Part shown: positions 1-64,000 of the stretch, in pieces
Layout of the letters: each line of letters starts with the position of its first letter
How positions within the stretch are numbered: the first letter of the stretch is position 1
Source of the DNA: an uncultured Gemmatimonadales bacterium
GTDB taxonomy: Bacteria > Gemmatimonadota > Gemmatimonadetes > Palauibacterales > Palauibacteraceae
Length of the DNA: 64,000 nucleotides
NCBI GenBank assembly: GCA_947259585.1
Contig: CAMYMV010000002.1
Coordinates: 3,925 to 67,924 of the forward strand
Direction: 5' to 3'
Position numbers and translations under genes: made by a program
Notes under the pieces: model-generated
Database searches by the model: none
Told to the model about the DNA's origin: nothing
Seen by the model: only the letters and a program-made list of their open reading frames with translations

Positions 1-1590
1 GAGAAGCCGGAGGGCGCCGACTGGGGTGAGCCGTTTGTCGCTATCGACGAGCTGGAGTTCCGCTCGGACGGCGACGGCTACCTGGAGGAGGGCTACTCTC
101 AGCTGTTCGTGCTCCCGGCCGATGGAGGTACGCCGCGCCAGCTGACGGCGGGACCGTTCAATCATGACGGCGCGATCCAGTGGACGCCGGACGGCCGCTC
201 GCTGATCGTCTCTGCCCAGCGGCAGGAGGATTGGAAGTACTCACCCCGAGATACGGAGATCTACGAGGTCTCGGTCGCGGACGGCTCGGCGCGTCCCCTT
301 TCCAAGCGGTTCGGCCCCGACTCGGATCCCGTCGTCTCGCCGGATGGCTCGGCGATCGCTTACGTGGGCTTCGACGACCGGTACCAGGGTTACCAGGTCA
401 CCGAGCTGTACGTGATGGACCGCGACGGCGGGAACGTCCGCAGCCTCACGGCGAGCCTCGACCGGGATGCCCAGAACCCGGCGTGGAGCGACGACGGTTC
501 GGGGCTTTTCTTCCAGTACGATGATGAAGGAAACACGAAGCTCGCGTTCGTGACCTTGGACGGGAGCGTACGAACGCTGGCGGCGGACGTTGGCGGACTC
601 TCCCTTGGCCGCCCGTACTCGGGAGGCGTGTTCTCGGTCGCGCGCGACGGCCGCTTCGCCTTCACCCTCTCCCGGCCGGACCACCCGGCAGACGTGGCCG
701 TGGGCGGTCCTGGCATCGAGTCCCCGCGACGTCTGACGGCGCTCAACGACGACCTCCTGTCGCACAAGCAACTGGCCGAGGTCGAGGAGCTCTGGTCCGA
801 GTCCTCCTACGACGGTCGCCGGATCCAGGCCTGGATCGCCAAGCCGCCGAGCTTCGACCCCACACGCACGTACCCCCTCGTCCTCGAGATCCACGGCGGA
901 CCCTTCGCCAACTACGGCGACCGCTTCTCGGCCGAGGTTCAGCTGTACGCGGCCGCCGGTTACGTCGTGCTCTACGTGAACCCACGTGGCTCGACGAGCT
1001 ACGGCGGCGAATTCGGCAACCTAATTCACCACGCCTATCCGAGTCAGGACTACGATGACCTGATGTCGAGCGTGGACGCGGTCATCGAGCTTGGCTACGT
1101 GGATGAAGACAACCTGTTTGTCACCGGCGGGAGCGGCGGAGGGGTGCTGACCGCATGGATCGTGGGCAAGACGGACCGGTTCCGGGCCGCGGTATCAGCC
1201 AAGCCGGTCATCAACTGGTACAGCTTCGTGCTCACCGCCGACCGGACGTCGTTCTTCTCGCGCTGGTGGTTTCCCGGGCCTCCGTGGGAGCACGCCGAGC
1301 ACTACATGGCGCGCTCGCCCCTCTCACTGGTCGGGAACGTGACGACGCCGACCATGCTGCTGACGGGAGAGGAAGACTACCGGACGCCGATCTCGGAGAG
1401 CGAGCAGTTCTACACGGCACTCAAGCTGCGAAAAGTCCCCACGATGCTCGTCCGGATCCCCGACGCCTCGCACGGGATCGCGTCCAAGCCAAGCAACCTG
1501 ATGGCCAAGGTCGCTTACATCCTCGGTTGGTTCGACCGTTACAGGACGGCTCCGCGGCAAACGGCGGCCGCCGACGGCACGGCGCCCTGA
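1..1590 (+). CDS. S9 family serine peptidase (prolyl oligopeptidase / acylaminoacyl-peptidase type; beta-propeller + alpha/beta hydrolase), 5' end truncated by window edge
   Basis: The reading frame is open from nt 1 through the listed 109 start, so the gene continues upstream. C-terminal hydrolase domain has the GGSGGG nucleophile elbow (VTGGSGGGVL) and a downstream Asp/His (DASHGI) typical of the S9 triad. N-terminal WD/propeller-like repeats. Confidence 0.85.
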   Translation, partial: EKPEGADWGEPFVAIDELEFRSDGDGYLEEGYSQLFVLPADGGTPRQLTAGPFNHDGAIQWTPDGRSLIVSAQRQEDWKYSPRDTEIYEVSVADGSARPLSKRFGPDSDPVVSPDGSAIAYVGFDDRYQGYQVTELYVMDRDGGNVRSLTASLDRDAQNPAWSDDGSGLFFQYDDEGNTKLAFVTLDGSVRTLAADVGGLSLGRPYSGGVFSVARDGRFAFTLSRPDHPADVAVGGPGIESPRRLTALNDDLLSHKQLAEVEELWSESSYDGRRIQAWIAKPPSFDPTRTYPLVLEIHGGPFANYGDRFSAEVQLYAAAGYVVLYVNPRGSTSYGGEFGNLIHHAYPSQDYDDLMSSVDAVIELGYVDEDNLFVTGGSGGGVLTAWIVGKTDRFRAAVSAKPVINWYSFVLTADRTSFFSRWWFPGPPWEHAEHYMARSPLSLVGNVTTPTMLLTGEEDYRTPISESEQFYTALKLRKVPTMLVRIPDASHGIASKPSNLMAKVAYILGWFDRYRTAPRQTAAADGTAP

Positions 1591-1612
1591 GCTGGGTGAG
1601 ACGCCGCGTCCG

Positions 1613-3127
1613 ATGACGAGTCCGCGCACCAGCCCACCGACGCCCGGCGTTTTGCCATCGGCACCGGCGCCGCTGCAAGGCGGCGCGCTCCGCGAGCGGA
1701 TCGCGGAGCTGGAAGCCGCGGCGAATCGTCTGGAGCCGGGGCCGGTCGACCGGGAGTCTCTCCGGGCTGCCGTCATCGGCCACTCCGAGGAGTTCTACGC
1801 CGGCTTGGAGGAAGCGCTCACCTACCGTGTCACCGAGGACAAGGGGGCGGGCCTTCTGAAGGTGCCGATTCCGGAAAAGGGGATCGGGATCGAACAGGCG
1901 CTCGAGATCATCGGAGAGCACGTGGACCGCCCCGGCCTCAACCCCGCGTCGGGCGGCCACATGGCGTACGTGCCCGGCGGCGGCGTCTTCGCCTCCTCAC
2001 TAGGGGACTACCTGGCGGACGTCGGAAACCACTACTCCGGCGTCTTTTACGCGACTCCGGGGGCGGTGCGCCTCGAGAACCTCCTGGTCCGCTGGATGGC
2101 CGATCTCGTGGGCTATCCGGACTCGGCGCTCGGTACGCTCTCGTCCGGGGGATCGATCGCCAACCTCACCGCGATCGTGGCGGCCCGCGATGCCAAGGGG
2201 GTCCGCCCTGGAGACGTGGAGCGCTCCCCGGTCTACATAACCCGTCAGGTCCACCACTGCGTAACCAAGGCGATGCGCCTGGCGGGATTGGGCGAGGCCC
2301 CGATCCGGGCGGTTCCTCTGGACGACAGGTACCGGATGCGGGCGGACGAGCTGGCACGTCTGGTCGAAGAGGACCGCGATGCCGGCCTTCGGCCCTGGAT
2401 GGTCGTGGCGTCTTCGGGAACGACGGACACGGGAGCGATCGACCCGGTCGACGAGATCGCGGACGTCGCGGAAGCCGAGGACCTCTGGCTCCACGTCGAC
2501 GCGGCCTACGGCGGCTTCTTCCTCCTCACGGAGCTCGGGAGGGAGCTGATCCGGGGCCTGGAGCGCTCGGACTCCATCGTGATGGACCCTCACAAGGGCC
2601 TCTTCCTGCCCTACGGGACCGGCGCCCTGATCGTGAAGGATGGGGAGCTGCTGGCCCGCTCGCAGCATTACGAGGCCAACTACCTGCAGGACGCGCTCAG
2701 CTCCACCGAGGAGATCTCGCCGGCTGACCTCTCACCGGAGCTGACCCGCCACTTCCGCGGCCTGCGGATGTGGATGCCGCTCGTGCTTCACGGCCTGGCC
2801 CCTTTTCGCGCCGCCCTCGAGGAGAAGATCCAGCTCTGCCGCTACTTCTACGAGGAGTTGGGGAGGATCTCGGGGATGGAGCGCGGTCCCTACCCCGAGC
2901 TGTCGGTGGCCCTCTACCGCTACGTCCCGGGCGCGGGCGACCCCAACGAGTTCAACGCCCGCCTGATCCGGGAGGTGCAGCGGGACGGCCGCATCTTCCT
3001 CTCCTCGACGACGATCGACGACGTCTTCTGGCTCCGGCTCGCCGTCCTCTGCTTCCGCACCCACCGGAGGCACGTGGACATGGCGCTCGAGATTCTGAAG
3101 GACAAGATCGCCACGCTGGAGAGCTGA
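1613..3127 (+). CDS. PLP-dependent group II decarboxylase (aromatic-L-amino-acid / glutamate decarboxylase family), substrate unknown
   Basis: SSGGSIANLTAIVAARD motif and the DPHKGLFLPYGTGALIV PLP-lysine motif characteristic of group II decarboxylases. ATG start 23 nt after the S9 peptidase stop. Confidence 0.85.
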   Translation: MTSPRTSPPTPGVLPSAPAPLQGGALRERIAELEAAANRLEPGPVDRESLRAAVIGHSEEFYAGLEEALTYRVTEDKGAGLLKVPIPEKGIGIEQALEIIGEHVDRPGLNPASGGHMAYVPGGGVFASSLGDYLADVGNHYSGVFYATPGAVRLENLLVRWMADLVGYPDSALGTLSSGGSIANLTAIVAARDAKGVRPGDVERSPVYITRQVHHCVTKAMRLAGLGEAPIRAVPLDDRYRMRADELARLVEEDRDAGLRPWMVVASSGTTDTGAIDPVDEIADVAEAEDLWLHVDAAYGGFFLLTELGRELIRGLERSDSIVMDPHKGLFLPYGTGALIVKDGELLARSQHYEANYLQDALSSTEEISPADLSPELTRHFRGLRMWMPLVLHGLAPFRAALEEKIQLCRYFYEELGRISGMERGPYPELSVALYRYVPGAGDPNEFNARLIREVQRDGRIFLSSTTIDDVFWLRLAVLCFRTHRRHVDMALEILKDKIATLES

Positions 3128-3396
3128 GGCGGGGCGATCCTTCGCTCAGCAGTCCCCGTTGGAATTCTCTCCGCAAATACCGGCTCCATCCGCCAGCTCC
3201 ACGGCTGACCAAGCTCGCCCCCAGGAATCCCCGCCAGCTTGGACCCCCGGGGCACCATGATCCGTTCCGGTTCCGTTTTTCGCACACCAGCGGGGGCGGT
3301 TCCTTCGGGGCCGCCCCTCGGCCATCTCACTTGAAGATTGTGCGCCGCAGACCCGTCCCATTCACGGTTCTGACTACTTCTCCCGGCCTCGGCAGC

Positions 3397-6300
3397 TCAC
3401 CCCGCGTGAGCCATGATCTCGTCGAGGCGCTTCCGCGCGGCCTCGACCCTGGGCTGCAGTTCAAGATCGGCACCATCCCACAACTCGACGAAGCGGGCGT
3501 AGTGCTCGGCCGCCTTCGCCCAGTCCCCGCGATCGTAGTACAGCTGTCCCAGGCGCTCGAGGGTGGGGCCGAGGTGGGCGTGGTCTGTGCGGCCGAAGCG
3601 CCCCACGTGGTTTGCAGTCAGGTACCGTTCCAGAAGCGCGATCACCGAATCCGGCTCGCCCGCGGCATCGTAGCTTCGGATCAAGCCCGGAAGCGCGCAG
3701 GTCAAACACTCGCCGATATCCGAGGCGCGGAACTCCCTAATCGCCTCAACGTGGCGACCGTCAGCTAACGCGAGCTCACCTCTCGCCCGGGCATACGCCG
3801 CTCTCGCTGGCCCGCGGAGCCGCGGCTCCACGACCGACTCGTACTCCGAGAGCATGGCCTGCGCGAGATCTGTGCGTCCGGCTTGTGCATACAGCTCCGC
3901 GAGGCGCAGATACGGCCTGTCCAGTGGGTCGAGGGCGCCCAGTGGGGCCTCCCGAAGTACCCCCTCGATTCCTCGCACGGCACGAGGCGCGTCCCGGCGC
4001 GCGAACAGGTCTCGCTCGGCGAGATCGAGGGCGTCTCTCAGGTAAACCTCGTGCGACCCTTCTGCCTCCGCCGCGTCCATGTCATCCCGGACTAACAGCT
4101 CGGCCTCGTCGAGCTGGCCGCGCAAGGCAAACATGTGGGCGAGGCGTTGTCTGACGCGGGCTCGCGCGTCGGTCCTGGCGCGAAGCAACGCCTCCCAGTG
4201 CTGTCGCGCAGTCACGTCATCACCCTGCGCATGCGCCAGGACCGCAAGGCTGGCCACCGCGTGTGGGAAGGTGTCTGCCTCCACCGAGGCCCACCCGCAG
4301 TCTTCCATAACGGCGTTCGCGTCCTCGAACCTCCCGAGAACCACCTCGATCTGGACAAGAACCCAATGTCCGCTCCAGCATGGCGGCCCCGGGTAGTCGG
4401 CAATCGTTGGTCGCAGGATCTCGCCGGCGCGCTCCCACCGGCGAAGCCTCATATACTGAATGGCCATGTTTGATCTGGCTGCCTTGTCGAACCAGTTGCG
4501 ATCGTCCGGGAAGACGGCCAAGTAGTTCTCGTGCGCCGCGATCGCCTTCTCGAGTTCCCCCGTAACGGTGCGGTAGTAGGTGGCTTCAACGAGGTAGCGC
4601 TCCCGTTGCGGGAGCCGATCTCGCAGCTCGAAAGCCCGCGTGAGCGTCCGCACCTGCCTCGTTCGAGCTTCGCCCCGGTTGTTGAGTGCCACGCCGAGTG
4701 CTCGCCACGCCATAGCGAACTCGCTGTCCAGCCCGATCGCCTCCTCGAGGAGCCCGATCTCTCGGTCCGTCCCCCAGGCACGCCTGCTCTGTGCGTACTT
4801 TTGTAGCGCCTCGAACGAGCTCGTGGTCACCTCTGGAAGAGCCTGCGCCTGCCGCAGCGACTTGAGCGGCTCGCCGACGCGCTCCCGAAGTCCCTTCGAC
4901 AGGCGATCGATGGCCGGTATGAGCTCGTCTTCATTCGCCGCGGCCTCTCGACGAGAGATCAAGATTCGTTGCGGCTCGGGCGAGAGTAGCTGTGTAGTCA
5001 CTACGTAGCCGCTGCCCACTTTGCGGATCTCGCCGCCGATGACCGCCGGCATCGCCCCTCGGATCGCTACCTCACGGGCGGTCTCCAGGTCAAGCGCGGC
5101 CTGCTGCGGCCTCTCCATGAGTCTTAAGATCTCCCTGATCCGGCCCGGCTCGGCGAGCGCGACGGTCGGCGACTGGGACAGGTCGATCCTGAGGGCCTCG
5201 GTCACCGTGCGGGCGAGCGCCGAGTCCTCCGGGGCACCGGCGAAGTCGGCCAACAAAAGCTCGGCGTCCGCCTGCAGTTCGTTCCGTGCGATCAAAGTGC
5301 CGGCCGGCCCGATCCCGATCGTCCGCATCGCCACGAACCCTGCTGTCACCACAGCCAGGAGCGCCAAGGCGAACGCGGAGGCGAGACCGGCATTCCGCCA
5401 GGTGAGCCGATGCCGGTCGACGGTGCCGGCCGTGGCTGTTCGTCTGCCGCGCACTAAACCGGTCACGAGGAGCAGCGGAAGAATAGCCAGGAGAACCAGC
5501 AACAGGCTGCGCCCAAACCAGAGGGGCAGGCCCACCAGATCCGCCAGGCTCCCCGCGAGCTCGTAGATGACCCAGCTCGCGATCCCCCACCCGGCCAGGA
5601 CCTGCCAAACCGATCGACGGTGGATCGCGTTGAGTAACTTCACGAGCGCCGACGGCGCGCTCCGGCCAAGCAGTCGATCCGCACCCTGCTCGCGTGCCTC
5701 CGGCTCCTTGGCCAGCAGGCGGAGCACGATCTCCTGAAGCTCCGGTGCTAGGTGCTTGCGGAGCTGGGCCGGCGGCGTCGGCGTCTCGTTTCGTATCGCC
5801 TGCAGGATCACGCGGTCGTTCTCGCCGCGGAAGGGCCGGCGGCCGGTCAGCATCTCGTAGAGCACGACGCCCAGCGACCAGAAATCGGTGCGCTGGTCGA
5901 CCTCATCGCCGCGCGTCTGCTCCGGCGACATGTAGGCGATCGTTCCCAGCCTCAGGCCCGGCCCGGTCAGGCTCAGGTCCTCCGTCTTGGCGAGCCCAAA
6001 GTCGAGGATCTTGAGCCCTCCGTCCTCGGTGACGATCAGATTGGCCGGCTTGATGTCGCGGTGTACGATTCCTCGTGCGTGGGCAGCCGCCAGGCCCCTT
6101 GCCGCCTGCGCAGCGAGGTCCAGCGCCTCGTCCTCGGGCAGGGGCCCCCGCTCGATCTTCTCCTTGATCGTCTCGCCCTCATAGAACGCCATGGCGATGA
6201 ACGGGCGGCCGCCCTCGGTCTCGCCGACTTCGTGGATCGTGCAGATGTTGGGATGCTCCAGGGCTGCCGCAGACCGGGCCTCTTGGAGGAACCTCTCCTT

Positions 6301-6705
6301 GATGGTTCGGTGGAGCGCCCACTGAGGTGGCAGGAACTTGAGCGCGACGGGACGGCTTAACCGCTTATCAACCGCCCGATAGAGGACACCCATGCCGCCG
6401 ACGGCTAGCAGCTCTTGGACGCGATAGCCGGAGACGTCGTGACCGATGAGGTTGTGCGGATCTTCAGGCTGGTACGTCCCGGCTTCGGCGCTAACGGGCT
6501 CGAAGCTGGCGAGCGAGACCACCGCCTCCAGTGGCTCCAGGATCGCGTCGGCTTCGTCGTCGGCCGAGAGAAGGCTCGCCACGCCCGAGGCGAGCTCCGA
6601 ATCCTCGTTCGACACGAGAGCAAGCCTGGCCGCGCGCTCCTGCGGCGCCAGCGCAATGAGCTCGTCGAATAGGTCGAGAGCTTCTTCCCAGCGATCGGGG
6701 GTCAA
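3397..6705 (-). CDS. Hanks-type Ser/Thr protein kinase with transmembrane segments and a C-terminal TPR-repeat domain
   Basis: Kinase subdomains are present: GxGxxG (LAVGGMGVLY), VAIK-like ALKFL, HRDIKPANLIV, DFGLAK, GTIAYMSPEQ. They are followed by hydrophobic helices and ~500 aa of TPR-like repeats. Start re-assigned to the TTG giving MTPDRWEEALDLFDEL, the canonical N-terminus of sigma-linked kinases. This TTG overlaps the stop of the upstream sigma gene (TTGA). The ORF-track N-terminal extension (to 6987) overlaps the sigma gene and is rejected. Confidence 0.85.
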   Translation of the reverse strand: MTPDRWEEALDLFDELIALAPQERAARLALVSNEDSELASGVASLLSADDEADAILEPLEAVVSLASFEPVSAEAGTYQPEDPHNLIGHDVSGYRVQELLAVGGMGVLYRAVDKRLSRPVALKFLPPQWALHRTIKERFLQEARSAAALEHPNICTIHEVGETEGGRPFIAMAFYEGETIKEKIERGPLPEDEALDLAAQAARGLAAAHARGIVHRDIKPANLIVTEDGGLKILDFGLAKTEDLSLTGPGLRLGTIAYMSPEQTRGDEVDQRTDFWSLGVVLYEMLTGRRPFRGENDRVILQAIRNETPTPPAQLRKHLAPELQEIVLRLLAKEPEAREQGADRLLGRSAPSALVKLLNAIHRRSVWQVLAGWGIASWVIYELAGSLADLVGLPLWFGRSLLLVLLAILPLLLVTGLVRGRRTATAGTVDRHRLTWRNAGLASAFALALLAVVTAGFVAMRTIGIGPAGTLIARNELQADAELLLADFAGAPEDSALARTVTEALRIDLSQSPTVALAEPGRIREILRLMERPQQAALDLETAREVAIRGAMPAVIGGEIRKVGSGYVVTTQLLSPEPQRILISRREAAANEDELIPAIDRLSKGLRERVGEPLKSLRQAQALPEVTTSSFEALQKYAQSRRAWGTDREIGLLEEAIGLDSEFAMAWRALGVALNNRGEARTRQVRTLTRAFELRDRLPQRERYLVEATYYRTVTGELEKAIAAHENYLAVFPDDRNWFDKAARSNMAIQYMRLRRWERAGEILRPTIADYPGPPCWSGHWVLVQIEVVLGRFEDANAVMEDCGWASVEADTFPHAVASLAVLAHAQGDDVTARQHWEALLRARTDARARVRQRLAHMFALRGQLDEAELLVRDDMDAAEAEGSHEVYLRDALDLAERDLFARRDAPRAVRGIEGVLREAPLGALDPLDRPYLRLAELYAQAGRTDLAQAMLSEYESVVEPRLRGPARAAYARARGELALADGRHVEAIREFRASDIGECLTCALPGLIRSYDAAGEPDSVIALLERYLTANHVGRFGRTDHAHLGPTLERLGQLYYDRGDWAKAAEHYARFVELWDGADLELQPRVEAARKRLDEIMAHAG

Positions 6706-7298
6706 GTGGCAGAAGCCGTTTCGAATCCGCCGGCCGTTCCCGGCGAAAGCTCTATGGCCAGCCACGCTCTTGCCGAGCGCAGCTCCCGCTTCACGGTCGG
6801 TATCGAGACGCCGAGCGCCTCCGCGCAGTCCTCCAGCTTGAGTCCGCCGAAGTAGCGTTGCTCGAGCAGCCGGCAGCGCCTGGGACTGACATCCTCCAAT
6901 CGGATCAGCGCCAGATCGAGCTCTTCTATGACATCGGCGTGCGATTCGATCATCTGCAGGTCGTCCTGGAACTCGAGCTTGACCCATCCACCGCCGCGCT
7001 TGGCAGCGTCGCGGCGTCGAGCGTAATCGACCAAAACCCTCCGCATCACCCGCGAGGCGAGCGCCAGGAAGTGTGCCCGGTCCTGCAGGTCGACGTCGTG
7101 GAGGTCGAGAAGACGGAGGTAGGCTTCGTGAACGAGGCCCGTGGTGTTGAGGGTGTGATCCGACCTCTCGGCGACCACCCGCTTGTGGGCGAGGAGCCGA
7201 AGTTCCTCGTAGACGAGCGGGACGAGCTCATCGAGAGCCTGGCGTTCGCCGCCGCTCGCCCTTCTCAGGAGTCCGCTGATTTTCGAGTCAGCTGGCAT
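6702..7298 (-). CDS. ECF-type RNA polymerase sigma-70 factor (kinase-associated subgroup)
   Basis: Conserved region 2 (DELVPLVYEELRLLAHKRV...LVHEAYLRLLD) and region 4 HTH (LEDCAEALGVSIPTVKRELRSARAWL). GGAG RBS upstream of the ATG. Immediately upstream of, and overlapping, the kinase gene. Confidence 0.85.
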   Translation of the reverse strand: MPADSKISGLLRRASGGERQALDELVPLVYEELRLLAHKRVVAERSDHTLNTTGLVHEAYLRLLDLHDVDLQDRAHFLALASRVMRRVLVDYARRRDAAKRGGGWVKLEFQDDLQMIESHADVIEELDLALIRLEDVSPRRCRLLEQRYFGGLKLEDCAEALGVSIPTVKRELRSARAWLAIELSPGTAGGFETASAT

Positions 7299-7563
7299 GT
7301 TACAACTCCAGAGTACCGCACACGATGAAGCGGAAGAATCTACGCAAAACTGGCGCCCTTGTCGCCAGGAGTCTCCCCGGCAACAGCCTGAAATCTCCGG
7401 CCATGATCCCTTTCGGCCCCGTTTTGCGCATAGAGGACGAGTAGAGGTCGGTTACCGCACTCTCTCACCGCGCCGGCAAGCGATGTCCTTCGAGGACGCC
7501 TGACCGTCGGCGCAACACCACACCGCCGACGGTAACGCAAACCGTGGAACAGGAGGTGCTATC

Positions 7564-8112
7564 ATGCGCTGGCTTCGCATCATCCCTTGCGTGGCGCTAA
7601 CCGCAATGCTGGCAGGTGCTTGCGACGGAACGCCGGTGGATCCTCCACCCGACGAGTTCGCGGCCATCTTCAAGAGCGGCAAGGGCGCCGTGATCCACAA
7701 GGACGAGATCGGGTGCGGCGTGCTCGACGCGGCGGGGAACTGGTTTCCCGAGAACTACTTAGAGCCGCCGGATTTCCCCGCGCTGCCATGCGGAACGGAG
7801 GTCGCGACCAACAGCAAGAACCTCAACGCCAGCATAACCGTTCATGCGTCGGGTGTTCCTAACCCGACGGGAAAGACCGTAAAATGGGGGCCCTGGAACA
7901 CGGAAGGGACGGACTGGGCAGCCGGGTACCCCGAGCTCACGGGACCGCCGTACCCATGCTTCCTCTTGGGGACGGACTACGACCTCGACAACCCCATCTT
8001 TACGGTTAAGTGGAAGCAAACCCTGACGCCTAGCGGTCAAGCCACGCTCTCCTGCCAGTACAGCAAGAAGTGGGAGTTCAACTGCGAGGATTGGGGCAAT
8101 TGCGGGGATTGA
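7564..8112 (+). CDS. Cys-rich hypothetical lipoprotein
   Basis: AGGAGG RBS. Lipoprotein signal peptide MRWLRIIPCVALTAMLAGAC. 8 additional Cys. No recognisable catalytic motif. Confidence 0.6.
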   Translation: MRWLRIIPCVALTAMLAGACDGTPVDPPPDEFAAIFKSGKGAVIHKDEIGCGVLDAAGNWFPENYLEPPDFPALPCGTEVATNSKNLNASITVHASGVPNPTGKTVKWGPWNTEGTDWAAGYPELTGPPYPCFLLGTDYDLDNPIFTVKWKQTLTPSGQATLSCQYSKKWEFNCEDWGNCGD

Positions 8113-8377
8113 CGTTGCAGAATCGGGTCCCTGGCCAGTCCAAGCTTTACCTTAGGAGAAGGCAAGCGCCCGGCTCACGCCGGGCGCTTCGCTTGCGGGG
8201 GCTTTCTGCGCCCACCCTCCCGAGCTTCGGACCACGGTTGAATAAGGCATAGCATCGGGGGATTCCCCACAGAATCCGTCCAGAACTTCGCGACTGGCTC
8301 GGTCGGTGAGCGAGCCGAACGATAAAGGACTGGGACGAGGTGTTTGTGTGGAAGGACAGCCCCACCCGGAGGCGGAC

Positions 8378-8767
8378 ATGACTTTTCGGAATCTGCTCAT
8401 CTCCAAAGCCGTTGTGTGCCTGGCGTTCGGCCTGCTTCTGCTTCTCGTACCCGTGACTCTGCTGGCCATCCTCGGCGCGGAGCTCGGCGCCGCCGGCACT
8501 TTCACGGCACGGGAGTATGGTGCGGCGCTGATCGGTGCCCTCTTTCTGATGTGGTTCGCGAAGGATGTCCAGGCCCCCGACGCGCGGCTCGCGATTCTCC
8601 TCTACCTGCTTGTCTACGACGCGATCGGCGTGATCATTACGGTACCGGCCGTCCTGTCGGGCGTGCTCAACGCGCTCGGCTGGGGCATAGCCCTGGTTTA
8701 CCTGTTCTTCACCGTGGGCGCGGGTTATGTGCTGGGTCGGGAGCGGAAACCCATCGCCACCAGCTAG
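8378..8767 (+). CDS. Small integral membrane protein (about 4 TM helices), unknown function
   Basis: Hydrophobic helices throughout. Start taken at the internal ATG (MTFRNLL), which has a GGAGG RBS 8 nt upstream, rather than the listed GTG at 8306. Confidence 0.5.
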   Translation: MTFRNLLISKAVVCLAFGLLLLLVPVTLLAILGAELGAAGTFTAREYGAALIGALFLMWFAKDVQAPDARLAILLYLLVYDAIGVIITVPAVLSGVLNALGWGIALVYLFFTVGAGYVLGRERKPIATS

Positions 8768-9056
8768 AGGGCACGGCCGCCGCGAGCTAGAGGCCACGGC
8801 CGTCGGCTGAGAATCGAGGATCTCCCGACTGGCGCTGGACGCGTGGTGGCAAGAAGGTGTAGACAAGGCCAAAGCGGCATAGGCCACGTCCGCACCTTAG
8901 GTGTGCCATGCACCCGGTCGCCTCGCACGTTGTCTGTAGCTCGACTGCCCGATCCCCGGTCAGCCCGCCACCCGAATCATCCCGATTCCGAAGAGCCAAG
9001 GCTCGCGAAGCTCGGGTGCATGCCCCACGGCTCGCACCGAGAAGGAGGTACCGAAG

Positions 9057-9383
9057 ATGTCAGCCAAGATCCTGCAGCTCAACTTCAAGTTCAACGTTCC
9101 GCGGGCGGACTACGAGGGGGCCGTCTCGCCGCTTGCGAACGATTTCGCGGAAGTGCCCGGTCTCCTGTGGAAGATCTGGCTGATGAACGAAGCGGGGAGC
9201 GAGGCGGGAGGGATCTACTTGTTCGACGATGAATCCACTCTGACGGCCTACCTCGAGGGTCCGCTCGCGAGCGCGGTGAAGACCCATCCCGCCCTCTCCG
9301 ACCTGAGCGCGAAGCAGTTCGATGTGATGGATAAGCTGACCGCGATCACGAGGGGGCCCGTCGAGGCGGAGAGGATGGCGTGA
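9057..9383 (+). CDS. YdhR-family putative monooxygenase (dimeric alpha+beta barrel)
   Basis: Strong resemblance to the YdhR N-terminus and core (LQLNFKFN...LLWKIWLMNE..AGGIYLFDDESTLTAYLE). AGGAGG RBS. Confidence 0.7.
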   Translation: MSAKILQLNFKFNVPRADYEGAVSPLANDFAEVPGLLWKIWLMNEAGSEAGGIYLFDDESTLTAYLEGPLASAVKTHPALSDLSAKQFDVMDKLTAITRGPVEAERMA

Positions 9384-9571
9384 AGCCGTTCACCATGATC
9401 ACCGTCGCCCTGCTGGCGATCATCGCGTGCGCTCATCTGCTGCGCGCGATCCTGGGGTGGGAGATCGTCATCGACGCCTTCGTCTTGCCGATTTGGCCGA
9501 GCGTGCTGGTCTTCCTGGCCTTGGGCTGGCTGGCCGCTGGGCTCTGGCGAGAGGCGAAGCGCGGACATTAG
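9380..9571 (+). CDS. Small 2-TM membrane protein, start overlaps the ydhR-like stop (GTGA)
   Basis: Two hydrophobic helices. 4-nt overlap suggests translational coupling. Could be spurious. Confidence 0.4.
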   Translation: MKPFTMITVALLAIIACAHLLRAILGWEIVIDAFVLPIWPSVLVFLALGWLAAGLWREAKRGH

Positions 9572-9629
9572 GCGACATGGCTTGGCGCTCGGCATTGCGC
9601 GAGACAACCGAGAACCCGGGGGGGCGGCC

Positions 9630-10799
9630 CTACTCGTTCCGGCGGGTGACGACGAGCTGGTTCCCCTCGATCCGTTTCTTCCGGTAGCCGGCGAGGTGGA
9701 AGATCTGGAGGGCGTAGAAGCGCGCCACGTGCCGGTCGATGCGCAGCGTTCCGGGACGGTCGCGATCACGATGGACGCCCGGCAGAAACGGTAGCAGCGC
9801 GTCGAACCGGAGGTGGCGAAGGGCGGACGACACGTTGAGCCAGAAAGCGCTGAACTTCCGGATCACGAAGAAGCCGTCGTCGCCCTGCCGCTGATAGAGG
9901 GGCATGAGGATGCCTCCGCCCTCCGGCGCGCGCAGCTCGCCGCGGTCGGTCCTGCCGAGCAGATCTCCCTCGCTGATCGTCTGGAAGCTCACGAACCCGG
10001 GGAGCATCTGGAAGCCGTCGTTCTCACTGATGCCGTGGCGGTGCCTGACCTCCACCGCCTGGGGCAGGCCTTTCGTGGCCGCGGCGAGGCTCCTGCGGGA
10101 CTCCTGCACGGCCGGGACAGCGTCGGGTTCGATGAGGACGTCCGTCTCGGCCAACGCCAGCCAGACGGCCGCCCCGCAGTGGTCCACCGACCGGGGATCG
10201 TCGTGCTGCCCGCCCTCGAAGCCGAGCGTTATGAACCCTTCGCCATCCAGGTGATTGAGCAGGGTGTGATCCAGGTGTTCCTCGAGGCCCAACACGTGAG
10301 GCACCGGGAAGCTGAGGGCGAAGCGGCGATTGCGTAAGGTGTCCATCGCCGTGGCGAACGGCGGACTCTCCCCGGATGTGGTATGGACGTCGAGGCAGTA
10401 GACATCACCGCGGGCTCGAGCCACGGCCGAGTCGATCTCCTCGAGCAGCTGCCCGGCTTCCAGGTCTTCGGCGTCCTCGAGAGCGTCCGCTTCGTGAGCC
10501 CTGAGCGCCGCCACCTTCGCCGGAGACCAGTGGCGGTTGAGGTCCGAGTCCACGAAGCGGTCTCCCCGCGACACGGCGGTGAGGTTCCCGACGAGGCCGA
10601 TGACCTCGCCCCTGATCGGCGGCCGCTCCGCCTCGAGGCGCGCGAAGACCTTCTCCAGGGCCCGCAGGCCGGCCGGCTCGTTGCCGTGAAGGGAAGCCGT
10701 CACCAGCAGGGTCGGCCCGGCGGCTTCCCCGATCAGCTGGCCGACTACGCGATCGACTTCCAAGGCAAGCAGCGGCTCCGTACTCAAAACGATGGACAT
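9630..10799 (-). CDS. Succinylglutamate desuccinylase / aspartoacylase (AstE/AspA) family zinc-dependent deacylase
   Basis: N-terminal LLVTASLHGNEPAGLRAL..., the HGNE zinc-binding motif of the M14-like AstE_AspA family. Confidence 0.65.
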   Translation of the reverse strand: MSIVLSTEPLLALEVDRVVGQLIGEAAGPTLLVTASLHGNEPAGLRALEKVFARLEAERPPIRGEVIGLVGNLTAVSRGDRFVDSDLNRHWSPAKVAALRAHEADALEDAEDLEAGQLLEEIDSAVARARGDVYCLDVHTTSGESPPFATAMDTLRNRRFALSFPVPHVLGLEEHLDHTLLNHLDGEGFITLGFEGGQHDDPRSVDHCGAAVWLALAETDVLIEPDAVPAVQESRRSLAAATKGLPQAVEVRHRHGISENDGFQMLPGFVSFQTISEGDLLGRTDRGELRAPEGGGILMPLYQRQGDDGFFVIRKFSAFWLNVSSALRHLRFDALLPFLPGVHRDRDRPGTLRIDRHVARFYALQIFHLAGYRKKRIEGNQLVVTRRNE

Positions 10800-10852
10800 C
10801 CGTTCATGCTCGACACTCCAACGACGTCAGGCAAGGGTCATGCCCGCCCCGA

Positions 10853-11506
10853 CTATGGGTAGAGCCGCGTCACGGACCAGCCGTCCTGGTCGCGACGGAA
10901 GCGAATGCGATCGTGCAGCCGGTTCACTCGGCCCTGCCAGAACTCGATGACGTCGGGACGGAGCCGGAAGCCGCCCCAGAACGGCGGAAGCGGGATCTCC
11001 TCGCCCTCGAACTCCGCCTCTCGCTCCCGGAATCGCCGCTCCAGCTCCTGGCGGCTCGTGAGAACCGAGCTTTGTTCGGATGCCCAGGCACCCAGACGGC
11101 TGCCCCGCGAGCGAGTCCTGAAGTAGGCGAAGCTCTCCTCCTCGCTCAGCCGCTCGATCGAGCCCTCCACCCTCACCTGACGGTGCAGGATGTTCCAGTA
11201 GACGAGGAATGCGGCCCGCGCGTTCTCTGCGAGCTCGGCGGCCTTCCGGCTCTCGTAGTTCGTGTAGAAGACGAACCCGCGGGCGTCGAATCCCTTCAGC
11301 AGCATCATGCGAACCGACGGCTCGCCGTCCGGCGTGGCCGTGGAAAGCGCGATCGCCTCGGGAAGGAAAAGCCCCGACTTCTTCGCCGAGGAGAACCATC
11401 GGTCGAAGAGGGCAATAGGGTCCGACCCGGCCGAGGACTCGGAGAGTCCGCCGACCGTCCCCTTTCCGACCGTGAGGAAGGAGCGCAGGATGGTGCGAAT
11501 TGACAT
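10853..11506 (-). CDS. pdxH: Pyridoxamine 5'-phosphate oxidase
   Basis: Alignable end-to-end with PdxH (FVFYTNYESRKA..., LPPFWGGFRLRPDVIEFWQGRVNRLHDRIRF). Start chosen at MSIRT, giving 217 aa as in E. coli PdxH. The listed longer start (11563) is also possible. Confidence 0.9.
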   Translation of the reverse strand: MSIRTILRSFLTVGKGTVGGLSESSAGSDPIALFDRWFSSAKKSGLFLPEAIALSTATPDGEPSVRMMLLKGFDARGFVFYTNYESRKAAELAENARAAFLVYWNILHRQVRVEGSIERLSEEESFAYFRTRSRGSRLGAWASEQSSVLTSRQELERRFREREAEFEGEEIPLPPFWGGFRLRPDVIEFWQGRVNRLHDRIRFRRDQDGWSVTRLYP

Positions 11507-11561
11507 TGGCGAAACGGTCGCGGCACCCGGCGGGCCTGTCAAGCGACCAACGAGGGGACTC

Positions 11562-13187
11562 ATGCACGCACCCGGCTTCGAGGATGAGAGAAGGGACTAT
11601 CGGCTGGAGGTCCCGGAGCACTTCAACTTCAGCCGCGACGTCATCGATCGCTGGGCAGAGGATCCGCAGCGCAGGGCGCTGTGGTGGATCGACGACCACG
11701 GCAAAGAGCGGCAGTGGACCTTCGCCGAGCTCGCCCGAGACAGCCGGATGGTCGCCGGCGGTCTGGCACGCCTCGGCATCAGGCGCGGCGATGTGGTCCT
11801 CGTGCTCCTTCCGAGAGTCATCGAGTGGTGGTTGGCGAGCCTCGGATGCTTCCGCCTCGGCGCCGTGGTCAGTCCCGGTACGATCCAGCTCTCGGCGAAG
11901 GACATCGCGCACCGGATCGAGGCGGCCGGCGCCGCGTGCGTCATCACGATCCCGGAGCTCGCACCGCGGGTGGAGGAGGCCGTCGAGACCCTGGGCGGCT
12001 CGTCGCCGCTAAAGGCTTGCATCGCCGCCGGTGGAGCCTGGCGGCCGGGGTGGTACGGCTTCGCGGATCTGCTCGAAGGCTCCGAGGAGTTCGAGACGGC
12101 CGACACCAGAAGCGACGAGATGGCCCTTCTCTACTTCACGTCGGGCACGACGGGCGGGCCGAAGATGACCGTACACACCCACGCTTCCTATCCGCTCGGC
12201 CACCTTATCACCGGCAAGTTCTGGCTCGACCTCACCGAGCACGATGTCCACTGGAACATCACCGACACCGGTTGGGCCAAGGCGGGCTGGAGCTCGATCT
12301 TCGGGCCCTGGCACATGGGAGCGACGATCTTCGCGCACCACGAGGAGCGATTTCACGTGAGGCGGGCGCTGGAGATACTGGAGGAGTACCCGATCACCTC
12401 CGTGTGCGCTCCGCCGACCATGCTGCGCATGTTCGTGCTCGAGGATCTCTCGCGGTACGATTTCTCGACCCTTCGCTCGGTCGTGACGGCAGGAGAGCCG
12501 CTGAATCCCGAGACGTACGAGAGCTGGGAGGCCGCGACCGGAATCACGATTCGCGAGGGCTACGGGCAAACCGAGACGGTCGTCATCGTCGGGGCCTTCC
12601 GAGGTGTGGCACCCCGCCCCGGCTCGATGGGCGTCGCGGCCCCGGGCTACGATCTCCAGGTCATCGATGACGACGGAAACGTGCTTCCATCGGGTCGGGA
12701 GGGCGACCTCGCGGTGCGCGTGAAGCCGGAGCGTCCCGTAGGGCTGTTCCTGGAGTACTGGAAAGAGCCCGAGCGCACGGCGCGGTTCTTCAAGGGTGAT
12801 TGGTACATCACCGGCGATCGGGCCGTGCGTGACGACGACGGATACTTCCATTTCGTCGGCCGGGCCGACGACGTGATCCTGTCCGCCGCCTATCGGATCG
12901 GGCCGTTCGAAGTCGAGAGCGCTTTGCTCGAGCACGAGGCCGTGGCCGAGTCCGCGGTCGTGGCGAGCCCGGATCCGGTTCGGGGGTCCGTGGTCAAGGC
13001 CTTCGTCGTGTTGTCGCCGGGCTTCGAGCCTAGCGTGGACCTGGCTCGCCAGCTCCAGCAGTTCGTGAAGCGCACGACGGCCCCTTACAAGTATCCGCGG
13101 AAGGTCGAGTTCGTGGCCGAATTGCCCAAGACGGTAAGCGGCAAGATCCGTCGCGCCGAGCTACGCCAGCGCGAGGCCGAAGGGTAG
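11562..13187 (+). CDS. AMP-dependent synthetase/ligase (medium-chain acyl-CoA synthetase-like)
   Basis: AMP-binding motif LYFTSGTTGGPKMTVHTH and the C-terminal TVSGKIRR motif. N-terminus VPEHFNFSRDVIDRW is like ACSM enzymes. Start taken at the ATG preceded by GAGGGG; an alternative ATG at 11490 has a GGAAGGAG RBS but would overlap pdxH. The listed 11307 start is rejected because it overlaps pdxH. Confidence 0.85.
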   Translation: MHAPGFEDERRDYRLEVPEHFNFSRDVIDRWAEDPQRRALWWIDDHGKERQWTFAELARDSRMVAGGLARLGIRRGDVVLVLLPRVIEWWLASLGCFRLGAVVSPGTIQLSAKDIAHRIEAAGAACVITIPELAPRVEEAVETLGGSSPLKACIAAGGAWRPGWYGFADLLEGSEEFETADTRSDEMALLYFTSGTTGGPKMTVHTHASYPLGHLITGKFWLDLTEHDVHWNITDTGWAKAGWSSIFGPWHMGATIFAHHEERFHVRRALEILEEYPITSVCAPPTMLRMFVLEDLSRYDFSTLRSVVTAGEPLNPETYESWEAATGITIREGYGQTETVVIVGAFRGVAPRPGSMGVAAPGYDLQVIDDDGNVLPSGREGDLAVRVKPERPVGLFLEYWKEPERTARFFKGDWYITGDRAVRDDDGYFHFVGRADDVILSAAYRIGPFEVESALLEHEAVAESAVVASPDPVRGSVVKAFVVLSPGFEPSVDLARQLQQFVKRTTAPYKYPRKVEFVAELPKTVSGKIRRAELRQREAEG

Positions 13188-13200
13188 GGGATCGGCCGGC

Positions 13201-14526
13201 TCAGGACTCGGCGTCCGGCTGCAGGCCCGACCGCACCTCGGAGGCGAAGTGGCTCCACGCCTCGTTCACCTGCTCGGCCAACTCGCCGCTCAACCGCTCG
13301 ATCTCGCCGGGGTGTGCGTCCAGGTGCTCGAGCAGCTGGCGCCGGAGGATCTGATCGAAGGGAGTGGCCGCTAGCTTCGGGTGGCCGATTCCCAGCTGCA
13401 CGCCCGCATCGAAGGCGACCTCGGCGAGCTCGTCCGGTGAGCGGAACGTCCGGTCGATGTCGATCTCCTCGTAATTATGCACCCAGCCGTGCGTCCAGAA
13501 GTTGCCCTCGGCGAGTCGGAGGTAACCCAACCACTGAAACGGCTCGTAGGAGATCCGAGCCTGGCTCAGGAGGACGCGCAGGGGGTCGTCGTCCTGGGTC
13601 TGGATGCAGTCGATACCGGCGAGGTCTCTCACTCGCTTGATCTCGATCACGTCGTCGTCCATCGGGTCGGGCGAAGGTCCCGCGACGCGGACAATGAACT
13701 TCGTGTCGAGCGCGCTTCCGACGCCCAGCGTCAGATAGCCCAGCCTCACCGGCGCGAAGTAGCCCCGATCGACCTGGGGGTGCTCCTCGACCATCGCCTC
13801 CGCGAAGCTGCGAAGCGCGTCGTGCAGTTCGCTCTCGACCTCGGGCGGTACCGGCTCCATCAGAGAGTCCACCCACGTCAGGTACCCCGGTGTGTCCTGG
13901 CTGAACGAGGATCGAAGGCGCTCGATGACCGCCGGCTCCGGCGCCTCGATAGCGGGATCCTCGAGCGCGGAGGCGTAGCCCCGGAGAAAGGTGCGCACGA
14001 GTTCTTCCTCCGCCACCTCGTCCCAGCTATTGATCCGGCTTGCCAGCCGCAGGGACACGGCGAACCGGATGAGATCCAGAAAGGGCGGGCCCTGCGATGA
14101 ATCGTCGAAATCGGTGAGCCCCCGGCCGAGATCGGTGATTGCGTACTGCTCGACGTGCGCATCGCCATGCAGGTTCAGTTGGAAGGAACGGGCCTGCTCG
14201 GAGGAGAGGGCGCTCAGTTGGTCCGCAAAGAGATCGCAAACGCGCCGGCTGAAGGGGACGTTGATGAATCGGAAGTAGCCGTGCGGGTCGGCGAGCAGCC
14301 GGTCGAGTAGGTCGGGGTTCTCCGAGAAGTCGAAGTCCGCGGGGTCGACATAGAGCGAGGCGGCTCCCGCTGAGAGGGCACGCTCGCTCCGCTCGTCCAG
14401 TTCCGAGCGCCGTTCGGTTTCTCGATCCGCGCTCCCGTCCCCGGGTGAGCAGGCCGCTGCCAGCGCCAGGCCCAGGAAGCCAGCTGCGCAACGCACCAGG
14501 GCACGCGCCATCGTCATCCTGGGCAT
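13201..14526 (-). CDS. Hypothetical lipoprotein, DUF2252-like with a kinase-like HGDxH motif
   Basis: Lipoprotein signal MPRMTMARALVRCAAGFLGLALAAAC. NLHGDAHVEQYA and DFDDSS motifs resemble the aminoglycoside-phosphotransferase-like fold of the DUF2252 family. Listed upstream extension rejected because it overlaps the FAD-subunit gene. Confidence 0.5.
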   Translation of the reverse strand: MPRMTMARALVRCAAGFLGLALAAACSPGDGSADRETERRSELDERSERALSAGAASLYVDPADFDFSENPDLLDRLLADPHGYFRFINVPFSRRVCDLFADQLSALSSEQARSFQLNLHGDAHVEQYAITDLGRGLTDFDDSSQGPPFLDLIRFAVSLRLASRINSWDEVAEEELVRTFLRGYASALEDPAIEAPEPAVIERLRSSFSQDTPGYLTWVDSLMEPVPPEVESELHDALRSFAEAMVEEHPQVDRGYFAPVRLGYLTLGVGSALDTKFIVRVAGPSPDPMDDDVIEIKRVRDLAGIDCIQTQDDDPLRVLLSQARISYEPFQWLGYLRLAEGNFWTHGWVHNYEEIDIDRTFRSPDELAEVAFDAGVQLGIGHPKLAATPFDQILRRQLLEHLDAHPGEIERLSGELAEQVNEAWSHFASEVRSGLQPDAES

Positions 14527-14533
14527 CCCACGC

Positions 14534-15364
14534 TCAACCGAAGGAGGGGCAGAGATCCAGCAGGTCGTGATAGAGAAGGCGAGCCAACACCTTCTCTCGA
14601 TACTCGGCGGTCGAGCGGATGTCATCGATCGGAGTCACATCCTCGCGGATGGCGGGCAGGAGGTCGTCCGACCCTCTCACCTCGGTACCCTGCTCGAGGA
14701 TCCGCTCCACCGCCGGGCAGCGGCATACGAACGGCGCCACGCTGTTGGCCACCACCCGCCACCCGGCATCGGATCTCGTCACCGCCACTCCTACTTTCGT
14801 GATCGCCTGCGCCCGTCGCTGGCCCACTTTCTCGAAGATCTGGACGTCGTAGGCGCGGCGCGGCACCCGAATCTCCGTCACCAGCTCGTCCGGCGACCGC
14901 CGCATCTCCTTGTACCCAGAATAGAACCCCGAGAGAGGCACCTCGCTCCGGCCGCGGGTCGACTCGAGCACGACGACCGCGTCATACGCCATCAGCACCG
15001 GCACACCATCCGCCGCCGGGGAGGCGTTGACGATGTTCCCGGCCCAGCTGCCGCGCGTCTGGATCTGAATGGAGCCTACCTGCCGCGCCGCGTCGATGAG
15101 GAGCGGAAGCTCGTTCCAGGCGCGCTGGTCCTCGATGATGTCCCAGTACGTCGTGAGTCCTCCAAGGACCAGCTCGTCGGTCTCCCAGCGATGCGGACGG
15201 AGCTCCTCCACGCCCGACAGGTCCAGGTAGGAGCGCTCGTGCAGCTCGGTGTGCTGAGGCCAATGAACGAGCAGGTCCGTGCCGCCGGCCATGGGCACCA
15301 GATCGGGATCGGCGGCGAGGGTCTCGAGCGCCTCGGCCAGGGAAGCGGGGAGGAGAACGCTCAC
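14534..15364 (-). CDS. Molybdenum hydroxylase FAD-binding (medium) subunit, CoxM/XdhB-like
   Basis: FAD-binding PCMH domain motif AGGTDLLVHW. 4-nt overlap with the upstream [2Fe-2S] subunit gene. Confidence 0.85.
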   Translation of the reverse strand: MSVLLPASLAEALETLAADPDLVPMAGGTDLLVHWPQHTELHERSYLDLSGVEELRPHRWETDELVLGGLTTYWDIIEDQRAWNELPLLIDAARQVGSIQIQTRGSWAGNIVNASPAADGVPVLMAYDAVVVLESTRGRSEVPLSGFYSGYKEMRRSPDELVTEIRVPRRAYDVQIFEKVGQRRAQAITKVGVAVTRSDAGWRVVANSVAPFVCRCPAVERILEQGTEVRGSDDLLPAIREDVTPIDDIRSTAEYREKVLARLLYHDLLDLCPSFG

Positions 15365-15837
15365 CCGGCCTCCCGATCCTCCAACGCACCCTCGATGCCT
15401 TCGATGATTCCGTCATATCCGGTGCATCGGCACAGGTTGCCCGCCATCAGCTCACGCACTGTGTGGGTCTCGAGTCGGTCCCGGTGCCGCAGGATCCACT
15501 CGGCGGTCATGACCACCCCCGGCGTGCAGGCGCCGCACTGTGTCGTACCGCGGGCGTGATAGTGCGCCATGCCCTCCGGATCCAGCGACTCGATGGTCTC
15601 CACGAGACGGCCACGCACCTGATAGGCGGGAACGAGGCAGGAGTCGACGGGAAGCCCGTCCAGGTAGACGGTGCACGCGCCGCACTCGCCCTCGGCGCAC
15701 CCCTCTTTCGTTCCGGTGAGTCCCAGACGGTAGCGAAGGAGATCCAGCAGTCGCTCCGAGGGGCTGACCTCCACCGTCGTCGGCTCTCCGTTGAGCGTGA
15801 AGGAGATCCGGATCGGATCGTCTCTCCCGTCGCTCAT
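15361..15837 (-). CDS. Molybdenum hydroxylase [2Fe-2S] (small) subunit, CoxS/XdhC-like
   Basis: Two cluster motifs: CAEGECGACTV and QCGACTPG...CRCTGY. Confidence 0.9.
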   Translation of the reverse strand: MSDGRDDPIRISFTLNGEPTTVEVSPSERLLDLLRYRLGLTGTKEGCAEGECGACTVYLDGLPVDSCLVPAYQVRGRLVETIESLDPEGMAHYHARGTTQCGACTPGVVMTAEWILRHRDRLETHTVRELMAGNLCRCTGYDGIIEGIEGALEDREAG

Positions 15838-18029
15838 CGGTCGCCGTTAGCCAATAGGGCCATCAGTCGTTCGGGAGTGAGCGGGATCTCGGTGGGCTGC
15901 CGTCCGGTCGCCGCGGCGACCGCGTTCAATACGGCCGGCGCCGCGCCGACCAGGGGAAGCTCGCCAATGCCCTTGGCGCCCTGGGCTCCGTGCTCGTACG
16001 GGAACTCCACGAACTCGACCCGGATGGGCGGGAGATCTCCGCTCGTCGGGATGATGTAGTTGGTCAGCTGGCCGTTCTCCATCGCCCCATCCTTCCAGAC
16101 GCACTCCTCGAGCAGAGCCCAGCTGATTCCCTGGGCGACTCCGCCCTGAACCTGGCCTCTGGCCAGCGTCTCGTTCAGAACGGTCCCCACATCCTGCACG
16201 GAGACGAAATCCAGCACGCGCACGTCATACGTTCGCAGGTCGACCTCGACCTCGGCCACGTGTGCGGCCCAGCCGAACGCGCCGTACGCGTCTCCGACGT
16301 AGTTCTCCTCATCCCACTCGATCCCTGGCGGCGGCTCGTAACGCGCCTTCCCGAGCAGACGTTCTCCGGGGTGCGCCGAATGCCAGGCGATGATCGCCTC
16401 CTTCACCAGGGCACCCGGCGCGCCGATCTCCACTCCGGCCTTTCGGCACAGGTCGTCGCAGGCCCTCTCCACCAGCCGGCCGACGACCATCGCGGTCCTC
16501 GACCCGACGGTCGGTCCGCTGTCAGGTACCCGGTGCGTGTCGGGCTCGGCGATCGAGATCTCCGCCGGATCGTAGCCGAGGCGGTCGGAGGCCAGCTGCG
16601 TGAAGATCGTGACCTGCCCCTGACCCATCTCGGTGCTGGCGCAAAGAACCTGCACCTTCCCGTCCGGATTCCCTTCCACGTGGAGTCGCGAATCAAGCAT
16701 GACCTCGCCGCTTCCCGTGAAGCCGGCGCCGTGGTAGAAGGCGGCCATCCCGATTCCCCGCCGCAGGTAGCGGTGCTCCGGGTTCCGGACCCAGTGCTCT
16801 CTCCTTCTCCGCTCATAGTCCGAGAGCGCGAGCGCGCGATCCACGATCTGCAGCCGGTCCACTCCGTCGCTGATGACCTGGCCCGTGGCCGTCGTCTGTC
16901 CGTCTCGGATCATGTTGATGCGCCGCAGCTCTACCGGATCCATCCGAAGCCGATCAGCGATCACGTCCATGTGGCGCTCGACCGCGAAGTGGGCCTGCGG
17001 GTTGCCGAAGCCTCGAAAGGCGCCGTACGGCACCGAGTTCGTGAACATCGCCCGGCCCAGGATGCTCACGTTGTCGCAGTGATAGAGACCCGCCGCGTGG
17101 ATGATCGCTCGGCTGAGGACCACGGGGGTCAGGGTAAGGTAGGCGCCTCCGTCCATGACCACCTCGATCTCCTGCGCGATCAAACGCCCGTTCTCGTCCA
17201 CTCCCGTCCGGTGCCGGACCTGCGAGGGATGGCGCTTTGTCGTCGCGACCATGTCCTCCGTACGGTCGTAGATGAGCTTCACGGGCATCCGCGACTTGAG
17301 GGCGAGCAACCCCGCGTGCAGCGCCACCATGGAGGGGAACTCCTCCTTGCCCCCGAAGCCTCCGCCGGTCGGCGTCTGGATGACCTGGATCTCCTCTTCC
17401 GAACGGTTCAGCGCAGGCTTCAGCGCCTTCACGACGTAATAGGGGCATTGCATCGAGCCCTTGATGACCAGCACCTCGCCGTCCAGGTAGGCCAGCATGC
17501 CCTGCGTCTCGAGGTAGACATGCTCCTGGGCACCCGTCTCGTAGACGCCCTCGACCACGATCGGAGACTCGCCCAGCGCCCGCTCCACGTCGCCCTTCTG
17601 GATCGACAGTCGCTTGAGGACGTTGTTCTCGCCGTACTGGATCAGATCAGGACCCGGCAGCGTGCGGAAATCGAGAGCCGGCGGGTCGACGTCGACGATG
17701 ACCTGCACCTCGCGCAGCGCCCGGCGGGCCATCTCGCGCGACGGGTGGGCCAGCAGAAGGACCGGTTCGTGCACGTGACGAACGTAGCCGGGCGCCAGGG
17801 CCGGCTGATCGTATTCCATCAGGTAGACGGCGTTTCTACCAGGGATGTCCGTGTGGTCGACGATCACGAACTCGGACCAGTCCACACCGTCTCCGAAGAT
17901 GATGTCGGAGATGCGGCCTCTGGCCGCGGGGCTGCGGACCGTGGCTCCCCAGAGGAAGTCCTCCAGCGGAAGATCATCGACATAGCGCTCTCGCCCCGTC
18001 AGTTTGGAGAGGCCCTCACGACGGAGCAT
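15834..18029 (-). CDS. Xanthine dehydrogenase family molybdopterin-binding large subunit
   Basis: Aldehyde oxidase/xanthine dehydrogenase a/b hammerhead and MoCo-binding domains. Start placed at MLRREGLSKLTGRERYVDD (GGAAGG RBS), 12 residues before the conserved TG.E.YVDD. 4-nt overlap with the small-subunit gene. Adjacent guanine deaminase supports a xanthine dehydrogenase assignment. Confidence 0.88.
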   Translation of the reverse strand: MLRREGLSKLTGRERYVDDLPLEDFLWGATVRSPAARGRISDIIFGDGVDWSEFVIVDHTDIPGRNAVYLMEYDQPALAPGYVRHVHEPVLLLAHPSREMARRALREVQVIVDVDPPALDFRTLPGPDLIQYGENNVLKRLSIQKGDVERALGESPIVVEGVYETGAQEHVYLETQGMLAYLDGEVLVIKGSMQCPYYVVKALKPALNRSEEEIQVIQTPTGGGFGGKEEFPSMVALHAGLLALKSRMPVKLIYDRTEDMVATTKRHPSQVRHRTGVDENGRLIAQEIEVVMDGGAYLTLTPVVLSRAIIHAAGLYHCDNVSILGRAMFTNSVPYGAFRGFGNPQAHFAVERHMDVIADRLRMDPVELRRINMIRDGQTTATGQVISDGVDRLQIVDRALALSDYERRRREHWVRNPEHRYLRRGIGMAAFYHGAGFTGSGEVMLDSRLHVEGNPDGKVQVLCASTEMGQGQVTIFTQLASDRLGYDPAEISIAEPDTHRVPDSGPTVGSRTAMVVGRLVERACDDLCRKAGVEIGAPGALVKEAIIAWHSAHPGERLLGKARYEPPPGIEWDEENYVGDAYGAFGWAAHVAEVEVDLRTYDVRVLDFVSVQDVGTVLNETLARGQVQGGVAQGISWALLEECVWKDGAMENGQLTNYIIPTSGDLPPIRVEFVEFPYEHGAQGAKGIGELPLVGAAPAVLNAVAAATGRQPTEIPLTPERLMALLANGDR

Positions 18030-18202
18030 CGAGGAGCCTTCCGCCGCAACGTCGGCTAGCCTTCGGGGCCGCGGCTTCGTGGCCGGTCGAGAGCTCATGG
18101 CAGGCACCACCGAGTAGAGTGTGAGACAATGATCGTCTCTGATGGTGGGGCTCCGTCTGCCGGCTAGCAACGGCAGCCTGGACCAGGAGATGAGATAAGC
18201 CG

Positions 18203-18679
18203 ATGAGCGACGATTCCAGCCGCTTCATGCGGGAAGCGCTTCGTTTCGCCGTCGAGAGCGCGGCATCGGGGAACGGCGGCCCGTTCGCGGCCGTGGTAGT
18301 GAAGGACGGCGAGGTCGTTGGCCGCGGGTCCAACGGTGTGACCGGGCAGAACGATCCGACGGCTCACGCCGAGGTGCAGGCGATCCGCGATGCCTGCGGG
18401 AATCTGAGTACGTTTCGGCTGGATGGTTGCGAGATCTACTGCAGCAGCGAGCCCTGCCCGATGTGTCTGGGCGCCATCTACTGGGCGCGGCTGGATCGGA
18501 TCTACTACGCCAACGATCGGGGCGTCGCGGCGGAGGCCGGATTCGACGATGCGTTCATCTACGACGAGATAGCCCGGCCGATCGGGCGCAGGGTCCTGCC
18601 GACGCGGCACCTGACCGTGGACGGCGCCGACGAGGCGTTTCGCGTATGGGAGGATCTGGAGGACCGGATCGAGTACTGA
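18203..18679 (+). CDS. guaD: Guanine deaminase (cytidine-deaminase-fold, GuaD type)
   Basis: Near-collinear with B. subtilis GuaD: GGPFAAVVVKDGEVVG, zinc ligands HAEVQAIR and EPCPMCLGAIYWARL, C-terminal AEAGFDDAFIYDEI. Confidence 0.8.
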   Translation: MSDDSSRFMREALRFAVESAASGNGGPFAAVVVKDGEVVGRGSNGVTGQNDPTAHAEVQAIRDACGNLSTFRLDGCEIYCSSEPCPMCLGAIYWARLDRIYYANDRGVAAEAGFDDAFIYDEIARPIGRRVLPTRHLTVDGADEAFRVWEDLEDRIEY

Positions 18680-18703
18680 TCCGGCAGTTCCGCCCGAGAA
18701 CCG

Positions 18704-18892
18704 CTACCGCTTCTTCCTCACCTTCTTCAGAAGCTCGCGCGGATCCGGACCTGTCGTGCACTCCGAGCCGCCCGGGCTCACCGGTTCCGGCGGCCCCGGA
18801 AACCGCGGCGTGCACGGCGGCTTCGGGACGTGGTACGGGCGCTTGCGGTCGCGCGGAGCTCTCCCCCGGTTGCTCTTCGCCATCTGAAACAC
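18704..18892 (-). CDS. Small basic Pro-rich hypothetical protein (62 aa), possibly spurious
   Basis: GTG start with GGAGG 7 nt upstream. Lies in a convergent intergenic gap. No homology recognised. Confidence 0.2.
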   Translation of the reverse strand: MFQMAKSNRGRAPRDRKRPYHVPKPPCTPRFPGPPEPVSPGGSECTTGPDPRELLKKVRKKR

Positions 18893-18983
18893 CGCCTTTC
18901 CTCCGTTATTCTAGTCCAGCAGATGATCGTACGCATTCAGCCCGCTCCTTGTGTCGGACGTCACCGTCGGAGAGAGTGCGAGA

Positions 18984-19742
18984 ATGACCGCCCACGGAGC
19001 ACCGACGGGTCACGAGGCGGTGCGGATCGCCATGTGGTCCGGACCGCGCAACATCTCCACCGCTCTCATGCGATCCTGGGGGAGCCGGCCCGATACGTAC
19101 GTCTGCGATGAGCCGCTCTACGCCTTCTATCTGCTGGCCACCGGCCGGGACCACCCGGGCCGGGCGGAGATCCTGCGCGAGCACGACACGGACCCGGACC
19201 GGGTAGTCGCGTGGCTGACGGGAAGGGTCCCGGAGGGCAAGCGGATCTTCTATCAGAAGCAGATGGCCCATCACCTCCTGCCCGGCGTGGGGCGCGATTG
19301 GCTGAGCGAGGTCCGCCACGCGTTCCTCATCCGCGAGCCGGGGGAGATGCTCACCTCGCTGATCCGGGTCACGCCGGATCCCTGCCTCGCCGACACCGGG
19401 CTTCCGCAGCAGTGGGAGCTGTTCGAGCGGGCCGTCGCCGAGACGGGAACGTCGCCGCCCGTGGTCGACGCGCGAGACGTGCTCGAAGACCCGGCCGAGC
19501 TCCTGGTCGCCCTCTGCGCTGCCCTGGAGGTGCCGTTCATGGAGTGCATGCTCGCGTGGGAACCGGGGCCGCGCCCGACGGACGGCGTGTGGGCGAAGCA
19601 CTGGTATGCCTCCGTGGAAGCTTCGACGGCCTTCCGGCCGTATCGTCCGAAGCCCGATCGCGTGCCGGCGGGGCTGCAGGGGCTGCTCGACGAGTGCCGG
19701 CCGATCTACGACCGGCTGTACGCAGAACGCCTAACCGCCTGA
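18984..19742 (+). CDS. Sulfotransferase-like P-loop protein (tentative)
   Basis: N-terminal WSGPRNISTALMRSW resembles the 5'-PSB loop of small bacterial sulfotransferases. ATG with GGAGAG RBS; the listed GTG at 18951 lacks an RBS. Confidence 0.35.
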   Translation: MTAHGAPTGHEAVRIAMWSGPRNISTALMRSWGSRPDTYVCDEPLYAFYLLATGRDHPGRAEILREHDTDPDRVVAWLTGRVPEGKRIFYQKQMAHHLLPGVGRDWLSEVRHAFLIREPGEMLTSLIRVTPDPCLADTGLPQQWELFERAVAETGTSPPVVDARDVLEDPAELLVALCAALEVPFMECMLAWEPGPRPTDGVWAKHWYASVEASTAFRPYRPKPDRVPAGLQGLLDECRPIYDRLYAERLTA

Positions 19743-19747
19743 GACAG

Positions 19748-20698
19748 ATGCTCCAGCATTACGACGAGAGAAACCGTGATCTGATCGTGAACGTGAACGG
19801 CCGTCTGCTGCACCGGGACGAAGCGGGGATCAGCCCCTTCGACAGCGCGGTGCAGGGAGGGGACGCCGTGTGGGAAGGCCTGAGGCTGTACGAGGGCCGG
19901 ATCTTCAAGCTGAAGGAACACCTGGACCGGCTTCGCGCATCCGCCGCAGCCCTCGCCTTCGAGGGGGTGCCGACTCCCGAAGAAATCATGAGCGAGATCC
20001 GACGCACCCTCGAGGCGAACGGCATGATGGATGGTGTCCACATCCGGCTGACGCTGTCGCGCGGCCAGAAGATCACGTCGGGCATGGACCCGCGGCTCAA
20101 CCGCTCCGGCCCGACGCTCATCGTCCTGGCCGAGCACAAGCCGCCGGTCTACGAGCGGGACGGGATCCGCCTCGTCACGAGCTCGATCCGTCGCCCGCCG
20201 CCCGACGTTCTGGATCCGAGGATCCATCACGCCAACCTGATCCCCTCCATCCTGGCCAAGATCGAGGCCAACCGGGCTGGAGCGGACGACGCGCTGATGC
20301 TCGACATGCAGGGCTTCATCGCGGAGACGAACGCCACCCACGTCTTCGTCGTCCAGGCCGGGCGGGTGACCACGGGGACGACCCGGGCGTGCCCCGAGGG
20401 AATCACGCGGGCCACGGTGCTGGAGTTGTGCGAGAGGAACGGGATCCCCGTCGAAGTTCGGGAGCTCTCCACGACGGATGCCTACAGGGCGGATGAGATG
20501 TTCTGCACCGGCACGATGGGAGAGCTGGCTGCCGTGATCGAGCTGGACGGTCGGGCGATCGGTACGGGAGAGGTAGGGCCCCTTACCCTGCGGCTCAGCG
20601 AGCTGTATGCCGCCGAGACGGCGTCGGGCGGAACCCCGATCTTGGAGGCGTCGGGCGGAACCCCGATCTTGGAGGCGCCGGAGACCTCGGACGACTAG
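19748..20698 (+). CDS. Class IV (fold type IV) aminotransferase, branched-chain amino acid or D-amino acid aminotransferase-like
   Basis: Typical IlvE/DAAT-length (316 aa) with a conserved core (RLYEGRIFKLKEHLDRL, ETNATHVFVV, EMFCTGT). The listed 495-aa ORF N-terminus is an out-of-frame overlap with the previous gene and is rejected. C-terminus contains a perfect 27-nt tandem duplication. Confidence 0.85.
   Translation: MLQHYDERNRDLIVNVNGRLLHRDEAGISPFDSAVQGGDAVWEGLRLYEGRIFKLKEHLDRLRASAAALAFEGVPTPEEIMSEIRRTLEANGMMDGVHIRLTLSRGQKITSGMDPRLNRSGPTLIVLAEHKPPVYERDGIRLVTSSIRRPPPDVLDPRIHHANLIPSILAKIEANRAGADDALMLDMQGFIAETNATHVFVVQAGRVTTGTTRACPEGITRATVLELCERNGIPVEVRELSTTDAYRADEMFCTGTMGELAAVIELDGRAIGTGEVGPLTLRLSELYAAETASGGTPILEASGGTPILEAPETSDD
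20621..20674 (+). repeat. Perfect 27-nt tandem duplication (2 copies) encoding SGGTPILEA x2 at the 3' end of the aminotransferase gene
   Basis: gcgtcgggcggaaccccgatcttggag repeated head-to-tail; read directly from sequence. Confidence 0.9.
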
Positions 20699-20732
20699 GC
20701 CCCTCGCTGCCCACCGGAGTCCCGAGACGGTA

Positions 20733-22424
20733 CTAGCGACCGCGTGTCGGGCCGGGATCCGCGACGGGGAGCGAGTCTGCGGGCGGAGTGGTGGCCTCCT
20801 CGGGCGCCAGCGAGTCCACGGCTGCCAGCGAATCGGCGTACAGCCGCTTCGCGCGATTCAGGAGCGCCTGGGCCTCCAAGGCAGGCACACCGAGGTTGGA
20901 CCCGCCGAACTCTCGCATCACGGCCACGTTGAGCGCCTGCACGAGGCCGTCTCCATCGAGCACCGGACCTCCGCTGCTTCCGCGAGTGGTCTCGGCATCG
21001 TAGACCACCGCGGTTGAGCTGGACTGACCGACGATTCCCTTGGTAGCCAACGGCGCGATGTGCCCCGCTTCAGACAGGCGGTGGGCGACCGACCAGAAGT
21101 CGCGATCCGAATCGCTCATGATCGAGTCCACGAACGCCGGATCGGTTCGCGCCAGGAGCGCCTGGATGCCCGTCGGATAGCTGAGGACGACGACCTCCTC
21201 ACCGGGCGCCACGAGCGAATCGCTCAACTCCAGGGGTCCGACGCCTTCCACGAGAGGACTGCAGCACAGCACGGCCAGGTCCACATCGCCCGCGTCCAGC
21301 ACCGGATGTAGCTCGAACGGTTCCGAGATACCCGGGAGGTAGCCGATGAAGCGACTCATCCGGGGAAGCCAGCCCTCGCTCAGGAGAGCTCGCGCCGTCT
21401 GATCGAAGTTCCAGGGGACGGCGAGATGCCGGTTGGTGAGGAGCAGGCCTTCCTCGGAGGCCACGAAGGCGGTTCCGGTGAACTGGCGCTGAAACTCGGG
21501 CCCCTGGCCATCTACGCCCAGGAGCAGACCACCGGGAGCGCGCACGGAAGCCCCGTTCGGCGAGAGGGCGATTCTCAGCAGCCGTCCGCTCTCGGCCTCG
21601 GCAAAGCCGTACGCGCCTTGCAGGAGGACGATGGAGCGAGTCGCATCGGAGATGATCCTCCGGGCATCGAGGCTCCGCTCCTCCAGCGCCTCGAGCCGTT
21701 CGGCGAGCTGCGCCTCGAGATCCAGGCGGATCCGCTCGAGCTCCTGCTCGGTGAGTGAGTTCTTCTCGCTCTGCTCCAACAGGGCGCTGATCTCCTGAAG
21801 CATGGAGGCGTCCGCCTCGACTCGGCGGCGCAGCGCCCAGCCCTGGAGCGCCAGCGCCAGGATGGAGGCGGTCAGCGCGATCAGCACGACGGCGGCGACG
21901 GCCCGGGAGGCCGGACCCGTTTGGGTGAGGATCTCGCGCGGCAAGCCCGAGAAGAGAATGGCCAGGCGGCCGAACCAGCCGGCCCCGCTCCGCCGCGCGC
22001 AGTCCACGCAATCGCCGAGCGCCTCCGGAATCGTCTTGTAGGGTCGGTCGGGACCGCGATGGAGACGGAAGCGAAGGAAGGGGCCGTTCTCGCCGATCTC
22101 GAGGAGGTCACCCGTGGCGAGCTGGGTCTGCGCCACCCGCTCGCCGTTCACTCGGACGATCTCGCCGGGCGCCGAGACGATCTGGTACGACGATTCTTCC
22201 AGGCGAAGCTCGGCGTGGTGCTCGGCGACCGCCGGCTCGCGGTCGGCGGGGAAGTGGATCTCGGATTGGATCCCGGTGCCGATTCGAATCCGTGGGCCGC
22301 TCGAGACCTGCGTCGTCCCTCTGAGTGGGCCCGAGAGGTGGACGATGACCGACCTGACGAAAGGGGCCTCGGCGGCTCTCTCCTCGGGGTCCTGCGGCTC
22401 GGCGTGGCCGCGGAGCTCCGTCAT
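20733..22424 (-). CDS. FHA domain - transmembrane - coiled coil - trypsin-like (S1, HtrA-like) serine protease
   Basis: N-terminal FHA-like region (GTG.QSEIHF....HAELRLEE..Y.I....VNGERV). TM helix AAVVLIALTASILALALQGWAL. Glu/Leu-rich coiled coil. C-terminal protease with TNRHLAV (His), DLAVL (Asp) and GSSGGPV (Ser). Start at MTELRG (GGAGA RBS); the listed 104-aa Arg-rich N-terminal extension is rejected. Confidence 0.75.
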   Translation of the reverse strand: MTELRGHAEPQDPEERAAEAPFVRSVIVHLSGPLRGTTQVSSGPRIRIGTGIQSEIHFPADREPAVAEHHAELRLEESSYQIVSAPGEIVRVNGERVAQTQLATGDLLEIGENGPFLRFRLHRGPDRPYKTIPEALGDCVDCARRSGAGWFGRLAILFSGLPREILTQTGPASRAVAAVVLIALTASILALALQGWALRRRVEADASMLQEISALLEQSEKNSLTEQELERIRLDLEAQLAERLEALEERSLDARRIISDATRSIVLLQGAYGFAEAESGRLLRIALSPNGASVRAPGGLLLGVDGQGPEFQRQFTGTAFVASEEGLLLTNRHLAVPWNFDQTARALLSEGWLPRMSRFIGYLPGISEPFELHPVLDAGDVDLAVLCCSPLVEGVGPLELSDSLVAPGEEVVVLSYPTGIQALLARTDPAFVDSIMSDSDRDFWSVAHRLSEAGHIAPLATKGIVGQSSSTAVVYDAETTRGSSGGPVLDGDGLVQALNVAVMREFGGSNLGVPALEAQALLNRAKRLYADSLAAVDSLAPEEATTPPADSLPVADPGPTRGR

Positions 22425-22513
22425 CGGCGTCTCCGTTAAGGGATGAATCCGCCGGGAAGTTGGGTGCCGAGGGCAGTGGAGGGAAGTACGGCCCGGCTCG
22501 GCCGGGCCGGCGA

Positions 22514-23842
22514 TCAGCGCTCCAGCTCGAGGATCCTCCCTGAGGAATCCACGGAGAAAACGGGCTCTCGGGACAGATCGGCGCCCACCCGGATGGAGCG
22601 TTTGGGACCGATGCGCAGCGCGAGACTCAACGAGTAGCCGTCGGCGGCCGACGCGTCCACGGTGTAGCCCGCATCTGCGAGGGACGCCGCGGAGACGGAT
22701 GAGAGCGGGTTCGACGAGCCGACGTTGAGCCACCCTGTCATGAGCTCCGATTCGAACACCGATTCGCGCCAGTGGCCGTCCTGCGTGCCTGAGCCGCCCG
22801 TGTTCTCCACGGGGACGGGGGTGCCCGCATAGGCTCCGCCTCCGATGCCGTCGAAGGCGCCGATGGCCTCGCTGCCGGTGAAGTACGGGTCCGCGGATCC
22901 CGCGTCCGTGATGAGCCCCAGGCTTTCCCAGAGCGTGCCGAAGCCGAGGACGTGTCCCATCTCGTGGAGGACGAGCGCCTCGAGGACCCCGAGGTCTTGG
23001 GCCGCACTCAGATCGTCCTCGTCCAGCGTCAGCTGGCCGGTGATCGGAATCATGCTGCCCATCCGGATAAAGCAGGGCCCCGCCTGGCCCAACGCACCGC
23101 CGGCCCCATCGATCGGCTCCACCTTCACGAAGATGATGAGATCATCGATCGTTTCGTCGACCGCCCCGTGGCAGCTGCCTCCGTCGTAGTCGAAAGCGAC
23201 GTTCGGGAGGTCGCCCGTGATGATCTCCTCCCACCGCGCCGCCGCGGCCAGGAAGGCCGGGGCGTAGCTCGGCGTTCCGCCCACGAAGCGGAGCTCGATG
23301 TCGAACCCCGGAGAGGGAGGAGGAGGAGGAGGCGGCGGCGGCGGAGGAGGCGGGGGAGCTTCGACGGCCACGCTGACGCTGGCAGCAGCGGTAGCCCCGT
23401 TCGAATCGGTGGCCTGCAGGGTAACTGTGTGGTTGCCGACGGAGAGATCATCGCGCGTAAGAGAGCCCCCCGTTCCCAACGCTCCGTCCCGGTTGGATGA
23501 CCATTCGAGGGACGAGCCGGGCACCGCGCCATCCTCAGGGTCGGTCGCGCTTCCCTCGAAGATGACCTCTGTCCCTTCCGCAAAGCTGGTCCCCGGTTCC
23601 GGCGTCGAGATCGACGGTACGGGTGCTTCGTTGGGCGCCGGTGGCGGCGCGGGCGGAGGGGACGGCGGTGGCGAGGGCGGCTGCACGTTCCCGCCTGGTT
23701 GAGACCCTCCCGGCTGCGTGGGGCCGTTCTGGCATGCGGAGGTCGCCGCGGCGAACACGATGCAAAGCGCCGCTGCCAGAGCACGTCCGATCGGTCCGAG
23801 GTCCAACGGACGCCGCGAGTCGCGGCCGGTTCGGGTCTCCAA
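22514..23842 (-). CDS. Lipoprotein with Ig-like domain, poly-proline linker and leishmanolysin-like (M8) zinc metalloprotease domain
   Basis: Lipobox LAAALCIVFAAATSAC. PKD/Big-like domain. 15 consecutive Pro. HEMGHVLGFG closely matches the M8 HExxHALGF signature. Confidence 0.7.
   Translation of the reverse strand: METRTGRDSRRPLDLGPIGRALAAALCIVFAAATSACQNGPTQPGGSQPGGNVQPPSPPPSPPPAPPPAPNEAPVPSISTPEPGTSFAEGTEVIFEGSATDPEDGAVPGSSLEWSSNRDGALGTGGSLTRDDLSVGNHTVTLQATDSNGATAAASVSVAVEAPPPPPPPPPPPPPPSPGFDIELRFVGGTPSYAPAFLAAAARWEEIITGDLPNVAFDYDGGSCHGAVDETIDDLIIFVKVEPIDGAGGALGQAGPCFIRMGSMIPITGQLTLDEDDLSAAQDLGVLEALVLHEMGHVLGFGTLWESLGLITDAGSADPYFTGSEAIGAFDGIGGGAYAGTPVPVENTGGSGTQDGHWRESVFESELMTGWLNVGSSNPLSSVSAASLADAGYTVDASAADGYSLSLALRIGPKRSIRVGADLSREPVFSVDSSGRILELER
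23312..23356 (-). repeat. (GGN)n / (CCN)n trinucleotide tract encoding a 15-residue poly-proline linker
   Basis: ggaggaggaggaggcggcggcggcggaggagg on the + strand; a slippage-prone simple repeat. Confidence 0.8.
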
Positions 23843-24043
23843 GGTCGCCTCCGAGAAGTCTCCAAGTGCCTACGGATTGCTGCGCGCCGCATTGTTGTGC
23901 AAACGGGTTGCCGTCACCCGGACCCTCGGGCCTCAAGATGTATCGAAGGCCTAGTTCCTTACGTGATATCGTATTACGCGGTCCTCACGTCGGCGGGGGG
24001 TAGAACGAGGGGCCGGCATCTTGCCGGCCGTCATGCAGAAATG

Positions 24044-24820
24044 TCAGACTTCTTCGCGATCGACCACGTAGATGTTTCGTTGTGCGGTAGGCAACAACAT
24101 GAGGTCGAAGACGTTGACGTGCTCCGGCGCGTTGATGACGTAGTGGATCGCATCGGCGACATCTTCGGCCAGAAGCGGCTGAAATCCTCGGTAGATCGCG
24201 TCCGCCTGCTCACGATCGCCACCGAACCGTACGAGCGAGAACTCCGTGTGCACGAAACCCGGGTCCACGCTCGAGACTCGGATCGGCGTGCCGGCCACGT
24301 CCAGGTTCATTCCTTCCGTGAGGGCTCGGACGGCGAACTTGGTCGCGTTGTACACGTTGCCCCGCGGGTAGACCTGGTGGCCCGCCGTGCTCCCGATGTT
24401 GACGATGTGGCCGCGACCGAGCTTGATCATTCGCGGCAGGAACGCGCGGCTCACGTGAAGCAGGCCCTTCACGTTCGTGTCGATCATCCGATCCCAGTCC
24501 TCCGGATCTCCCTCCTGAAGCGGCGCGAGGCCGCTCGCGAGACCGGCGTTATTGATGAGGACGTCCGGGACGAGCGCCGCCTCCTTCATCTCCGCAGCCT
24601 CCACCTCGACGGCCTCCCTATCCCGCACATCCACGCCGGCTATCCGGGTCTCGAGTGCCGCATCATTGCGGAGCTCCTCCGCCAGGGCGACGAGTCGATC
24701 CTTCCGCCGGGCCCACAGGACCAGGTTCGCGCCCTCGGCCGCGCAACGCCGCGCGCAGGCCTCGCCGATACCGGCGGAGGCGCCCGTGATCAGGATCAGC
24801 CTGCCTCGGATTCGGTTCAT
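24044..24820 (-). CDS. SDR family NAD(P)-dependent oxidoreductase
   Basis: TGASAGIGEACARR glycine motif. NNAG. Catalytic YNATKFA (YxxxK). Confidence 0.9.
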   Translation of the reverse strand: MNRIRGRLILITGASAGIGEACARRCAAEGANLVLWARRKDRLVALAEELRNDAALETRIAGVDVRDREAVEVEAAEMKEAALVPDVLINNAGLASGLAPLQEGDPEDWDRMIDTNVKGLLHVSRAFLPRMIKLGRGHIVNIGSTAGHQVYPRGNVYNATKFAVRALTEGMNLDVAGTPIRVSSVDPGFVHTEFSLVRFGGDREQADAIYRGFQPLLAEDVADAIHYVINAPEHVNVFDLMLLPTAQRNIYVVDREEV

Positions 24821-24882
24821 AACTTTCGGTGCCTCGGCTCAGACGTACGCTTCGATGGATTTCCCCGACTCGCTGCCATACT

Positions 24883-25746
24883 ATGGGAGGCCGAAATCGC
24901 TCGCGAGCGGATCTCGAAGAGGGGAGGCAGGCCATCCGGATCATCCACGAGTTCGATCCCTTCCTCTGGCAGATATCCGGCAACTTCGGGATCCGCTGGT
25001 ACGCGCTTCCCTACATCATCGGCTTCGTGCTGGCGTACCTCTTCCTCAAGCGAGTCGCGCGGCGAGGGGAGGTCGAGAACCTTACCGATGAGACGCTCGA
25101 CACGTACATCGTGTACCTGTTCGCGGGCGTGCTCCTCGGTGCCCGCTTCTTCCACGTCTTCGTGTTCGAGTTCTCCAACTACGGCCTTGACCCGCTTCGC
25201 TGGATCGCGGTCTGGAAAGGCGGCCTCTCCTTCCACGGAGGACTCGCGGGCGGCATGGTGGGGACCTACCTGTTCTCCCGCCGGTACGGCGTTTCGTTCT
25301 ACGCGCTCGTGGACCGGGTGATCATCGTAGCGGCCTTCGCGCTCGGACTCGGCCGCATCGGCAACTTCATCAACGGCGAGATGCCGGGAACGCCGTACGA
25401 CGGAGCCTTTTGCGTGGACTACTCGCAGAACCGGCACATGGCCAACCCGCCCCAGGAGTGTCGCCACCCGACACAGCTGTACGAGATGGTCAAGAACTGG
25501 TTCATCATGGGTGTGCTCTACCTCGAGTACCGCTACCTGAAGCCGAGGCCCGGCGTCATCTTCTGGACATTCGTGACCCTCTATGGCCTGATCAGGTTCT
25601 TCCTCATGTTCGTCCGCGACGAGGTTCGGGTCTTCGGCGGACTCACCCTGTCTCAGATCTTCTCCGCCCTGATGGCGATCACCGGTGCGGCGGTGCTCTT
25701 CTGGCTCACCAGCCGAGGCAGCGGGGAGCGGGCGCCGACGGGGTAA
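24883..25746 (+). CDS. lgt: Prolipoprotein diacylglyceryl transferase
   Basis: FGIRWYALPYIIGF and the HPTQLYE signature. Start at the internal ATG giving 287 aa (E. coli Lgt is 291 aa); the listed GTG at 24829 lies only 8 nt from the divergent SDR start. Confidence 0.85.
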   Translation: MGGRNRSRADLEEGRQAIRIIHEFDPFLWQISGNFGIRWYALPYIIGFVLAYLFLKRVARRGEVENLTDETLDTYIVYLFAGVLLGARFFHVFVFEFSNYGLDPLRWIAVWKGGLSFHGGLAGGMVGTYLFSRRYGVSFYALVDRVIIVAAFALGLGRIGNFINGEMPGTPYDGAFCVDYSQNRHMANPPQECRHPTQLYEMVKNWFIMGVLYLEYRYLKPRPGVIFWTFVTLYGLIRFFLMFVRDEVRVFGGLTLSQIFSALMAITGAAVLFWLTSRGSGERAPTG

Positions 25747-26052
25747 ACCGAGCCAAAACGCCCCAAACGCTTTCAGGGCATGGCGTTGCACAGTCGCTCA
25801 GGCCCACGGGCCGCGTGCGCTCGCAGATTGCTTGGCCGATCGCGCTAATTGCCTTCCAGGACCGTATACCCCACCGCTGCGCCACAGCCCAGGTGCGGAG
25901 CGTACGACGGCCCTCTGCCTGGAGATGGCCTCTCCCACGGAATCCGCCCGCGGAGCGGCGCGAAGCATGCCATATGGCAACGGAGAACTGGAGATGATGA
26001 CGGGGTCGAGACGCAGCATTCCGGAGGGGAGACCGGAGACGGGGGGAGGTAG

Positions 26053-26769
26053 ATGCGAAAAGCGCGAAGCACCTGGCCTGCGATCTTGCGCCGTGGGGCG
26101 TCCGGCCCCGCGGGATGGCTCGGCTTCGCTCTGGTCGCCCTTCTGCTGATCCCTTCCATTCTCCCCAGCTGGGAACCTGGCTGGCGCAGGCTGGAGCTTG
26201 CTGCGCCCGATCCGCCGCCCACGCTCCTCATCATCGAGCCACCGCTGCTGGCCAAGCTTCAGACGCTTGCCGCGGGCCTGCGGGCCGAGATCGCGCTTTG
26301 TCTTTTCGGCTCTGTACAGGGTGACACCGCACGCCTCGACGACTTCCACATGCCGGAACCGACCCTCTCGACGGCCAACAAGTCGCTCGTTCGGCCCTGT
26401 CCGGAGAGGACGCTGGCCGTCTGGCACAACCACCCGCTCGACGGCACGTCCGGCTATTCGCTGAGGGGGACCTGGCGTACGAGCCAGCCGGCGCGGCAGG
26501 CGCACCGACTGTGCGTGCTGTCCAAGACGGACATTCAGACTTCGGTTCGGTTCAAGCATCCCTTCGTGATCATCGGCGTCGACCGCGACACCTGGTGTTG
26601 GTGGACCCGAGAGGAGGTCGAGCGCCTGGCCGAGAGCGGCGTCTGGCCGGGCCTTCCGGCTCCGGAGAGGCTGGTCACCCGGGATGGGGTGCCGTCATCG
26701 GAGGGACCGCTGGCCGGCCAGGGCGTGAGAAGAGGGAAGAACGGGCACAGCCTCGGCGCGCCTCAGTAA
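26053..26769 (+). CDS. Membrane-anchored hypothetical protein, possible JAB/MPN (RadC-like HNHP) metalloprotease fold
   Basis: GGGAGG RBS. N-terminal TM helix. WHNHPLDGTSGYS loosely fits the JAMM H-x-H...S..D motif with an upstream Glu. High GC3, so it is preferred over the overlapping antisense ORF 25798..26559. Confidence 0.4.
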   Translation: MRKARSTWPAILRRGASGPAGWLGFALVALLLIPSILPSWEPGWRRLELAAPDPPPTLLIIEPPLLAKLQTLAAGLRAEIALCLFGSVQGDTARLDDFHMPEPTLSTANKSLVRPCPERTLAVWHNHPLDGTSGYSLRGTWRTSQPARQAHRLCVLSKTDIQTSVRFKHPFVIIGVDRDTWCWWTREEVERLAESGVWPGLPAPERLVTRDGVPSSEGPLAGQGVRRGKNGHSLGAPQ

Positions 26770-26840
26770 CCGCGAACGCCCCCGCTCGACCGGCTCGGGG
26801 CGTTCTTGCCTTTCCGGGCCACAAGCCCGAGCCTTTCCAG

Positions 26841-27611
26841 ATGAGCCGGCCACTCATAGCCGCCAACTGGAAGATGCACCTCGGACGCGCGGAGGAGGCC
26901 CTCGGTCTCGTGCGTCGGATCCGGCACCCCCTGGGCAGGATCGACGGCGTGGAGGTCGTGGTGTGTCCGCCCTTCACGGTTCTGCCTCTCCTGGCCGAGG
27001 TGCTGGGGCCGTCGCCGATCGCGCTCGGTGCCCAGAACATGCACTGGGCGGAACGGGGCGCTCATACGGGGGAAGTCTCACCGAGCATGCTGGCCGGGCT
27101 CTGCCAGTACGTGATTCTCGGACACTCGGAGCGTCGCGCCACCGGCGGCTCGACGGAGGACGACGCCGCCATCAACCGGAAGCTGAAGGCCGCCTTCGGC
27201 GTCGGCCTGATTCCGATCGTCTGTGTCGGCGAGAGCGGCGAGCAGCGCGAGGCGGGCGCGACCGATGACGTCGTGCGATCCCAGGTCTCCCTCGCGCTGG
27301 CCGGGCTCGAGCCCGACCAGGCCCGCCGCTGCGTTATCGCTTACGAGCCGGTCTGGGCGATAGGCAGCGGCCGGCCCGCCACAGCAGCGGAGGCGAATCG
27401 CATCATCGCGTTGAGCGTCCGGGGGGCGGTGGCCGAGGGGTTCGGCGAGGAGGTGGCGCAAGCGGCGAGGGTCCTCTACGGCGGAAGCGTGCTTCCGGAC
27501 AACATCGCGGCCTTCACGGCCATGCCCGACATCGACGGAGCCCTGGTGGGCGGAGCCAGCCTCGGTCCCGAGTTCGTGGAGCTGGTGCTACGCGTTTCCG
27601 CCGAACGCTGA
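26841..27611 (+). CDS. tpiA: Triosephosphate isomerase
   Basis: AANWKMH and AYEPVWAIGSGRPAT signatures. 256 aa. The listed 366-aa ORF has a non-coding N-terminal extension. Confidence 0.95.
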   Translation: MSRPLIAANWKMHLGRAEEALGLVRRIRHPLGRIDGVEVVVCPPFTVLPLLAEVLGPSPIALGAQNMHWAERGAHTGEVSPSMLAGLCQYVILGHSERRATGGSTEDDAAINRKLKAAFGVGLIPIVCVGESGEQREAGATDDVVRSQVSLALAGLEPDQARRCVIAYEPVWAIGSGRPATAAEANRIIALSVRGAVAEGFGEEVAQAARVLYGGSVLPDNIAAFTAMPDIDGALVGGASLGPEFVELVLRVSAER

Positions 27612-27628
27612 CGGCCCGGTAGGCGGCT

Positions 27629-28273
27629 TCAGGTCGAAGGCGCGCAGAGGACCGTCTCGAACGATAGATACGCGATGCGCCCGAGCGGCCCCCCCTCGTA
27701 GTCCGCATCGATACGGGCGTCGAGGATCCTGAAGAGACCGGATCCTACGGGCATCGCCGACAGCGTATGTCGGGCTCTTTCGATCCGATCCGCCGCTCGA
27801 TCGCCAGGCCACAGCAGGACATTCACGGCGGCAGCCATCGTTTCGTAGTCTTCATCGTTCAAGACGAACGAGAAAGACCGCTCGCTCATCTTCACGGCCG
27901 CTTCCGCCGATATCCCATAACCGGTGTCAATGTAGCGAGCGTTGGAGAAACGATATGGAGGCGTCGCGACCCAGGAGTATTCTTTCTGCCGCGTATCGGC
28001 GCTGCGTACCTCGATCGTCCAGCCGGGTGGATTGGGCGGGCTCTCGGGGGTGGGAGCGAGCCGGAAGAGGAGGTTCGGTGCGAACCGCGCCTCGAATCGC
28101 TCTCCGGCGACGACCTGGCCAGCCAGCTTGACCGTGTCGCAGGTCGCGGGCAATCGCTCCTGCGTCGTGGCCATGTCAGGCGCGGCCAGGCCCGCCACTA
28201 CAACGAGCAGGGCAGCAAAGTGGAGAGCCGAGGCCTCCTGCTTCGAGCCGAGGCGCCGGGCGTGGCGTATCAC
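27629..28273 (-). CDS. Hypothetical exported protein; last gene of the BMC operon (start overlaps the upstream BMC-P stop)
   Basis: Signal peptide ALHFAALLVVVAGLAAPDMA. ATGA-type overlap with 28270..28542. Confidence 0.5.
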   Translation of the reverse strand: MIRHARRLGSKQEASALHFAALLVVVAGLAAPDMATTQERLPATCDTVKLAGQVVAGERFEARFAPNLLFRLAPTPESPPNPPGWTIEVRSADTRQKEYSWVATPPYRFSNARYIDTGYGISAEAAVKMSERSFSFVLNDEDYETMAAAVNVLLWPGDRAADRIERARHTLSAMPVGSGLFRILDARIDADYEGGPLGRIAYLSFETVLCAPST

Positions 28274-28542
28274 TCTGCCAGAGTCACCTCGTCGACCACG
28301 CCGACGATGACCGCGCGTACTGCGCCCGGATCCAGGTCCAGGATCTGACGTGCGCCATTCCCTTCGTCGATCACCAGGACCGTGTCGCCGGGACCGGCCT
28401 GAGCCACGTCCACAGCGATGTCGTAGTCCCCGCTCTCCCGGCCGTCAAGGTCGAGCTGATCGACGAGCAACAGCCGTCGGCTCTGGAGGTGGGAGATCTT
28501 GATCGTAGAGACGACGGACCCCGCCACGCGGCCGATATACAT
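28270..28542 (-). CDS. BMC vertex protein BMC-P (EutN/CcmL/PduN family), paralog 3
   Basis: MYIGRVAGSVVSTIK...LLLVDQLD...VAVD..QAGPGDTVLV..G: canonical EutN_CcmL pentamer motif. Confidence 0.85.
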   Translation of the reverse strand: MYIGRVAGSVVSTIKISHLQSRRLLLVDQLDLDGRESGDYDIAVDVAQAGPGDTVLVIDEGNGARQILDLDPGAVRAVIVGVVDEVTLAE

Positions 28543-28544
28543 GG

Positions 28545-28865
28545 TCAGGCGTCCTCCGCCACGCGGTGCCAGGTAGCGGTCGGTCCGGGGGCGTCCCCCG
28601 CGGTGTCGACTTCATCCACGAGTCCCGTGATCGCCAGGTCCACCGGTACGAACACCTCCGGGAGCGCCTGGGCGCCCTCGCGACTGGCCACCATGAACAC
28701 CAGGTGGCCGGGACCCGCCTGGGCGGTGGCATCGGCGGCCACCTGGGGCTCGCCCACAGGACTCAGCTCACGGTCCAGCGGCTGAACGACGAGGAGCTTG
28801 ATGCCCGCGAGCCCCTCGTACTTTCGGGTCGCCACGACCGTACCGATCACGCGCCCGAACTTCAC
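28545..28865 (-). CDS. BMC vertex protein BMC-P (EutN/CcmL/PduN family), paralog 2
   Basis: MKFGRVIGTVVATRKYEGLAGIKLLVVQPLD...AADATAQAGPGHLVFM. Confidence 0.8.
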   Translation of the reverse strand: MKFGRVIGTVVATRKYEGLAGIKLLVVQPLDRELSPVGEPQVAADATAQAGPGHLVFMVASREGAQALPEVFVPVDLAITGLVDEVDTAGDAPGPTATWHRVAEDA

Positions 28866-28899
28866 CGCGCTCTCCCCGGCACGCCCTCGAGAGGTCGCC

Positions 28900-29490
28900 T
28901 CACAGGTCTCTCAACACGCGGGCGCCGAAGCGACTCGCGTCCGAAACGTTCTCCCACATCTCGGCGTGCAGCTGCGAGATGACGACCTGTCGCACGAGCA
29001 GATCCGGCCGCTCCAGCGCGCCGACGCCGATCTCCACGGCGGCTTCCACATCGGCCACGAGCCCGGAGTAGAGGACGATCCCCTTTCCGCCGAGGCCGTC
29101 GGCCAGGCGGACCTCGACCAGGCGAACATCGGCCCCTTTCACTCCCGCATCCGCGGCGTGGATCGCCGAGGCGACGGTGGTCGTCTCGACGACGCCCAGA
29201 GCGTCCGCGGTGCCTGGCACCCGGCCGCCGCCGATGGCGTCCACGACCTCGGAATGAACGTTGGGAAGGAACACGAGGTCGAGGACCGTATCTCCGCCTG
29301 CCTCGCGTCCCGCATCCAGCGACTCCTGGACTTCCGCGACGGTACCGCCGATCAGAACGAGATAACGGCCCGGCTGCACCGTCCCGGCCCGGATGACGGC
29401 GATATCGGCCCGCTTGACCATGGCGTCGGCCGCCTCGATGCCTACGGCGATGCTGCTGAAGTCGATGAGGGCGAGGGCCGGGTCGATCAT
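28900..29490 (-). CDS. BMC-T shell protein with tandem BMC domains (PduT-like, no Cys)
   Basis: Two successive PF00936-like BMC domains: [26 protein letters not shown]...GG, then ALGVVETTTVASAIHAADAGVKGADVRLVEV...GLGGKG. Confidence 0.75.
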   Translation of the reverse strand: MIDPALALIDFSSIAVGIEAADAMVKRADIAVIRAGTVQPGRYLVLIGGTVAEVQESLDAGREAGGDTVLDLVFLPNVHSEVVDAIGGGRVPGTADALGVVETTTVASAIHAADAGVKGADVRLVEVRLADGLGGKGIVLYSGLVADVEAAVEIGVGALERPDLLVRQVVISQLHAEMWENVSDASRFGARVLRDL

Positions 29491-30953
29491 ACGATTCGGA
29501 ACGAGTCCTTCAGCACGCAGCGGCGGATACGGCTGAAGCTGATCGGGTTGGTGATTCCCTCTCCCGTCGGGCTGGCGATCGTGAAGGAGCAGAAGCCCTC
29601 GCCGCCGTAGCCGAGTCCGTCGAAAGACGCGCCGTTCTTGACGAAGATGCTGCAGTCCATCTCACGTGCCATCCGGCTCAGATGGTCCAGGTTCTTGGAG
29701 TGCATGACGGCGGTGTGCCTGAACCCGTGCTCCGCGGGCTTGGCGAGATCGATCCCCTCGTCCGCGTCCCGAACTCTCACGAGCGGCATGATCGGCATCA
29801 TCTGCTCGGAGAAGACGAGCGGGTCGTCCCGGTCCACCTCGGCCAGCACCAGCCGCACATCATCGCTTGCATCGATTCCGATCTCGGCCAGAAGCACCCC
29901 CGCGTTCTTGCCGATAAAATCGGCGTTCATCGTGCCGTGCCGTCCGGGCGATGGCGTGTCCTTGAACAGGGAGCCACGCAGCCGCTCCAGCTGGCGGCCG
30001 TCGATCTCCACCGCCCCGTGCGCGCACATGGCCGCCTTGAGGTCGTCGGCGATCGAGTCGGCGGCGAAGACCTCCTTCTCGTCGGTGCAGATGATGTTGT
30101 TGTCCAGCGAGGCTCCGCGGACGATGTCGCGTCCGGCCTGCGCCAGATCGGCGGTCTCATCCACGACCACGGGCGGGTTGCCCGGGCCGGCGCAGATCGC
30201 GCGCTTCCCGCTCTGCATCGCCGCGCGGACGACGCCGATGCCTCCCGTGACCACCAGGAGGTTGACCCCCTTGTGTCCCATGATCTGGCCCGCTGTCTCG
30301 ATCGTCGGCTCGGCCGTGGCGCAGACCAGGTTGGCGGGACCTCCCGCCTCGACGACGGCGTCGTTGACCAGCTGAACCGTCAGGTTGGAGCACCGCTTGG
30401 CTCCGGGATGGGCGTTGAACAGGACCGCGTTGCCCGCCGCCAACATGCTGACAGCGTTGCACACCACGGTCGAGATCGGGTTCGTGCTCGGGATGATGGA
30501 GCCGATGAGCCCGTACGGCGCGAACTCGACCACCGTGAGCCCGCCGTCGCCGCTCCAGGCGCGCGTGTCGAGAAACTCGGTACCCGGAGCCTTGTTCGCG
30601 TTCAGGAGGACCTTCTCGATCTTGTCCTCGTAGCGACCCATTCCGGTCTCCGCCCACGCCTCGTAGGCCAGGCGTTGGGCGTTCTCGCGCATCGTCCGGC
30701 GGACGTGGGCGATCATCCGCTCGCGGACCGAGAGGGGAAGGTCCTGGAGATGCTCGTACGCCCGCCGCGCGGCGTCTACCGCCGAGTCAACGTCGGGAAA
30801 CAGGTTGTCGCCATGGCGCAGCTCGGTCGGGGCGGGTGGCGGCTCGACCGCCTGCTTGGGCTCGGGCCTCGGGCCGTGCCCGACCCGTTGACCCTGCCGC
30901 AGCTCGGACATCACACGTTCGATGACCGCGTCGATCTCGGCCGCTTCCATCAT
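29487..30953 (-). CDS. CoA-acylating aldehyde dehydrogenase (EutE/PduP family) with N-terminal encapsulation-peptide-like helix
   Basis: ALDH fold with catalytic Cys in [12 protein letters not shown] and a GAG nucleotide loop. First 20 residues ([20 protein letters not shown]) form an amphipathic helix, as in BMC-targeted PduP. Confidence 0.9.
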
Positions 30954-31249
30954 CCGTCACGAGCCTTGTCGTACTTCACGTCGCCGTCGACCTCGAGGGT
31001 GTCGACGATCGCCATGATCACGCCGTCACAAGGGCGCCGGTCCGTCATCTCGGTCTGTCGGGCGGCGCTACCCGTGGCGTACAACACGACCTCGCCCATG
31101 CCGGCTCCGATGGCGTCCGCCGCGACGCGGTAGCCCGACGTCTTCTTCCCTTCGACGTCGAGCTGCCTCAGAACGAGGAACTTCAGGCCCTCGAGAGAGG
31201 GTTCCTTACGTGACGCGACGAGCGTTCCGACCACTCTTCCTAGCAGCAT
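30950..31249 (-). CDS. BMC vertex protein BMC-P (EutN/CcmL/PduN family), paralog 1
   Basis: [31 protein letters not shown]...[21 protein letters not shown]. Confidence 0.8.
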
Positions 31250-31255
31250 CGGCCG

Positions 31256-31582
31256 TTACTTCTTCGAGGTCTTGGACGCCTGCCCTCCCTGGCGACCCAG
31301 CGGCAGGGTACGATCCACGTTGCCGTGCGGGCGCGGAATCACGTGAATGGCCACGAGCTCGCCGACCTTCTCCGCACCGCGGGCCCCGGCCTCGACCGCC
31401 GCCTTCACGGCGGCCACATCTCCGCGCACGACGGCGGTCACGTACCCTCCGCCGATCTTCTCGTAGGCAACGAGGTCTACCTTGGCCGCCTTAACCATGG
31501 CGTCCGCGGCCTCGACCATCGCCGGATAGCTGCGCGTCTCGATCATGCCCAGCGCTTCGACCGCACCGTACTCCTCAGCCAT
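31256..31582 (-). CDS. BMC-H hexameric shell protein (PduA/EutM/CcmK type)
   Basis: Canonical BMC domain: [58 protein letters not shown]. Confidence 0.9.
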
Positions 31583-31669
31583 TCGTCCCTCCCGACGTGG
31601 GTTGTTTCCTCATGCTCCACACATCATCCAGTACTTGCTTCAGTTATTGCTTCAGATCCAGGTCGTGCA

Positions 31670-32308
31670 TCAGGTCCGTCGCTTCGTATCCACCACCCGT
31701 CCTTCGACGCCCTCGATGGCGGCGACGGCCGCTCCGTATCCGGCCATGATGTCTCGCTCCTCGCCGCCCAGGTACACCCGCCCGAAGCTTCCGAACGCGC
31801 GGACATCCAGGATGTTGATGTCCGCTTCCTTCTCTGCCTCGTTGGCGGCGAGCGACGCGTATCCGGCCGGCTCCACCTCGAGGACGTAAAGGGTCTGGCC
31901 GGCCAACAGCATGTGGCCGAAGCGCATGCGGTTGACCAGCTGTACCTGGTGGGCGTCGACGTGACGGATGATCTGGCTCGACACGACCCTCGGCTTGATC
32001 CGGTCCGATTCCTGGACCTCCAGGGCCTGCAGGATCGCCGCGCCCGCCGCCCGGACTTCCGCCTGTATTTCGTGGTGGACCTCCAGCAAGCCGAACAGGC
32101 GCTCGACGATCTGCATCCCGGGCCGGACCCGGGTGGATTTGAGCGCGATGTCGGTGATCCGGTTGATCTCGATTCCGGGCGAGATCTCAACCCAGAGTGA
32201 CGTGTCACCCGGAAGCGGGAGGAATCCGCGCGCCACCGTTCCCAGGTATGCCGCGTGCTGCGGCTGGAGGCTGTCGAGAAAAACGTAGGTGCGGAGATCA
32301 ACAGTCAT
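31670..32308 (-). CDS. Probable permuted tandem-BMC shell protein (EutL/PduB-like BMC-T)
   Basis: Two BMC-like half-domains: [20 protein letters not shown]..., and [56 protein letters not shown]. They resemble the EutL C-terminal repeat (ATYGIDAALKSADVQLATY). Lacks the PduL RHIH motifs and class II aldolase motifs. The assignment is an inference. Confidence 0.55.
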
Positions 32309-32317
32309 GGGAGCTCC

Positions 32318-33187
32318 TCACGAGTCAGTTCCCTCCACGATCTTCACGCTCGCACTGGCGCCGATTCGGGTGGCGCCGGCTTCGACCATTCTTTGCACGT
32401 CCTCGCGGGTTCGAATCCCGCCGGACGCCTTCACGCCGATCTTTGGCCCGACCACGCGACGCATGAGTGCCACGTCTTCCGCCGTCGCGCCTCCGGGGCC
32501 GAATCCCGTGGAGGTCTTCACGAAGTCTGCGCCGGCGACCTTGGCGAGCTGGGAGGCCGCGACCTTCTCATCGTTCGTGAGCAGTGCGGCTTCGATGATC
32601 ACCTTCAGGATACCCCCACCGGCGTGGACCGCCGTGGCGACGGAGGCGATGTCATGCTCCACGAGCTCGTAGTCACGTGACTTCAGCGCCCCGACGTTGA
32701 TCACCATGTCGACCTCTTTGGCGCCGTCGCGCACCGCTTTCTGCGCCTCGAACGTCTTCGCCTCCGTGGAGGTGGCGCCGAGCGGAAAGCCGACGACCGT
32801 GCAGGTGAGCACCTCGCTACCCTTGAGGAGATCGGCGCACAGTTTCACATGGGATGGGTTCACGCAGACCGACGCGAAGCCGTGCTTGCGCGCCTCGTAG
32901 CACAGCTGCGCGATCTCGTCGTGGGTCGCGTCGGGCCTCAGGAGCGTGTGGTCGATGAGATGGCTCAGGCTCCCGTCGGCGGGCACGATGCCCAGGGTGC
33001 TGGCGACCCGATCGGCGCCGGCCTTGACCACCGGCTGCACTCGATCGACGTAGTTGCGTCGTGAGAGCGGCGTCTCGAGGCCCGATGCCTCGCCGCCGAC
33101 GTCCAGACGGCCCTCCTCGACGAGGACCATCACCTCGTGCGTGATCTGCTCGATGATGCGCTCCAGCGTCGCCTCGTCCAACTTCAT
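32318..33187 (-). CDS. deoC: Deoxyribose-phosphate aldolase (DERA) with ~75-aa N-terminal extension (putative encapsulation peptide)
   Basis: Core is collinear with DERA ([20 protein letters not shown], catalytic Lys in [20 protein letters not shown]). N-terminal [26 protein letters not shown] is amphipathic and absent from free-standing DERAs. Confidence 0.9.
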
Positions 33188-33230
33188 CGCCCGAGACTCC
33201 CGGCGGGCCCGTGCCTGCCCCTGCTCACGC

Positions 33231-33980
33231 TCATGCTCTTAGGAACCGACGCTCGATGTCCATGATCTTCCCCACGCGCCGGGCGTGGCGCTCGCCGCCG
33301 GAAGGCGTGCGAAGCCAGGTCTCGACGATCCGCCGGCTCAAGCTCGGGCCGGTCAGGCCGGCGCCGAGCGTCAAGACGTTGGCCGCGTTGTGCTCCCTGC
33401 TGTTGACCGCCGTGGCCTCATCGTAGCACATCGCGGCTCGGATACCGGGCACCTTGTTCGCGGCCATGCAGGACCCGATCCCCGCGCCGTCCACCAGGAT
33501 TCCCCTCCACGCCTCGCCCCGAGCCACCAGTTGGGCCACCGACAGAGCGATATCGGGGTAATCGACCGATTCCGTGCTGTCGGTGCCGCAGTCGAGCACC
33601 TCGTACCCCAGCTCGCGTATCTGCGTCTTGAGACCCTCCTTCAGCTCGAATCCGCCGTGATCCGCTCCGATGGCGACGCGCTTGGACCCGGCGGGCCCGG
33701 AGGAGGCCGCCTCGAGGGCTGCCGGGAGTGGCCGTACCGGAGCGGATGAGCCCGCACCTCCGGCGGGCAACAGCGTGATCCGTCGCTCCATCGCGGCCTG
33801 ACGGGCCAGCGGAGTGACCATCGGGCTGGCCGGAAGCATGAACTCGCCGCCGGCAGGGACGTCGTGCAGGTCCTGCTGAGTAATCAGGGTCCGACCAGCC
33901 GGCCCTTGAGGATGGGTCTTCCCCACGGTCCGGTAGACGACCCGGCGAACCATCTCGCGGACCCGCTGCTCGTCGGTCAT
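33231..33980 (-). CDS. rpiB: Ribose-5-phosphate isomerase B (RpiB/LacAB family) with ~100-aa N-terminal extension
   Basis: C-terminal 150 aa match RpiB ([52 protein letters not shown]). N-terminal extension contains an amphipathic helix [17 protein letters not shown] plus a conserved-looking [39 protein letters not shown] segment. Start taken at MTDEQ to avoid overlap with tetR. Confidence 0.8.
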
Positions 33981-33982
33981 CG

Positions 33983-34699
33983 TCACCAGTAGCGCCATCC
34001 GGAAGCGTCAGCCGTTTCCGCCGGTTCCGCCGCCTCGACCGGTTCCAGAAACGAGTCTCCCTCCGCCGACCTGAACGCCTCCGCGGGTTCGCGGCGTGAG
34101 TAGCTCGCCAGCAGCCGGAAATAGGAGCGAAGCTGGGCCACGGCGGCGTCAAACGGATCCACGGAACCGGCCGCCCGGGCCTGCATCACTCCCCCCTCCA
34201 TCACGGCAAGGACCAATCGGGACAGGCTCTCCCGGTCGAGTTGGGCCGGGAGTCGGTCATCGGCGGCCGCGAGCCATGTCTGAACGCGGCCGGTCCATGC
34301 CGCGAAGTATTCGTTCATGAGAGCTCTCGCCCTCGGTTTTCTGTCGCCGAGCTCCAGAGCGAGGTTGCCGACGGGGCACCCTCTCGTGCATCCGCTGACC
34401 AGCAGTCCTCGCCGGTAGACCTCCAACAGGGCGAAAACCCGCTCGATCGGGTCGGAGCTCGCGCCCTCGGCAGGCAGGAGGATAAACGGCTCGAGAAGAG
34501 CGAGATGCCGCTCCAGGACGCCGATCAACAGGGCGTCCTTGCCCGGGAAGAAGTGATAGAGACTGCCGCTGTTGACGCCCGCGCGACGCAGTATCGTGGA
34601 GATACCCGTCGCCGAGTAGCCCTGCTCGTGGAAGAGTCGGGCCGCTTCCTCCAGAATCCGCTCTCTGGTCTCGGATTTCGGCGTCATTTGATTGAGCAA
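33983..34699 (-). CDS. TetR/AcrR family transcriptional regulator, first gene of the BMC operon
   Basis: N-terminal HTH RERILEEAARLFHEQGYSATGISTILRRAGVNSGSLYHFFPGKDAL. Likely true start is the ATG at 34687 (MTPKSE...); the listed start is a TTG at 34699. Confidence 0.85.
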   Translation of the reverse strand: MLNQMTPKSETRERILEEAARLFHEQGYSATGISTILRRAGVNSGSLYHFFPGKDALLIGVLERHLALLEPFILLPAEGASSDPIERVFALLEVYRRGLLVSGCTRGCPVGNLALELGDRKPRARALMNEYFAAWTGRVQTWLAAADDRLPAQLDRESLSRLVLAVMEGGVMQARAAGSVDPFDAAVAQLRSYFRLLASYSRREPAEAFRSAEGDSFLEPVEAAEPAETADASGWRYW

Positions 34700-34703
34700 T
34701 CAA
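34688..34703. promoter_or_regulatory. AT-rich inverted repeat TTGATTGAGCAATCAA abutting the tetR start codon (putative TetR operator O1)
   Basis: 7-bp perfect arms with a 2-bp spacer. AT-rich in a 68% GC genome. A second near-identical copy lies 116 bp upstream. Confidence 0.5.
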
Positions 34704-34803
34704 TAAACATTCCGGGCAATTCGACGGTTCAGAGCACCTGTCGAGAGAGATTACGCCCGTGCGCCCGACTCCCGGTCAACAGGACCCCGACGAGAGCCAT
34801 GGC

Positions 34804-34819
34804 TTGATTGATCAATCAA
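34804..34819. promoter_or_regulatory. Perfect 16-bp palindrome TTGATTGATCAATCAA (putative TetR operator O2) in the tetR upstream region
   Basis: Perfect palindrome. Both copies are followed by similar ~20-nt flanks (TAAACATTCCGGGCAAT vs TCATAATTCGCGGCAAAT). Confidence 0.5.
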
Positions 34820-34888
34820 TCATAATTCGCGGCAAATGTCAAGTCGCGGGTCGGATTCGGCCCGCTGGATCAGGTGCACCAAAGCGTC

Positions 34889-35464
34889 CTACCCGGAATC
34901 CAGCGCTCGACGCGCCGCCAGTGCCTCCGTATACCATAGGAGCTCGTCGATGAAGCGTTCAGCGCTCTTCTCGTACGCCGGATCCTCGGTCTCTCCCTCC
35001 TCATCGAAGCTGGATTGGACCTGCCTCACCGGAAACTTCGCCGGGATGGGAAGGGCGCCCAGCGAGAGAACCACCTGGCGGAGCTGGGTAAGAGCGCTCA
35101 GGCCGCCCCACGGCCCCGCCGACACGCTGATGATGCCGACGGGCTTCCGGCGGTATTCGGGGAGCAGGTGGTCCAGCGCATTCTTGAGCACTCCCGGATA
35201 CCCGCTGTTGTACTCCGGCGTGACGATCACCAGCGCATCGGCGCCGGCGATCCGTTCGCTGAACTCCGTCAGGCCGGGGGGTGGGTCGTCACGCTGCCGC
35301 AGTCGCTCCTCCATGATCGGGAAGTCGTATTGCGCCAGGTCGAGGAGGTCGGACTCGATCCCGTCCCTCTCCGCGAGTCGCCGCTGTATGAAGCGGGCCA
35401 CCTTGGGGGTCTGACGGCCGCGCCGCGTGCTGCCTACGATCACCGGTATGTTGAAAGCTCCCAC
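34889..35464 (-). CDS. NAD(P)H-dependent FMN reductase family oxidoreductase (YieF/ChrR/ArsH-like)
   Basis: PF03358-like flavodoxin fold: IPVIVGSTRRGRQTPKVARFI..., LVIVTPEYNSGYPGVLKNALD. Confidence 0.85.
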   Translation of the reverse strand: MGAFNIPVIVGSTRRGRQTPKVARFIQRRLAERDGIESDLLDLAQYDFPIMEERLRQRDDPPPGLTEFSERIAGADALVIVTPEYNSGYPGVLKNALDHLLPEYRRKPVGIISVSAGPWGGLSALTQLRQVVLSLGALPIPAKFPVRQVQSSFDEEGETEDPAYEKSAERFIDELLWYTEALAARRALDSG

Positions 35465-35550
35465 GGAAGCCGCTCCTCCACCTTGAGTTGTCCGAGTCCT
35501 CGAGCCGACTATGGGTCGAGAGAGTTCAGCCGGAGCCGGCCGAAAGGGGG

Positions 35551-36090
35551 TTACCAGCTCCCGGGCTCCCCGCCCGGATCTCCGAGTTTCCGGAACGACG
35601 GGGCCTCGGGATCTCGAACGCTGCAGTTCGCCTCGAACCGAAGGGTGGTACCCCCGTCGGGCCGATCGCCGCTCTTGTACATGTCGTACGTGAGCAGGAC
35701 CGGAGCGCTGTTCCTAACGAAGCTGCCGGGCACGACATCGACCTCCATCGTCAGCACGCCGCCCGCCGAGGCGGGGCGGGGAATCCACGCGACGCCCGCG
35801 TCCGACCGGATCACGACCTCGTCGGTGTCCTTCCACTTTCGAAGGCTCACGTTCACCATATTGTATCGTCCGCCGGTCGCCTCACGGGTGACTCGGTTCG
35901 CCTCCGTCGTAAAGCCGAGCTCGGGCCGCGAGGCGTCGTCACAGAGGATCCGGATCTTGTATTCGTTCTCCTCGGTCCGAACAACCGCAGACCCCTCCGA
36001 CAGCTCGCGCCGCGACTCGTCCTGGGCAGCCCCGACCGAGGGTGTGAGCAGCAGCACCGACAACACCCAGAGCGAGTTTCTCATAGTCAT
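35551..36090 (-). CDS. Hypothetical secreted protein
   Basis: Signal peptide MTMRNSLWVLSVLLLTPSVGAAQ. No motif recognised. Confidence 0.45.
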   Translation of the reverse strand: MTMRNSLWVLSVLLLTPSVGAAQDESRRELSEGSAVVRTEENEYKIRILCDDASRPELGFTTEANRVTREATGGRYNMVNVSLRKWKDTDEVVIRSDAGVAWIPRPASAGGVLTMEVDVVPGSFVRNSAPVLLTYDMYKSGDRPDGGTTLRFEANCSVRDPEAPSFRKLGDPGGEPGSW

Positions 36091-36650
36091 GTCAGTTATC
36101 CGTGTTCTTGGCTTTGAACGCGCCGGTGACCCTCACGCTTCTTTTGCGGCCGCCGCACGCAGTTCTAACACTATTAGGTTGCCGTCGAGCGTGCCGGTGT
36201 CGTCGATGTGCCCAACGAGGTAGGACCCGCCCGAGGTCTCGTTCAGATAGCTGGCGCACCAATAGCGCCTTGCGTCCTCTGGGTCTACATCGGGTTCGTC
36301 GTCTCCGCGAGCACCCCCCTGCTGTTTTCTGCGGCGGTCAACCTCGACAGGCCGCGGCAACGCTGCTCCAGCGGCTCCTGCTCCTTCGCTGCTTCCTCCC
36401 ATCCACCGCGACGCGTTCACAAGCGAAAGGAACTCAGCAGCATGCCAAGACGATGCACGCCAGTCTCACCGTGGCAAGCCGGTGCGCGACATTACCCGCG
36501 GGCGAGTGTTCTGGCGGCCACGACGGCGGTAGCTTTTCGTTACCGCGGCCGTCGCGTGGAAGGGCGCGGAGTCGCTCACCTGACCGGGGTGGGGGGAGGG
36601 GTCAGCGAAGAGGCCCCCGGACGTACTTTCCGAACACGAGAGAGACGAAG

Positions 36651-39434
36651 ATGCGAACCGAGCGTGCGATATCCTTCATGCTTACAGCCGCGGCCCTCGC
36701 CATGCCGTTGCCCGTGACCGCGCAGGAGACTGGGACGGCGGCAGGTGTGGTCGACGACATAGAGATCCCGTTCGAGAAGTTCGTTCTCGACAACGGCCTC
36801 ACGGTGATCGTTCACGAGGACCACAAGGCCCCCATCGTGGCCGTGAACGTCTGGTACCACGTCGGCTCGAAGAACGAGAAGCGGGGCCGAACCGGCTTTG
36901 CCCATCTCTTCGAGCATCTGATGTTCAACGGGACGGAGAACCACAACGACGAGTACTTCGGGCCGTTCGAGCGGGCCGGCGCCACCGATATGAACGGGAC
37001 CACGAATCCCGACCGGACCAACTACTTCCAGAACGTGCCGACGCCGGCGCTGGACATGGCGCTGTGGATGGAGTCCGATCGCATGGGGCACCTGCTCGGT
37101 GCCGTCGATCAGTCCAAGCTGGACGAGCAGCGCGGCGTCGTACAGAACGAGAAACGGCAGGGCGAGAACCGGCCGTACGGTCCCGTGCGGCAGCTGATGA
37201 CAGAGGCCTCGTATCCGAGTGACCACCCCTATTCGTGGACGACGATCGGCCTGATGGAGGACCTGGATGCCGCGTCGCTGGAGGACGTCCACGAGTGGTT
37301 CAGGACCTACTACGGTCCGAACAACGCCGTCATCGTCCTGGCGGGCGACATAGACGCCGAGACCGCCCGGGAGAAGGCCGAGGAGTATTTCGGCTGGATC
37401 CCGGCAGGACCTCCCGTTCCCAAACATCAGGTCTGGTTGGCGAAGATGGAGGGGGAGAAGCGTCAGACCCTGCAGGACCGCGTGCCTCAGGCCCGCGTCT
37501 ACATGGTCTGGAACATTCCGGAGTGGGCCTCGGCGGACGCCACCTACCTCGATCTGGTGACGGACGTGCTGGCGAGGGGGAAGACGTCCCGGCTCTACAA
37601 GCGGCTGGTCTACGACGACCAGATCGCGACCGATGTCTCGGCGTTCGTCAGGCTTCGCGAGATCGGCGGCCAGCTGGCGATCCAGGCGTCGGCGCGCCCG
37701 GGCCAGGGTCTGGCCGAGGTGGAGGCTGCCGTGCGTGAGGAGGTCGCGCAGTTTCTCGAGGAAGGTCCTACGGAAGAGGAGATGGATCGGGTCAGGACCC
37801 AGTACCTGGCGGGCTTCATACGCGGCATTCAGCGCATCGGAGGCTTCGGCGGCAAGTCCGACGTGCTGGCCGCCAGCGAGGTCTACGGCGGAGCCCCTGA
37901 GTTCTACAAGACGCGTCTCGAGCGGGTGTCGGGCGCGACGACGGCCGATCTGCTGAAGGCGAGCCGGAAGTGGCTCGACGATGGCGTCTACGTCCTGGAG
38001 GTCACGCCATATCCGGAGTTCAAGGTGGCCGCGCAGGATGTCGATCGAAGCGGAGTCCCGGGTCCGGGGCCCGCCCCGAAGGTGGCGTTCCCGGCGATTC
38101 AACGCTCGACGCTGTCGAACGGCATGGAGGTCGTGTTGGCCGAGCGGCATGCGGTGCCGTTGGTGAGGGTGAGCCTCCTGGTCGATGCAGGATTCGCGGC
38201 CGATCAGTTCAGCCTTCCCGGCACGGCCGATCTGACGTTGGACATGATGGATGAGGGGACCGGGAGCATGTCCGCACTCGAGATCAGCGAGGCGCTGGCT
38301 TTGCTCGGTGCGCAGCTCTCCACGGGATCATCGCTCGACAACTCGAGCGTTTCCCTTTCCGCCTTGACCGACAACCTGGATGAGTCGCTCAAGATCTTCG
38401 CCGACGTGATCCTCGACCCGGCGTTCCCCACGGCGGACTTCGAGCGTCTTCAAAAGCTGCAGCTGGCGGCGATCCAGCGGGAGAAGATGCAGCCGTTCTC
38501 CATGGCGCTTCGAGTGCTGCCGGCCCTGATGTACGGTGAGGGGCACGCGTACTCGAACCCGATGACCGGCTCCGGCACCGAGGAGTCGGTGGCCCGGATC
38601 ACGCGCGACGAGCTCGTCGACTTCCACTCGACCTGGTTCCGGCCAAACAACGCTTCGCTCCTCGTCGTCGGCGACGTGACGATGGATGAGCTCGTGCCCC
38701 GCCTGGAGCGGCTCTTCGGCGGTTGGCCCCGCGCCGACGTGCCCGCGAAGAACATCGCCGACGTTTCCACCGCGGCCGCGCCGACGATCTACCTGATGGA
38801 CCGTCCAGATGCGGCGCAATCCGTGATCTTCGCGGGCCAGCTCATCGCGCCGAAGGATAATCCCGACGAGGTGGCCATCGAGACGATGAACCGCATCCTG
38901 GGGGGCACGTTCAGCTCGCGGATCAACATGAACCTGCGGGAGGACAAGGCCTGGTCGTATGGCGCACGCAGCGTGGTCTTCGACACGAAGGCCCAGCGCC
39001 CACAGATCATCTTCGCTCCCGTTCAGACCGATAAGACCGCCGAGTCGCTGCGGGAGATCCTGACCGAGCTGGAGGGGATTCGCGGGGTCCGGCCGATCGA
39101 GGTCGAGGAGCTGACCAGGGTCCAGGAATCCCGGACCCGGAGCATGGCGGGCCGCTGGGAGACCAACGGCGAGGTCCAGGGAGGCCTCGCGGAGATCGTG
39201 ACGTACGAACTGCCCGATGACTACTTCGACCGCTACGCGTCGCAACTTCGGGCGCTCGGGCTGGAGGAGCTGGCCGGGGTCGCCCGGGGGACGATCGATC
39301 CGGGCCGTTTCGTCTGGGTCGTCGTGGGTGACCGCGAGAAGATCGAGGCTCCCATCCGGGAGCTCGACCTCGGCACGATCCGTCTGATCGACGCGGACGG
39401 ACAGGTCATCGGTGAGGCGGCCGCCGCCAGGTAG
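36651..39434 (+). CDS. Secreted M16 family zinc peptidase (pitrilysin/insulinase-like), tandem M16 modules
   Basis: Signal peptide MRTERAISFMLTAAALAMPLPVTAQ. Inverted zinc motif HLFEHLMF (HxxEH) with a downstream Glu. Second inactive M16 repeat. 927 aa. The listed 183-aa N-terminal extension (36102..36650) is rejected as intergenic. Confidence 0.9.
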   Translation: MRTERAISFMLTAAALAMPLPVTAQETGTAAGVVDDIEIPFEKFVLDNGLTVIVHEDHKAPIVAVNVWYHVGSKNEKRGRTGFAHLFEHLMFNGTENHNDEYFGPFERAGATDMNGTTNPDRTNYFQNVPTPALDMALWMESDRMGHLLGAVDQSKLDEQRGVVQNEKRQGENRPYGPVRQLMTEASYPSDHPYSWTTIGLMEDLDAASLEDVHEWFRTYYGPNNAVIVLAGDIDAETAREKAEEYFGWIPAGPPVPKHQVWLAKMEGEKRQTLQDRVPQARVYMVWNIPEWASADATYLDLVTDVLARGKTSRLYKRLVYDDQIATDVSAFVRLREIGGQLAIQASARPGQGLAEVEAAVREEVAQFLEEGPTEEEMDRVRTQYLAGFIRGIQRIGGFGGKSDVLAASEVYGGAPEFYKTRLERVSGATTADLLKASRKWLDDGVYVLEVTPYPEFKVAAQDVDRSGVPGPGPAPKVAFPAIQRSTLSNGMEVVLAERHAVPLVRVSLLVDAGFAADQFSLPGTADLTLDMMDEGTGSMSALEISEALALLGAQLSTGSSLDNSSVSLSALTDNLDESLKIFADVILDPAFPTADFERLQKLQLAAIQREKMQPFSMALRVLPALMYGEGHAYSNPMTGSGTEESVARITRDELVDFHSTWFRPNNASLLVVGDVTMDELVPRLERLFGGWPRADVPAKNIADVSTAAAPTIYLMDRPDAAQSVIFAGQLIAPKDNPDEVAIETMNRILGGTFSSRINMNLREDKAWSYGARSVVFDTKAQRPQIIFAPVQTDKTAESLREILTELEGIRGVRPIEVEELTRVQESRTRSMAGRWETNGEVQGGLAEIVTYELPDDYFDRYASQLRALGLEELAGVARGTIDPGRFVWVVVGDREKIEAPIRELDLGTIRLIDADGQVIGEAAAAR

Positions 39435-39561
39435 CGACGTACCGAGCCCCAGCGCCCCTTGAATCGCGCCCCCTTCGCTCCGGAGGGGGCGCACTCGCAC
39501 CTTGGCCCGCCATCCTGCCGCACGCCATCTTTCCTGGTGGAAGGATCGGGGGTAGGCAGCG

Positions 39562-41391
39562 ATGTTCGTGCTCGGATCCAGAGTAGCTCTCCACCTATCG
39601 CTGGCGGCGATCGCCGCCACGCTGCCGTTCGCCGACTCCGGCGGAGCCGGCGCCGGCCGGCCTCTCGAACCCGGATTCGTGCCGGCGCTCACGGCCCCGC
39701 AGGCCCCGCACGCGCGCCCACAGGTCCCCGACACCCAGCTCGTAGACGGCCGAGTACTTCTCGAAGCGGCTCGAGACGCGCAGAGGGCGTTCGAACGCAC
39801 CCGCCGCCGGAACCTCCCGTTTTGGAACGGACCCACGCGACGCTGCGACGAGATCGTCGGCCGGTTCTGCCTCTGGCACGACAGAGATCCGTCCTGGAAT
39901 CCCGGCCCGGAGAGCCCGCGTGTGAAGGCGGCCCGGGACGAGTTGATCCAGCTCCTGGAGCGCTATGCGCGTGCAGCGCCCGGGGAGGGGTGGATCGTCG
40001 GCCAATGGATTCGCTACCTCGTGGAGGCGGGGCGTCCCGAGGAAGCGCGGGCGGCCGCCGACACCTGCGAGGCAGAGCGTTGGTGGTGCCTCGCTCTCGC
40101 GGCCTACGCGCGGCACGCCGCGGCCGATTTTTTAGGCGCCGACGAGGCCTACGAGACGGCTCTGCGGACCATGCCCTCCGAGGAGAGTTGTCGCTGGAGA
40201 GATCTCTCGCACATCCTCGACGGCAAGGCCCTGGACGACTACGAGGATCTGGACTGCGTGGAGCGGGAGGCGTTCGAGACGCGTGCCTGGTGGCTGGCCG
40301 ATCCCCTGCTCATGGTGCCCGGGAACGAGCGACGCACGGAACACTTCTCCCGGAACGTCCTGAACCGCCTGCAGCTCGGTGCTGATTCTCCCTACGGCGT
40401 TTACTGGGGGCCCGATCTGGAGGAGCTGCTGGTCCGCTACGGCTGGCCCGTGCGCTGGTCACGGCGTCGCGAGCCGGTGTACTCGCCGGGCCGGCAACGA
40501 CCGGCTATCAGCGGTCACGACCCCGACAGGAGCTTCCGCTTCTTTCCGCCCTCCGAGCTGATCTCGGAGTTCACCACGCTCGAGGCGGCCTGGGAGCTCG
40601 AGCCTCGGCGTCCGCGGGAGGAGTACCAGCCACCGTACGCCGTCGCTTTCGACGGGCGCGAGCAAGGCTTCGACCATCAGCTCGCCGTCTTCCGGCGCGG
40701 AGGCTCGGTGCTGCTGGTCGGCGCGTACGAGTGGGCCAGCGACTCCCTGCCGCCCGATACGCCGCTCCGTGTCAGCCTGGTCTACAGCGCCGAGCGAGGC
40801 CGGCCGGAGGTAGCGGTCTCCGAAGGCGCTCCGCGCCGCGGGGTGCTTACGACGCGGACGCGCGCCGCGCCCGGCGTCCTGGGCATCGAGGCGCTCGCCG
40901 ACTCCGCCGGACGTGCGGCCCGGGCGCGGGTAGGCAGACGGCTCTCGGCCGCCACGGATGGGCCCTCACTTTCCGACATCATCCTGCTCGAGCCCGGTGT
41001 AGGCGAGCCGACGCCCGGTACGCTGGAGGAGGCCCTCCTCTTCGTGCGCCCCTCTACGACGGTGCGGCGCGGCGAGCGCATCGGGCTGCTGTGGGAGTTG
41101 TACGGCGTTGCCGAGCGCACGCCGCTGGAAGTGGAGGTTTCGCTGACCAGGCCCGGCAAGGGCTTCTTCCGCAGGGCGGCGGAATGGCTCGGCTTGGCGA
41201 AGCAGGACGACTCCACCGTGAGCCTCGAGTGGCGCGAGCAGATGGGCCGAGGCGCCGGACCGGCGTCGCGCTACCTGGAGCTCCAGATCCCCGATCTTGC
41301 AGAAGGTCGCTACGTTCTGAGTGCGTCGGTTCAGCTTGCCGGGGGGACCGAACTGACGTCCGCGCGCGTCCTGACGGTTCGGGAACGCTAG
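39562..41391 (+). CDS. Hypothetical secreted protein, possibly GWxTD-like (Cys-containing N-terminal region)
   Basis: Signal peptide. Conserved-looking YGWPVRW segment. No catalytic motif. Family assignment is a guess. Confidence 0.45.
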   Translation: MFVLGSRVALHLSLAAIAATLPFADSGGAGAGRPLEPGFVPALTAPQAPHARPQVPDTQLVDGRVLLEAARDAQRAFERTRRRNLPFWNGPTRRCDEIVGRFCLWHDRDPSWNPGPESPRVKAARDELIQLLERYARAAPGEGWIVGQWIRYLVEAGRPEEARAAADTCEAERWWCLALAAYARHAAADFLGADEAYETALRTMPSEESCRWRDLSHILDGKALDDYEDLDCVEREAFETRAWWLADPLLMVPGNERRTEHFSRNVLNRLQLGADSPYGVYWGPDLEELLVRYGWPVRWSRRREPVYSPGRQRPAISGHDPDRSFRFFPPSELISEFTTLEAAWELEPRRPREEYQPPYAVAFDGREQGFDHQLAVFRRGGSVLLVGAYEWASDSLPPDTPLRVSLVYSAERGRPEVAVSEGAPRRGVLTTRTRAAPGVLGIEALADSAGRAARARVGRRLSAATDGPSLSDIILLEPGVGEPTPGTLEEALLFVRPSTTVRRGERIGLLWELYGVAERTPLEVEVSLTRPGKGFFRRAAEWLGLAKQDDSTVSLEWREQMGRGAGPASRYLELQIPDLAEGRYVLSASVQLAGGTELTSARVLTVRER

Positions 41392-41558
41392 TCACGCGCC
41401 CAGCCGCGGGGGAGACCCACCGCCGGGACTCCGCGATCGCGGCCGCGGGCGTGTGCAAGCCCGGACCGCAAGAACGTCCTCATGGTCGGAAGGCCGCGAG
41501 GCAGCCCGGTTCGCCAGACCGGGGACGAATCAATCGAGAAGCTCACGGCCGAGGTGGC

Positions 41559-42068
41559 ATGCCGACGGACTGGGCGGCTTTGTACGAATCGATGTACGGT
41601 GATCTGGTGCGCTTCCTCTACCGAAAGGTGTGGGACGCGCAGCGAGCGGAGGATCTCGCCCAGGAGACGTTCGTGAGAGCTCTCCGGCACGATCCCGACA
41701 AGCCGCGTGCCTGGGTTTTCACGGTGGCATCCAACCTCGCGCGCGACGAGGCGCGAACGGCAATGAGACAACGCCGACACCTGACCCTGATACGGGCGGA
41801 GATGGAGGACGACCCTCCCGCCTCGCCGGCGCCCTCGGAGAGCGTTGAGCGGGAGGAGCGTTCGGCGGCCGTACGGCGGGCGCTGGACGCGCTCAGCGAG
41901 CGTGACCGGGAGGCTCTCCTGCTCTGGGACGGCGGGCTCAGCTACGCGGAGATCGCGGAGCAGACCGGTCTCTCGGCGGGAGCCGTCGGCACGACCCTCT
42001 CCCGGGCCCGCAACCGCCTGGTGACGGCTTACAAGGAGCATGAGCAGCGAAATGTCGCATCTGACTGA
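41559..42068 (+). CDS. ECF-type RNA polymerase sigma factor
   Basis: Region 2 (DLVRFLYRKV...AEDLAQETFVRAL) and region 4 HTH (LSYAEIAEQTGLSAGAVGTTLSRARNRL). Upstream part of the listed 445-aa ORF is rejected. Confidence 0.85.
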   Translation: MPTDWAALYESMYGDLVRFLYRKVWDAQRAEDLAQETFVRALRHDPDKPRAWVFTVASNLARDEARTAMRQRRHLTLIRAEMEDDPPASPAPSESVEREERSAAVRRALDALSERDREALLLWDGGLSYAEIAEQTGLSAGAVGTTLSRARNRLVTAYKEHEQRNVASD

Positions 42069-43431
42069 CGGGCAGCTACACGCCTACCTAGATGGGAGCG
42101 TCGAGGCGTTGGACGGCGCCACGCTCGTCGAGGCACACTCGCACATCGCCGCATGCGACGATTGCAGCGCTCGACTCGAGGCAGCGCGTCTGGTGCGGGA
42201 TGAGGCGGTGTCTCTGTTGGGCACGGCGGCGCCGTCCTCGTTCTCCCCGCCGGCGTTTGAAGAGCTGGAGCGTCGTGCCGCTCTCGTAGATCCCGTTGAT
42301 GACTCCGCCGCCGGACCGCCGAGGGGAAGGAGTCTGCCGAGCGGTAGGAACGCCGCCAGCGGTCGCCTTTTTCGGCGGTCGGGATCGCTGGCATGGGCCG
42401 CTTCGCTCACGGTCGCGCTCACGGCCGGCTGGCTGGCCCGCGGCACGGTCGGCACGGGGTTGACGGAGCGGCCCGCCGTAACGGCTCCGTCGGAGACCGT
42501 CGCGTTGCAGGACAAGCAGGAGGCTTCCGCTCTGGACCAATCCGTCGGTCGGGAGGCTGCGGAGTCGCTCGAAGGGTCCGTTACCGGCGAGGGAGGTTAC
42601 GATGAGGCGACGCGGCGGAGCCTCGCGCGCCAGGCGACCGAGCGGTCGGCCGAGTCCGCGTCCGAGCCGAAGGAGGACCGAAACGCTCAGGCTGCGGCTC
42701 CGCCCGAGTTCTTCGCCCGAGAGGGGGCCGAGACCGAGGCGGACGCGGATCGCCGGCGAGGCGACAGGTTGGCGATGGACGAGGTAGCCACGGAGACCGC
42801 CGGCGACGAAGCGGCACCGGCCGATGACAGGCCAGCACCCGTCGCGGAGGAGGTCGAGGCGAGGCGCCTCGAGGCAGGGAACCGGGAGCAGGTGGCGCAA
42901 CCCGAGCCGCAGCGGGCGAAGGAACCCGTTCTGGAACGGGCGGCGGCGAAGATGGCCCAGCCGGACGTCGCCGGCCGGCCGCCCGGGGGCCTCGGCGCCG
43001 TCGATGGTCCGGCAGACTGGCAGCCCGTGCACCGCGAGCAGGCCGAGGCGCTTCTCGGAGGAGCCCTCAAGACGGTCGAGGGGCTCCGCGTCCTCTCGGT
43101 GTACGCGCGGGCCGCCGGTGCGGCGCCTGAGGTGTGGACGGCTCAACAGCTCGACTCGGGCCACCAGCTCAACCTGCGGCAGACGCCAATCGGCGACGGT
43201 CGGTTCGGCGATCTCGAGGAGAGCGGAGCCGAGAACGAGCGGGCCGAACAGGCGGCCGAACCAGCCGATCCGGCGGCCGAACCGGTCTCGGAGATGGAGG
43301 CGAGGACCCCGCTGCAGCAGGCCTATTACGAGACGCTCGAGTCTCTGCTCGTCGACGGCTTCCTGATCGAGGCGACGGCTCCCCTCTCTCGGGACTCTCT
43401 GCGCTCCCTGCTCTCCCGGCTCAGGGACTGA
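42040..43431 (+). CDS. Putative zinc-finger (zf-HC2) anti-sigma factor, single TM, long Ala/Glu/Pro-rich extracytoplasmic tail
   Basis: HSHIAACDDCSARL (HxxxCxxC) within the first 50 aa. TM helix SLAWAASLTVALTAGWLA. Overlaps the sigma gene's 3' end. Confidence 0.7.
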   Translation: MSSEMSHLTDGQLHAYLDGSVEALDGATLVEAHSHIAACDDCSARLEAARLVRDEAVSLLGTAAPSSFSPPAFEELERRAALVDPVDDSAAGPPRGRSLPSGRNAASGRLFRRSGSLAWAASLTVALTAGWLARGTVGTGLTERPAVTAPSETVALQDKQEASALDQSVGREAAESLEGSVTGEGGYDEATRRSLARQATERSAESASEPKEDRNAQAAAPPEFFAREGAETEADADRRRGDRLAMDEVATETAGDEAAPADDRPAPVAEEVEARRLEAGNREQVAQPEPQRAKEPVLERAAAKMAQPDVAGRPPGGLGAVDGPADWQPVHREQAEALLGGALKTVEGLRVLSVYARAAGAAPEVWTAQQLDSGHQLNLRQTPIGDGRFGDLEESGAENERAEQAAEPADPAAEPVSEMEARTPLQQAYYETLESLLVDGFLIEATAPLSRDSLRSLLSRLRD

Positions 43432-43612
43432 GGATGCCTGGCGGGAACCACCGTCGCCTCCCACCGGTTCAGGTCTGGCGGTTCGCCCCGAAACCGGCGT
43501 AGGGTGAAGTCGAGGTCGGCCTGGACGGCCACGACCAGTCGGTTCGGCCGTGCTCGGCCGAAGGAGCCGGGGCTACGCACCGCTATCCCCGTATGGTCAC
43601 AAGGAGGCCCAA

Positions 43613-44473
43613 TTGAGCGACGATCGAATCGCGTCCTACGCGAATCCCGAGAAGCTCGTGACGACGGCCTGGGTGGCTGAGAACCTCGGTCGGGAGGATG
43701 TGCGCATCGTCGAGTCCGACGAAGACGTGCTGCTCTACGACATGGGTCACATCCCCGGAGCCGTGAAGATCGATTGGCACACGGACCTGCAGCACCCGCT
43801 TCGACGTGACTACCTGAAAGCGGACCCCTTCGCGGCCCTGATGAGCCAGAAGGGAATCTCGCGTGACACGACCGTCGTCTTCTACGGAGACAAGAACAAC
43901 TGGTGGGCCTGCTATGCCCTCTGGGTGTTCGAGCTCTTCGGGCACCCGGGCTGCCGGGTCATGGATGGGGGCCGGGCCAAGTGGGAGGCGGAGGGCCGCG
44001 AGATGTCCACGGAGGTGCCCGATTATCCCGCTGGAGACTACCCGGTGCCCGATCGGAGCGATGCGCTGATCCGTGCCTTCCGCGACGATGTCGTGGATCA
44101 CATAGGTGGCGAGAAGCCTCTGATCGACGTGCGCTCTCCCGAGGAGTACCGGGGAGAGCGGCTGCACATGCCCGATTACCCGAACGAGGGCGCGCTGCGT
44201 GGGGGGCACATTCCCGGCGCCGCCAACGTCCCCTGGGGGCGTGCCGTGCAGGAGAACGGGACTTTCAAGCCTCTCGAAGAGCTGCGGGCCCTCTACGAAG
44301 GGGAAGCCGGGCTATCGCCGGACGACGAGGTGGTCGCCTACTGCCGGATCGGGGAGCGCTCCAGCCACACGTGGTTCGTGCTCCACTACCTGCTCGGCTA
44401 CCCGAACGTGCGCAACTACGACGGCTCCTGGACGGAATGGGGCAATCTGGTGCAGGCGCCGATCGAGAAGTGA
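43613..44473 (+). CDS. Thiosulfate sulfurtransferase (tandem rhodanese, CysA/SseA-like)
   Basis: Collinear with mycobacterial CysA/SseB, including the active-site [17 protein letters not shown] start 6 nt after an AAGGAGG RBS; the listed ATG is 63 nt upstream. Confidence 0.9.
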
Positions 44474-45324
44474 CCGCTCTTCTCGGCGCTGCCCGTCGCC
44501 TGTTGCCGCGGCGCGGCCAGCGGCTCGCCTGGCTCCTCGCGCTCTGGAGCGCCGTGCTGGCCGGCGGCGGCTGCGGCCGGCTCGACTCGGGTGGCAGCGG
44601 GACGGGAGATGGGGACGGATCGGAGAGAACTCCCGAGGAGATCCTGGCCGATTCGCTGATCGCCAGCTGGACCGGGACGGCAGGTGGAGTGAAATCGTGG
44701 GACGCCGTGCGGTCGGCCCGCTACACGATCAACACCGTGCTGTACGACTCGCTCGAGGCGGTACGCTGGATGCGACCACGGCGGGTGGCGATGCGGAAGA
44801 CGAGCCGCGCGGAGGAGGCGAGGATCGAACGACCCGAGGCGGAAGGCCTCTACGTTCAGGTCTTCACGGGCGACACCGCCTGGGCCACGCTCAACGGACG
44901 GCCCCTCCCCCTCGAGGATCCGGCGGCGGCCGAGGCGGAGTACGTGGCCCGCGACGTCGTCTACTGGTTCGGTCTGCCCTACAAGCTCTGGGACCCCGGA
45001 GTCAACCGCCGGGCGCGGAGGACCGACGACGGATACGAGGTTGCCGTCACCTTCGGATCCGAGGTCGGCGCGCACCCCGGCGACCGCTACTTCTACTACT
45101 TCAACGACGACGACCCCTTTCCGGAGGAAGTGCACTACATCGAGGAGGGGAAGGAGAACCGGAGCCGTACCGTATGGGCCGACTTCCGGGTGGCCGATCC
45201 CCTCACGTACGTAGGCACGCGCAAGTGGTACGTCGATGGGAAGCTGACCAAGGAGCTGCGGATCGGCGATGTGGGGATCAACCCGGAGCTGGCCGACTCG
45301 CTGTTCACCTCACCGGGACCCTGA
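44470..45324 (+). CDS. Hypothetical lipoprotein
   Basis: GTG start overlapping the sulfurtransferase stop (GTGA). Lipobox LAGGGC. The listed 473-aa ORF upstream portion is an out-of-frame overlap. Confidence 0.5.
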
Positions 45325-45334
45325 CGGGGCTGGC

Positions 45335-45880
45335 GTGAGCGCGAAACACACGGAGTTCGAGGCCGAGGCGCTCGTCCACATGGACGTGCTGTACGGGCTG
45401 GCGTTGCGCTTCACCGGCGGCGACGACGCGACGGCCCAGGACCTGGTGCAGGACACGCTGCTCAAGGCCTATCGGGCCTGGGACAGATTCGAGCCCGGCA
45501 CGAACTGTCGCGCCTGGCTCACCACGATTCTCCGCAACACCTTCATCAACGACCTGCGCCGGCGGCAGGCCCGGCCCGCGCCGGTGGAATACGACGAGGT
45601 GGCCGAGCGGTCCGTGTATCCCCAGCTGCACGAGGAGGATGCGGAGGGCGGTTTCTTCGATCGAATAGTGGATCAGGAGGTGATCCGCGCGATCGAGGAG
45701 CTTCCGGAGGACTTCCGCGTGCCGCTTGTGCTGGCAGACCTCGAGGGGATCGGCTACCAGGAGATCTCCGAGCTGCTCGAGATCCCGGTCGGCACGGTCA
45801 AGTCACGCCTCTTCAGGGCAAGGCGAAGGCTGCAGCAGAGGCTGTACCGATACGCCGTCGAGATGGGCTACATCCGATGA
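45335..45880 (+). CDS. ECF-type RNA polymerase sigma factor (RpoE/SigR-like)
   Basis: Region 2 (AQDLVQDTLLKAYRAW) and region 4 (IGYQEISELLEIPVGTVKSRLFRARRRL). Confidence 0.85.
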   Translation: MSAKHTEFEAEALVHMDVLYGLALRFTGGDDATAQDLVQDTLLKAYRAWDRFEPGTNCRAWLTTILRNTFINDLRRRQARPAPVEYDEVAERSVYPQLHEEDAEGGFFDRIVDQEVIRAIEELPEDFRVPLVLADLEGIGYQEISELLEIPVGTVKSRLFRARRRLQQRLYRYAVEMGYIR

Positions 45881-45935
45881 AGCCGGACCTGGCGGGTTAT
45901 GCGCCCGCAAGACTCGAAGTGACGGGAGCCAGGCG

Positions 45936-46241
45936 ATGACGCACGATGAGCAGCCCCCCGGAGATGTGGCGAGCCCGGAACGGGGGGGCACCGCGGATGA
46001 GCTGAGCTGTGAGGAGGCGGCGCGCAACGTCTTCGAGTACCTGGACGGAGAGCTGCCGCCGGACTACAGCGAGAAAGTGCATCGCCACGTGGAGATGTGC
46101 CGTCGGTGCTACCCGTACTTCAACTTCGAGCGGGCGTTTCTCGACTACGTTCACGACCGTGGGATGAGGCCGGCGCGGTCGGCGGAGCTCGAGGAGAGAT
46201 TGAACCGACTACTCAAGGAAGTCGAGGACCGAGAGCCGTAA
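45936..46241 (+). CDS. Small zinc-binding anti-sigma factor (ZAS, RsrA-like)
   Basis: 101 aa. CEEAARNVFEYLDGEL...HRHVEMCRRC (HxxxCxxC plus an upstream Cys), immediately downstream of the ECF sigma. Confidence 0.7.
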   Translation: MTHDEQPPGDVASPERGGTADELSCEEAARNVFEYLDGELPPDYSEKVHRHVEMCRRCYPYFNFERAFLDYVHDRGMRPARSAELEERLNRLLKEVEDREP

Positions 46242-46336
46242 TTGCCGGTCGGTTTTTGCCTCCCTAATATACCGCGCCGCTTCCGGGGCTCACGACCCCA
46301 CACTCGCGGCCACCCCAAAGGAAACACGGAGAACGC

Positions 46337-47407
46337 ATGAGTTCCAGCGCGCGCGAGCGCCTAGGCCGTCTCCTTGAGGCACGAGGGCCATCCGGCTTCG
46401 AGACGGAGGCGGCGTCGGTTTGGCGCACGCTGGCCGATGAGTTTGCCGATCGGACCTGGAGCGACCTCTACGGAAGCAGCTTCGCCCAGGTAGGCGATGG
46501 GGGTCGTCCCAGGGTGATGCTGGCCGGTCACATCGATGAGATCGGCCTGATGGTCCACCACATCGACGATCAGGGCTTTCTGTACGTGAAGGAGGTCGGG
46601 GGCTGGGATCCCCAGGTGCTGGTGGGCCAGCGAGTAGAGATCCTTGCCGCTGGCGGGGCCGTCCCCGGGGTGATCGGCCGTCGAGCCGTACATCTCATCG
46701 AGCGCTCGGACCGGGAGAAGGCCGTGAAGCTGAAGGATCTGTGGATCGATATCGGCATGACGAGCGGCGACGAGGCGAGGAAACGGGTGGCCGTGGGAGA
46801 CGTTGCGGTAATCCGCTCCGATACGCTCGAGCTCGGTACCGACCTCGTGGCGGCACGTTCCGTCGACGACCGGATCGGCGCGGTCGTCGCGCTGGAGGCA
46901 CTGCGTCTCGTCGCCGAAGGCGAGGCCGCCGCCGAAGTAGTCGCCGTGGCCACGACGCAGGAAGAGGTCGGATACGCTTCGGGGGGTGGCGCGCGAACCA
47001 GCAGCTTCGAGTTGGCTCCAGACGTGGCGATCGTGATCGATGTCACCCACGCGACCGACCACCCGACTCTGGACGCCAAGGAGCACGGAGAGATCAAGCT
47101 CGGCGAAGGCCCGGTCCTCTCGCGCGGCGCCGTGGTGAACCAGGTCGTGTTCCGCCGTCTCGTCGAGGCCGCCGAGCGCGAGAAGATCCCGCACCAGGTT
47201 CAGGCGTCCCCGGCCGGGAGCGGAACCGATGCGGACGCGATCTTCACGTCGAGATCGGGGGTGGCGACGGGGATCGTATCGATCCCGAACCGGTACATGC
47301 ATTCGCCGAACCAGATCGTGTCGATGGAAGATGTCGAGCAGGCGGCCGCGCTGATCGCGAGCTTCATTGGCGCGCTCGAGACCGACACGAGCTTCGTTCC
47401 GATCTGA
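46337..47407 (+). CDS. M42 family metallo-aminopeptidase (FrvX/YsdC/glutamyl aminopeptidase-like)
   Basis: LLEARGPSGFE...VMLAGHIDEIGLMVHHIDDQGFL and a second metal-binding region. Confidence 0.85.
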   Translation: MSSSARERLGRLLEARGPSGFETEAASVWRTLADEFADRTWSDLYGSSFAQVGDGGRPRVMLAGHIDEIGLMVHHIDDQGFLYVKEVGGWDPQVLVGQRVEILAAGGAVPGVIGRRAVHLIERSDREKAVKLKDLWIDIGMTSGDEARKRVAVGDVAVIRSDTLELGTDLVAARSVDDRIGAVVALEALRLVAEGEAAAEVVAVATTQEEVGYASGGGARTSSFELAPDVAIVIDVTHATDHPTLDAKEHGEIKLGEGPVLSRGAVVNQVVFRRLVEAAEREKIPHQVQASPAGSGTDADAIFTSRSGVATGIVSIPNRYMHSPNQIVSMEDVEQAAALIASFIGALETDTSFVPI

Positions 47408-47436
47408 CCCGTTCGCGCCGGGGGCGCCGACCACGT

Positions 47437-48114
47437 ATGCCAGCCACAGCCAACGTGCCCAGCCGGGCCGCCGAAGACTACCTCAAGGCGGTGTACAAGC
47501 TGCAGCGCAGCGAATCGCCGGTCTCGACGACCGCGCTGGCGGGGAAGCTGGACCGGTCGGCGGCGTCCGTGACCAACATGGTCAAGAGCCTGGCCGACCA
47601 GGGGCTGCTCGAGCACGTGCCCTACCACGGCGTCAGCCTCACGGAGGCGGGCGAGCTCTCCGCACTTCTCATCATCCGCAGGCACCGGGTGATCGAGCTC
47701 TATCTCATCGAGAAGCTGGGATATAGCTGGGATACAGTGCACGCCGAGGCGGAGCGCCTCGAGCACTCGGTCTCCGATGAGCTGGTCGACCGGATGGCCG
47801 CCGCGTTGGGCGATCCGGATTTCGACCCGCACGGCGCACCGATTCCGACGTCCGAGGGAACGATCTCCGAGCGTGCGCTGCAGAAGCTGTTGGAGCTGCA
47901 GCCTGGTGAAACAGGCGTGGTACGCGAGGTTGCCGACAACGACTCCGGCCGCCTGTTGCGGCTCGCGAAGCTCGGCCTGCGCCCCGGAGCGCGTGTCGTT
48001 CGCGGCGAAAAAGCGACCGCCGGCCAACCATTCCCGCTGATCGTCGAGGGAGAGGCCGTGTCGCTGGATCCCGACCTCGTCGACGCGGTTCTCGTGGAGC
48101 GATCCGATGGCTAG
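47437..48114 (+). CDS. DtxR/IdeR/MntR family metal-dependent transcriptional repressor with C-terminal FeoA/SH3-like domain
   Basis: N-terminal HTH (EDYLKAVYKLQRSESPVSTTALAGKLDRSAASVTNMVKSL), metal-binding helix, C-terminal FeoA-like domain. The listed ORF N-terminal 232 aa are out-of-frame artefact. Confidence 0.85.
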   Translation: MPATANVPSRAAEDYLKAVYKLQRSESPVSTTALAGKLDRSAASVTNMVKSLADQGLLEHVPYHGVSLTEAGELSALLIIRRHRVIELYLIEKLGYSWDTVHAEAERLEHSVSDELVDRMAAALGDPDFDPHGAPIPTSEGTISERALQKLLELQPGETGVVREVADNDSGRLLRLAKLGLRPGARVVRGEKATAGQPFPLIVEGEAVSLDPDLVDAVLVERSDG

Positions 48115-48358
48115 CGAGCGGAAACACAGAGCGGACGGCGACGCCTGGAGCGTCAGGCTCGGAGAGGCCTCCGAACGCGAGGGCTTCCGAACCCTTCTCT
48201 TCTTCTGCATGACGACGAATCAGCGGCCGTACCGAGTGGTCGAGGTGCCCGAGGATCGCCTCGCGGATCAGGAGGCGGTGAACGCGCTGGACGATGCGGC
48301 TGTGGACGAGCTCTTCCGCGCCTCGCGCTCCATGGGGTATCCGCTGGACTTCGAGTAG
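48107..48358 (+). CDS. Small hypothetical protein (83 aa), start overlaps the dtxR stop
   Basis: ATG overlapping TAG of the upstream gene. In-frame with the downstream PHP gene but separated by a TAG. No homology recognised. Confidence 0.3.
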   Translation: MASERKHRADGDAWSVRLGEASEREGFRTLLFFCMTTNQRPYRVVEVPEDRLADQEAVNALDDAAVDELFRASRSMGYPLDFE

Positions 48359-48436
48359 CGTGGGTCGGGTCTCCTGTCGCACGTAGATCTACACCTCCAT
48401 TCCATCGCCTCCGATGGCACGACGTCGCCCGCCGAG

Positions 48437-49201
48437 GTGGTGCGTCACGCCGCCTCCGCGGGTGTCTCAGGCATCTCCCTGACCGACCACGACACCTTCG
48501 ATGGGCTGGACGAGGCCGCCGAAGAAGCGCGCCGGCTCGGCCTCTCCTTTCTGCCAGGCGTGGAGATCTCGGCCAACGAGCCCAACCGCTCCGTGCACAT
48601 CCTGGCCTACGGCATGGATCGAGCGGACGGGGATCTGGCCGACTTCCTCTCGGCGCTCAGCTCGGATCGCGTGCGACGCGCCCGGGAGATGGCGAAGCGG
48701 TTCCGGGCGCTCGGCGTCCGGCTGGACTACGAGGCCGTGGAGCGGGAATGCGGTCGGGCCGCGCCGACCCGGGCGCACGTCGCTCGAGCCCTGCTTGCCG
48801 AGGGCCTGGCCCCCGACATGGATGTCATCTTCCGGCGCTGGTTGGGGCGGGGAAGGCCGGCGTTCGTCGAGAAGATGCCGACGCCGCCCGCCAGCGTGTT
48901 CGAGCGCGTTCACGCGGCCGGTGGCGTCGCGATACTGGCCCATCCAGGTCGCACACACGGCGAACGAGAGATCGTCCGTTGGCGTGCCGAGGGCCTGGAC
49001 GGCGTCGAGGTGCTTCACCCGCTGAACAGAAACAACGTGAGGGCCCGGCTCCAGTCGCTGTCGCGCCGCGTCGGGCTTCTGCGCAGCGGCGGTTCCGACT
49101 GGCACGGGCCATCCGGGTACCAGGCTGCCATCGGCTCGCAGAGAGTGCCACCGGCGTGGATGGAGACGATCCGCGAGCGGGTCGCCGACCCGGGTTTCTA
49201 G
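48437..49201 (+). CDS. PHP-domain metal-dependent phosphoesterase (TrpH/YciV-like)
   Basis: GISLTDHDT...VEISA motifs. The conserved N-terminal VDLHLHSIASDGTTSPAEV extends 5' of the first canonical start codon, back to an in-frame TAG. No ATG/GTG/TTG is available. Confidence 0.75.
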   Translation: MVRHAASAGVSGISLTDHDTFDGLDEAAEEARRLGLSFLPGVEISANEPNRSVHILAYGMDRADGDLADFLSALSSDRVRRAREMAKRFRALGVRLDYEAVERECGRAAPTRAHVARALLAEGLAPDMDVIFRRWLGRGRPAFVEKMPTPPASVFERVHAAGGVAILAHPGRTHGEREIVRWRAEGLDGVEVLHPLNRNNVRARLQSLSRRVGLLRSGGSDWHGPSGYQAAIGSQRVPPAWMETIRERVADPGF

Positions 49202-49209
49202 CCGGGCGT

Positions 49210-50259
49210 TTAGCCCGCCTGGTCGACCACGTCGAGGGTCGCCGCCTCGCTCAGCGCCTCCTCGGTTATCGCCGGCTCGAGGTGTGAACCGCCGGATCCG
49301 GGTTCTTCCTGCTCGACAAGCCAGCGTTCCGCATCGATCGCCGCCATGCAGCCGGTTCCGGCGGCGGTTACGGCCTGCCTGTACACGTGGTCCTGTGCGT
49401 CGCCGCAGGCGAACACTCCCGCGACGTTCGTGCGGGTCGAGTCGGCGGCCGTCCGGATGTAGCCGACCTCGTCCATCTCGAGCCATCCCTGGAAGACCTC
49501 GGTGTTCGGCGTGTGGCCGATCGCCAGGAAGAAGCCCTTAACCGCGAGCTCGGAGGTCTCGCCCGTCCTCACGTTCCGGATCAGGGCTCCCTCGACTTCC
49601 TCCTCGCCGAGCACGTCCTCGACGACCGTATCCCAGACGACCTCGATCTGCTCGTTGGCCAGCACTCGATCCTGCATGATCTTGGAGGCCCGGAGCTCGT
49701 CCCTCCGATGGATCACGTGGACCCGTGACGCGAAGCGCGTGAGGAAGAGAGCCTCCTCCATTGCGGAATCTCCGCCGCCGATTACGGCGACCTCCACGTC
49801 CTGAAAGAAGGCGCCGTCGCAGGTCGCGCAGGACGACACGCCCCGACCCAGCAGACGCTCCTCGTTCTCGAGCCCGAGATACCGGGCGGAGGCGCCCGTC
49901 GAGACGATGAGCGTCTCAGCGGTAACCGGCGTGCGCTCGTCCACGAGAAGCCGAAACGGCCGGCGCGCCAGATCGACCATCGTCACGGTCCCATATCGCA
50001 GATCCGCCCCGAACCGGCTCGCCTGCTCCTCGAACTTCATCATCAGATCCGGACCGAGCACCCCCTCCGGGAATCCCGGATAATTCTCAACGTCCGTGGT
50101 CGTGATGAGCTGGCCACCTGGCTGCGGGCCCCGGTACACGACCGGGGCGAGCTTGGCCCGGGCGGTGTAGAGCGCCGCCGTAAGGCCGGCCGGACCGGTA
50201 CCCACTACCACCACCTGGTGGTGCTCCGCATCTGCGAAGCCGACATCCTCTATGTGCAT
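49210..50259 (-). CDS. trxB: Thioredoxin-disulfide reductase
   Basis: FAD motif VVVVGTGPAGLTAALY, redox-active CATCDG, NADPH motif, C-terminal AAGTGCMAAIDAERWL. Start at M13 preceded by GGGAGGGAG. About 40-aa acidic C-terminal extension. Confidence 0.9.
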   Translation of the reverse strand: MHIEDVGFADAEHHQVVVVGTGPAGLTAALYTARAKLAPVVYRGPQPGGQLITTTDVENYPGFPEGVLGPDLMMKFEEQASRFGADLRYGTVTMVDLARRPFRLLVDERTPVTAETLIVSTGASARYLGLENEERLLGRGVSSCATCDGAFFQDVEVAVIGGGDSAMEEALFLTRFASRVHVIHRRDELRASKIMQDRVLANEQIEVVWDTVVEDVLGEEEVEGALIRNVRTGETSELAVKGFFLAIGHTPNTEVFQGWLEMDEVGYIRTAADSTRTNVAGVFACGDAQDHVYRQAVTAAGTGCMAAIDAERWLVEQEEPGSGGSHLEPAITEEALSEAATLDVVDQAG

Positions 50260-50408
50260 CGGCGTGCTCCCTCCCACTCGGCTCTCTTCGCTCATTCTTC
50301 TGCGGACCTATTTCCGATTCTGAAAGCGCCTCAGGAACTTCGGACTCCCCTTCCATTTATATAACAAGGATCGGTTCCGCGCGCGGGGCCGATCCCGAAC
50401 CCGGAAGG

Positions 50409-50438
50409 TTGACAGGCGTGGAGCGCGTGGCCTACGAT
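50409..50438 (+). promoter_or_regulatory. Sigma-70-like promoter candidate (TTGACA-18nt-TACGAT) upstream of iscA/erpA
   Basis: Located in a locally AT-enriched 190-bp intergenic region about 45 nt upstream of the iscA start. Confidence 0.35.
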
Positions 50439-50482
50439 TTGCCCCGCAGCTCGGCGGGTTTCGCAAGATGGCCTGAGAGGAA

Positions 50483-50857
50483 ATGGGAAATATGAGCGGA
50501 ACGACGACATCCAACATCGGTGCCGTGGACGTCGGGTTGACGGAACTGGCGGCCACGGAAGTCCGCAAGTTCTTGGAACAGGAAGAGTTGAGCCTCGATT
50601 CGGCCGGCCTGCGCGTCAGCGTGCGGCCGGGTGGCTGCTCCGGCTTCGAGTACGGGCTGGATATCGAGGAGGATCCGCGGGAGGACGACTTCGTCGTGCC
50701 ATCCCAGGGCATCCGGCTGTTCATCGACCCGTTCAGCGCCCAGTACCTCGCCGGCGTCGTCATCGACTACCACTCCAGCTTCCAGGGGTCCGGCTTCTCC
50801 TTCGAGAACCCCAACTCGACGGGTGGCTGCGGCTGCGGAAGCTCCTTCTCCGCCTAG
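50483..50857 (+). CDS. A-type iron-sulfur cluster carrier (IscA/ErpA/HesB family)
   Basis: GGCSGFEY and C-terminal GCGCG motifs. Confidence 0.9.
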   Translation: MGNMSGTTTSNIGAVDVGLTELAATEVRKFLEQEELSLDSAGLRVSVRPGGCSGFEYGLDIEEDPREDDFVVPSQGIRLFIDPFSAQYLAGVVIDYHSSFQGSGFSFENPNSTGGCGCGSSFSA

Positions 50858-50879
50858 CGACGCCCACACCGCGGGACGC

Positions 50880-51533
50880 GTGTCCCCGCCGCTGGAGGTC
50901 CTGAGGCTCGAGCTCGGGCCGTTTCTCGCCAACTGTTTCCTTCTGCGCCGCGAAGGTGAGCGGGAAACGCTCGTCGTCGATCCGGGGTTCGAGCCGGAGC
51001 GGGTGGAGGACGCGATCGAAGGCTGGGACGGTGTGCCGGTCGCCATCCTGCTCACGCACGCCCACGTGGATCACATGGCCGGAGTCGAGGCGCTCGTGCG
51101 CGCGCACTCGATCCCGGTGCACCTGCACCCCGCCGATCTCCCCCTTTACGAGGCGTCGGCCCAGCAGGCGGCCGCGTTCGGGCTGGCGATGCGGCAACCA
51201 CCGCCGCCCGACGAGCTTTTCTCGGACGGCCAGCGGCTCGCCCTGGCCGGGGTCGAGCTCGAGGTGCTCCATGCTCCGGGGCACTCTCCCGGCGGCGTCG
51301 TGCTCTCTGCCGAGGGCCGGGCGTTCGTCGGAGACTGCGTCTTCGCTGGATCGATAGGGCGCACGGACCTGCCCGGAGGAGACACCGCCGAGCTTCTCCG
51401 CTCGATACGCGAGCAGATCCTGACGCTTCCCGGCGACACCATTCTGCATACGGGCCACGGACCGGACACGAACGTGCAGCGCGAGGCGAGCACCAATCCG
51501 TTCCTGACGGGCGCGTTCGGCTGGAGCGGCTGA
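50880..51533 (+). CDS. MBL-fold metallo-hydrolase (hydroxyacylglutathione hydrolase / glyoxalase II-like)
   Basis: LTHAHVDHMAG (HxHxDH) and downstream His/Asp ligands. GTG start 23 nt after the iscA stop; the listed upstream portion is out of frame with iscA. Confidence 0.8.
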   Translation: MSPPLEVLRLELGPFLANCFLLRREGERETLVVDPGFEPERVEDAIEGWDGVPVAILLTHAHVDHMAGVEALVRAHSIPVHLHPADLPLYEASAQQAAAFGLAMRQPPPPDELFSDGQRLALAGVELEVLHAPGHSPGGVVLSAEGRAFVGDCVFAGSIGRTDLPGGDTAELLRSIREQILTLPGDTILHTGHGPDTNVQREASTNPFLTGAFGWSG

Positions 51534-51606
51534 TGGCCGACGGGTTGCCGGTCTGCAGTCGCGCAGCGAGCGACGGATCCCGGTTCGAGTCTGGGGACTG
51601 CTCGGA

Positions 51607-52665
51607 TTGACCGGCCCCCGCGAGCCGGATGAGGTCACTGGCGAGGAGACCGAGCGTCTGGCGGCCCTGCTCCACGCCGTCGAGGACGCTGAGGAGCTGC
51701 TGGTCGTCACGCACGACAACCCCGATCCGGATGCCCTCGCCTCCGCCGCCGCGCTCGGCTTCCTGCTTCAACACTGTGAGGGTCTCAGGACCAGGCTCGC
51801 CTTCGGAGGCATCGTGGGCCGGGCCGAGAACCAGGCACTGATCCGCGAGCTCGGGGTCGACTTCGAGCGGCTAGGCGGAGCGAACGGAATCAGCCCCGGG
51901 ACGATCGTCGCGCTCGTCGACACGCAGCCGCGGGCGGGAAACAACTCGCTGCCGGCCGGCCGGATCGCCAACGTCGTCATCGACCATCACCCCCGCCGTC
52001 CCGAGACCGAGGCGTCGCCCTTCGCCGACATCAGACCCGAGTATGGAGCGAACTGCTCGATTCTCATCAAGTACCTGCGGGCAGCGGAGCTGGAGCCCGA
52101 TCGCCGGCTGGCCACCGGCCTGTTCTACGGCATCCAGACCGAGACCGCCGACCTGGGACGCGAGGCCTCACGGGCGGACGTAAGCGCGAGCCTGTACCTG
52201 TATCCCCGCATCGATCCGGAGGCCTACTCCCGCATCCTCCACCCTCCACTCCCGAAGGGCTACTTCAGGTCGGTCCATCAGGCGTTGGAGGAGGCCCGCC
52301 GCTACGGGGGTGTCATCATCTCGCCCGCGGGGAAACTGGTCTATCCGGACATGGTGGCGGAGCTGGCCGACCTGCTGATCCGTGCGAAAGACACGGAGTG
52401 GGCGGTCGCCGCGGGCACGTTCGGTGGCCGGCTCCTGATATCGGTCCGCAGCTCGAAGCCGGTCGCCCATGCCGGCGATCTCGTTCGGGGCGTCATCGGT
52501 GATCGGGGATCGGCCGGTGGGCACGGCATGCTGGCCGGCGGACAGATCCCGCTCGAGGGCCTCTCCGAGGAAGAGGTCGAGCGCGTGTCGGCGTCGGTTC
52601 TGGAGGATTTCCTGGAAGCGCTCGGGGCGTCCGGCGAGGAGTCCGAATCGCTGACCGAGCGATGA
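51607..52665 (+). CDS. DHH/DHHA1 phosphoesterase, NrnA-like (oligoribonuclease / pAp phosphatase), paralog 1
   Basis: VTHDNPDPDALASAAAL, DHHP motif, C-terminal DHHA1 with GGGH. Confidence 0.85.
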   Translation: MTGPREPDEVTGEETERLAALLHAVEDAEELLVVTHDNPDPDALASAAALGFLLQHCEGLRTRLAFGGIVGRAENQALIRELGVDFERLGGANGISPGTIVALVDTQPRAGNNSLPAGRIANVVIDHHPRRPETEASPFADIRPEYGANCSILIKYLRAAELEPDRRLATGLFYGIQTETADLGREASRADVSASLYLYPRIDPEAYSRILHPPLPKGYFRSVHQALEEARRYGGVIISPAGKLVYPDMVAELADLLIRAKDTEWAVAAGTFGGRLLISVRSSKPVAHAGDLVRGVIGDRGSAGGHGMLAGGQIPLEGLSEEEVERVSASVLEDFLEALGASGEESESLTER

Positions 52666-53930
52666 AGCTCGTCGGGCTCACCGGGACGCTCGGATCGGGC
52701 AAGAGCACGGTAGGCCGCCTGTTCGAGGGGTGGGGTGCGAGTCGGATCGACACGGACGAGCTCGCGCGCCAAGTGGTCCGGCCCGGCCGTCCGGCGCTCG
52801 AGCGCATCCGCGAGAACTGGGGCGAACGGATTCTGGCGCCGGACGGCAGCCTCGACCGGCCCGCTCTCCGCCGCATCGTGACGGAGGACTCGGACGCCAG
52901 ACGGAGGCTGGAGGGGATCGTCCACCCCGCCGTGCTGGAGCTCCTGAGCGAGCGGCTCCGCGAAGCACGATCCGGTGGCTGCGAAGTCGCCGTGCTGGAG
53001 GTGCCCCTTCTCCTCGAGGCCGGGCTCGAGAGGATGTGCGACCTGGTCGTGACCGTCGATGCGCCGCTCGAGGTGCGGAAATCGAGGGTGTGCGGGGAGC
53101 GTGGGCTCTCGGAGAGAGAGTTCGCGGCACTCGACGATGCTCAGCTTTCGGGCGAGGAGAAGCGGGGCCGGGCCGACATCGTCGTCGAGAACGGCGGATC
53201 GGTGTCGGAGCTGGAAGCCGCGGCCAGGGCCGCCTGGGACGCGATCCAACGAGCCGACGAGGCCGAGGGCGGACCGGGCGGGCGCTGGTCGGTGGATCTC
53301 CACATGCACACCCGCCACTCCAAGGACTGCCTCAGCGATCCCGCGGACGTCGTCGCCACGGCTCGCCGCGTCGGCCTCGATCGGATCGCGATCACCGACC
53401 ACGACGAGATCGAAGGCGCCTTCGAGGCCCACCGGTCGGCCCCGGATCTCGTGATCGTCGGCGAGGAGGTCCGGACCGCGGAAGGCCTCGACCTCATCGG
53501 CCTCTTCCTCAGGGAGCACATCCCTCCCGGCGGCAACTTCCGGGAGGTTGCGGAGGCGATCCGCTCGCAGGGAGGCGTCACCTATCTGCCGCATCCGTTC
53601 GATCGGTGGCGGGGAAGTGACGAGGTCTACCTCGAGAGCGTCATCGATTGCGTGGACGTCGTGGAAGTCTTCAACGCGCGCGTGCACGATCCGCAGAGGA
53701 ACGAGCGCGCCAGGGCCTGGGCCGAGGAGCACGGGCTGCCGGTCGGCGCCGGGAGCGATGCGCACACGCTTCGAGAGATCGGAAAGGGCAGGGTGAAGCT
53801 CGCGCCGTTCGACGGGCCGGAGGGGTTCGTCCGGTCGGCGGCGGAGGGCGAGATCGAGGGTGCGGCTTCCGCGCACTGGGTGCATCTGGGCTCGACCTGG
53901 GCGAAGCTGCGAAAGCGCCTTCCCATTTGA
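52662..53930 (+). CDS. coaE: Dephospho-CoA kinase fused to a C-terminal PHP phosphoesterase domain
   Basis: N-terminal P-loop GLTGTLGSGKST and CoaE core (~200 aa). C-terminal VDLHMHTRHSKDC...ITDHDEI...PHP motifs (~220 aa) in one continuous ORF. Confidence 0.8.
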   Translation: MKLVGLTGTLGSGKSTVGRLFEGWGASRIDTDELARQVVRPGRPALERIRENWGERILAPDGSLDRPALRRIVTEDSDARRRLEGIVHPAVLELLSERLREARSGGCEVAVLEVPLLLEAGLERMCDLVVTVDAPLEVRKSRVCGERGLSEREFAALDDAQLSGEEKRGRADIVVENGGSVSELEAAARAAWDAIQRADEAEGGPGGRWSVDLHMHTRHSKDCLSDPADVVATARRVGLDRIAITDHDEIEGAFEAHRSAPDLVIVGEEVRTAEGLDLIGLFLREHIPPGGNFREVAEAIRSQGGVTYLPHPFDRWRGSDEVYLESVIDCVDVVEVFNARVHDPQRNERARAWAEEHGLPVGAGSDAHTLREIGKGRVKLAPFDGPEGFVRSAAEGEIEGAASAHWVHLGSTWAKLRKRLPI

Positions 53931-53967
53931 CACCGTCCTCGAGCGGCGGATAGCGTGACGCCCTGTT

Positions 53968-55611
53968 TTGCCACGTAGGGAGGCGGGAGGTGCCTTGAGC
54001 GCTCACACACACGCGCAGGAACGCTGGGCGACCCGGATCGGGCTGATCCTGGCCATGGCCGGGAACGCCGTCGGGCTCGGCAACTTCCTTCGCTTCCCGG
54101 TGCAGGCCGCGCAGAACGGCGGCGGCACCTTCATGATTCCGTACTTCATCTCCTTCCTGCTGCTCGGGATTCCGCTCATGTGGGTCGAGTGGACGATCGG
54201 CAGGTTCGGCGGCCGGCACGGCCATGCCACCGTCCCCGGCATGTTCGACGAGCTGGGCGACGGGAAGCGGAAGTGGGCGAAGTATCTGGGCGTGCTCGGG
54301 ATCGTCATGCCGCTCGTGGTCTTCATCTACTACACGTACGTCGTCTCGTGGATGTTGGGGTTCAGCTTCTTCAGCCTGACGGGGGGCTACTTCGGTCTGG
54401 GCGAGTTCAGCCAGGTGGCGCAGTACCTGTACTCCTACCAGGACGTCTTCGATGGGTCGATCCACGGTGGCTGGGTGGCGGTCGCGTTCTTCCTCATCAC
54501 GATCGTCTTCCTCTACTCCGTGCTGTCGCGCGGCATCGCCGGAGGCATCGAGAAGCTCGCCCTGATCGGGATGCCGATCCTCTTCCTGTTCGCCTTCATC
54601 CTCATGATCCGCGTCCTCACGCTGCCGCCCGCCGTGGGCACGCCGGCGGAAGGGCTCAACTTCATCTGGAACCCCGAGTGGACCAGCCTGTCGGACGCGA
54701 AGGTCTGGCTGGCAGCCGCCGGCCAGATGTTCTTCACGCTCTCCCTCGGGATGGGTACGATCCACTGCTACTCGTCCTACCTTACCGAGAGGGACGACGT
54801 GACCCTGACCGGGCTGTCGACCGGGGCCACGAACGAGTTCGCCGAAGTCGTGCTCGGCGGGACGATCGCGATTCCAGCGGCGGTGACCTTCTTCGGCGTG
54901 GCGGGTGCGACCGCGATCGCCGAGGGCGGCACCTACGATCTCGGCATCGTCGCGATGAGCGTCGTCTTTCAGGGACTGCCCGGAGGCCAGTTCTGGGGGC
55001 AGGTCACCGGCTTCCTCTGGTTCTTCCTCCTCTTCATCGCCGGAATAACGTCGAGCGTGGCGCTCTCGAGTCCCGCGATCGCCTTCCTGCAGCAGGAATA
55101 CGGCCGCACGCGAAAGCACGCGGTGCTGATGGTGATGGCGCTGGCGGTCGCCCTCGGAACGCTGCACGTGCTCTTCTATCACCGGCAGTTCCTGGACGTG
55201 TGGGACTACTGGGCCGGCACCTTCGGTCTGGTGATCTTCGCGGCGGTGGAGATCGTGCTCTTCTCGTGGATCTTCGGTATCGACCGGGGCTGGAAGGAGA
55301 TGCACGTCGGGGCGGACCTCAGGGTTCCACTCATCTACAAGTTCATCATCAAGTGGGTGACGCCGCTCTTCCTCTTCATCCTCCTGGGCTGGTGGGCCGT
55401 GACGGAGGCCGTTCCAACGCTGCTCATGCGGAACGTGGCAGATGCACCGATCACGTACGATCCTGAGACGATCGTATACCGTTGGTTCAGCCGGCTGGTC
55501 ATGTTGGGCTTGCTGGCTTTGGGCCTGTACCTGATCCACCAGGCGTGGGTGCGAAAGGCGGTCGCCGCGGGAGCTTCGCCTGCCGCCGATCCCGGGCCCA
55601 CGGAGTCCTGA
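53968..55611 (+). CDS. Sodium-dependent transporter of the NSS/SNF family
   Basis: ERWATRIGLILAMAGNAVGLGNFLRFP and 11-12 TM helices. Confidence 0.9.
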   Translation: MPRREAGGALSAHTHAQERWATRIGLILAMAGNAVGLGNFLRFPVQAAQNGGGTFMIPYFISFLLLGIPLMWVEWTIGRFGGRHGHATVPGMFDELGDGKRKWAKYLGVLGIVMPLVVFIYYTYVVSWMLGFSFFSLTGGYFGLGEFSQVAQYLYSYQDVFDGSIHGGWVAVAFFLITIVFLYSVLSRGIAGGIEKLALIGMPILFLFAFILMIRVLTLPPAVGTPAEGLNFIWNPEWTSLSDAKVWLAAAGQMFFTLSLGMGTIHCYSSYLTERDDVTLTGLSTGATNEFAEVVLGGTIAIPAAVTFFGVAGATAIAEGGTYDLGIVAMSVVFQGLPGGQFWGQVTGFLWFFLLFIAGITSSVALSSPAIAFLQQEYGRTRKHAVLMVMALAVALGTLHVLFYHRQFLDVWDYWAGTFGLVIFAAVEIVLFSWIFGIDRGWKEMHVGADLRVPLIYKFIIKWVTPLFLFILLGWWAVTEAVPTLLMRNVADAPITYDPETIVYRWFSRLVMLGLLALGLYLIHQAWVRKAVAAGASPAADPGPTES

Positions 55612-55625
55612 AGGAGGGGCGTCTG

Positions 55626-55784
55626 ATGGAAGGATCCTCGATCGCTCCGTTCGCGTGGTTCTTCATGCTCCTGAGCATGGGCTCCGTGACCGTACTGACG
55701 GCGTACTGCTACATCCGGATTCTGTCGGGCTCCGACGAGCCGGTCGAGTTGGAGGCGCCAGGATCGGACGTGCCCGATTCCTGA
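55626..55784 (+). CDS. Small single-TM protein downstream of the NSS transporter (possible MetS-like accessory subunit)
   Basis: AAGGAGGGG RBS 7 nt upstream of the ATG. 52 aa with one TM helix (FAWFFMLLSMGSVTVLTAYCYI). Confidence 0.5.
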   Translation: MEGSSIAPFAWFFMLLSMGSVTVLTAYCYIRILSGSDEPVELEAPGSDVPDS

Positions 55785-55809
55785 TTCGCGCGCTCCGAAG
55801 CTCGAGCGC

Positions 55810-56838
55810 TTGCGGTCGGCGATCGAGGCAGCCCGGCACCCGGTGCTGACGACCCACATCAATGCAGACGGCGATGGAGCGGGGAGCGAGGTTGCCCTGG
55901 CACTCTACATGGAGCGCCAGGGGGTGAAGCCCGCGATCGTCAACCCGACGCCGTTTCCGGAGACCTTCAAGTTTCTGCTGCAACACCTGACCCCGTGGTC
56001 CTGCAAGGCCGAAGAGGGGCGGCGAGCCCTGGAGAGGGCCGACCTCATCGTCGTTCTGGACACGTCGGAGCCCTCGAGGCTCGGGGACGTGTATCCCGCG
56101 ACGCGAGGCCGGCGAATCGCGGTCATCGACCACCACCCCTCCACGCCGCAGTCGATCGGGGATCCCGCGATTCGCGACGCCTCGGCGTGCGCGACGGGAG
56201 AACTGATATACGACCTTATCGCCAAGCCGGATGCGCCGAATGCATCGGTGTCGCGGCCGGAGGCGGAGGCGCTCTACGTGGCCATCGTCACCGATACGGG
56301 ATCCTTCCGGTTCGCGAACACGACCTCCCGGACGCACGAGATCTGCGCGAATCTGTTGAGGGCGGGCGTCGATCCTCAGGAGATGTACAGGCAGCTGTAC
56401 GGGCAGGTCACCGACGAGCGCCTGGAGCTGCTGCGTCGGGCGCTCTCCAGCCTCGAGCGGGACCCCGAATGGCCGCTGGCGTCGATTACCCTGAGGCGCC
56501 AGGATTTCCAGGAGTCGCGTGCGGCTTCGGCCGATCTCGAGGGCATCGTCGAGCATGCCCGACAGCTCCGCGGCGTGGAGATCGCCGCGCTCTTCCGGGA
56601 GCTGCCCGACAAGTCGACCAAGGTCTCCCTTCGATCGAACGGAGAGGCCGACGTCGCCGCGATCGCGCGCGAGCATGGGGGCGGGGGGCACACGAAGGCG
56701 GCGGGCGTGCACATCAAGGGGCCGCTCGAGGCGTCGCGCGCCGAGGTGCTGGCCAGCGCCAGACTGGCGCTTCGGAAGAAGGGGCTAGGACCGACGCCCC
56801 CCCCCAACGGGGATCCGGAGGCAGCGCGGGGACCTTGA
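55810..56838 (+). CDS. DHH/DHHA1 phosphoesterase, NrnA-like, paralog 2
   Basis: LTTHINADGDGAGSEVAL, DHHP, DHHA1 GGGH. Confidence 0.85.
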   Translation: MRSAIEAARHPVLTTHINADGDGAGSEVALALYMERQGVKPAIVNPTPFPETFKFLLQHLTPWSCKAEEGRRALERADLIVVLDTSEPSRLGDVYPATRGRRIAVIDHHPSTPQSIGDPAIRDASACATGELIYDLIAKPDAPNASVSRPEAEALYVAIVTDTGSFRFANTTSRTHEICANLLRAGVDPQEMYRQLYGQVTDERLELLRRALSSLERDPEWPLASITLRRQDFQESRAASADLEGIVEHARQLRGVEIAALFRELPDKSTKVSLRSNGEADVAAIAREHGGGGHTKAAGVHIKGPLEASRAEVLASARLALRKKGLGPTPPPNGDPEAARGP

Positions 56839-56945
56839 AGAAAACGGCCCGCGGGGCCTATATTTGCGTGTCCTGTCCATCTGAACCTCAGTAGCCACTG
56901 GCGCGCCGGCGCCGCAGTGGCTCGTCACCGCGACGAGGAGGTCTG

Positions 56946-57326
56946 ATGGGCGTGTCCCTGAACGGGGGCGGCGAGGACCAGAGCATGGACCATCGCCTTC
57001 GGGAGTTGGGCAGGACCGTTTCCCCTTCCGAGATCGCCGAAGTCTGGGTGTTTCCGCCGCTCGAGACGCTGGAGGGCTCCACGGAGTTCTTCCTGTTCAC
57101 GCGCTTCGATGGTGACCGACGCCGGCTGTACAGCGCGTGCCTATCGCCGGGAGTCAGGCCGAACGGGAATTCCGGCCAGAGGATCACCGAGCACGGACTC
57201 GTGCCAGCAGACCGGGTGCCGCTGATGGTGGCGCAGCTCCAGCGCAGACTGGGCGAGTTCTCCGACCCTCTCCACCTGGAGATCGGCGGTAGCGACGAGC
57301 GCTGGGCGGAGCTCACGACGGACTGA
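56946..57326 (+). CDS. Hypothetical protein
   Basis: ORF only; followed by a rho-independent terminator-like hairpin. Confidence 0.35.
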   Translation: MGVSLNGGGEDQSMDHRLRELGRTVSPSEIAEVWVFPPLETLEGSTEFFLFTRFDGDRRRLYSACLSPGVRPNGNSGQRITEHGLVPADRVPLMVAQLQRRLGEFSDPLHLEIGGSDERWAELTTD

Positions 57327-57347
57327 GTCCGCGTCGATTTCGTCTCG

Positions 57348-57383
57348 CAGCCCGGGCCCCGAGCCCGGGCTTTCTCTTTCTCC
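57348..57383 (+). terminator. Rho-independent terminator candidate (CCCGGGC-CCCGA-GCCCGGG hairpin followed by a T-rich tract CTTTCTCTTTCTC)
   Basis: Seen directly: a 7-bp GC stem with a pyrimidine-rich run downstream of the 56946..57326 ORF. Confidence 0.45.
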
Positions 57384-57487
57384 CCGTCCTCCCGGATTCC
57401 TCCGGGATGCGCCATTTGATCGCCCACCAAGGGACCCTTACGTTGTCGCCTTCCGTATAAGCGAGCGGTTCAAACGGAGAGAAGGGT

Positions 57488-57937
57488 GTGACCGAAGCGA
57501 TACATGGCGCGGCGGGCGAATCGGTGGAGCGCGAGTTCAGACGCGCGCTCGGGGCGGGTGGCCATCGGTACACGACACAGCGCGCCGCGGTGTACGACAC
57601 GCTGTATGCAGCGTCGAGCCATCCGACGGCCGACGAGATCTTCTCGCGCGTCCGGTCTCAGATTCCCGACATCAGCCTGGCCACCGTCTACAAGGCGTTG
57701 GAGGCGTTCGTGAGCTGCGGGATCGCCACCAAGCTCACGATGGGAGATGGTCCGGCGAAGTACGACGGTCGGATGGATGATCATCACCACATACGCTGCG
57801 TGAGTTGTGGCTGCGTCACCGACATCGACCAGGCCTCTTCACCCGATTGGCTTCGCACGGTGTCCCTTCTAACCGACTTCGAGGTCCTGGGTTACCGGCT
57901 GGAGCTGGTCGGGACCTGTCCAGACTGCCTGGCCTGA
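57488..57937 (+). CDS. Fur family transcriptional regulator (Fur/Zur/PerR)
   Basis: DNA-binding helix TQRAAVYDTLYAA...HPTADEIF. Metal sites HHHIRCVSCG and C-terminal CPDC. Confidence 0.9.
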   Translation: MTEAIHGAAGESVEREFRRALGAGGHRYTTQRAAVYDTLYAASSHPTADEIFSRVRSQIPDISLATVYKALEAFVSCGIATKLTMGDGPAKYDGRMDDHHHIRCVSCGCVTDIDQASSPDWLRTVSLLTDFEVLGYRLELVGTCPDCLA

Positions 57938-57966
57938 GCCCCCGCTCCCGCCGCCCAGCCACATAG

Positions 57967-58704
57967 ATGGACTCCCTGGGGATAGGGTTCACGGCCGCGT
58001 TCGCGGCTGGCCTGCTTTCGTTTCTCTCCCCCTGCGTCCTGCCTCTCGTGCCCTCGTACCTCTCCTTCGTGACAGGCCTCGGCATGGAGGAGCTCGAGAG
58101 CGGCGACGCCGAGCTTCGGCGCACGACGATGATCCACTCCCTTCTCTTCGTGGCGGGTTTCAGCTCGATCTTTCTGGCTTTGGGCGCCTCGGCCAGCTTC
58201 CTGGGTCAGATCCTCAGGGAGTATCAGGTCTGGATCGCGCGCATCGGGGGCGTGATCGTCCTCCTCTTCGGCCTCCATCTTCTCGGCCTCACACCGTTTC
58301 GCTGGCTGCAGCGAGAGCGCCGCATGCACCTGGAGCGCAAGCCGGTGGGCTACGTCGGATCGTTCCTGGTCGGTGTGACGTTCGGAGCGGGCTGGACGCC
58401 GTGCATCGGACCGATCCTGGGTGGGATCCTCACCTTCGCCGCAACGCGGCAGACGCTGGGCGAGGGCGTTCTGTTGCTCGCCTTCTACTCGGCGGGACTC
58501 GCGGTCCCATTCATCCTGAGCGCGGTGGGATTCACGTGGTTTCTGGCCACGTTCAAGCGGCTGCGAAGGCACATCGTGTGGGTGGAGCGAACAAGCGGGG
58601 CTCTTCTCGTCCTCGTCGGCCTGCTTCTGCTGAGCGGTCAGTTCACGATGCTCGCCTCGTGGGCGGCGAACCTCACGCCGGACTGGATCCTGGAACGGAT
58701 CTAG
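57967..58704 (+). CDS. ccdA: Cytochrome c-type biogenesis protein CcdA (DsbD transmembrane domain family)
   Basis: LSFLSPCVLPLVPSYLSF and a second conserved Cys in GWTPCIGPILG. Confidence 0.9.
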   Translation: MDSLGIGFTAAFAAGLLSFLSPCVLPLVPSYLSFVTGLGMEELESGDAELRRTTMIHSLLFVAGFSSIFLALGASASFLGQILREYQVWIARIGGVIVLLFGLHLLGLTPFRWLQRERRMHLERKPVGYVGSFLVGVTFGAGWTPCIGPILGGILTFAATRQTLGEGVLLLAFYSAGLAVPFILSAVGFTWFLATFKRLRRHIVWVERTSGALLVLVGLLLLSGQFTMLASWAANLTPDWILERI

Positions 58705-58731
58705 ACACCCGGCCGGGGCAGGGACACCGGT

Positions 58732-60504
58732 TCAGGAAGCGGTTCGACTGACGAGCGCCTCCTCGCGTTCGATCTCCTCGCTGAGCAGCTGCCGCTCCAG
58801 GAGTCGCTTGTAGACGCCGTCGAGCTCGAGGAGATCCCGGTGCCGCCCCTGTTCCACGAGCCGCCCCTCTTCGAGCACGAAGATCACGTCTGCATCCCGG
58901 ACGGCAGACACGCGGTGCGAGACCAGGATGGAGCTGCGGCCTCGCATGTACTGCCGAAGCTCGTGCAGGATCGCCGTCTCCGTCACCGAGTCTACGGCCG
59001 ACAGCGCGTCGTCCAGGATGAGCACCGGCGTATCGCGATAGAGCGCCCTCGCCAGAGTCGCTCGCTGCTTCTGTCCACCCGACAGGTTGATGCCCCGTTC
59101 ACCGAGGTGCGTGTCGATGCCCTCCGGCAGGACGGCGAGCGCCTCCGTGAGGTGGGCGATGTCGACCGCCTCCATCAGCCGGTCGATGTCCGCCTCCTCC
59201 GCGCCGTGCAGCGCGATGTTCCGCTTCAGTCGCATGCTGAACAGGAAGGACTCCTGCGGAACGACCGAGACCGCGTCCCGAACCGCCGCGAGAGGGAGCT
59301 TCCTCACATCCACTCCGTCGAACAGTACGGTGCCCTCGGTCGCGTCGTAGAGCCGCGGGAGCAGCCGCACGAGCGTCGATTTTCCACTACCCGTCTGACC
59401 GACGATCGCCGCGGTTTGCCCCGGCTCGATAACGAGCGAAATGTCCTTCAGTACCCAGCGCTCGGTGTCCGGGTAACGGAAGGAGACGTCCCGGAGCTCC
59501 ACGCGCCCTCTGAGTGCCCCGATCGCCAGCGGCGATGGATCTTCGGCGATGGATGGGACGACCGACATCAGCTCGTTGATCCTCCTCATCGAGGCTGCGC
59601 CACGCTGGAAAAGGTTCGTAACCCAACCGAGGGCGATCATCGGCCAGCTGAGGAGGGTCAGGTAGAACCCGAACGCCACGAAGTCGCCGACCGTGATCCG
59701 CCCTGCGATGACGAGGCTTCCGCCGTACCAGAGCAGGATCACCGCCCCGATTCCGGTGAGCAGGATGAGTGACGGGTGGAAGGCGCCCCAGACGCGCGCC
59801 AGGCTCATGTTGCGGTCCAGGTACTCCTCGTTCAGCTGGGCGAAGCGCCTGACCTGGGCCTCCTCCTGGGTGTACGCCTTCACGATCCGGATGCTCGAGA
59901 GGAACTCCTGGCTGTAGTTGGAGAGCTCGGCAAACTGGCTCTGGATCTTCTCGAAGCGGTCGTGAATCTGCCGGCCGAACAGAAAGACGGCGGCCGGCAG
60001 GATAGCCAGCGGGATCATGGCGAGCAGCGTGAGGACGGGGTCGATCCATATCATCAACAGAAGGGCGAGCGTGCTCACCGTGGCCGTGTTCACCGCGTAC
60101 ATGATCGCCGGCCCGGCTACCATCCGGACGGCCAGCACATCGTTGGTGGCCCTACTCATCAGGTCTCCGGTCCGCCAGCTGTCGTAGAACTGCGCCGGAA
60201 GCCTGAGGAGGTGGCCGAAGAGATCGTTTCGCAGGTCCGTCTCGATGCGTCGGCTGATCCCGTTCAGAAGCTCGCGCATGTAGTAGCGGCTGATGCCGGC
60301 GAGGATGGCTACGAGAACGATAAGAATCGCGTAACGCACTATGAGCGATCTGCTTAGCTCGGCCTCCAGCGCGTCGATCGCTGCCTTCAACAGGTAGGGG
60401 CCGAGCAGCGTGAAGATGTTTCCGATCACCACCAGCACGAGGCCGGTGAGGATTCCCCTGTGGTAGGGCTTGAAGTAGGGAATGAGAGCGCGAAGACTCT
60501 TCAT
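58732..60504 (-). CDS. ABC transporter, fused permease/ATP-binding exporter (MsbA-like)
   Basis: 6-TM domain. Walker A GQTGSGKST, signature LSGGQKQR, Walker B ILILDDALSAVD. Confidence 0.9.
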   Translation of the reverse strand: MKSLRALIPYFKPYHRGILTGLVLVVIGNIFTLLGPYLLKAAIDALEAELSRSLIVRYAILIVLVAILAGISRYYMRELLNGISRRIETDLRNDLFGHLLRLPAQFYDSWRTGDLMSRATNDVLAVRMVAGPAIMYAVNTATVSTLALLLMIWIDPVLTLLAMIPLAILPAAVFLFGRQIHDRFEKIQSQFAELSNYSQEFLSSIRIVKAYTQEEAQVRRFAQLNEEYLDRNMSLARVWGAFHPSLILLTGIGAVILLWYGGSLVIAGRITVGDFVAFGFYLTLLSWPMIALGWVTNLFQRGAASMRRINELMSVVPSIAEDPSPLAIGALRGRVELRDVSFRYPDTERWVLKDISLVIEPGQTAAIVGQTGSGKSTLVRLLPRLYDATEGTVLFDGVDVRKLPLAAVRDAVSVVPQESFLFSMRLKRNIALHGAEEADIDRLMEAVDIAHLTEALAVLPEGIDTHLGERGINLSGGQKQRATLARALYRDTPVLILDDALSAVDSVTETAILHELRQYMRGRSSILVSHRVSAVRDADVIFVLEEGRLVEQGRHRDLLELDGVYKRLLERQLLSEEIEREEALVSRTAS

Positions 60505-60624
60505 TTGCTCCAGACCTGCGAAGTTGCCGTGACCTCAAGCGCCCCCGAAGGGTCCATCGATTGAGGGCCGATGAGCGCACCAAGGTAAATATCGCGGTAT
60601 TCACGTTCAACGTGGAGAGGCAGG

Positions 60625-61614
60625 ATGGGCGGCATTACCGAACTGAGGAGGTCAGGAGCCGATCGCGGCTCCCGCTTGCCCGGGATGCTGGCGCTCACTC
60701 TCGCCGGCCTCCTCACGGTAGGGGCCGTCGCTTGCGGCGGAGACCCCGAGATCGAGCCCGAGGCGGCCGTGGACACGCTCGCACTGCTCGATCGAGAGCT
60801 GGATCTGGCGATGAGCGGCGACACGTCTCCCGCCGAGCTGCGGGACAGACCGCGTGGCGCCCTCCAGCCCGCTGAGCGTCCGGACTCTCGGCCGGTGGAC
60901 CGGCGATCCCCGCCAGCGCCGGCGCCGCCTGCCACCTCGCCGAAGACCCCGCCGGCCGAGGATCCCTCCCCCGCGGAACGGGCCTCGGCGGAGCCGGAGC
61001 GTGAGGAGGCGGCCGGTGAATCGAGCCGCGATGGGGGCGAGCCGGCCGACAGAGGCAACTCGTCCGGGCCCGGACTCGCTCTCCGGAGCGTCGCTGGCGG
61101 CGCCACGTTCGAGGTGACGCTCAACCAGGAGCTCAGCACCCGTCACAACCGTGTCGGAGACCTGTTCTCGGCGACTCTCGTGGATCCCTTGACCGACGGC
61201 CGACTGGTTCTCGTGCCTGCCGGTGCCCTGGTGGTCGGCGAGGTGACGGCGGTGGAGGAATCCGGGGGCCACGGCCAGACGGCGATCATCAACCTCGACA
61301 TCCACGAGGTGTCGTTCGACGGGGAGACCCATCCTCTGGAGGCCTCCATCCTCGAGGCGAACCCCGAAACGCGGTCCCGCAGCTCGACCGGCGCCAAGGC
61401 CGCCAAGATCGGCGGTGCGGCCGTGGTCGGGGCCATACTAGGCCGGGTGATCGGCGGTGACGCGCTGGGGACAATCATCGGAACCGCCGTCGGCGGCGCC
61501 GCCGGAACGGCCATCGTGCTGGGGACGGATGACGTGGATGCGGTTCTCCCCCGGGGTTCGAGAATGCTCCTCAGACTCGACGCTCCGCTCGAGATGCAGG
61601 TAGCCATGCCCTGA
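60625..61614 (+). CDS. Hypothetical lipoprotein with Pro/Ala/Glu-rich linker and C-terminal glycine-zipper segment
   Basis: Lipobox LTVGAVAC. Low-complexity PAPAPPATSPKTPP. C-terminal GxxxG zipper (IGGAAVVGAILGRVIGGDALGTIIGTAVGGAAGTAIVLG), as in SlyB/17-kDa antigen family. Confidence 0.5.
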   Translation: MGGITELRRSGADRGSRLPGMLALTLAGLLTVGAVACGGDPEIEPEAAVDTLALLDRELDLAMSGDTSPAELRDRPRGALQPAERPDSRPVDRRSPPAPAPPATSPKTPPAEDPSPAERASAEPEREEAAGESSRDGGEPADRGNSSGPGLALRSVAGGATFEVTLNQELSTRHNRVGDLFSATLVDPLTDGRLVLVPAGALVVGEVTAVEESGGHGQTAIINLDIHEVSFDGETHPLEASILEANPETRSRSSTGAKAAKIGGAAVVGAILGRVIGGDALGTIIGTAVGGAAGTAIVLGTDDVDAVLPRGSRMLLRLDAPLEMQVAMP

Positions 61615-61695
61615 GCCAGCGCGCCGGAGGCCTGTGGATCTTTCGCCCGAGCGGGTCGTTCTACGGTAGTACGCGAGCGAAAGGGACCTGCCGGC

Positions 61696-62487
61696 ATGCG
61701 CAAGACCAAAACCCTCCTTACGGCGACTCTCATGGCCATCGCCCTCGCCGGGGCGCAGGATGCCGCCCTCGGCCAGGAGCGATCCGGAGCGGTGGTGGGG
61801 AACGTGTTCATGGCCGAGGACAACTCGCCGCTCTCCGATGTGACGGTCAGGATCATGGGGACGGAGATCCAGTCGATCTCCGACAGCCTCGGCGCCTTCC
61901 GACTCGAGGGGGTCCCGGCCGGTGAACACACGTTGAGCGTGAGCTACCTGAACATGGTCTCTGATGTCGCCGGAAGCGTGGCCGTCGCCCTGGCCGATGG
62001 CGAGACGATCTGGCTCAGCATCGAGCTCGAGGTCACGGTCGTTCCGGTGCCCGAGCTCGTCGTCCGGATCGAGCGGGCCGACAACGTCGGCAAGATGGCC
62101 GGGTTCGATCACCGCAGGGCTACGGGGTTCGGGAGCTTCATCACGCGCGAAGAGATCGAGCGAGCGCGCCCCAGCCGAATCAGCCAGCTGTTCTACGCGG
62201 TTGCCGGGGTCCGGGTCGTGCCGGCGCCCAACAACGACATTCTCGGCACACGGCTGGTTTCCGCCCGAGCAGGCGGCATCAACTGCTACATGGAGCTCTT
62301 CCTGGACGGAATACGGCAGCCGTCCGAAGGATTCAACATCGATCTGCTTCCGCCCGAAGACATAGAGGCGATCGAGGTCTACGCCGGAAGCTCCCGCACG
62401 CCGGCGATCTTCGCCCGCCGTGGCTCTCCCTGTGGGGCCGTGGTGATCTGGACTCGGGATCCGACCCGCCAGGACCGGGAGCCCTAG
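61696..62487 (+). CDS. Secreted protein with CarboxypepD_reg-like domain and TonB-receptor Plug-like domain (no beta-barrel)
   Basis: Signal peptide. VVGNVFMAEDNSPLSDVTVRIMGT...EGVPAGEHTLSVSY (CarbopepD_reg). Plug-like SRISQLFYAVAGVRVV...IEAIEVY. Confidence 0.55.
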   Translation: MRKTKTLLTATLMAIALAGAQDAALGQERSGAVVGNVFMAEDNSPLSDVTVRIMGTEIQSISDSLGAFRLEGVPAGEHTLSVSYLNMVSDVAGSVAVALADGETIWLSIELEVTVVPVPELVVRIERADNVGKMAGFDHRRATGFGSFITREEIERARPSRISQLFYAVAGVRVVPAPNNDILGTRLVSARAGGINCYMELFLDGIRQPSEGFNIDLLPPEDIEAIEVYAGSSRTPAIFARRGSPCGAVVIWTRDPTRQDREP

Positions 62488-62492
62488 CGCGG

Positions 62493-64000
62493 TCAGTAAC
62501 CGAGCGCGGCCCCTCCGCCTCGTGGATCCGCCGCACCGTATCTGACGCCGTCCGGCGACACGTAGATCGACTGCACGTCGCCCGAGAACCCGGCGCGCTC
62601 CTCGATCCGGTGGCCCCTGCGCTCCAGCTCTTCGATCACCGACGGCTCGAGGCCGCCCCGCTCGTAGCGGAGCAGATCCGGCAGGTGCTGGTGGTGGACC
62701 CGGGGAGCGTTCACGGCCTGCTGGGCGCCGAGCCCGTGATCGAGTTGGGCGACGACAACCTGCAGCACCGAGGTCGTGATCGTCGGACCGCCGGGCGTTC
62801 CGGTCACGAGCTCGGTCCTGCCGTCCGGAGCGACCACGATGGTCGGCGTCATGGCTGACAGCATCCGCTTTCCCGGGGCGATGGAGTTCGACTCTCCCTG
62901 GACCAGTCCGTACATGTTCGGCTCGCCCGGCCTGGTCGTGAAGTCATCCATCTCGTTGTTGAGGAGGAATCCCGCTCCGCGCACGACGGCTGCCGATCCG
63001 AACGAGCCGTTGATGGTCGTGGTCACGGCGACGGCGTTTCCGGCCGAGTCCAGGACGGAGTAGTGCGTCGTCTGAGCGGATTCAGGCGCGACCGCCACGT
63101 CGGGCTCCGATGGCGTGGCCCGCTCCGGATCGATCGTCTTTCCGAGAGAATCCAGGTAGGCAGGGCTGAGGAGGCGGTCGATCGGCACGCTCACGAAATC
63201 CGGGTCGCCGAGGTGGCGGTTGCGGTCGGCGTAGGCACGTCGCATGGCCTCCGTCATCAGGTGGATCTCGTCCGCGGAGCGGTACTCGAGGCCGCGCAGA
63301 TCGAAGCGCTCCAGCATGCCGAGCATCTCGCCGAGCACGACTCCACCACCGGATGGCGGCCCCATGGAGATGAGGCGCCGGCCGGCGTACTGGATGACGA
63401 TCGGCCCGCGCCAGATCGCCCGATACTCCTCGAGGTCGCGCTTCGAGATCAGGCCGCCGCCCCTCTCCATCTCCGCCACGACCGAGTCGGCGATCCAGCC
63501 ACGGTAGAAGGCGTGCGGGCCCGAATCGGAGATCGCCTCCAGCGAGCGTGCGAGGTCCGGCTGCCGAAGCACCGCCCCACGCGAGGGCGGGCGGCCATCC
63601 GGCAGGAAGATCGCAGCCGTCGCGGGAAAGTGGCTGAACCTCTCCAGCTGGGCGGTCAGCGCGTCGTGCAGGCGCTCGGACACGGGGAAGCCTTCGGCCG
63701 CCAGGCGACGGGCCGGCTCCAGCAGCCGGTCCCAGGCGAGCCGGCCGAACCGGCGGTGCGCCTTCGCCATCCCGGCGACGGAGCCGGGGACCCCGGCGGC
63801 CAGATGGCCGGTTCGGCTGGCGGAGCCGGCCTTTCCGTCTTCGTCGACGTACATGTCGCGCCCGGCCGCGAGCGGCGCCCTCTCCCGGAAGTCCAGGGTC
63901 GCCTCTCGTCCATCGGCCGTGCGGACGACCATGAAGCCGCCGCCTCCGAGGTTGCCTGCCTGCGGATAGACGACGGCGAGGGCGAAATGCACCGCCACGG
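62493..64000 (-). CDS. ggt: Gamma-glutamyltranspeptidase (GGT), N-terminus beyond the window edge
   Basis: GNLGGGGFMVV, autoprocessing Thr region (TTHYSVLDSAGNAVAVTTTIN), small-subunit GGxxI motifs. The ORF is still open at nt 64000. Confidence 0.85.
   Translation of the reverse strand, partial: VAVHFALAVVYPQAGNLGGGGFMVVRTADGREATLDFRERAPLAAGRDMYVDEDGKAGSASRTGHLAAGVPGSVAGMAKAHRRFGRLAWDRLLEPARRLAAEGFPVSERLHDALTAQLERFSHFPATAAIFLPDGRPPSRGAVLRQPDLARSLEAISDSGPHAFYRGWIADSVVAEMERGGGLISKRDLEEYRAIWRGPIVIQYAGRRLISMGPPSGGGVVLGEMLGMLERFDLRGLEYRSADEIHLMTEAMRRAYADRNRHLGDPDFVSVPIDRLLSPAYLDSLGKTIDPERATPSEPDVAVAPESAQTTHYSVLDSAGNAVAVTTTINGSFGSAAVVRGAGFLLNNEMDDFTTRPGEPNMYGLVQGESNSIAPGKRMLSAMTPTIVVAPDGRTELVTGTPGGPTITTSVLQVVVAQLDHGLGAQQAVNAPRVHHQHLPDLLRYERGGLEPSVIEELERRGHRIEERAGFSGDVQSIYVSPDGVRYGAADPRGGGAALGY

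Follow-up and report, generated by a model that had tools for sequence, protein, structure and literature searches.

An SPU3-type bacterial microcompartment operon in a Gemmatimonadota bacterium, with a EutQ-like module in its RpiB-like protein

Introduction

Bacterial microcompartments (BMCs) of the SPU class are counted among the most widespread BMC types, with >280 loci in 26 phyla, and a triplet of BMC-P proteins and an extension on deoxyribose-5-phosphate aldolase (DERA) are reported to be universal among them. The SPU3 subtype is defined by one BMC-H, a CcmP-like BMC-T(dp), a cysteine-free BMC-T(s) without PduS, the P triplet, and extended DERA and RpiB-like protein (RPI), and Gemmatimonadetes are among its listed host phyla (PMC8217296, PMC11585597). 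SPU3 loci with fused RPI and DERA numbered 12 in the catalogue (PMC8217296) and 20 in the 2024 curation (PMC11585597). Absence of PTAC and alcohol dehydrogenase is typical of SPU2, SPU3, and SPU6, and loss of the catalytic Cys and Thr is reported for all SPU RPIs. The published enzymology comes from SPU6, for which Dwyer et al. 2024 (PMC11585597) purified a DERA active on 2-deoxyribose-5-phosphate and an RPI with negligible ribose-5-phosphate isomerase activity, and showed a DERA-RPI complex; according to a 2025 preprint (PMC12747264), an SPU-type shell self-assembles. These two reports overtake the statement, in a preliminary description of the locus studied here, that SPU had only been catalogued in silico with no member characterised.

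Two further systems bear on the comparison. The BMC of Haliangium ochraceum (HO) has two T(dp) paralogues and split loci, its function is unknown, and to our knowledge its main locus has no DERA or RPI. In EutQ, a shell-cargo linker of the Eut BMC, shell binding was traced to an N-terminal stretch with helices H1/H2 (Yang et al. 2025, PMC12487888).

Results

Gene content and order

The window, i.e. the whole stretch of 64,000 nucleotides analyzed from an uncultured Gemmatimonadales bacterium, contains a tightly packed minus-strand operon at 27629-34699, in which all 11 open reading frames (ORFs) lie where the preliminary description had placed them. In order of transcription, and followed by a convergent neighbour, they are:

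33983-34699, minus strand: TetR-family regulator, first operon gene (PF00440 3e-16; TetR_C_13 4.8e-16)
33231-33998, minus strand: RpiB-like protein, RPI (PF02502 1.6e-51, aa 108-245 only)
32318-33187, minus strand: DERA, the signature enzyme (TIGR00126 deoC, 279.8 bits, cutoff 117.3, aa 74-284 only)
31670-32308, minus strand: BMC-T(dp), a CcmP-like double-stacking permuted tandem with gated pore (NF053796 CcmP, 367 bits, cutoff 340)
31256-31582, minus strand: BMC-H, the sole hexamer protein (PF00936 1.9e-30; HO-5815, 5DJB, E 2.1e-40)
30950-31249, minus strand: BMC-P paralogue 1 (PF03319 2.8e-27)
29487-30953, minus strand: acylating aldehyde dehydrogenase (AldDh) with N-terminal encapsulation peptide (EP) (PRK15398, 625.8 bits, cutoff 403)
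28900-29490, minus strand: BMC-T(s), a PduT-like tandem (two PF00936 domains, 2e-36)
28545-28865, minus strand: BMC-P paralogue 2 (PF03319 8.7e-23)
28270-28542, minus strand: BMC-P paralogue 3 (PF03319 1.3e-21)
27629-28273, minus strand: 214-aa exported protein, no Pfam match, 4-nt overlap with BMC-P paralogue 3
26841-27611, plus strand: triosephosphate isomerase, TPI (PF00121 4.8e-78 from aa 4), convergent and without N-terminal extension

Intergenic distances in the operon lie between -16 and +87 nt and include three overlaps of 4 nt, and domain matches were obtained for ten genes, i.e. all except the 214-aa ORF. The BMC-H gene (PF00936 1.9e-30) and three PF03319 genes (1e-21 to 3e-27) fall inside 3.3 kb, which marks the region as a BMC locus. 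Positions and family matches thus agree with the preliminary reading of a complete BMC operon of SPU class with DERA, RpiB, and AldDh as cargo.

Neither in the operon nor among the window ORFs scanned was there a PTAC, a PduS, or an alcohol dehydrogenase, and the locus lacks the Pdu/Eut-type metabolosome core, in which a PTAC (PduL or Pta) and an alcohol dehydrogenase are encoded with the shell. The window ORFs scanned also contained no deo or other nucleoside-catabolic genes that might supply deoxyribose-5-phosphate. An FMN reductase gene upstream (34889-35464) was considered as a part of the system and rejected, being syntenic in the closest relatives only and located beyond the operator region.

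Shell proteins

All shell classes, H, T, and P, are represented by domain matches, with three P paralogues, as first described. Of the six shell candidates proposed for testing with PF00936 and PF03319, BMC-H, T(s), and the three BMC-P matched; T(dp) scored 20 bits on PF00936, under the gathering score, as expected with a permuted domain, yet it passes the CcmP model NF053796. Its best matches in the PDB are CcmP (4HT5, E 2.6e-89), the Glu-Arg pair in VERLFG aligns with IERLYG of CcmP, and it is 84% identical to the T(dp) of a catalogued SPU3 locus (L013, below), placing it with the CcmP-like major clade expected in SPU3. BMC-H is the only single-domain PF00936 protein in the operon and has the standard edge motifs KAAK and PRPH, again as in SPU3. 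T(s) matches PduT-type structures (E ~1e-35); because the protein has 0 Cys, it has no Fe-S pore, and PduS-type domains were absent from the window ORFs scanned, the combination found in SPU3. The three BMC-P proteins, the triplet expected of SPU, share 35-39% pairwise identity (35-38% between paralogue 1 and either of the others), with the genes of paralogues 2 and 3 adjacent (2 nt apart) and that of paralogue 1 following BMC-H.

Cargo enzymes

DERA has the BMC-specific N-terminal extension of SPU pfam01791 proteins, 73 aa long and conserved in orthologues, comprising an amphipathic helix and a second conserved element. DERAs in the PDB align from aa ~73, and those of Lysinibacillus and Listeria, in which the extension is missing, only from aa 67-75; catalytic motifs including GVKASGG are retained. 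AldDh, the acylating aldehyde dehydrogenase expected in SPU, aligns from aa 51 with the BMC AldDh 4C3S (E 5e-124) and retains the catalytic Cys. Its N-terminus consists of a helix at aa 5-20, with a hydrophobic moment of 0.70 that is the maximum for the protein, and a Pro-rich linker, the domain beginning at aa ~45-51 (extension ~45 aa); solved homologues align only from aa 45-54. The C-terminus carries no extension, as the alignment reaches aa 485 of 488, so that the EP is N-terminal as in SPU3 and not C-terminal as in SPU6.

Across the three enzymes the N-terminal helices are conserved among orthologues, with hydrophobic moments of 0.62-0.70 against protein medians of 0.24-0.29. The amphipathic-helix analysis that had been suggested for AldDh, DERA, and RPI therefore gave the expected result, and the claimed amphipathic extensions are present on all three (~45 aa in AldDh, 73 aa in DERA, ~106 aa in RPI), solved free-standing RpiB and DERA structures aligning only past them. 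The family membership of DERA makes DNA-derived deoxyribose-5-phosphate the most likely compound degraded in the organelle.

Comparison with catalogued SPU loci and other shells

The order RPI-DERA-T(dp)-H-P-AldDh-T(s)-P-P recurs in >20 public MAG loci from Gemmatimonadota, Chloroflexi, and one Actinomycetes MAG. A convergent TPI accompanies most of them, and in the closest of these loci DERA is 96-97% identical. One of the Chloroflexi loci, L013 (RBG_19FT_COMBO_62_14), is labelled SPU3 in the supplementary data of Sutter 2021 (PMC8217296), so the synteny comparison with catalogued SPU entries that had been proposed found its match. The subtype was assigned from that supplement, with 66-85% identity and shared gene order with L013 serving as a proxy for clade membership.

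Like published SPU3 (PMC8217296, PMC11585597), the locus encodes AldDh, pfam01791, and pfam02502 proteins, with RPI preceding DERA and with EPs at the N-termini of AldDh and DERA. As in that subtype, the shell comprises a single standard BMC-H, three BMC-P, a CcmP-like T(dp), and a T(s) lacking pore Cys, and neither PduS nor PTAC is encoded at the locus. Nothing substantial sets it apart: RPI and DERA are unfused, and the TetR and the trailing 214-aa gene are lineage-specific. The preliminary description had regarded the shell composition and an RpiB fusion as unusual; the shell set is the published SPU3 definition, and a fusion was rejected, RPI and DERA being separate ORFs 43 nt apart. The enzymatically characterised SPU6 of Chloroflexi bacterium GWB2_54_36 (PMC11585597) shares the DERA extension of ~70 aa, the Cys to Asp change in RPI, AldDh, the P triplet, a single BMC-H, and a T(dp). 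It differs in a C-terminal EP on an AldDh of a different branch, a blue-clade T(dp), the lack of T(s), and a GntR regulator, whereas in the operon described here the EP is N-terminal, the T(dp) is CcmP-like, a T(s) is present, and the regulator is TetR.

The shell is also close to the HO shell (PDB 5V74), which serves as the structural model, with BMC-H matching HO-5815 (E 2.1e-40), T(dp) matching HO-5816 (E 2e-75), T(s) matching 5DIH, an H. ochraceum 'Microcompartments protein' chain (E 3e-23), and a P triplet in common. Similarity to the beta-carboxysome lies in T(dp), which is above the CcmP equivalog cutoff, and in the logic of CcmM, an impaired enzyme domain with repeated small modules acting as scaffold, which Dwyer 2024 invoked for RPI (PMC11585597). 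The window organelle differs in being catabolic and aldehyde-processing, with no Rubisco or carbonic anhydrase, and the RPI modules are unrelated to SSUL.

The RpiB-like protein

RPI has an amphipathic helix at aa 10-25, a EutQ-N-like module at aa ~36-80, a disordered linker at aa 80-103, and the RpiB domain at aa 107-250; homologue consensus puts its likely start at Met7 (33980). The N-terminal extension is ~106 aa, and solved homologues, free-standing RpiB included, align only from aa ~102-107. In the active site, Cys66 is replaced by Asp and Thr68 by Ala (E. coli numbering; ILVDGAG against IVICGTG in C. thermocellum RpiB), the former being the change expected of SPU pfam02502 proteins. Because the Cys and Thr of functional ribose-5-phosphate isomerase B are replaced, isomerisation of ribose-5-phosphate by RPI is not supported. 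The chemistry first proposed therefore stands for the DERA and AldDh steps, where catalytic motifs are retained, and fails for the ribose-5-phosphate part, as in SPU RPIs with negligible activity on this substrate.

The stretch called an unstructured linker in the literature contains a conserved ~45-aa module that shares homology with EutQ's N-terminal region, including its shell-binding helices. A profile of the RPI module retrieves true EutQ cupin proteins (library-wide E 3e-7 to 7e-7), aligns with the EutQ N-terminus at an hhalign probability of 97.8%, and matches aa 2-48 of E. coli EutQ (E 2.3e-4); the window module is 42% identical to protein P0221 over 43 aa. At sequence level RPI thus has homology to the first ~45 residues of EutQ-family proteins. 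Copy number in RPIs is one to three, with three in Anaerolineales. In EutQ as in RPI, the module is joined to a globular domain by a flexible linker; the RPI domain is RpiB-like and not a cupin acetate kinase, an EP-like helix of its own precedes the RPI module, and no counterpart of the EP-binding helices H3/H4 of EutQ was identified in RPI. Pfam gave no family for the isolated RPI N-terminus (aa 1-105) even at E <= 1, and a word-index homologue search with it returned a single uninformative match (a 913-bp contig). An E3-binding domain of E2 acyltransferases was considered for the module and rejected as motif resemblance, not homology (PDB profile E ~1.2; Pfam E3_binding 0.04-0.1).

RPI is most likely not a ribose-5-phosphate isomerase and more likely a scaffold that binds DERA and, via the EutQ-N-like module, the shell. 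An unlikely alternative is that it works as an isomerase on some other sugar phosphate, with the invariant Asp as base, in which case a further or another substrate would enter the organelle and DERA would act on the isomerised product. Glu is the catalytic base in M. tuberculosis RpiB. Apart from the two substitutions, the RpiB motifs DHGG, EHN, and GG-RH-RR are kept and are, with Asp170 in place of the catalytic Cys, invariant in 43 RPI homologues; these therefore argue for retained ligand binding or catalysis, and Dwyer 2024 (PMC11585597) leaves activity on another sugar phosphate open. Against this, the SPU6 RPI had negligible activity on ribose-5-phosphate and no pathway connects an RPI product with DERA (PMC11585597), SPU5 does without RPI altogether, and the architecture of helix, EutQ-N module in one to three copies, and linker is that of a scaffold. 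The homology of the linker module to a region with shell-binding helices suggests that the scaffold is specifically a shell-cargo adaptor, and we see about an even chance that catalytically altered SPU RPIs in general combine an EP-like helix, one to three EutQ-N-type shell-binding modules, and a DERA-holding RpiB domain in this role.

The TetR regulator and its putative operator

Two palindromes lie upstream of the operon:

34804-34819, no strand assigned: perfect 16-bp palindrome TTGATTGATCAATCAA in the promoter region, putative distal TetR operator, from match scan and conservation
34688-34703, no strand assigned: second copy TTGATTGAGCAATCAA with 1 mismatch, adjoining the probable TetR ATG

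Allowing <=3 mismatches, there were 3 matches in the window against 0.01 expected. TetR occupies the first position in Gemmatimonadota loci L001-L012 except L011, where it was not detected, as it was not in the Chloroflexi loci compared. Among the 11 TetR-carrying Gemmatimonadota loci, 10 have both palindromes upstream of the gene and L005 has the distal copy only; the conserved pair likely marks the TetR operator. Since the listed TTG start is covered by the palindrome, translation likely begins at the ATG at 34687.

The 214-aa exported protein

The 4-nt overlap with the last BMC-P gene indicates that the 214-aa gene is probably co-transcribed with the operon, and the arrangement is kept in a sister genome. 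On this basis the protein might be read as contributing to the work of the organelle, e.g. in an extracytoplasmic step supplying substrate, and the locus as a new SPU variant, a reading we regard as quite improbable. The gene is missing from the closest other relatives, where BMC-P paralogue 3 abuts TPI, its more distant homologues adjoin SAM-cycle and TldD/PmbA genes and not BMC genes, its GC3 is below that of the shell and enzyme genes, and the protein has no recognisable catalytic family or fold. It is probably a lineage-specific add-on and not part of the organelle, and its inclusion in the BMC operon as first described does not extend to the conserved system.

Discussion

The locus is an ordinary SPU3 BMC, an already catalogued type within a class that is partly characterised. 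The reading that best accounts for it, and in which we have considerable confidence, is that this Gemmatimonadota bacterium carries a standard metabolosome operon of SPU3 type, known here from its genes, the published enzymology being that of SPU6. It is scarcely credible that the genes are a degenerating or unexpressed relic whose enzymes act in the cytosol. Simple scans over 27000-35600 found no sigma-70 promoter or intrinsic terminator, but the promoter scans cover the sigma-70 consensus only. Every ORF is intact, GC3 is of coding type (0.78-0.89), the motifs for catalysis, gating, and shell edges are retained, and orthologues are 57-99% identical and in the same order across Gemmatimonadota and Chloroflexi.

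For the SPU3 metabolosome, a working model may be proposed. TetR bound to two TTGATTGATCAATCAA palindromes would keep the operon off until its ligand appears. The shell, a close relative of the solved HO shell, would be built from one BMC-H, the PduT-like T(s), the gated CcmP-like T(dp), and three BMC-P, and the N-terminal amphipathic helices would pack DERA, AldDh, and RPI inside it. 2-Deoxyribose-5-phosphate would enter and be split by DERA, yielding glyceraldehyde-3-phosphate along with acetaldehyde, the acetaldehyde being retained and converted by AldDh to acetyl-CoA and NADH. With PTAC, alcohol dehydrogenase, and PduS all missing, the shell must let NAD(H) and CoA/acetyl-CoA through, plausibly via the T(dp) pore. 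Glyceraldehyde-3-phosphate would exit and meet the adjacently encoded cytosolic TPI, whose convergent position is kept in most same-order loci and which is likely the cytosolic sink for this product. RPI would serve as scaffold, holding DERA and the shell through its EutQ-N-like module, rather than as a ribose-5-phosphate isomerase.

As a whole the finding is one more Gemmatimonadota example of a known BMC type and leaves knowledge of that type unchanged, and this SPU3 operon, being compact, with 10 genes, and having a shell very near the solved HO shell, is a reasonable candidate for heterologous reconstitution. The clear candidate pair of operator and repressor could lead to the metabolite that induces SPU organelles. 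The one detail possibly new at this locus is the EutQ-type module in RPI, which offers a concrete, testable answer to the question raised by the 2024 SPU study as to the role of the inactive RPI and the tie between cargo and shell. If the adaptor role is true, the module, which is mobile and occurs also on class II aldolases, PduL-type PTAC, eut_hyp flavoprotein-like proteins, and EutQ, would join the classical encapsulation peptide as a second device for encapsulation that is general across BMC types.

Results

The locus

G+C is 64–70% across the whole window, and 11 minus-strand ORFs occupy 27629-34699, with intergenic spacers of −16 to +87 nt and a 4-nt overlap at three junctions. Pfam and NCBIfam searches identified the genes as follows.

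Genes of the operon in operon order (Pfam and NCBIfam)
Gene 1, minus strand: TetR regulator
33231-33998, minus strand: RpiB/LacAB-family protein (RPI), domain beginning only at aa 108
32318-33187, minus strand: deoxyribose-phosphate aldolase (DERA), domain beginning at aa 74 (TIGR00126, 279.8 bits, cutoff 117.3)
Minus strand: CcmP-type BMC-T, T(dp) (NF053796, 367 bits, cutoff 340)
Minus strand: single BMC-H
Minus strand: first of three BMC-P, between BMC-H and AldDh
29487-30953, minus strand: EutE/PduP-type acylating aldehyde dehydrogenase (AldDh; PRK15398, 625.8 bits)
Minus strand: PduT-like tandem BMC-T, T(s)
Minus strand: two further BMC-P, after T(s)
Minus strand: last ORF, 214 aa, for which the family search returned no family

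With family scores far above chance, the BMC operon of these genes claimed in the preliminary description was confirmed, as were the amphipathic extensions that it ascribed to all three enzymes: amphipathicity is strong at the N-termini of AldDh (aa 5-20), DERA (aa 7-22) and RPI (aa 10-25), with hydrophobic moments of 0.62–0.70 against medians of 0.24–0.29, and is kept among orthologues. The match of AldDh to aldehyde dehydrogenases of BMCs starts at aa 51, and the catalytic Cys is retained. Alignment of DERA to solved DERAs begins at aa 73, and free-living Lysinibacillus and Listeria DERAs match it only from aa 67-75. DERA catalysis depends on an Asp and two Lys, and the motifs that together hold these residues, including GVKASGG, are retained. 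RPI has Asp at the RpiB catalytic Cys position and Ala at the adjacent Thr (ILVDGAG versus IVICGTG).

Among the shell proteins, T(dp) closely resembles CcmP (E 2.6e-89) as well as HO-5816 and retains the pore Glu-Arg pair, BMC-H is similar to the Haliangium HO-5815 hexamer (E 2.1e-40) with edge motifs KAAK and PRPH, and T(s) is similar to PduT, with zero cysteines in the entire protein. The three BMC-P share 35–39% mutual identity.

Relatives and neighbouring genes

In a homologue scan with one genome per species, the closest DERA relatives (96–97% identity) were from Gemmatimonadota and Gemmatimonadales MAGs. When all window proteins were compared by tblastn with 80 fetched loci, the order RPI-DERA-T(dp)-H-P-AldDh-T(s)-P-P was identical in more than 20, which belong to Gemmatimonadota, Chloroflexi/Anaerolineales and, in one case, an Actinomycetes MAG; in most of them a TPI gene converges on the operon. 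One of these, L013 from Chloroflexi RBG_19FT_COMBO_62_14, has shell and AldDh proteins 66–85% identical to those of the window. The 214-aa gene is found after the third BMC-P in just two genomes, this one and a sister; in other close relatives that BMC-P directly adjoins TPI, and more distant homologues of the 214-aa protein sit amid SAM-cycle and TldD/PmbA genes. We interpret this gene as a passenger, specific to the lineage, at the operon end.

The gene immediately upstream of the operon (34889-35464, minus strand) encodes an NADPH-dependent FMN reductase; its synteny is limited to the closest relatives (L001, L003-L005, L081) and it is located past the candidate operator, so it was not counted as part of the BMC system. 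Elsewhere in the window, a CoaE-PHP fusion and an SNF-family symporter lie between two plus-strand genes for NrnA-like phosphoesterases of the DHH/DHHA1 family (51607-52665 and 55810-56838), which may function in the turnover of oligonucleotides.

Two variations were seen in other loci. In L022-L036 (Anaerolineae) and L044-L079 (Acidobacteria/Pyrinomonadaceae) a four-cysteine motif, e.g. CLGCDGQCTEKC, separates the amphipathic helix of the DERA extension from the AGA-R element; it might bind a metal or an Fe-S cluster, and orthologue comparison showed it to be absent from the extension in the window's clade. L044 (locus positions 7894-10864; from Pyrinomonadaceae chromosome OZ244585.1) and L024 encode extended RPI and DERA, and the 10 kb on each side yielded no shell gene; two Uma2-family genes separate RPI from DERA in L044.

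Candidate operator

Palindromes near the TetR gene
34804-34819, intergenic, upstream of TetR: perfect AT-rich 16-bp palindrome TTGATTGATCAATCAA
34688-34703, at TetR start: one-mismatch copy of TTGATTGATCAATCAA

The window contains three matches to this palindrome with at most three mismatches, where 0.01 are expected. Of the 11 TetR-bearing Gemmatimonadota loci, 10 have both copies at the same positions, even where TetR identity is just 57–67%. The pair is a strong candidate operator, probably bound by TetR. Just upstream of the distal copy is a TTGACA hexamer.

The RPI module

In 2024, the segment that joins the helix of RPI to its RpiB domain was treated as a less conserved, unstructured linker (PMC11585597). 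Conservation of RPI aa ~36-80 (window 33759-33893) defines a module of the pattern LxTxxD...PxG...xxTPLARQxAxER. Invariant positions among 43 homologues, three tandem copies in 405-aa Anaerolineales RPIs, and AlphaFold2 pLDDT of 70–80, with flanking segments below 50, indicate a discrete domain. Searching 1.84 billion representative proteins with a module profile gave 278 matches at E ≤ 1e-3, RPIs among them. The module is N-terminal in class II aldolases (E 5e-19) and genuine EutQ cupin proteins (E 3e-7 to 7e-7), C-terminal in a PduL-type PTAC, where it also reaches into the PduM C-terminus match (TIGR04493, E 4e-5), and in eut_hyp-like proteins that have an encapsulation peptide (EP) at the N-terminus, and is attached to an ACT-domain protein. 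Module-bearing matches include P0030, P0045, P0027, P0140, P0215, P0221 and P0239. The window module aligns with E. coli EutQ aa 2-48 and has 42% identity over 43 aa with the N-terminus of a EutQ-family protein (hhalign probability 97.8%).

Discussion

The SPU (sugar-phosphate-utilising) class was named in 2014 (PMC4207490); with the expansion of 2021 it comprised seven subtypes and more than 280 loci, spread over 26 phyla (PMC8217296). In the supplement of the latter, SPU3 has AldDh, pfam01791 and pfam02502 enzymes, RPI preceding DERA and fusions occurring in some loci. AldDh and DERA bear EPs at the N-terminus, and the shell consists of a single standard BMC-H, three BMC-P, a T(dp) of CcmP-like type and a T(s) without PduS partner or pore cysteine; Gemmatimonadetes is among the hosts. 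The window locus agrees with all listed items, and the same-order L013 carries the SPU3 label in the tree files of that study (PMC8217296). Dwyer et al. 2024 (PMC11585597) found the DERA extension and P triplet universal in SPU, Cys-to-Asp in all SPU RPIs, and T(dp) typical of subtypes without PTAC; in SPU6, DERA cleaved dR5P, RPI had negligible R5P isomerase activity, and the two formed a complex. In a 2025 preprint, an SPU-type shell from Asgard archaea was reported to self-assemble (PMC12747264). The original class assignment was therefore right and its claims of novelty wrong, since the class has been characterised in part and both shell and RpiB fit the published SPU3 definition. The proposed ribose-5-P branch is likewise unsupported, given the Cys-to-Asp change here and the SPU6 result.

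The published SPU scheme is the best-supported model, in which dR5P would enter the shell and be cleaved by DERA to glyceraldehyde-3-P and acetaldehyde, the latter being trapped by AldDh as acetyl-CoA, and glyceraldehyde-3-P would leave for a cytosolic TPI encoded by the adjoining gene. The neighbouring TPI is without N-terminal extension. Because scanned window ORFs included no PTAC, alcohol dehydrogenase or PduS, we infer that cofactors would be exchanged through the gated T(dp) pore; deo genes were also absent among these ORFs.

EutQ helices H1/H2 (aa 9-41) bind shell, and other helices bind cargo EPs (Yang et al. 2025, PMC12487888). In the eutQ(9-41) deletion, cargo becomes separated from shells. 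On the basis of this shell binding and the homology of the RPI module to the EutQ N-terminus, we propose that SPU RPI may serve as a shell-cargo adaptor. EutQ and SPU RPI were not connected in any paper found by a full-text literature search, and the link may be new. The locus is a genuine, complete, yet ordinary SPU3 operon, and its remaining interest lies in the hypothesis of RPI as adaptor and in the candidate operator-repressor pair.

Follow-up and report, generated by a model that had tools for sequence, protein, structure and literature searches.

The RpiB-like protein (SPU RPI) of a sugar-phosphate-utilisation (SPU) microcompartment operon carries within its N-terminal extension a conserved and confidently folded domain of 42 residues, called here the TPLAR module. 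The operon lies in the window, i.e. the whole stretch of 64,000 nucleotides that was analysed, and the extension consists of a helix, a linker, the folded module and a second linker, followed by the RpiB domain. The gene itself is that of an ordinary SPU RPI; the module is a EutQ-type shell-association region on a new carrier. Two points are new with respect to the searchable literature: the region called a linker in SPU RPI holds a conserved, confidently folded and duplicable domain, and this domain appears, as judged from sequence, to be the same as the shell-association region of EutQ and the C-terminus of PduM. It is very probably a mobile BMC-specific domain, discrete and folded, and homologous to both the N-terminal part of EutQ and the C-terminal part of PduM. 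No link among these two and the SPU RPI "linker" was found in the searchable papers, which is no proof of its absence from the literature.

The operon is located on the minus strand and, according to Pfam, comprises TetR-RpiB-DERA-BMC-T-BMC-H-BMC-P-AldDh-BMC-T-BMC-P-BMC-P in this order, with RpiB as the second gene (Table). RpiB adjoins a DeoC-type aldolase within a locus encoding BMC-H, BMC-T, BMC-P and AldDh, and the locus belongs to the SPU microcompartment type (Axen 2014; Sutter 2021). In common with the SPU loci of Sutter et al. 2021 and Dwyer et al. 2024, it encodes an RpiB-type (pfam02502) protein next to a DERA that is extended at the N-terminus, together with AldDh, three BMC-P proteins and a BMC-T of the CsoS1D-like kind. 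The gene order is identical in a Gemmatimonadales MAG (L002), whose RpiB is 89% identical to that of the window, and in an Anaerolineales MAG (L004). A scan of species-representative genomes found this type of RpiB encoded in at least 546 genomes, distributed among Gemmatimonadota, Chloroflexota, Acidobacteriota and Verrucomicrobiota. BMC-H/P genes are present within the fetched stretch in 61 of 80 loci, most of the remaining ones being truncated contigs; four full-length loci with a module-bearing RpiB (L045, L047, L075 and L086) are split or have no BMC-H/P genes nearby. SPU loci such as that of the window contain no eutQ or pduM gene.

Table. Features of the SPU microcompartment operon and of its RpiB protein (positions in the window; residues in the 255-aa reading)
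Feature	Position	Strand	Evidence
TetR-family regulator, directly upstream of RpiB, translationally coupled	33983..34699	-	Pfam TetR_N, TetR_C_13; arrangement repeated in L002
RpiB-family gene, likely start ATG 33980 (alternative upstream ATG 33998)	33231..33980	-	ORF; Pfam LacAB_rpiB E=1.6e-51; start-codon comparison
Encapsulation-peptide-like helix, residues 9-26, contains MVRRVVYRT	33921..33974	-	AF2 helix 10-24, pLDDT ~66; published EP assignment (PMC11585597)
Variable linker 1, residues 27-36	33891..33920	-	Low conservation; pLDDT <50 at residues 21-35
TPLAR module, 42 residues (37-78), starts LITQQDL	33765..33890	-	Alignment A1; AF2; profile search; PF15953; hhalign to EutQ
Linker 2, Ala/Pro/Gly/Ser-rich, residues 79-105	33684..33764	-	Low conservation, variable length; pLDDT <50 at 81-103
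RpiB/LacAB catalytic-fold domain, residues 106-255	33234..33683	-	Pfam and NCBIfam matches; PDB 3HE8 E=2e-44
Asp170 codon, at the catalytic Cys position of canonical RpiB	33489..33491	-	Alignment to 3HE8: …ICGTG… to …VDGAG…
DERA (deoxyribose-phosphate aldolase, DeoC-type), SPU signature enzyme, with N-terminal extension of ~70 residues	32318..33187	-	Pfam DeoC residues 78-277; TIGR00126 E=1e-83
Remaining BMC operon	28270..32308	-	Pfam; syntenic loci L002, L004
CsoS1D-like BMC-T	31670-32308	-	Pfam
BMC-H	31256-31582	-	Pfam
BMC-P	30950-31249	-	Pfam
Acylating AldDh, N-terminal EP-like helix	29487-30953	-	Pfam
Tandem BMC-T	28900-29490	-	Pfam
BMC-P	28545-28865	-	Pfam
BMC-P	28270-28542	-	Pfam

The RpiB gene of the original prediction is real and lies on the minus strand, where the ORF 33231..33998 encodes 255 aa, including both peptide segments that the prediction had cited; translation of the same interval on the plus strand is interrupted by stops throughout. 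Residues are numbered here according to the 255-aa reading, i.e. from the ATG at 33998. The second in-frame ATG (Met7, MTDEQRV…), at 33980, which is the end coordinate given in the original prediction, is the likelier start, because the TetR gene ends there in the arrangement TGA-cg-ATG, and because the equivalent Met is the start in 85 of 121 homologues. The start at 33998 was rejected on these grounds.

The protein belongs to the RpiB/LacAB family, matching PF02502 (LacAB_rpiB) over the entire model (positions 1-138/138, E=1.6e-51) and NCBIfam NF004051 with 166.6 bits (cutoff 135). The LacAB_rpiB match covers residues 108-245 and is thus preceded by about 100-107 residues, in agreement with the predicted extension of ~100 residues ahead of canonical RpiB; the RpiBs of solved structure start at the domain itself and have no such extension. 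The catalytic Cys that serves as the base in RpiB (Cys66 in E. coli, Cys65 in C. thermocellum) is missing, and Asp170, invariant in 64 homologues, is aligned in its place. Owing to this replacement by an invariant Asp, the isomerase function has possibly been lost in the window protein, although an Asp in the Cys position alone is no proof of it. The same Cys-to-Asp exchange is seen in the SPU RPI of Dwyer et al. 2024 (PMC11585597), who reported that the catalytic Cys is replaced in SPU RPI, that the protein has little or no R5P isomerase activity and forms a ca. 1:1 complex with DERA, and who proposed that it is kept for encapsulation, not catalysis.

The extension of SPU RPI with its encapsulation peptide (EP) helix is already known from the literature, where the helix is described as followed by a ~75-residue "less conserved, unstructured linker" (residues ~25-100) (Dwyer et al. 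2024, PMC11585597). The predicted helix upstream of the module is found in the AF2 model at residues 10-24 and is strongly conserved in sequence, in accordance with the EP assigned to SPU RPI (PMC11585597). A set of 64 homologues shows no variation at R14, V17, R18, V20 and V21, and in 112 homologues that share less than 80% identity with the query the most frequent residue of the MVRRVVYRT block reaches about 0.9-1.0. A terminal helix of ~15-20 residues with a disordered or poorly conserved linker behind it is the usual form of an EP, and here a helix at residues 10-24 goes with pLDDT <50 at residues 21-35 and variable residues 27-36; an extension of ~100 residues with such a helix also distinguishes the protein from housekeeping RpiB. 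The hydrophobic moment of the helix is 0.43, against a mean of 0.31 in a simple shuffle test in which 22% of the shuffles reach 0.43, so that the difference is not significant. The terminal helix of ~16-18 residues and the disordered linker are shared with the classical EPs of the PduP, PduD and EutC N-termini (Aussignargues et al. 2015). The helix of the window protein differs from these in being unusually conserved across phyla (MVRRVVYRT[LV]G), and beside it the window protein has another putative targeting element, a folded one, that is absent from the classical EPs.

The TPLAR segment had been called conserved-looking in the original prediction, and in the same 112 homologues the most frequent residues of the TPLARQ block indeed reach about 0.9-1.0, a level comparable to that of the catalytic core, whereas residues 27-36 and 79-105 on its two sides vary in sequence and length. 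The T, P, L, Q and A columns of the module are invariant in alignment A1. The full-length AF2 model gives residues 38-78 a pLDDT of 76-85, as against <50 for the flanks (21-35 and 81-103), and the module modelled alone, from a 69-sequence alignment of diverse instances, has a mean pLDDT of 96.9 and a pTM of 0.74, the predicted topology being a compact β-α-β-β-α-β. No solved structure containing the module was found, the profile search of the PDB having returned only a spurious low-complexity repeat in ELYS, and Pfam has no family dedicated to it. The module HMM matches the window once (E=1e-21), the next best six-frame match having E>3.

The number of modules is variable: among 121 RpiB homologues, 86 carry one copy, three carry two and 32 carry three, repeated every ~79 aa. 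The multi-copy RpiBs are mainly Anaerolineales proteins of ~405 aa encoded in otherwise identical SPU loci (L004, as well as L064, L070 and L076). The conserved spacer between tandem modules is not detectable as a degenerate copy of the EP helix (E~2). Module and helix also occur independently, since 28 of the diverse RpiB representatives have both and 19 lack the helix, the module standing at their very N-terminus. Contigs encoding such EP-less RpiBs were too short to reveal a BMC context; one of these RpiBs precedes a DERA whose extension is EP-like, which is suggestive only. Being conserved, folded, present in one to three copies and independent of the helix, the TPLAR segment is not a mere linker. 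Its high pLDDT in isolation, its tandem copies and its shuffling between proteins uphold the predicted module, and the finding that would have spoken against the latter, an unstructured extension not conserved across orthologous BMC loci, is clearly not what is seen.

The first relative of the module is EutQ, represented here by the E. coli MG1655 protein, which begins KKLITANDIREAHARGEQAMSVVLRASIITPEAREVADLLGFTI. hhalign aligned the module with EutQ residues 2-47 (89.5%, E=2e-6, 43 columns, 30% identity), a short match whose probability falls below certainty, so that sequence homology extends over the H1/H2 region (residues ~2-47), and the module HMM matched EutQ residues 4-38 with E=3e-4 (RpiB-only model) or E=2e-6 (broadened model). 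By this alignment the module-homologous part of EutQ would be the experimentally CHARACTERISED region. Salmonella EutQ needs residues 9-21 and 22-41 (H1/H2) to associate with the shell, and its Δ9-41 variant stays with the cargo aggregate; the EPs of EutC and EutE are bound by residues 62-99 (H3/H4), and the Δ62-99 variant stays with the shells; residues 1-99 suffice for targeting of GFP (Yang et al. 2025, PMC12487888). The evidence for the shell is mostly in vivo colocalisation of deletion mutants (PMC12487888). Held et al. 2016 (PMC4827028) found that the EutM pull-down requires the EutQ N-terminus, and noted that a homologue of EutQ is missing from Pdu. The pattern L-[IV]-T-x-x-D…G…[IV]-[IV]-T-P-x-A-R-[DEQ]-x-A is common to EutQ H1/H2 and the module, and in both proteins this region is part of an N-terminal extension, with a flexible linker behind it. 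EutQ differs from the window protein in a 3-residue insertion, in the description of the region as two helices instead of the β-α-β-β-α-β predicted here, and in the position of the module at the extreme N-terminus, ahead of the EP-binding H3/H4 and a cupin. In the RpiB of the window, the module is situated between the EP helix and the RpiB domain, and its binding to the shell is a prediction from sequence.

The second relative is PduM. Of 69 module instances, 46 match PF15953 (PDU_like, the PduM family) over ~40 positions at its C-terminal end, the best with E=4e-6 and all below the gathering score; the module of the window matches positions 115-152/153 with E=0.11 and 12.9 bits against a cutoff of 27. 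Weak NCBIfam matches are likewise C-terminal: positions 132-159/162 of NF011957 (PduM), with 12.6 bits against a cutoff of 179, and positions 161-203/207 of TIGR02536 ("eut_hyp"). Because all these scores lie below the family gathering threshold, the window protein is not a PduM; membership was rejected, as only the terminal module is matched, and the PduM body of ~110 residues is absent from the window RpiB. A PduM-related flavoprotein-like carrier of the module (P0236) begins, as the window RpiB does, with an EP-like helix. PduM has been implicated in linking shell and cargo: it was placed between the PduB N-terminus and the cargo, and upon deletion of that N-terminus (residues 1-37) it colocalises with cargo, not with the shell (Yang et al. 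2022, PMC9132943).

The original prediction had seen in TPLAR a likeness to a motif of other BMC proteins, and this is borne out by 268 cluster representatives from several families and by a BMC locus in every informative context, in addition to the matches to PF15953 and EutQ. They were obtained with the 42-column profile A1 in an exhaustive search of 1.84 billion cluster representatives (268 proteins at E<=1e-3, 37 of them at E<=1e-10); a word-indexed homology search with the same profile yielded 19 candidates, none of which scored. Besides RpiB, the carriers comprise class II aldolases with the module at the N-terminus (P0123) or with an inserted helix+module cassette (P0130), a PduL-type phosphotransacylase (PTAC) with the module at the C-terminus (P0211), a EutQ-like cupin with a canonical N-terminal copy (P0222), and flavoprotein-like/PduM-like proteins of ~230-260 aa with an EP-like helix at the N-terminus and the module at the C-terminus (P0229, P0236, P0258, P0260 and P0185). 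Stand-alone carriers of 80-140 aa consist of helix and module alone (e.g. P0221, P0217, P0247 and P0270). Wherever the contig was long enough for the context to be informative, non-RpiB carriers were encoded in a BMC locus. The stand-alone P0221 lies between the gene of a CsoS1D-like BMC-T and those of BMC-P and BMC-H (L006), the aldolase P0123 in an SPU locus that also encodes a module-bearing RpiB (L007), the PTAC P0211 in an EUT locus that includes EutB and EutC (L008), and the cupin P0222 between BMC-H, a EutJ-like gene and BMC-T (L010); the flavoprotein-like/PduM-like P0260 adjoins a EutJ-like gene (L009).

On this basis the N-terminal extension may be viewed as a two-part targeting cassette made up of the EP helix (residues ~9-26) and the folded TPLAR module (37-78). 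The module would dock onto BMC-H and/or BMC-T in the shell, on their lumenal face, the EP helix would engage the cargo core, and the RpiB body would bind DERA, so that a protein contacting cargo core, shell and DERA at once could act as an adaptor. Valency for the shell would be higher in orthologues that carry two or three modules in tandem. The adaptor idea is fitted by the invariant Asp170, by the lack of eutQ or pduM in SPU loci such as that of the window, and by the valency of the multi-module proteins. Binding of the module to the shell we infer entirely from its homology to EutQ H1/H2. The full statement, with a shell-docking module and RpiB as a cargo-shell adaptor, seems to us probable, though held with moderate confidence. 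The localisation of PduM could mean that the module binds an extension of a shell protein, or cargo, and not the shell body.

The published reading, in which SPU RPI carries an EP and a poorly conserved, unstructured linker of ~75 residues and the TPLAR segment serves no separate function, is hardly tenable. It agrees with the description by Dwyer et al. 2024 (PMC11585597), and residues 27-36 and 79-105 are truly variable and modelled with low confidence, but the 42-residue core between them is as conserved as the enzyme domain, folds by itself at a pLDDT of 96.9, is tandemly duplicated in up to three copies, and recurs on unrelated BMC proteins as well as on RpiBs without the EP helix. In this the window protein differs from the literature on SPU RPI, where residues ~25-100 are called a linker. 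Highly improbable too, if slightly less so, is a PSBD-like (E3_binding) docking or regulatory element, which would recruit a soluble enzyme or act on the attached one and would have no direct role in encapsulation. The TPLAR(D/Q)xAxExxI helix resembles the first helix of PSBDs, and 25 of 69 instances weakly match PF02817 (E3_binding) at positions ~2-20/36, the best with E=0.003. These matches, however, span half of the 36-position model and are far below threshold, and four β-strands are predicted in the module, as opposed to the all-helical PSBD, for which reasons PSBD membership was rejected; besides, the carriers are restricted to BMC loci, and some stand alone, without any attached enzyme.

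The main rival is a core-organising role, in which the module would bind other cargo, e.g. DERA or the EP helices that DERA and AldDh carry, and would thereby nucleate the condensate of enzymes in the manner of EutQ H3/H4 with the EPs of EutC and EutE. Multivalent repeats are typical of condensate scaffolds, e.g. CsoS2 and CcmM, and the three-copy repeats of RpiB fit this pattern. Moreover, PduM, which ends in the module, goes with cargo and not with the shell when PduB residues 1-37 are deleted (PMC9132943), and RPI and DERA co-purify 1:1 (PMC11585597). Yet in EutQ the EP-binding activity maps to residues 63-99 and not to the module-homologous residues 2-47, the NMR shifts of EutQ 2-62 are unchanged on addition of the EP peptide, and the Δ9-41 variant still joins the cargo. 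Furthermore, the module is found in EUT, SPU and other loci, and since these differ in their cargo, the common partner is more likely a shell protein. The core-organising role is thus unlikely, albeit to be taken seriously, and docking onto the shell is preferred.

The preferred reading, shell docking, can be extended further. The module may be a near-universal and hitherto unannotated shell-docking domain of metabolosomes, occurring in EutQ-N, PduM-C, SPU RPI, several PTAC, aldolase and flavoprotein-like proteins and stand-alone EP+module mini-adaptors, with the degenerate RPI as a dedicated core-shell adaptor of SPU compartments, in which EutQ and PduM are missing. The valency of this adaptor would be tuned by one to three modules, and SPU RPI would be the metabolosome counterpart of CcmM, CcmN and CsoS2. 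This wider claim is tentative and somewhat more apt to fail than to hold. The likeness to CsoS2 and CcmM/CcmN, which also bridge cargo and shell by repeated short modules on flexible linkers and with a degenerate enzyme domain as a scaffold, is no more than a working analogy: the sequences are unrelated, the repeats number one to three here, and the compartment is a metabolosome, not a carboxysome.

How metabolosome cargo is tethered to the shell is an open question in microcompartment biology. Were the folded domain of ~40 residues common to EutQ, PduM and SPU RPI, the description of an "unstructured linker" and the frequent mis-annotation of the start site would be corrected, and a compact, well-folded and possibly portable cargo-loading tag would be at hand, which could aggregate less than the amphipathic EPs. 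A single structural explanation would also apply to shell-cargo linkage across EUT, PDU, SPU and other types of microcompartments. The retention of an apparently inactive isomerase by SPU compartments would then be explained as well.

In the sugar-phosphate-utilisation (SPU) microcompartment operon, deoxyribose-phosphate aldolase (DERA) carries an N-terminal extension, and the acylating aldehyde dehydrogenase (AldDh) begins with a helix resembling an encapsulation peptide (EP), which brings to three the cargo proteins of the operon with N-terminal helices. The stop codon of the TetR regulator gene and the start codon of rpiB, the first cargo gene, are arranged as TGA-cg-ATG, which suggests that the two genes are translationally coupled; in an Anaerolineales SPU locus (L004) the regulator belongs to the GntR family instead.

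Features of the SPU operon and of one stand-alone module protein (window coordinates unless a locus is named)
Feature	Position	Strand	Remark
TetR stop/RpiB start	33980-33985	-	TGA-cg-ATG
RpiB Asp170 codon	33489-33491	-	catalytic Cys position of canonical RpiB
DERA residues 1-70	32978-33187	-	N-terminal extension
First shell gene	31670-32308	-	CsoS1D-like BMC-T
AldDh	29487-30953		N-terminal EP-like helix
214-aa ORF	27629-28273	-	after last BMC-P; signal-peptide-like N-terminus
Triosephosphate isomerase	26511-27611	+	convergent; TIM domain, residues 114-359 of longest ORF
P0221	L006 788-1054		stand-alone EP-like helix + module

PF00936 matches the product of the first shell gene weakly and below the cutoff (E=7e-4). 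Its orthologues are assigned to PF27545 (CsoS1D_N), which makes it a double-stacking BMC-T of the CsoS1D-like kind. The gene lies directly after the RpiB–DERA pair, or adjoins module-bearing genes, in several loci. The window operon lacks a PduL/PTAC gene, and the 214-aa ORF that follows its last BMC-P gene has no match in Pfam or NCBIfam. In a close MAG relative this ORF is not called, and the triosephosphate isomerase gene directly adjoins the operon.

In this RpiB the position of the catalytic Cys of the canonical enzyme is occupied by Asp (Asp170), which does not vary among 64 homologues, and C177 (in GIGSC), seven residues further on, is invariant too. The subfamily with Asp170 may be inactive, or may have a different chemistry or a different substrate.

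The 42-residue "TPLAR" module is repeated in the RpiB proteins of ca. 405 aa from Anaerolineales (P0012, P0025, and P0033, among others; loci L004, L064, L070, and L076), which are three-copy proteins with a repeat unit composed of the module and a conserved spacer motif, ALSIVP..VS.E.IE..GRHF.PPQR, kept between units 2 and 3. Relatedness of the spacer to the EP helix was not detectable (E~2). Weak matches of the module helix, TPLAR[DQ]xAxExxI, to helix 1 of the E3-binding domain (PSBD, PF02817) recur in 25 of the 69 instances compared with Pfam (best E=0.003; alignment A4), possibly because docking helices of a similar kind have been used convergently.

In some genomes of Anaerolineae and Chloroflexia (L045, L047, L075, and L086) no BMC-H/P genes lie within 10 kb of the gene for the module-bearing RpiB, whether or not DERA and a BMC-T are encoded there, which suggests that these are split or satellite loci. 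The module also occurs outside RpiB. In P0130, a class II aldolase of 294 aa, the Aldolase_II domain, matched by Pfam as two stretches, apparently has a complete helix–module cassette (…LVTETEV…VTPLARQVALERNVTL…) inserted midway; the insertion may be genuine or may stem from a chimeric assembly. Stand-alone proteins of 80–140 aa (P0221, P0217, P0247, P0251, and P0270) consist of the EP-like helix and the module only, and in other BMC loci their genes are flanked by those of shell proteins, making these proteins candidates for minimal cargo–shell adaptors.

Follow-up and report, generated by a model that had tools for sequence, protein, structure and literature searches.

In the TetR/tetO1/tetO2 system, two palindromic operators, each bound by one TetR dimer, overlap promoter elements; they provide autoregulation as well as control of the neighboring gene, and inducer releases the repressor. 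tetO1 and tetO2 lie close together in the divergent tetR/tetA gap, whereas in the locus described here tetR and its putative targets are co-directional and the two palindromic sites are 116 bp apart. The locus lies in a 64,000-nucleotide stretch of DNA (the window, meaning the whole stretch that was analyzed). RutR is a uracil sensor, and many of its binding sites are located within genes. Its box in E. coli, TTGACCAnnTGGTCAA, is a 16-bp inverted repeat bound by a TetR-family dimer (PMC2475637). The outer arms, TTGA...TCAA, are shared with the sites in the window, but the inner bases are CCA/TGG as opposed to wYG/CRw, and RutR matches the window TetR in the N-terminal DNA-binding domain only. 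AcuR from Rhodobacter, which is acrylate-responsive, and YxaF/LmrA from Bacillus have the C-terminal domain family TetR_C_13 in common with the window TetR.

E. coli NemR (nemRA-gloA) resembles the window in that the repressor gene comes first in the operon, which NemR represses and the window TetR would repress. A 16-bp palindrome, TAGACCGACTGGTCTA, is located ~22 bp upstream of ydhM/nemR (PMC2475637). Both repressors have a 16-bp palindrome near their own gene, and the GC motif of NemR aligns with Cys104 of the window TetR. NemR is, however, a distant relative; its palindrome has TAGA/TCTA arms and other inner bases, there is one box instead of two, and the regulated genes encode detoxification enzymes rather than an organelle.

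Few bacterial organelles are as widespread as microcompartments (BMCs) of the sugar-phosphate utilization (SPU) type, and almost nothing has been described about how they are regulated. Their loci are defined by a DeoC-type aldolase (PF01791) and RpiB (PF02502), accompanied by an acylating aldehyde dehydrogenase (PMC8217296); the SPU gene set is also given in PMC11585597. The single SPU6 locus characterized so far, from Chloroflexi, has a one-component regulator as the first gene of an rpiB-DERA-AldDH-shell operon (PMC11585597). The regulator position is the same in the window, but the SPU6 protein belongs to the GntR/UTRA class, not to TetR, and no operator was described for it. SPU-like loci of Gemmatimonadetes have been catalogued only in fragmentary form, as "FRAG8", an entry that names no regulator (PMC8217296 supplement). 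We found neither a TetR-regulated microcompartment nor an operator in SPU loci in the literature searched.

We consider it probable that the palindromes are operators of the TetR encoded immediately downstream, that the distal one would block a promoter, and that the repressor controls both its own gene and the organelle operon. The mechanism is the standard textbook TetR switch, newly assigned to a little-studied organelle locus. A 16-bp operator, a candidate promoter, and the cognate repressor together make a testable switch for an SPU-type organelle.

Palindromes and operon in the window

Homologues place the window in Gemmatimonadota. The features of the tetR region and of the operon are as follows, in descending coordinates, which is the direction of transcription.

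34889–35464, minus strand: gene for an NADPH-dependent FMN reductase, upstream of tetR and co-directional with it
34804–34819, no strand: putative distal operator O2, TTGATTGATCAATCAA, a perfect palindrome that fits the family consensus TTGAwYGATCRwTCAA
34704–34725, minus strand: 22-nt block 5' of O1, minus-strand sequence GTCGAATTGCCCGGAATGTTTA, which includes the flank repeated at O2
34688–34703, no strand: putative proximal operator O1, TTGATTGAGCAATCAA, with 7/8 arm pairs, adjoining the tetR ATG with zero gap
33983–34687, minus strand: tetR, 234 aa, TetR_N and TetR_C_13 (LmrA/YxaF-like) by Pfam
27629–33998, minus strand: downstream operon genes, in the order rpiB, DERA, BMC-T, BMC-H, BMC-P, acylating aldehyde dehydrogenase, BMC-T, BMC-P, BMC-P, and a 214-aa unknown
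31670–32308 and 28900–29490: the BMC-T genes
31256–31582: the BMC-H gene
30950–31249: BMC-P gene, Pfam-confirmed
28545–28865 and 28270–28542: BMC-P genes, assigned from the ORF translations and equivalent EutN_CcmL genes in relatives

The original prediction described a near-identical pair of palindromes, 116 bp apart, with one of them abutting the tetR ATG and each followed by a similar flank. Reading the sequence directly gave the same coordinates, the same pair, the same start-to-start distance from O1 to O2, and the same contact with the ATG (34687–34685, minus strand), to which O1 is directly 5'. The flanks are real; a repeat search returned a 32-nt direct repeat with 81% identity (34688–34719 and 34804–34835), in which 16 nt of flank are shared beyond the palindrome. 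Two details needed correction. The GC content, given as 68% for the genome, is 66.9% in the window. The sites were also said to flank the tetR start, but both lie upstream of it (O2 farther upstream); they share one 201-bp co-directional gap between the FMN-reductase gene and tetR.

When up to three mismatches were allowed, the pattern occurred in only two places in the 64 kb window, namely O1 and O2, and the degenerate family motif found the same two sites only. Shuffled versions of the window gave an expectation of 0.14 matches, and 0/100 shuffles attained the observed count, which excludes a chance origin for the pair. Perfect 16-bp palindromes are not themselves unique in the window (n = 5), and the four besides O2 are all GC-rich.

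tetR is the first of 11 operon genes, which would be co-transcribed. The 3' end of tetR, with its stop codon, shares 16 nt with rpiB, and the other gaps are at most 87 nt. The enzyme genes were assigned by profile matches (deoC, TIGR00126, 280 bits; RpiB, PF02502, E = 2e-51; aldehyde dehydrogenase, PRK15398, 626 bits), and the BMC-T proteins of relatives carry CsoS1D_N. The combination of aldolase, RpiB, and aldehyde dehydrogenase with BMC-H, BMC-T, and three BMC-P genes identifies an SPU-like microcompartment locus.

Distribution of the motif among TetR homologues

We collected 80 loci encoding TetR homologues (51–95% identical) from species-representative genomes (GTDB) and searched them for a relaxed motif, TTGAnnGnnCnnTCAA, with at most one mismatch. 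The zone between positions −200 and +10 relative to each tetR start (15.2 kb in total) contained 148 matches, compared with 22 in the remaining 567 kb, which is an enrichment of ~250-fold. The motif is present upstream of tetR at 76/80 loci, and these span Gemmatimonadota, Phycisphaerae and other Planctomycetota, Acidobacteriota, Eisenbacteria, and Proteobacteria. Microcompartment genes follow tetR only in loci from Gemmatimonadota (18/80). Because homologues in other phyla that are 52–64% identical have no BMC genes nearby, the TetR subfamily is not BMC-specific. For two non-BMC homologues the gene calls were checked, and there tetR precedes SRPBCC/AHSA1 genes. Since the motif is present whether the cargo is BMC or SRPBCC/AHSA1, it tracks the regulator gene and not the cargo, as an autoregulatory operator characteristically does.

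The position frequency matrix gave the consensus TTGA-w-Y-G-A-T-C-R-w-TCAA, in which the positions that had not been used for selection are informative too, and the right arm (TCAA, C10) is conserved equally with the left. The matrix offers a means of searching for regulons in Gemmatimonadota and across the TetR subfamily, which occurs in at least five phyla. At the variable positions of the half-sites, the observed complementarity was 0.40–0.44 against 0.31–0.49 expected under independence. The half-sites therefore vary independently, as two protein half-sites of a dimer site would, which argues against a hairpin. The residues of the helix-turn-helix, including the recognition helix, vary little or not at all within the subfamily, in keeping with a shared operator. 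The palindromes are thus very likely the binding sites of the adjacent TetR-family repressor, as judged by comparison of sequences, with one dimer expected at each 16-bp site. The suggestion of an autoregulatory operator pair in the original prediction is borne out to this extent by the relatives, where the motif precedes nearly every homologue and is almost absent elsewhere.

It is very improbable, in our judgment, that the conserved sequence instead belongs to a promoter, forms a hairpin as RNA or DNA, or is bound by some other DNA-binding protein that is not linked to the locus. The left arm, TTGAnn, does resemble a −35 or −10 hexamer; at the non-BMC loci, palindromes spaced by 21–23 bp might also serve as −35 and −10, and a 16-nt palindrome is able to fold as a hairpin. 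However, a promoter has no need of the equally conserved right arm. The hairpin reading was rejected for the lack of covariation between the half-sites, and an Rfam search of 34500–35000 with E values up to 1 found no riboswitch or other known RNA. A site for an unlinked protein fits poorly with a motif that accompanies tetR across phyla and gene contexts, which points to TetR itself.

Candidate promoters and the reach of the repressor

Three features of the 201-bp gap concern the promoter.

34837–34842, minus strand: putative −35 hexamer, TTGACA, of a promoter P2 for tetR and the operon (from its 17-nt spacing and conservation)
34814–34822, minus strand: putative extended −10, TG-a-TTGATT, the left half of O2 (from geometry), with a predicted start at ~34808–34806
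34748–34779, minus strand: the candidate promoter of the original prediction, TTGACC-20 nt-TAATCT (hexamers at 34779–34774 and 34753–34748)

TTGACA (34842–34837) lies exactly 17 nt upstream of O2. Across the loci, a TTGACA-like hexamer (one mismatch allowed) was found 17 nt upstream of the palindrome at 26 sites; each other spacing accounted for at most five, and chance is estimated to yield ~0.7 per spacing. In an alignment of the window with four close relatives (L001–L004), the block CGACTTGACATT is invariant, as is TTGACA. O2 is conserved in L001–L004, L007, and L009, with the same −35 box upstream. The −10-like hexamer, TTGATT, is without the usual A at position 2. Scans for canonical sigma-70 promoters and intrinsic terminators (33900–35600 and 27000–35600) returned zero matches, and the promoter assignment is for this reason a purely comparative one. 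On this basis O2 probably covers the −10 region and the transcription start. The hexamers of the promoter first proposed, TTGACC...TAATCT, do exist between the palindromes, but 20 nt is too long for the spacer, and the two hexamers occupy variable positions of the alignment, differing among relatives with 91–95% TetR identity. We rejected that pair, and the conserved TTGACA 17 nt upstream of O2 appears to be the better promoter candidate.

The proposed switch would operate as follows. O2 would overlap the −10 and the start of a sigma-70-type promoter with a TTGACA −35, so that bound repressor would block RNA polymerase. Since tetR heads the operon, the same sites would give negative autoregulation and would keep the organelle genes off until inducer frees the repressor.

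O1 and the 22 nt upstream of it are 100% conserved between the window and L001–L004; the block at 34704–34725 is identical in all five sequences and the remaining spacer is variable. O1 has an O2-like geometry in the window, but its −35 is poor (GTCGAA or TCGAAT). It would therefore serve either as a second block, farther downstream, against transcription begun at the distal promoter or as the operator site for a weak promoter whose tetR mRNA is leaderless. One possible function of the 22-nt block is that of a weak leaderless promoter, P1; a further binding site is another. Of the 18 BMC-linked loci, most have a start-proximal palindrome within ~30 nt of the tetR start, and in those whose sequence was examined it abuts or overlaps the start codon. 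In L086, tetR can start only at the TTG that belongs to the palindrome. In L014, L022, and the L036 clade a single promoter-operator adjoins the start, and its geometry predicts a leader of a few nucleotides. Inspection of the upstream sequences of all operon genes showed that tetR is without a Shine-Dalgarno sequence and that DERA, BMC-T, BMC-H, and two BMC-P genes have one. Two coding explanations for the region were discarded. A short upstream ORF of 23 codons, located between O1 and O2 with its ATG at 34800, lacks that ATG in L001 and L003. Reading the palindrome as TetR coding sequence is contradicted in the window by an in-frame TGA inside it, and the frames differ between loci, although L086, as noted, has no start other than the palindrome's TTG.

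The arrangement of the sites also differs between the two groups of loci. At non-BMC homologues the palindromes usually number two or three and are 19–23 bp apart; at BMC-linked loci the sites are 58–129 bp apart. Looping of the DNA between in-phase operators was considered and rejected, as the spacings (116–118, 126, 76, 81–85, 88, 58, 84, and 125–129 bp) have no common helical phase. The 32-nt repeat, which comprises promoter spacer and operator, suggests that a duplication produced one of the two modules from the other, and the 16 nt of flank shared beyond the palindrome could be read as the trace of a duplicated promoter-operator module. It is nevertheless extremely improbable that the repeat is a mere remnant, left by local duplication or by some small mobile element, whose second copy plays no part in regulation. 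A layout with two or more sites 58–129 bp apart recurs in distant BMC-linked loci with unrelated flanks, the repeat is absent elsewhere in the window, and a consensus −35 box, whether gained or retained, accompanies the distal copy.

How far repression would reach depends on the organization of the operon. Because tetR is the first gene and overlaps rpiB, repression should extend to the organelle genes, and we consider it likely, from the sequence, that gene order places them under TetR control in the window. The tetR–rpiB junction has neither a copy of the motif nor a gap that could hold one, although an internal promoter may lie inside tetR. In four loci of one clade (L036, L047, L078, and L080) an extra exact site is found in the BMC-H/BMC-P gap, just after a GC-rich hairpin.

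An alternative is that the operators serve only tetR autoregulation, or some other target, while the microcompartment genes depend mainly on a promoter of their own outside TetR control. This is how L085 appears to be organized. Its HAD-rpiB-DERA-shell-AldDH-shell operon is followed by a convergent TIM gene and then by a tail-bearing tetR; two operators lie in the divergent TIM/tetR gap, detached from the BMC operon, and upstream of the BMC operon there is no motif, even with two mismatches. tetR and its operators form a separate unit there, near TIM and an NTP-transferase gene, and the same probably holds for L058, whose downstream gene is identical to that of L085. In other phyla the subfamily would, from its gene neighborhoods, regulate the unrelated SRPBCC/AHSA1 genes. 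Given the L085 arrangement, the link between TetR and the organelle hinges on gene order and does not hold in every locus. For the window, however, we regard autoregulation without control of the organelle as unlikely. The 16-nt tetR/rpiB overlap leaves no room for an intergenic promoter, the order tetR-rpiB-DERA-BMC is kept in 18/80 GTDB loci and additionally in L086 and L087, the four loci above have an operator inside the BMC operon, and a W-R-x-W tail (see below) occurs only on TetRs that adjoin BMC loci. The original prediction that the sites control the BMC operon is supported indirectly: the position of tetR at its head, the overlap, the recurrent gene order, and the extra BMC-H/BMC-P site all favor it, and the detached tetR of L085 does not.

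The TetR protein and its C-terminal tail

Pfam recognizes both domains of the window TetR (PF00440, E = 3e-16; PF16925/PF21993, E = 5e-16). The AF2 model (mean pLDDT 86.7) has nine confident core helices and a short, low-confidence tail helix. The closest solved structures are, in order, 3qbm (an uncharacterized Chloroflexus TetR), YxaF, AcuR, and NemR; the match to NemR, the fourth-best solved relative, extends over the full length (E = 1e-12). The best NCBIfam match is the AcuR model NF051457, with 87 bits against a cut-off of 247. A score below the cut-off means that the protein is not an AcuR equivalog and that the ligand cannot be transferred. No NemR model appears among the NCBIfam matches listed for the window TetR.

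Cys104 is at least 90% conserved, and equally so in non-BMC homologues. It aligns with the Cys of the GCL motif in 4yze, which we take to be the sensing Cys106 of NemR, allowing for a two-residue tag offset. NemR and AcuR, the nearest characterized relatives, sense electrophiles. Together with the Cys104 alignment, this makes an aldehyde or other electrophile as plausible an inducer as deoxyribose-5-phosphate. By analogy with these proteins, we hypothesize that the window TetR may sense an aldehyde or electrophile covalently via Cys104.

The C terminus of the protein adds one further feature.

33986–34090, minus strand: disordered, acidic TetR tail, ~residues 200–234, ending in W-R-Y-W (33997–33986), from the sequence and AF2

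In the AF2 model, pLDDT is <50 for most residues from ~209 onward. A W-R-x-W ending is found on the window TetR, on 18/18 BMC-linked TetRs from GTDB, on those of L085–L087, and on most long homologues. It occurs on none of the ~61 shorter non-BMC homologues among the GTDB loci. Among ~7,900 stop-to-stop segments from the window and 87 loci, no non-TetR ORF has this ending. L058 was at first sight a tail-bearing TetR without a microcompartment, and was set aside in that role; it lies at a contig edge, and its downstream gene is the same as that of L085, whose BMC operon lies just upstream.

From this distribution, the tail looks like a short docking motif that was gained when TetR joined the microcompartment locus. 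It is the sole feature that might point to something new. One could imagine that W-R-x-W-COOH docks a shell or cargo protein and that the organelle, or its free subunits, would titrate or sequester the repressor, thereby coupling transcription to the state of assembly; we consider this quite unlikely and offer it as speculation. The wide operator spacing at BMC-linked loci (58–129 bp, compared with 19–23 bp) and a possible pairing of one leadered with one leaderless promoter could be part of the same specialization as the tail. The W-R-x-W ending is preceded by an acidic linker of variable length, and one homologue ends in W-K-A-W instead.

Putative operator layouts in the compared loci

The position of the operator, a 16-bp palindrome and putative TetR site, was compared with loci carrying TetR homologues (L001–L087; coordinates after an L-number are positions within that locus, all others are window positions).

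Operator layouts
L085 1418–9693 (motifs at 8847, 8851 and 8976): alternative BMC/tetR layout
L058 438–2650: probably the alternative BMC/tetR layout
L036 7425–7440: extra operator copy
L047 7433–7448: extra operator copy
L078 4036–4051: extra operator copy
L080 4771–4786: extra operator copy
L081 4978–5012: closely spaced palindromes
L084 4973–4992: closely spaced palindromes

The alternative layout runs from the microcompartment (BMC) operon through a convergent triosephosphate isomerase (TIM) gene and a tail-bearing tetR to an NTP-transferase gene. Both operators lie in the divergent gap between TIM and tetR and none is found upstream of the BMC operon; the operator therefore goes with tetR, not with the organelle genes. 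One Gemmatimonadota clade (L036, L047, L078 and L080) has an additional exact operator copy within the gap between the BMC-H and BMC-P shell protein genes, immediately preceded by a GC-rich hairpin and with the BMC-P start about 30 nt further on. The window has no counterpart of this copy, because the gap there is only 6 nt.

TetR homologues from outside Gemmatimonadota are associated with two or three palindromes at a spacing of only 19–23 bp (L081 and L084, and also many of L011–L079). At these closely spaced sites, the TTGAnn of the upstream palindrome is often predicted to be the –35 for the following one. In the two loci checked by gene calls, L081 and L084, the tetR homologues lie upstream of SRPBCC/AHSA1 (Polyketide_cyc2) genes.

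Genes bordering the operon
26511–27611, plus strand: TIM gene, converging on the operon end
34889–35464, minus strand: FMN reductase gene upstream of tetR

The convergent TIM gene at the operon end is a feature that the window shares with L085. The FMN reductase gene was found upstream of tetR only in the closest relatives (L001–L003), so it is no conserved partner of tetR.

The tetR start and its leader

The proximal operator is preceded by a 22-nt block (34704–34725; minus strand GTCGAATTGCCCGGAATGTTTA) with 100% identity between the window and L001–L004, among which the remaining part of the 100-nt spacer varies. This block might act as a weak leaderless promoter or provide another binding site. 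When 34688–34712 was compared with the other operon starts, no Shine-Dalgarno sequence was found for tetR, and GGAG-type sequences precede the genes for DERA (the aldolase), BMC-T, BMC-H, two BMC-P proteins and the FMN reductase. This pattern is consistent with a tetR mRNA that is translated with no leader or almost none. The starts of TetR ORFs are often called at the operator TTG (homologues P0053, P0079, P0107, P0031 and P0023; L086 9001), so that the palindrome itself is translated, into N-termini of the type M-I-D-Q-S or M-V-D-Q-S. In most loci such starts probably reflect an artefact of annotation, although in the L086 ORF the operator TTG is the sole available start codon.

Conserved features of TetR

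TetR features
34376–34378, minus strand: Cys104, in the GCPVGN motif
33986–34090, minus strand: acidic C-terminal tail (W-R-Y-W codons at 33997–33986)

The GCPVGN motif, including Cys104, is conserved, and Cys104 is also kept in homologues not linked to BMCs. Because this residue aligns with the cysteine in the GCL motif of both E. coli NemR (4yze) and AcuR (3bru), the alignment hints that TetR senses an electrophile or aldehyde via Cys104.

In every microcompartment-linked homologue, a disordered acidic C-terminal tail ends in W-R-x-W; in the AF2 model, pLDDT is below 50 over most of its length. The tail is absent from homologues of other phyla without BMC neighbours, and a search of the window and 87 loci found the ending on no other ORF. 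A shell or cargo protein is a possible docking partner for this motif.

Enzymes and a shell protein of the operon

33231–33998, minus strand: RpiB gene, with N-terminal extension
32318–33187, minus strand: DERA gene, with N-terminal extension
31670–32308, minus strand: gene for a 212-aa shell protein

The catalytic domains of RpiB and DERA are preceded by about 105 and 75 additional N-terminal residues, respectively. These match the encapsulation-peptide extensions reported for sugar-phosphate utilisation (SPU) enzymes (PMC11585597). The 212-aa shell protein gives only a marginal match to Pfam BMC (E = 7e-4); among its relatives the annotation is CsoS1D_N. Across Gemmatimonadota its identity (88–99%) is much higher than that of the enzymes (71–82%) or TetR (55–69%).
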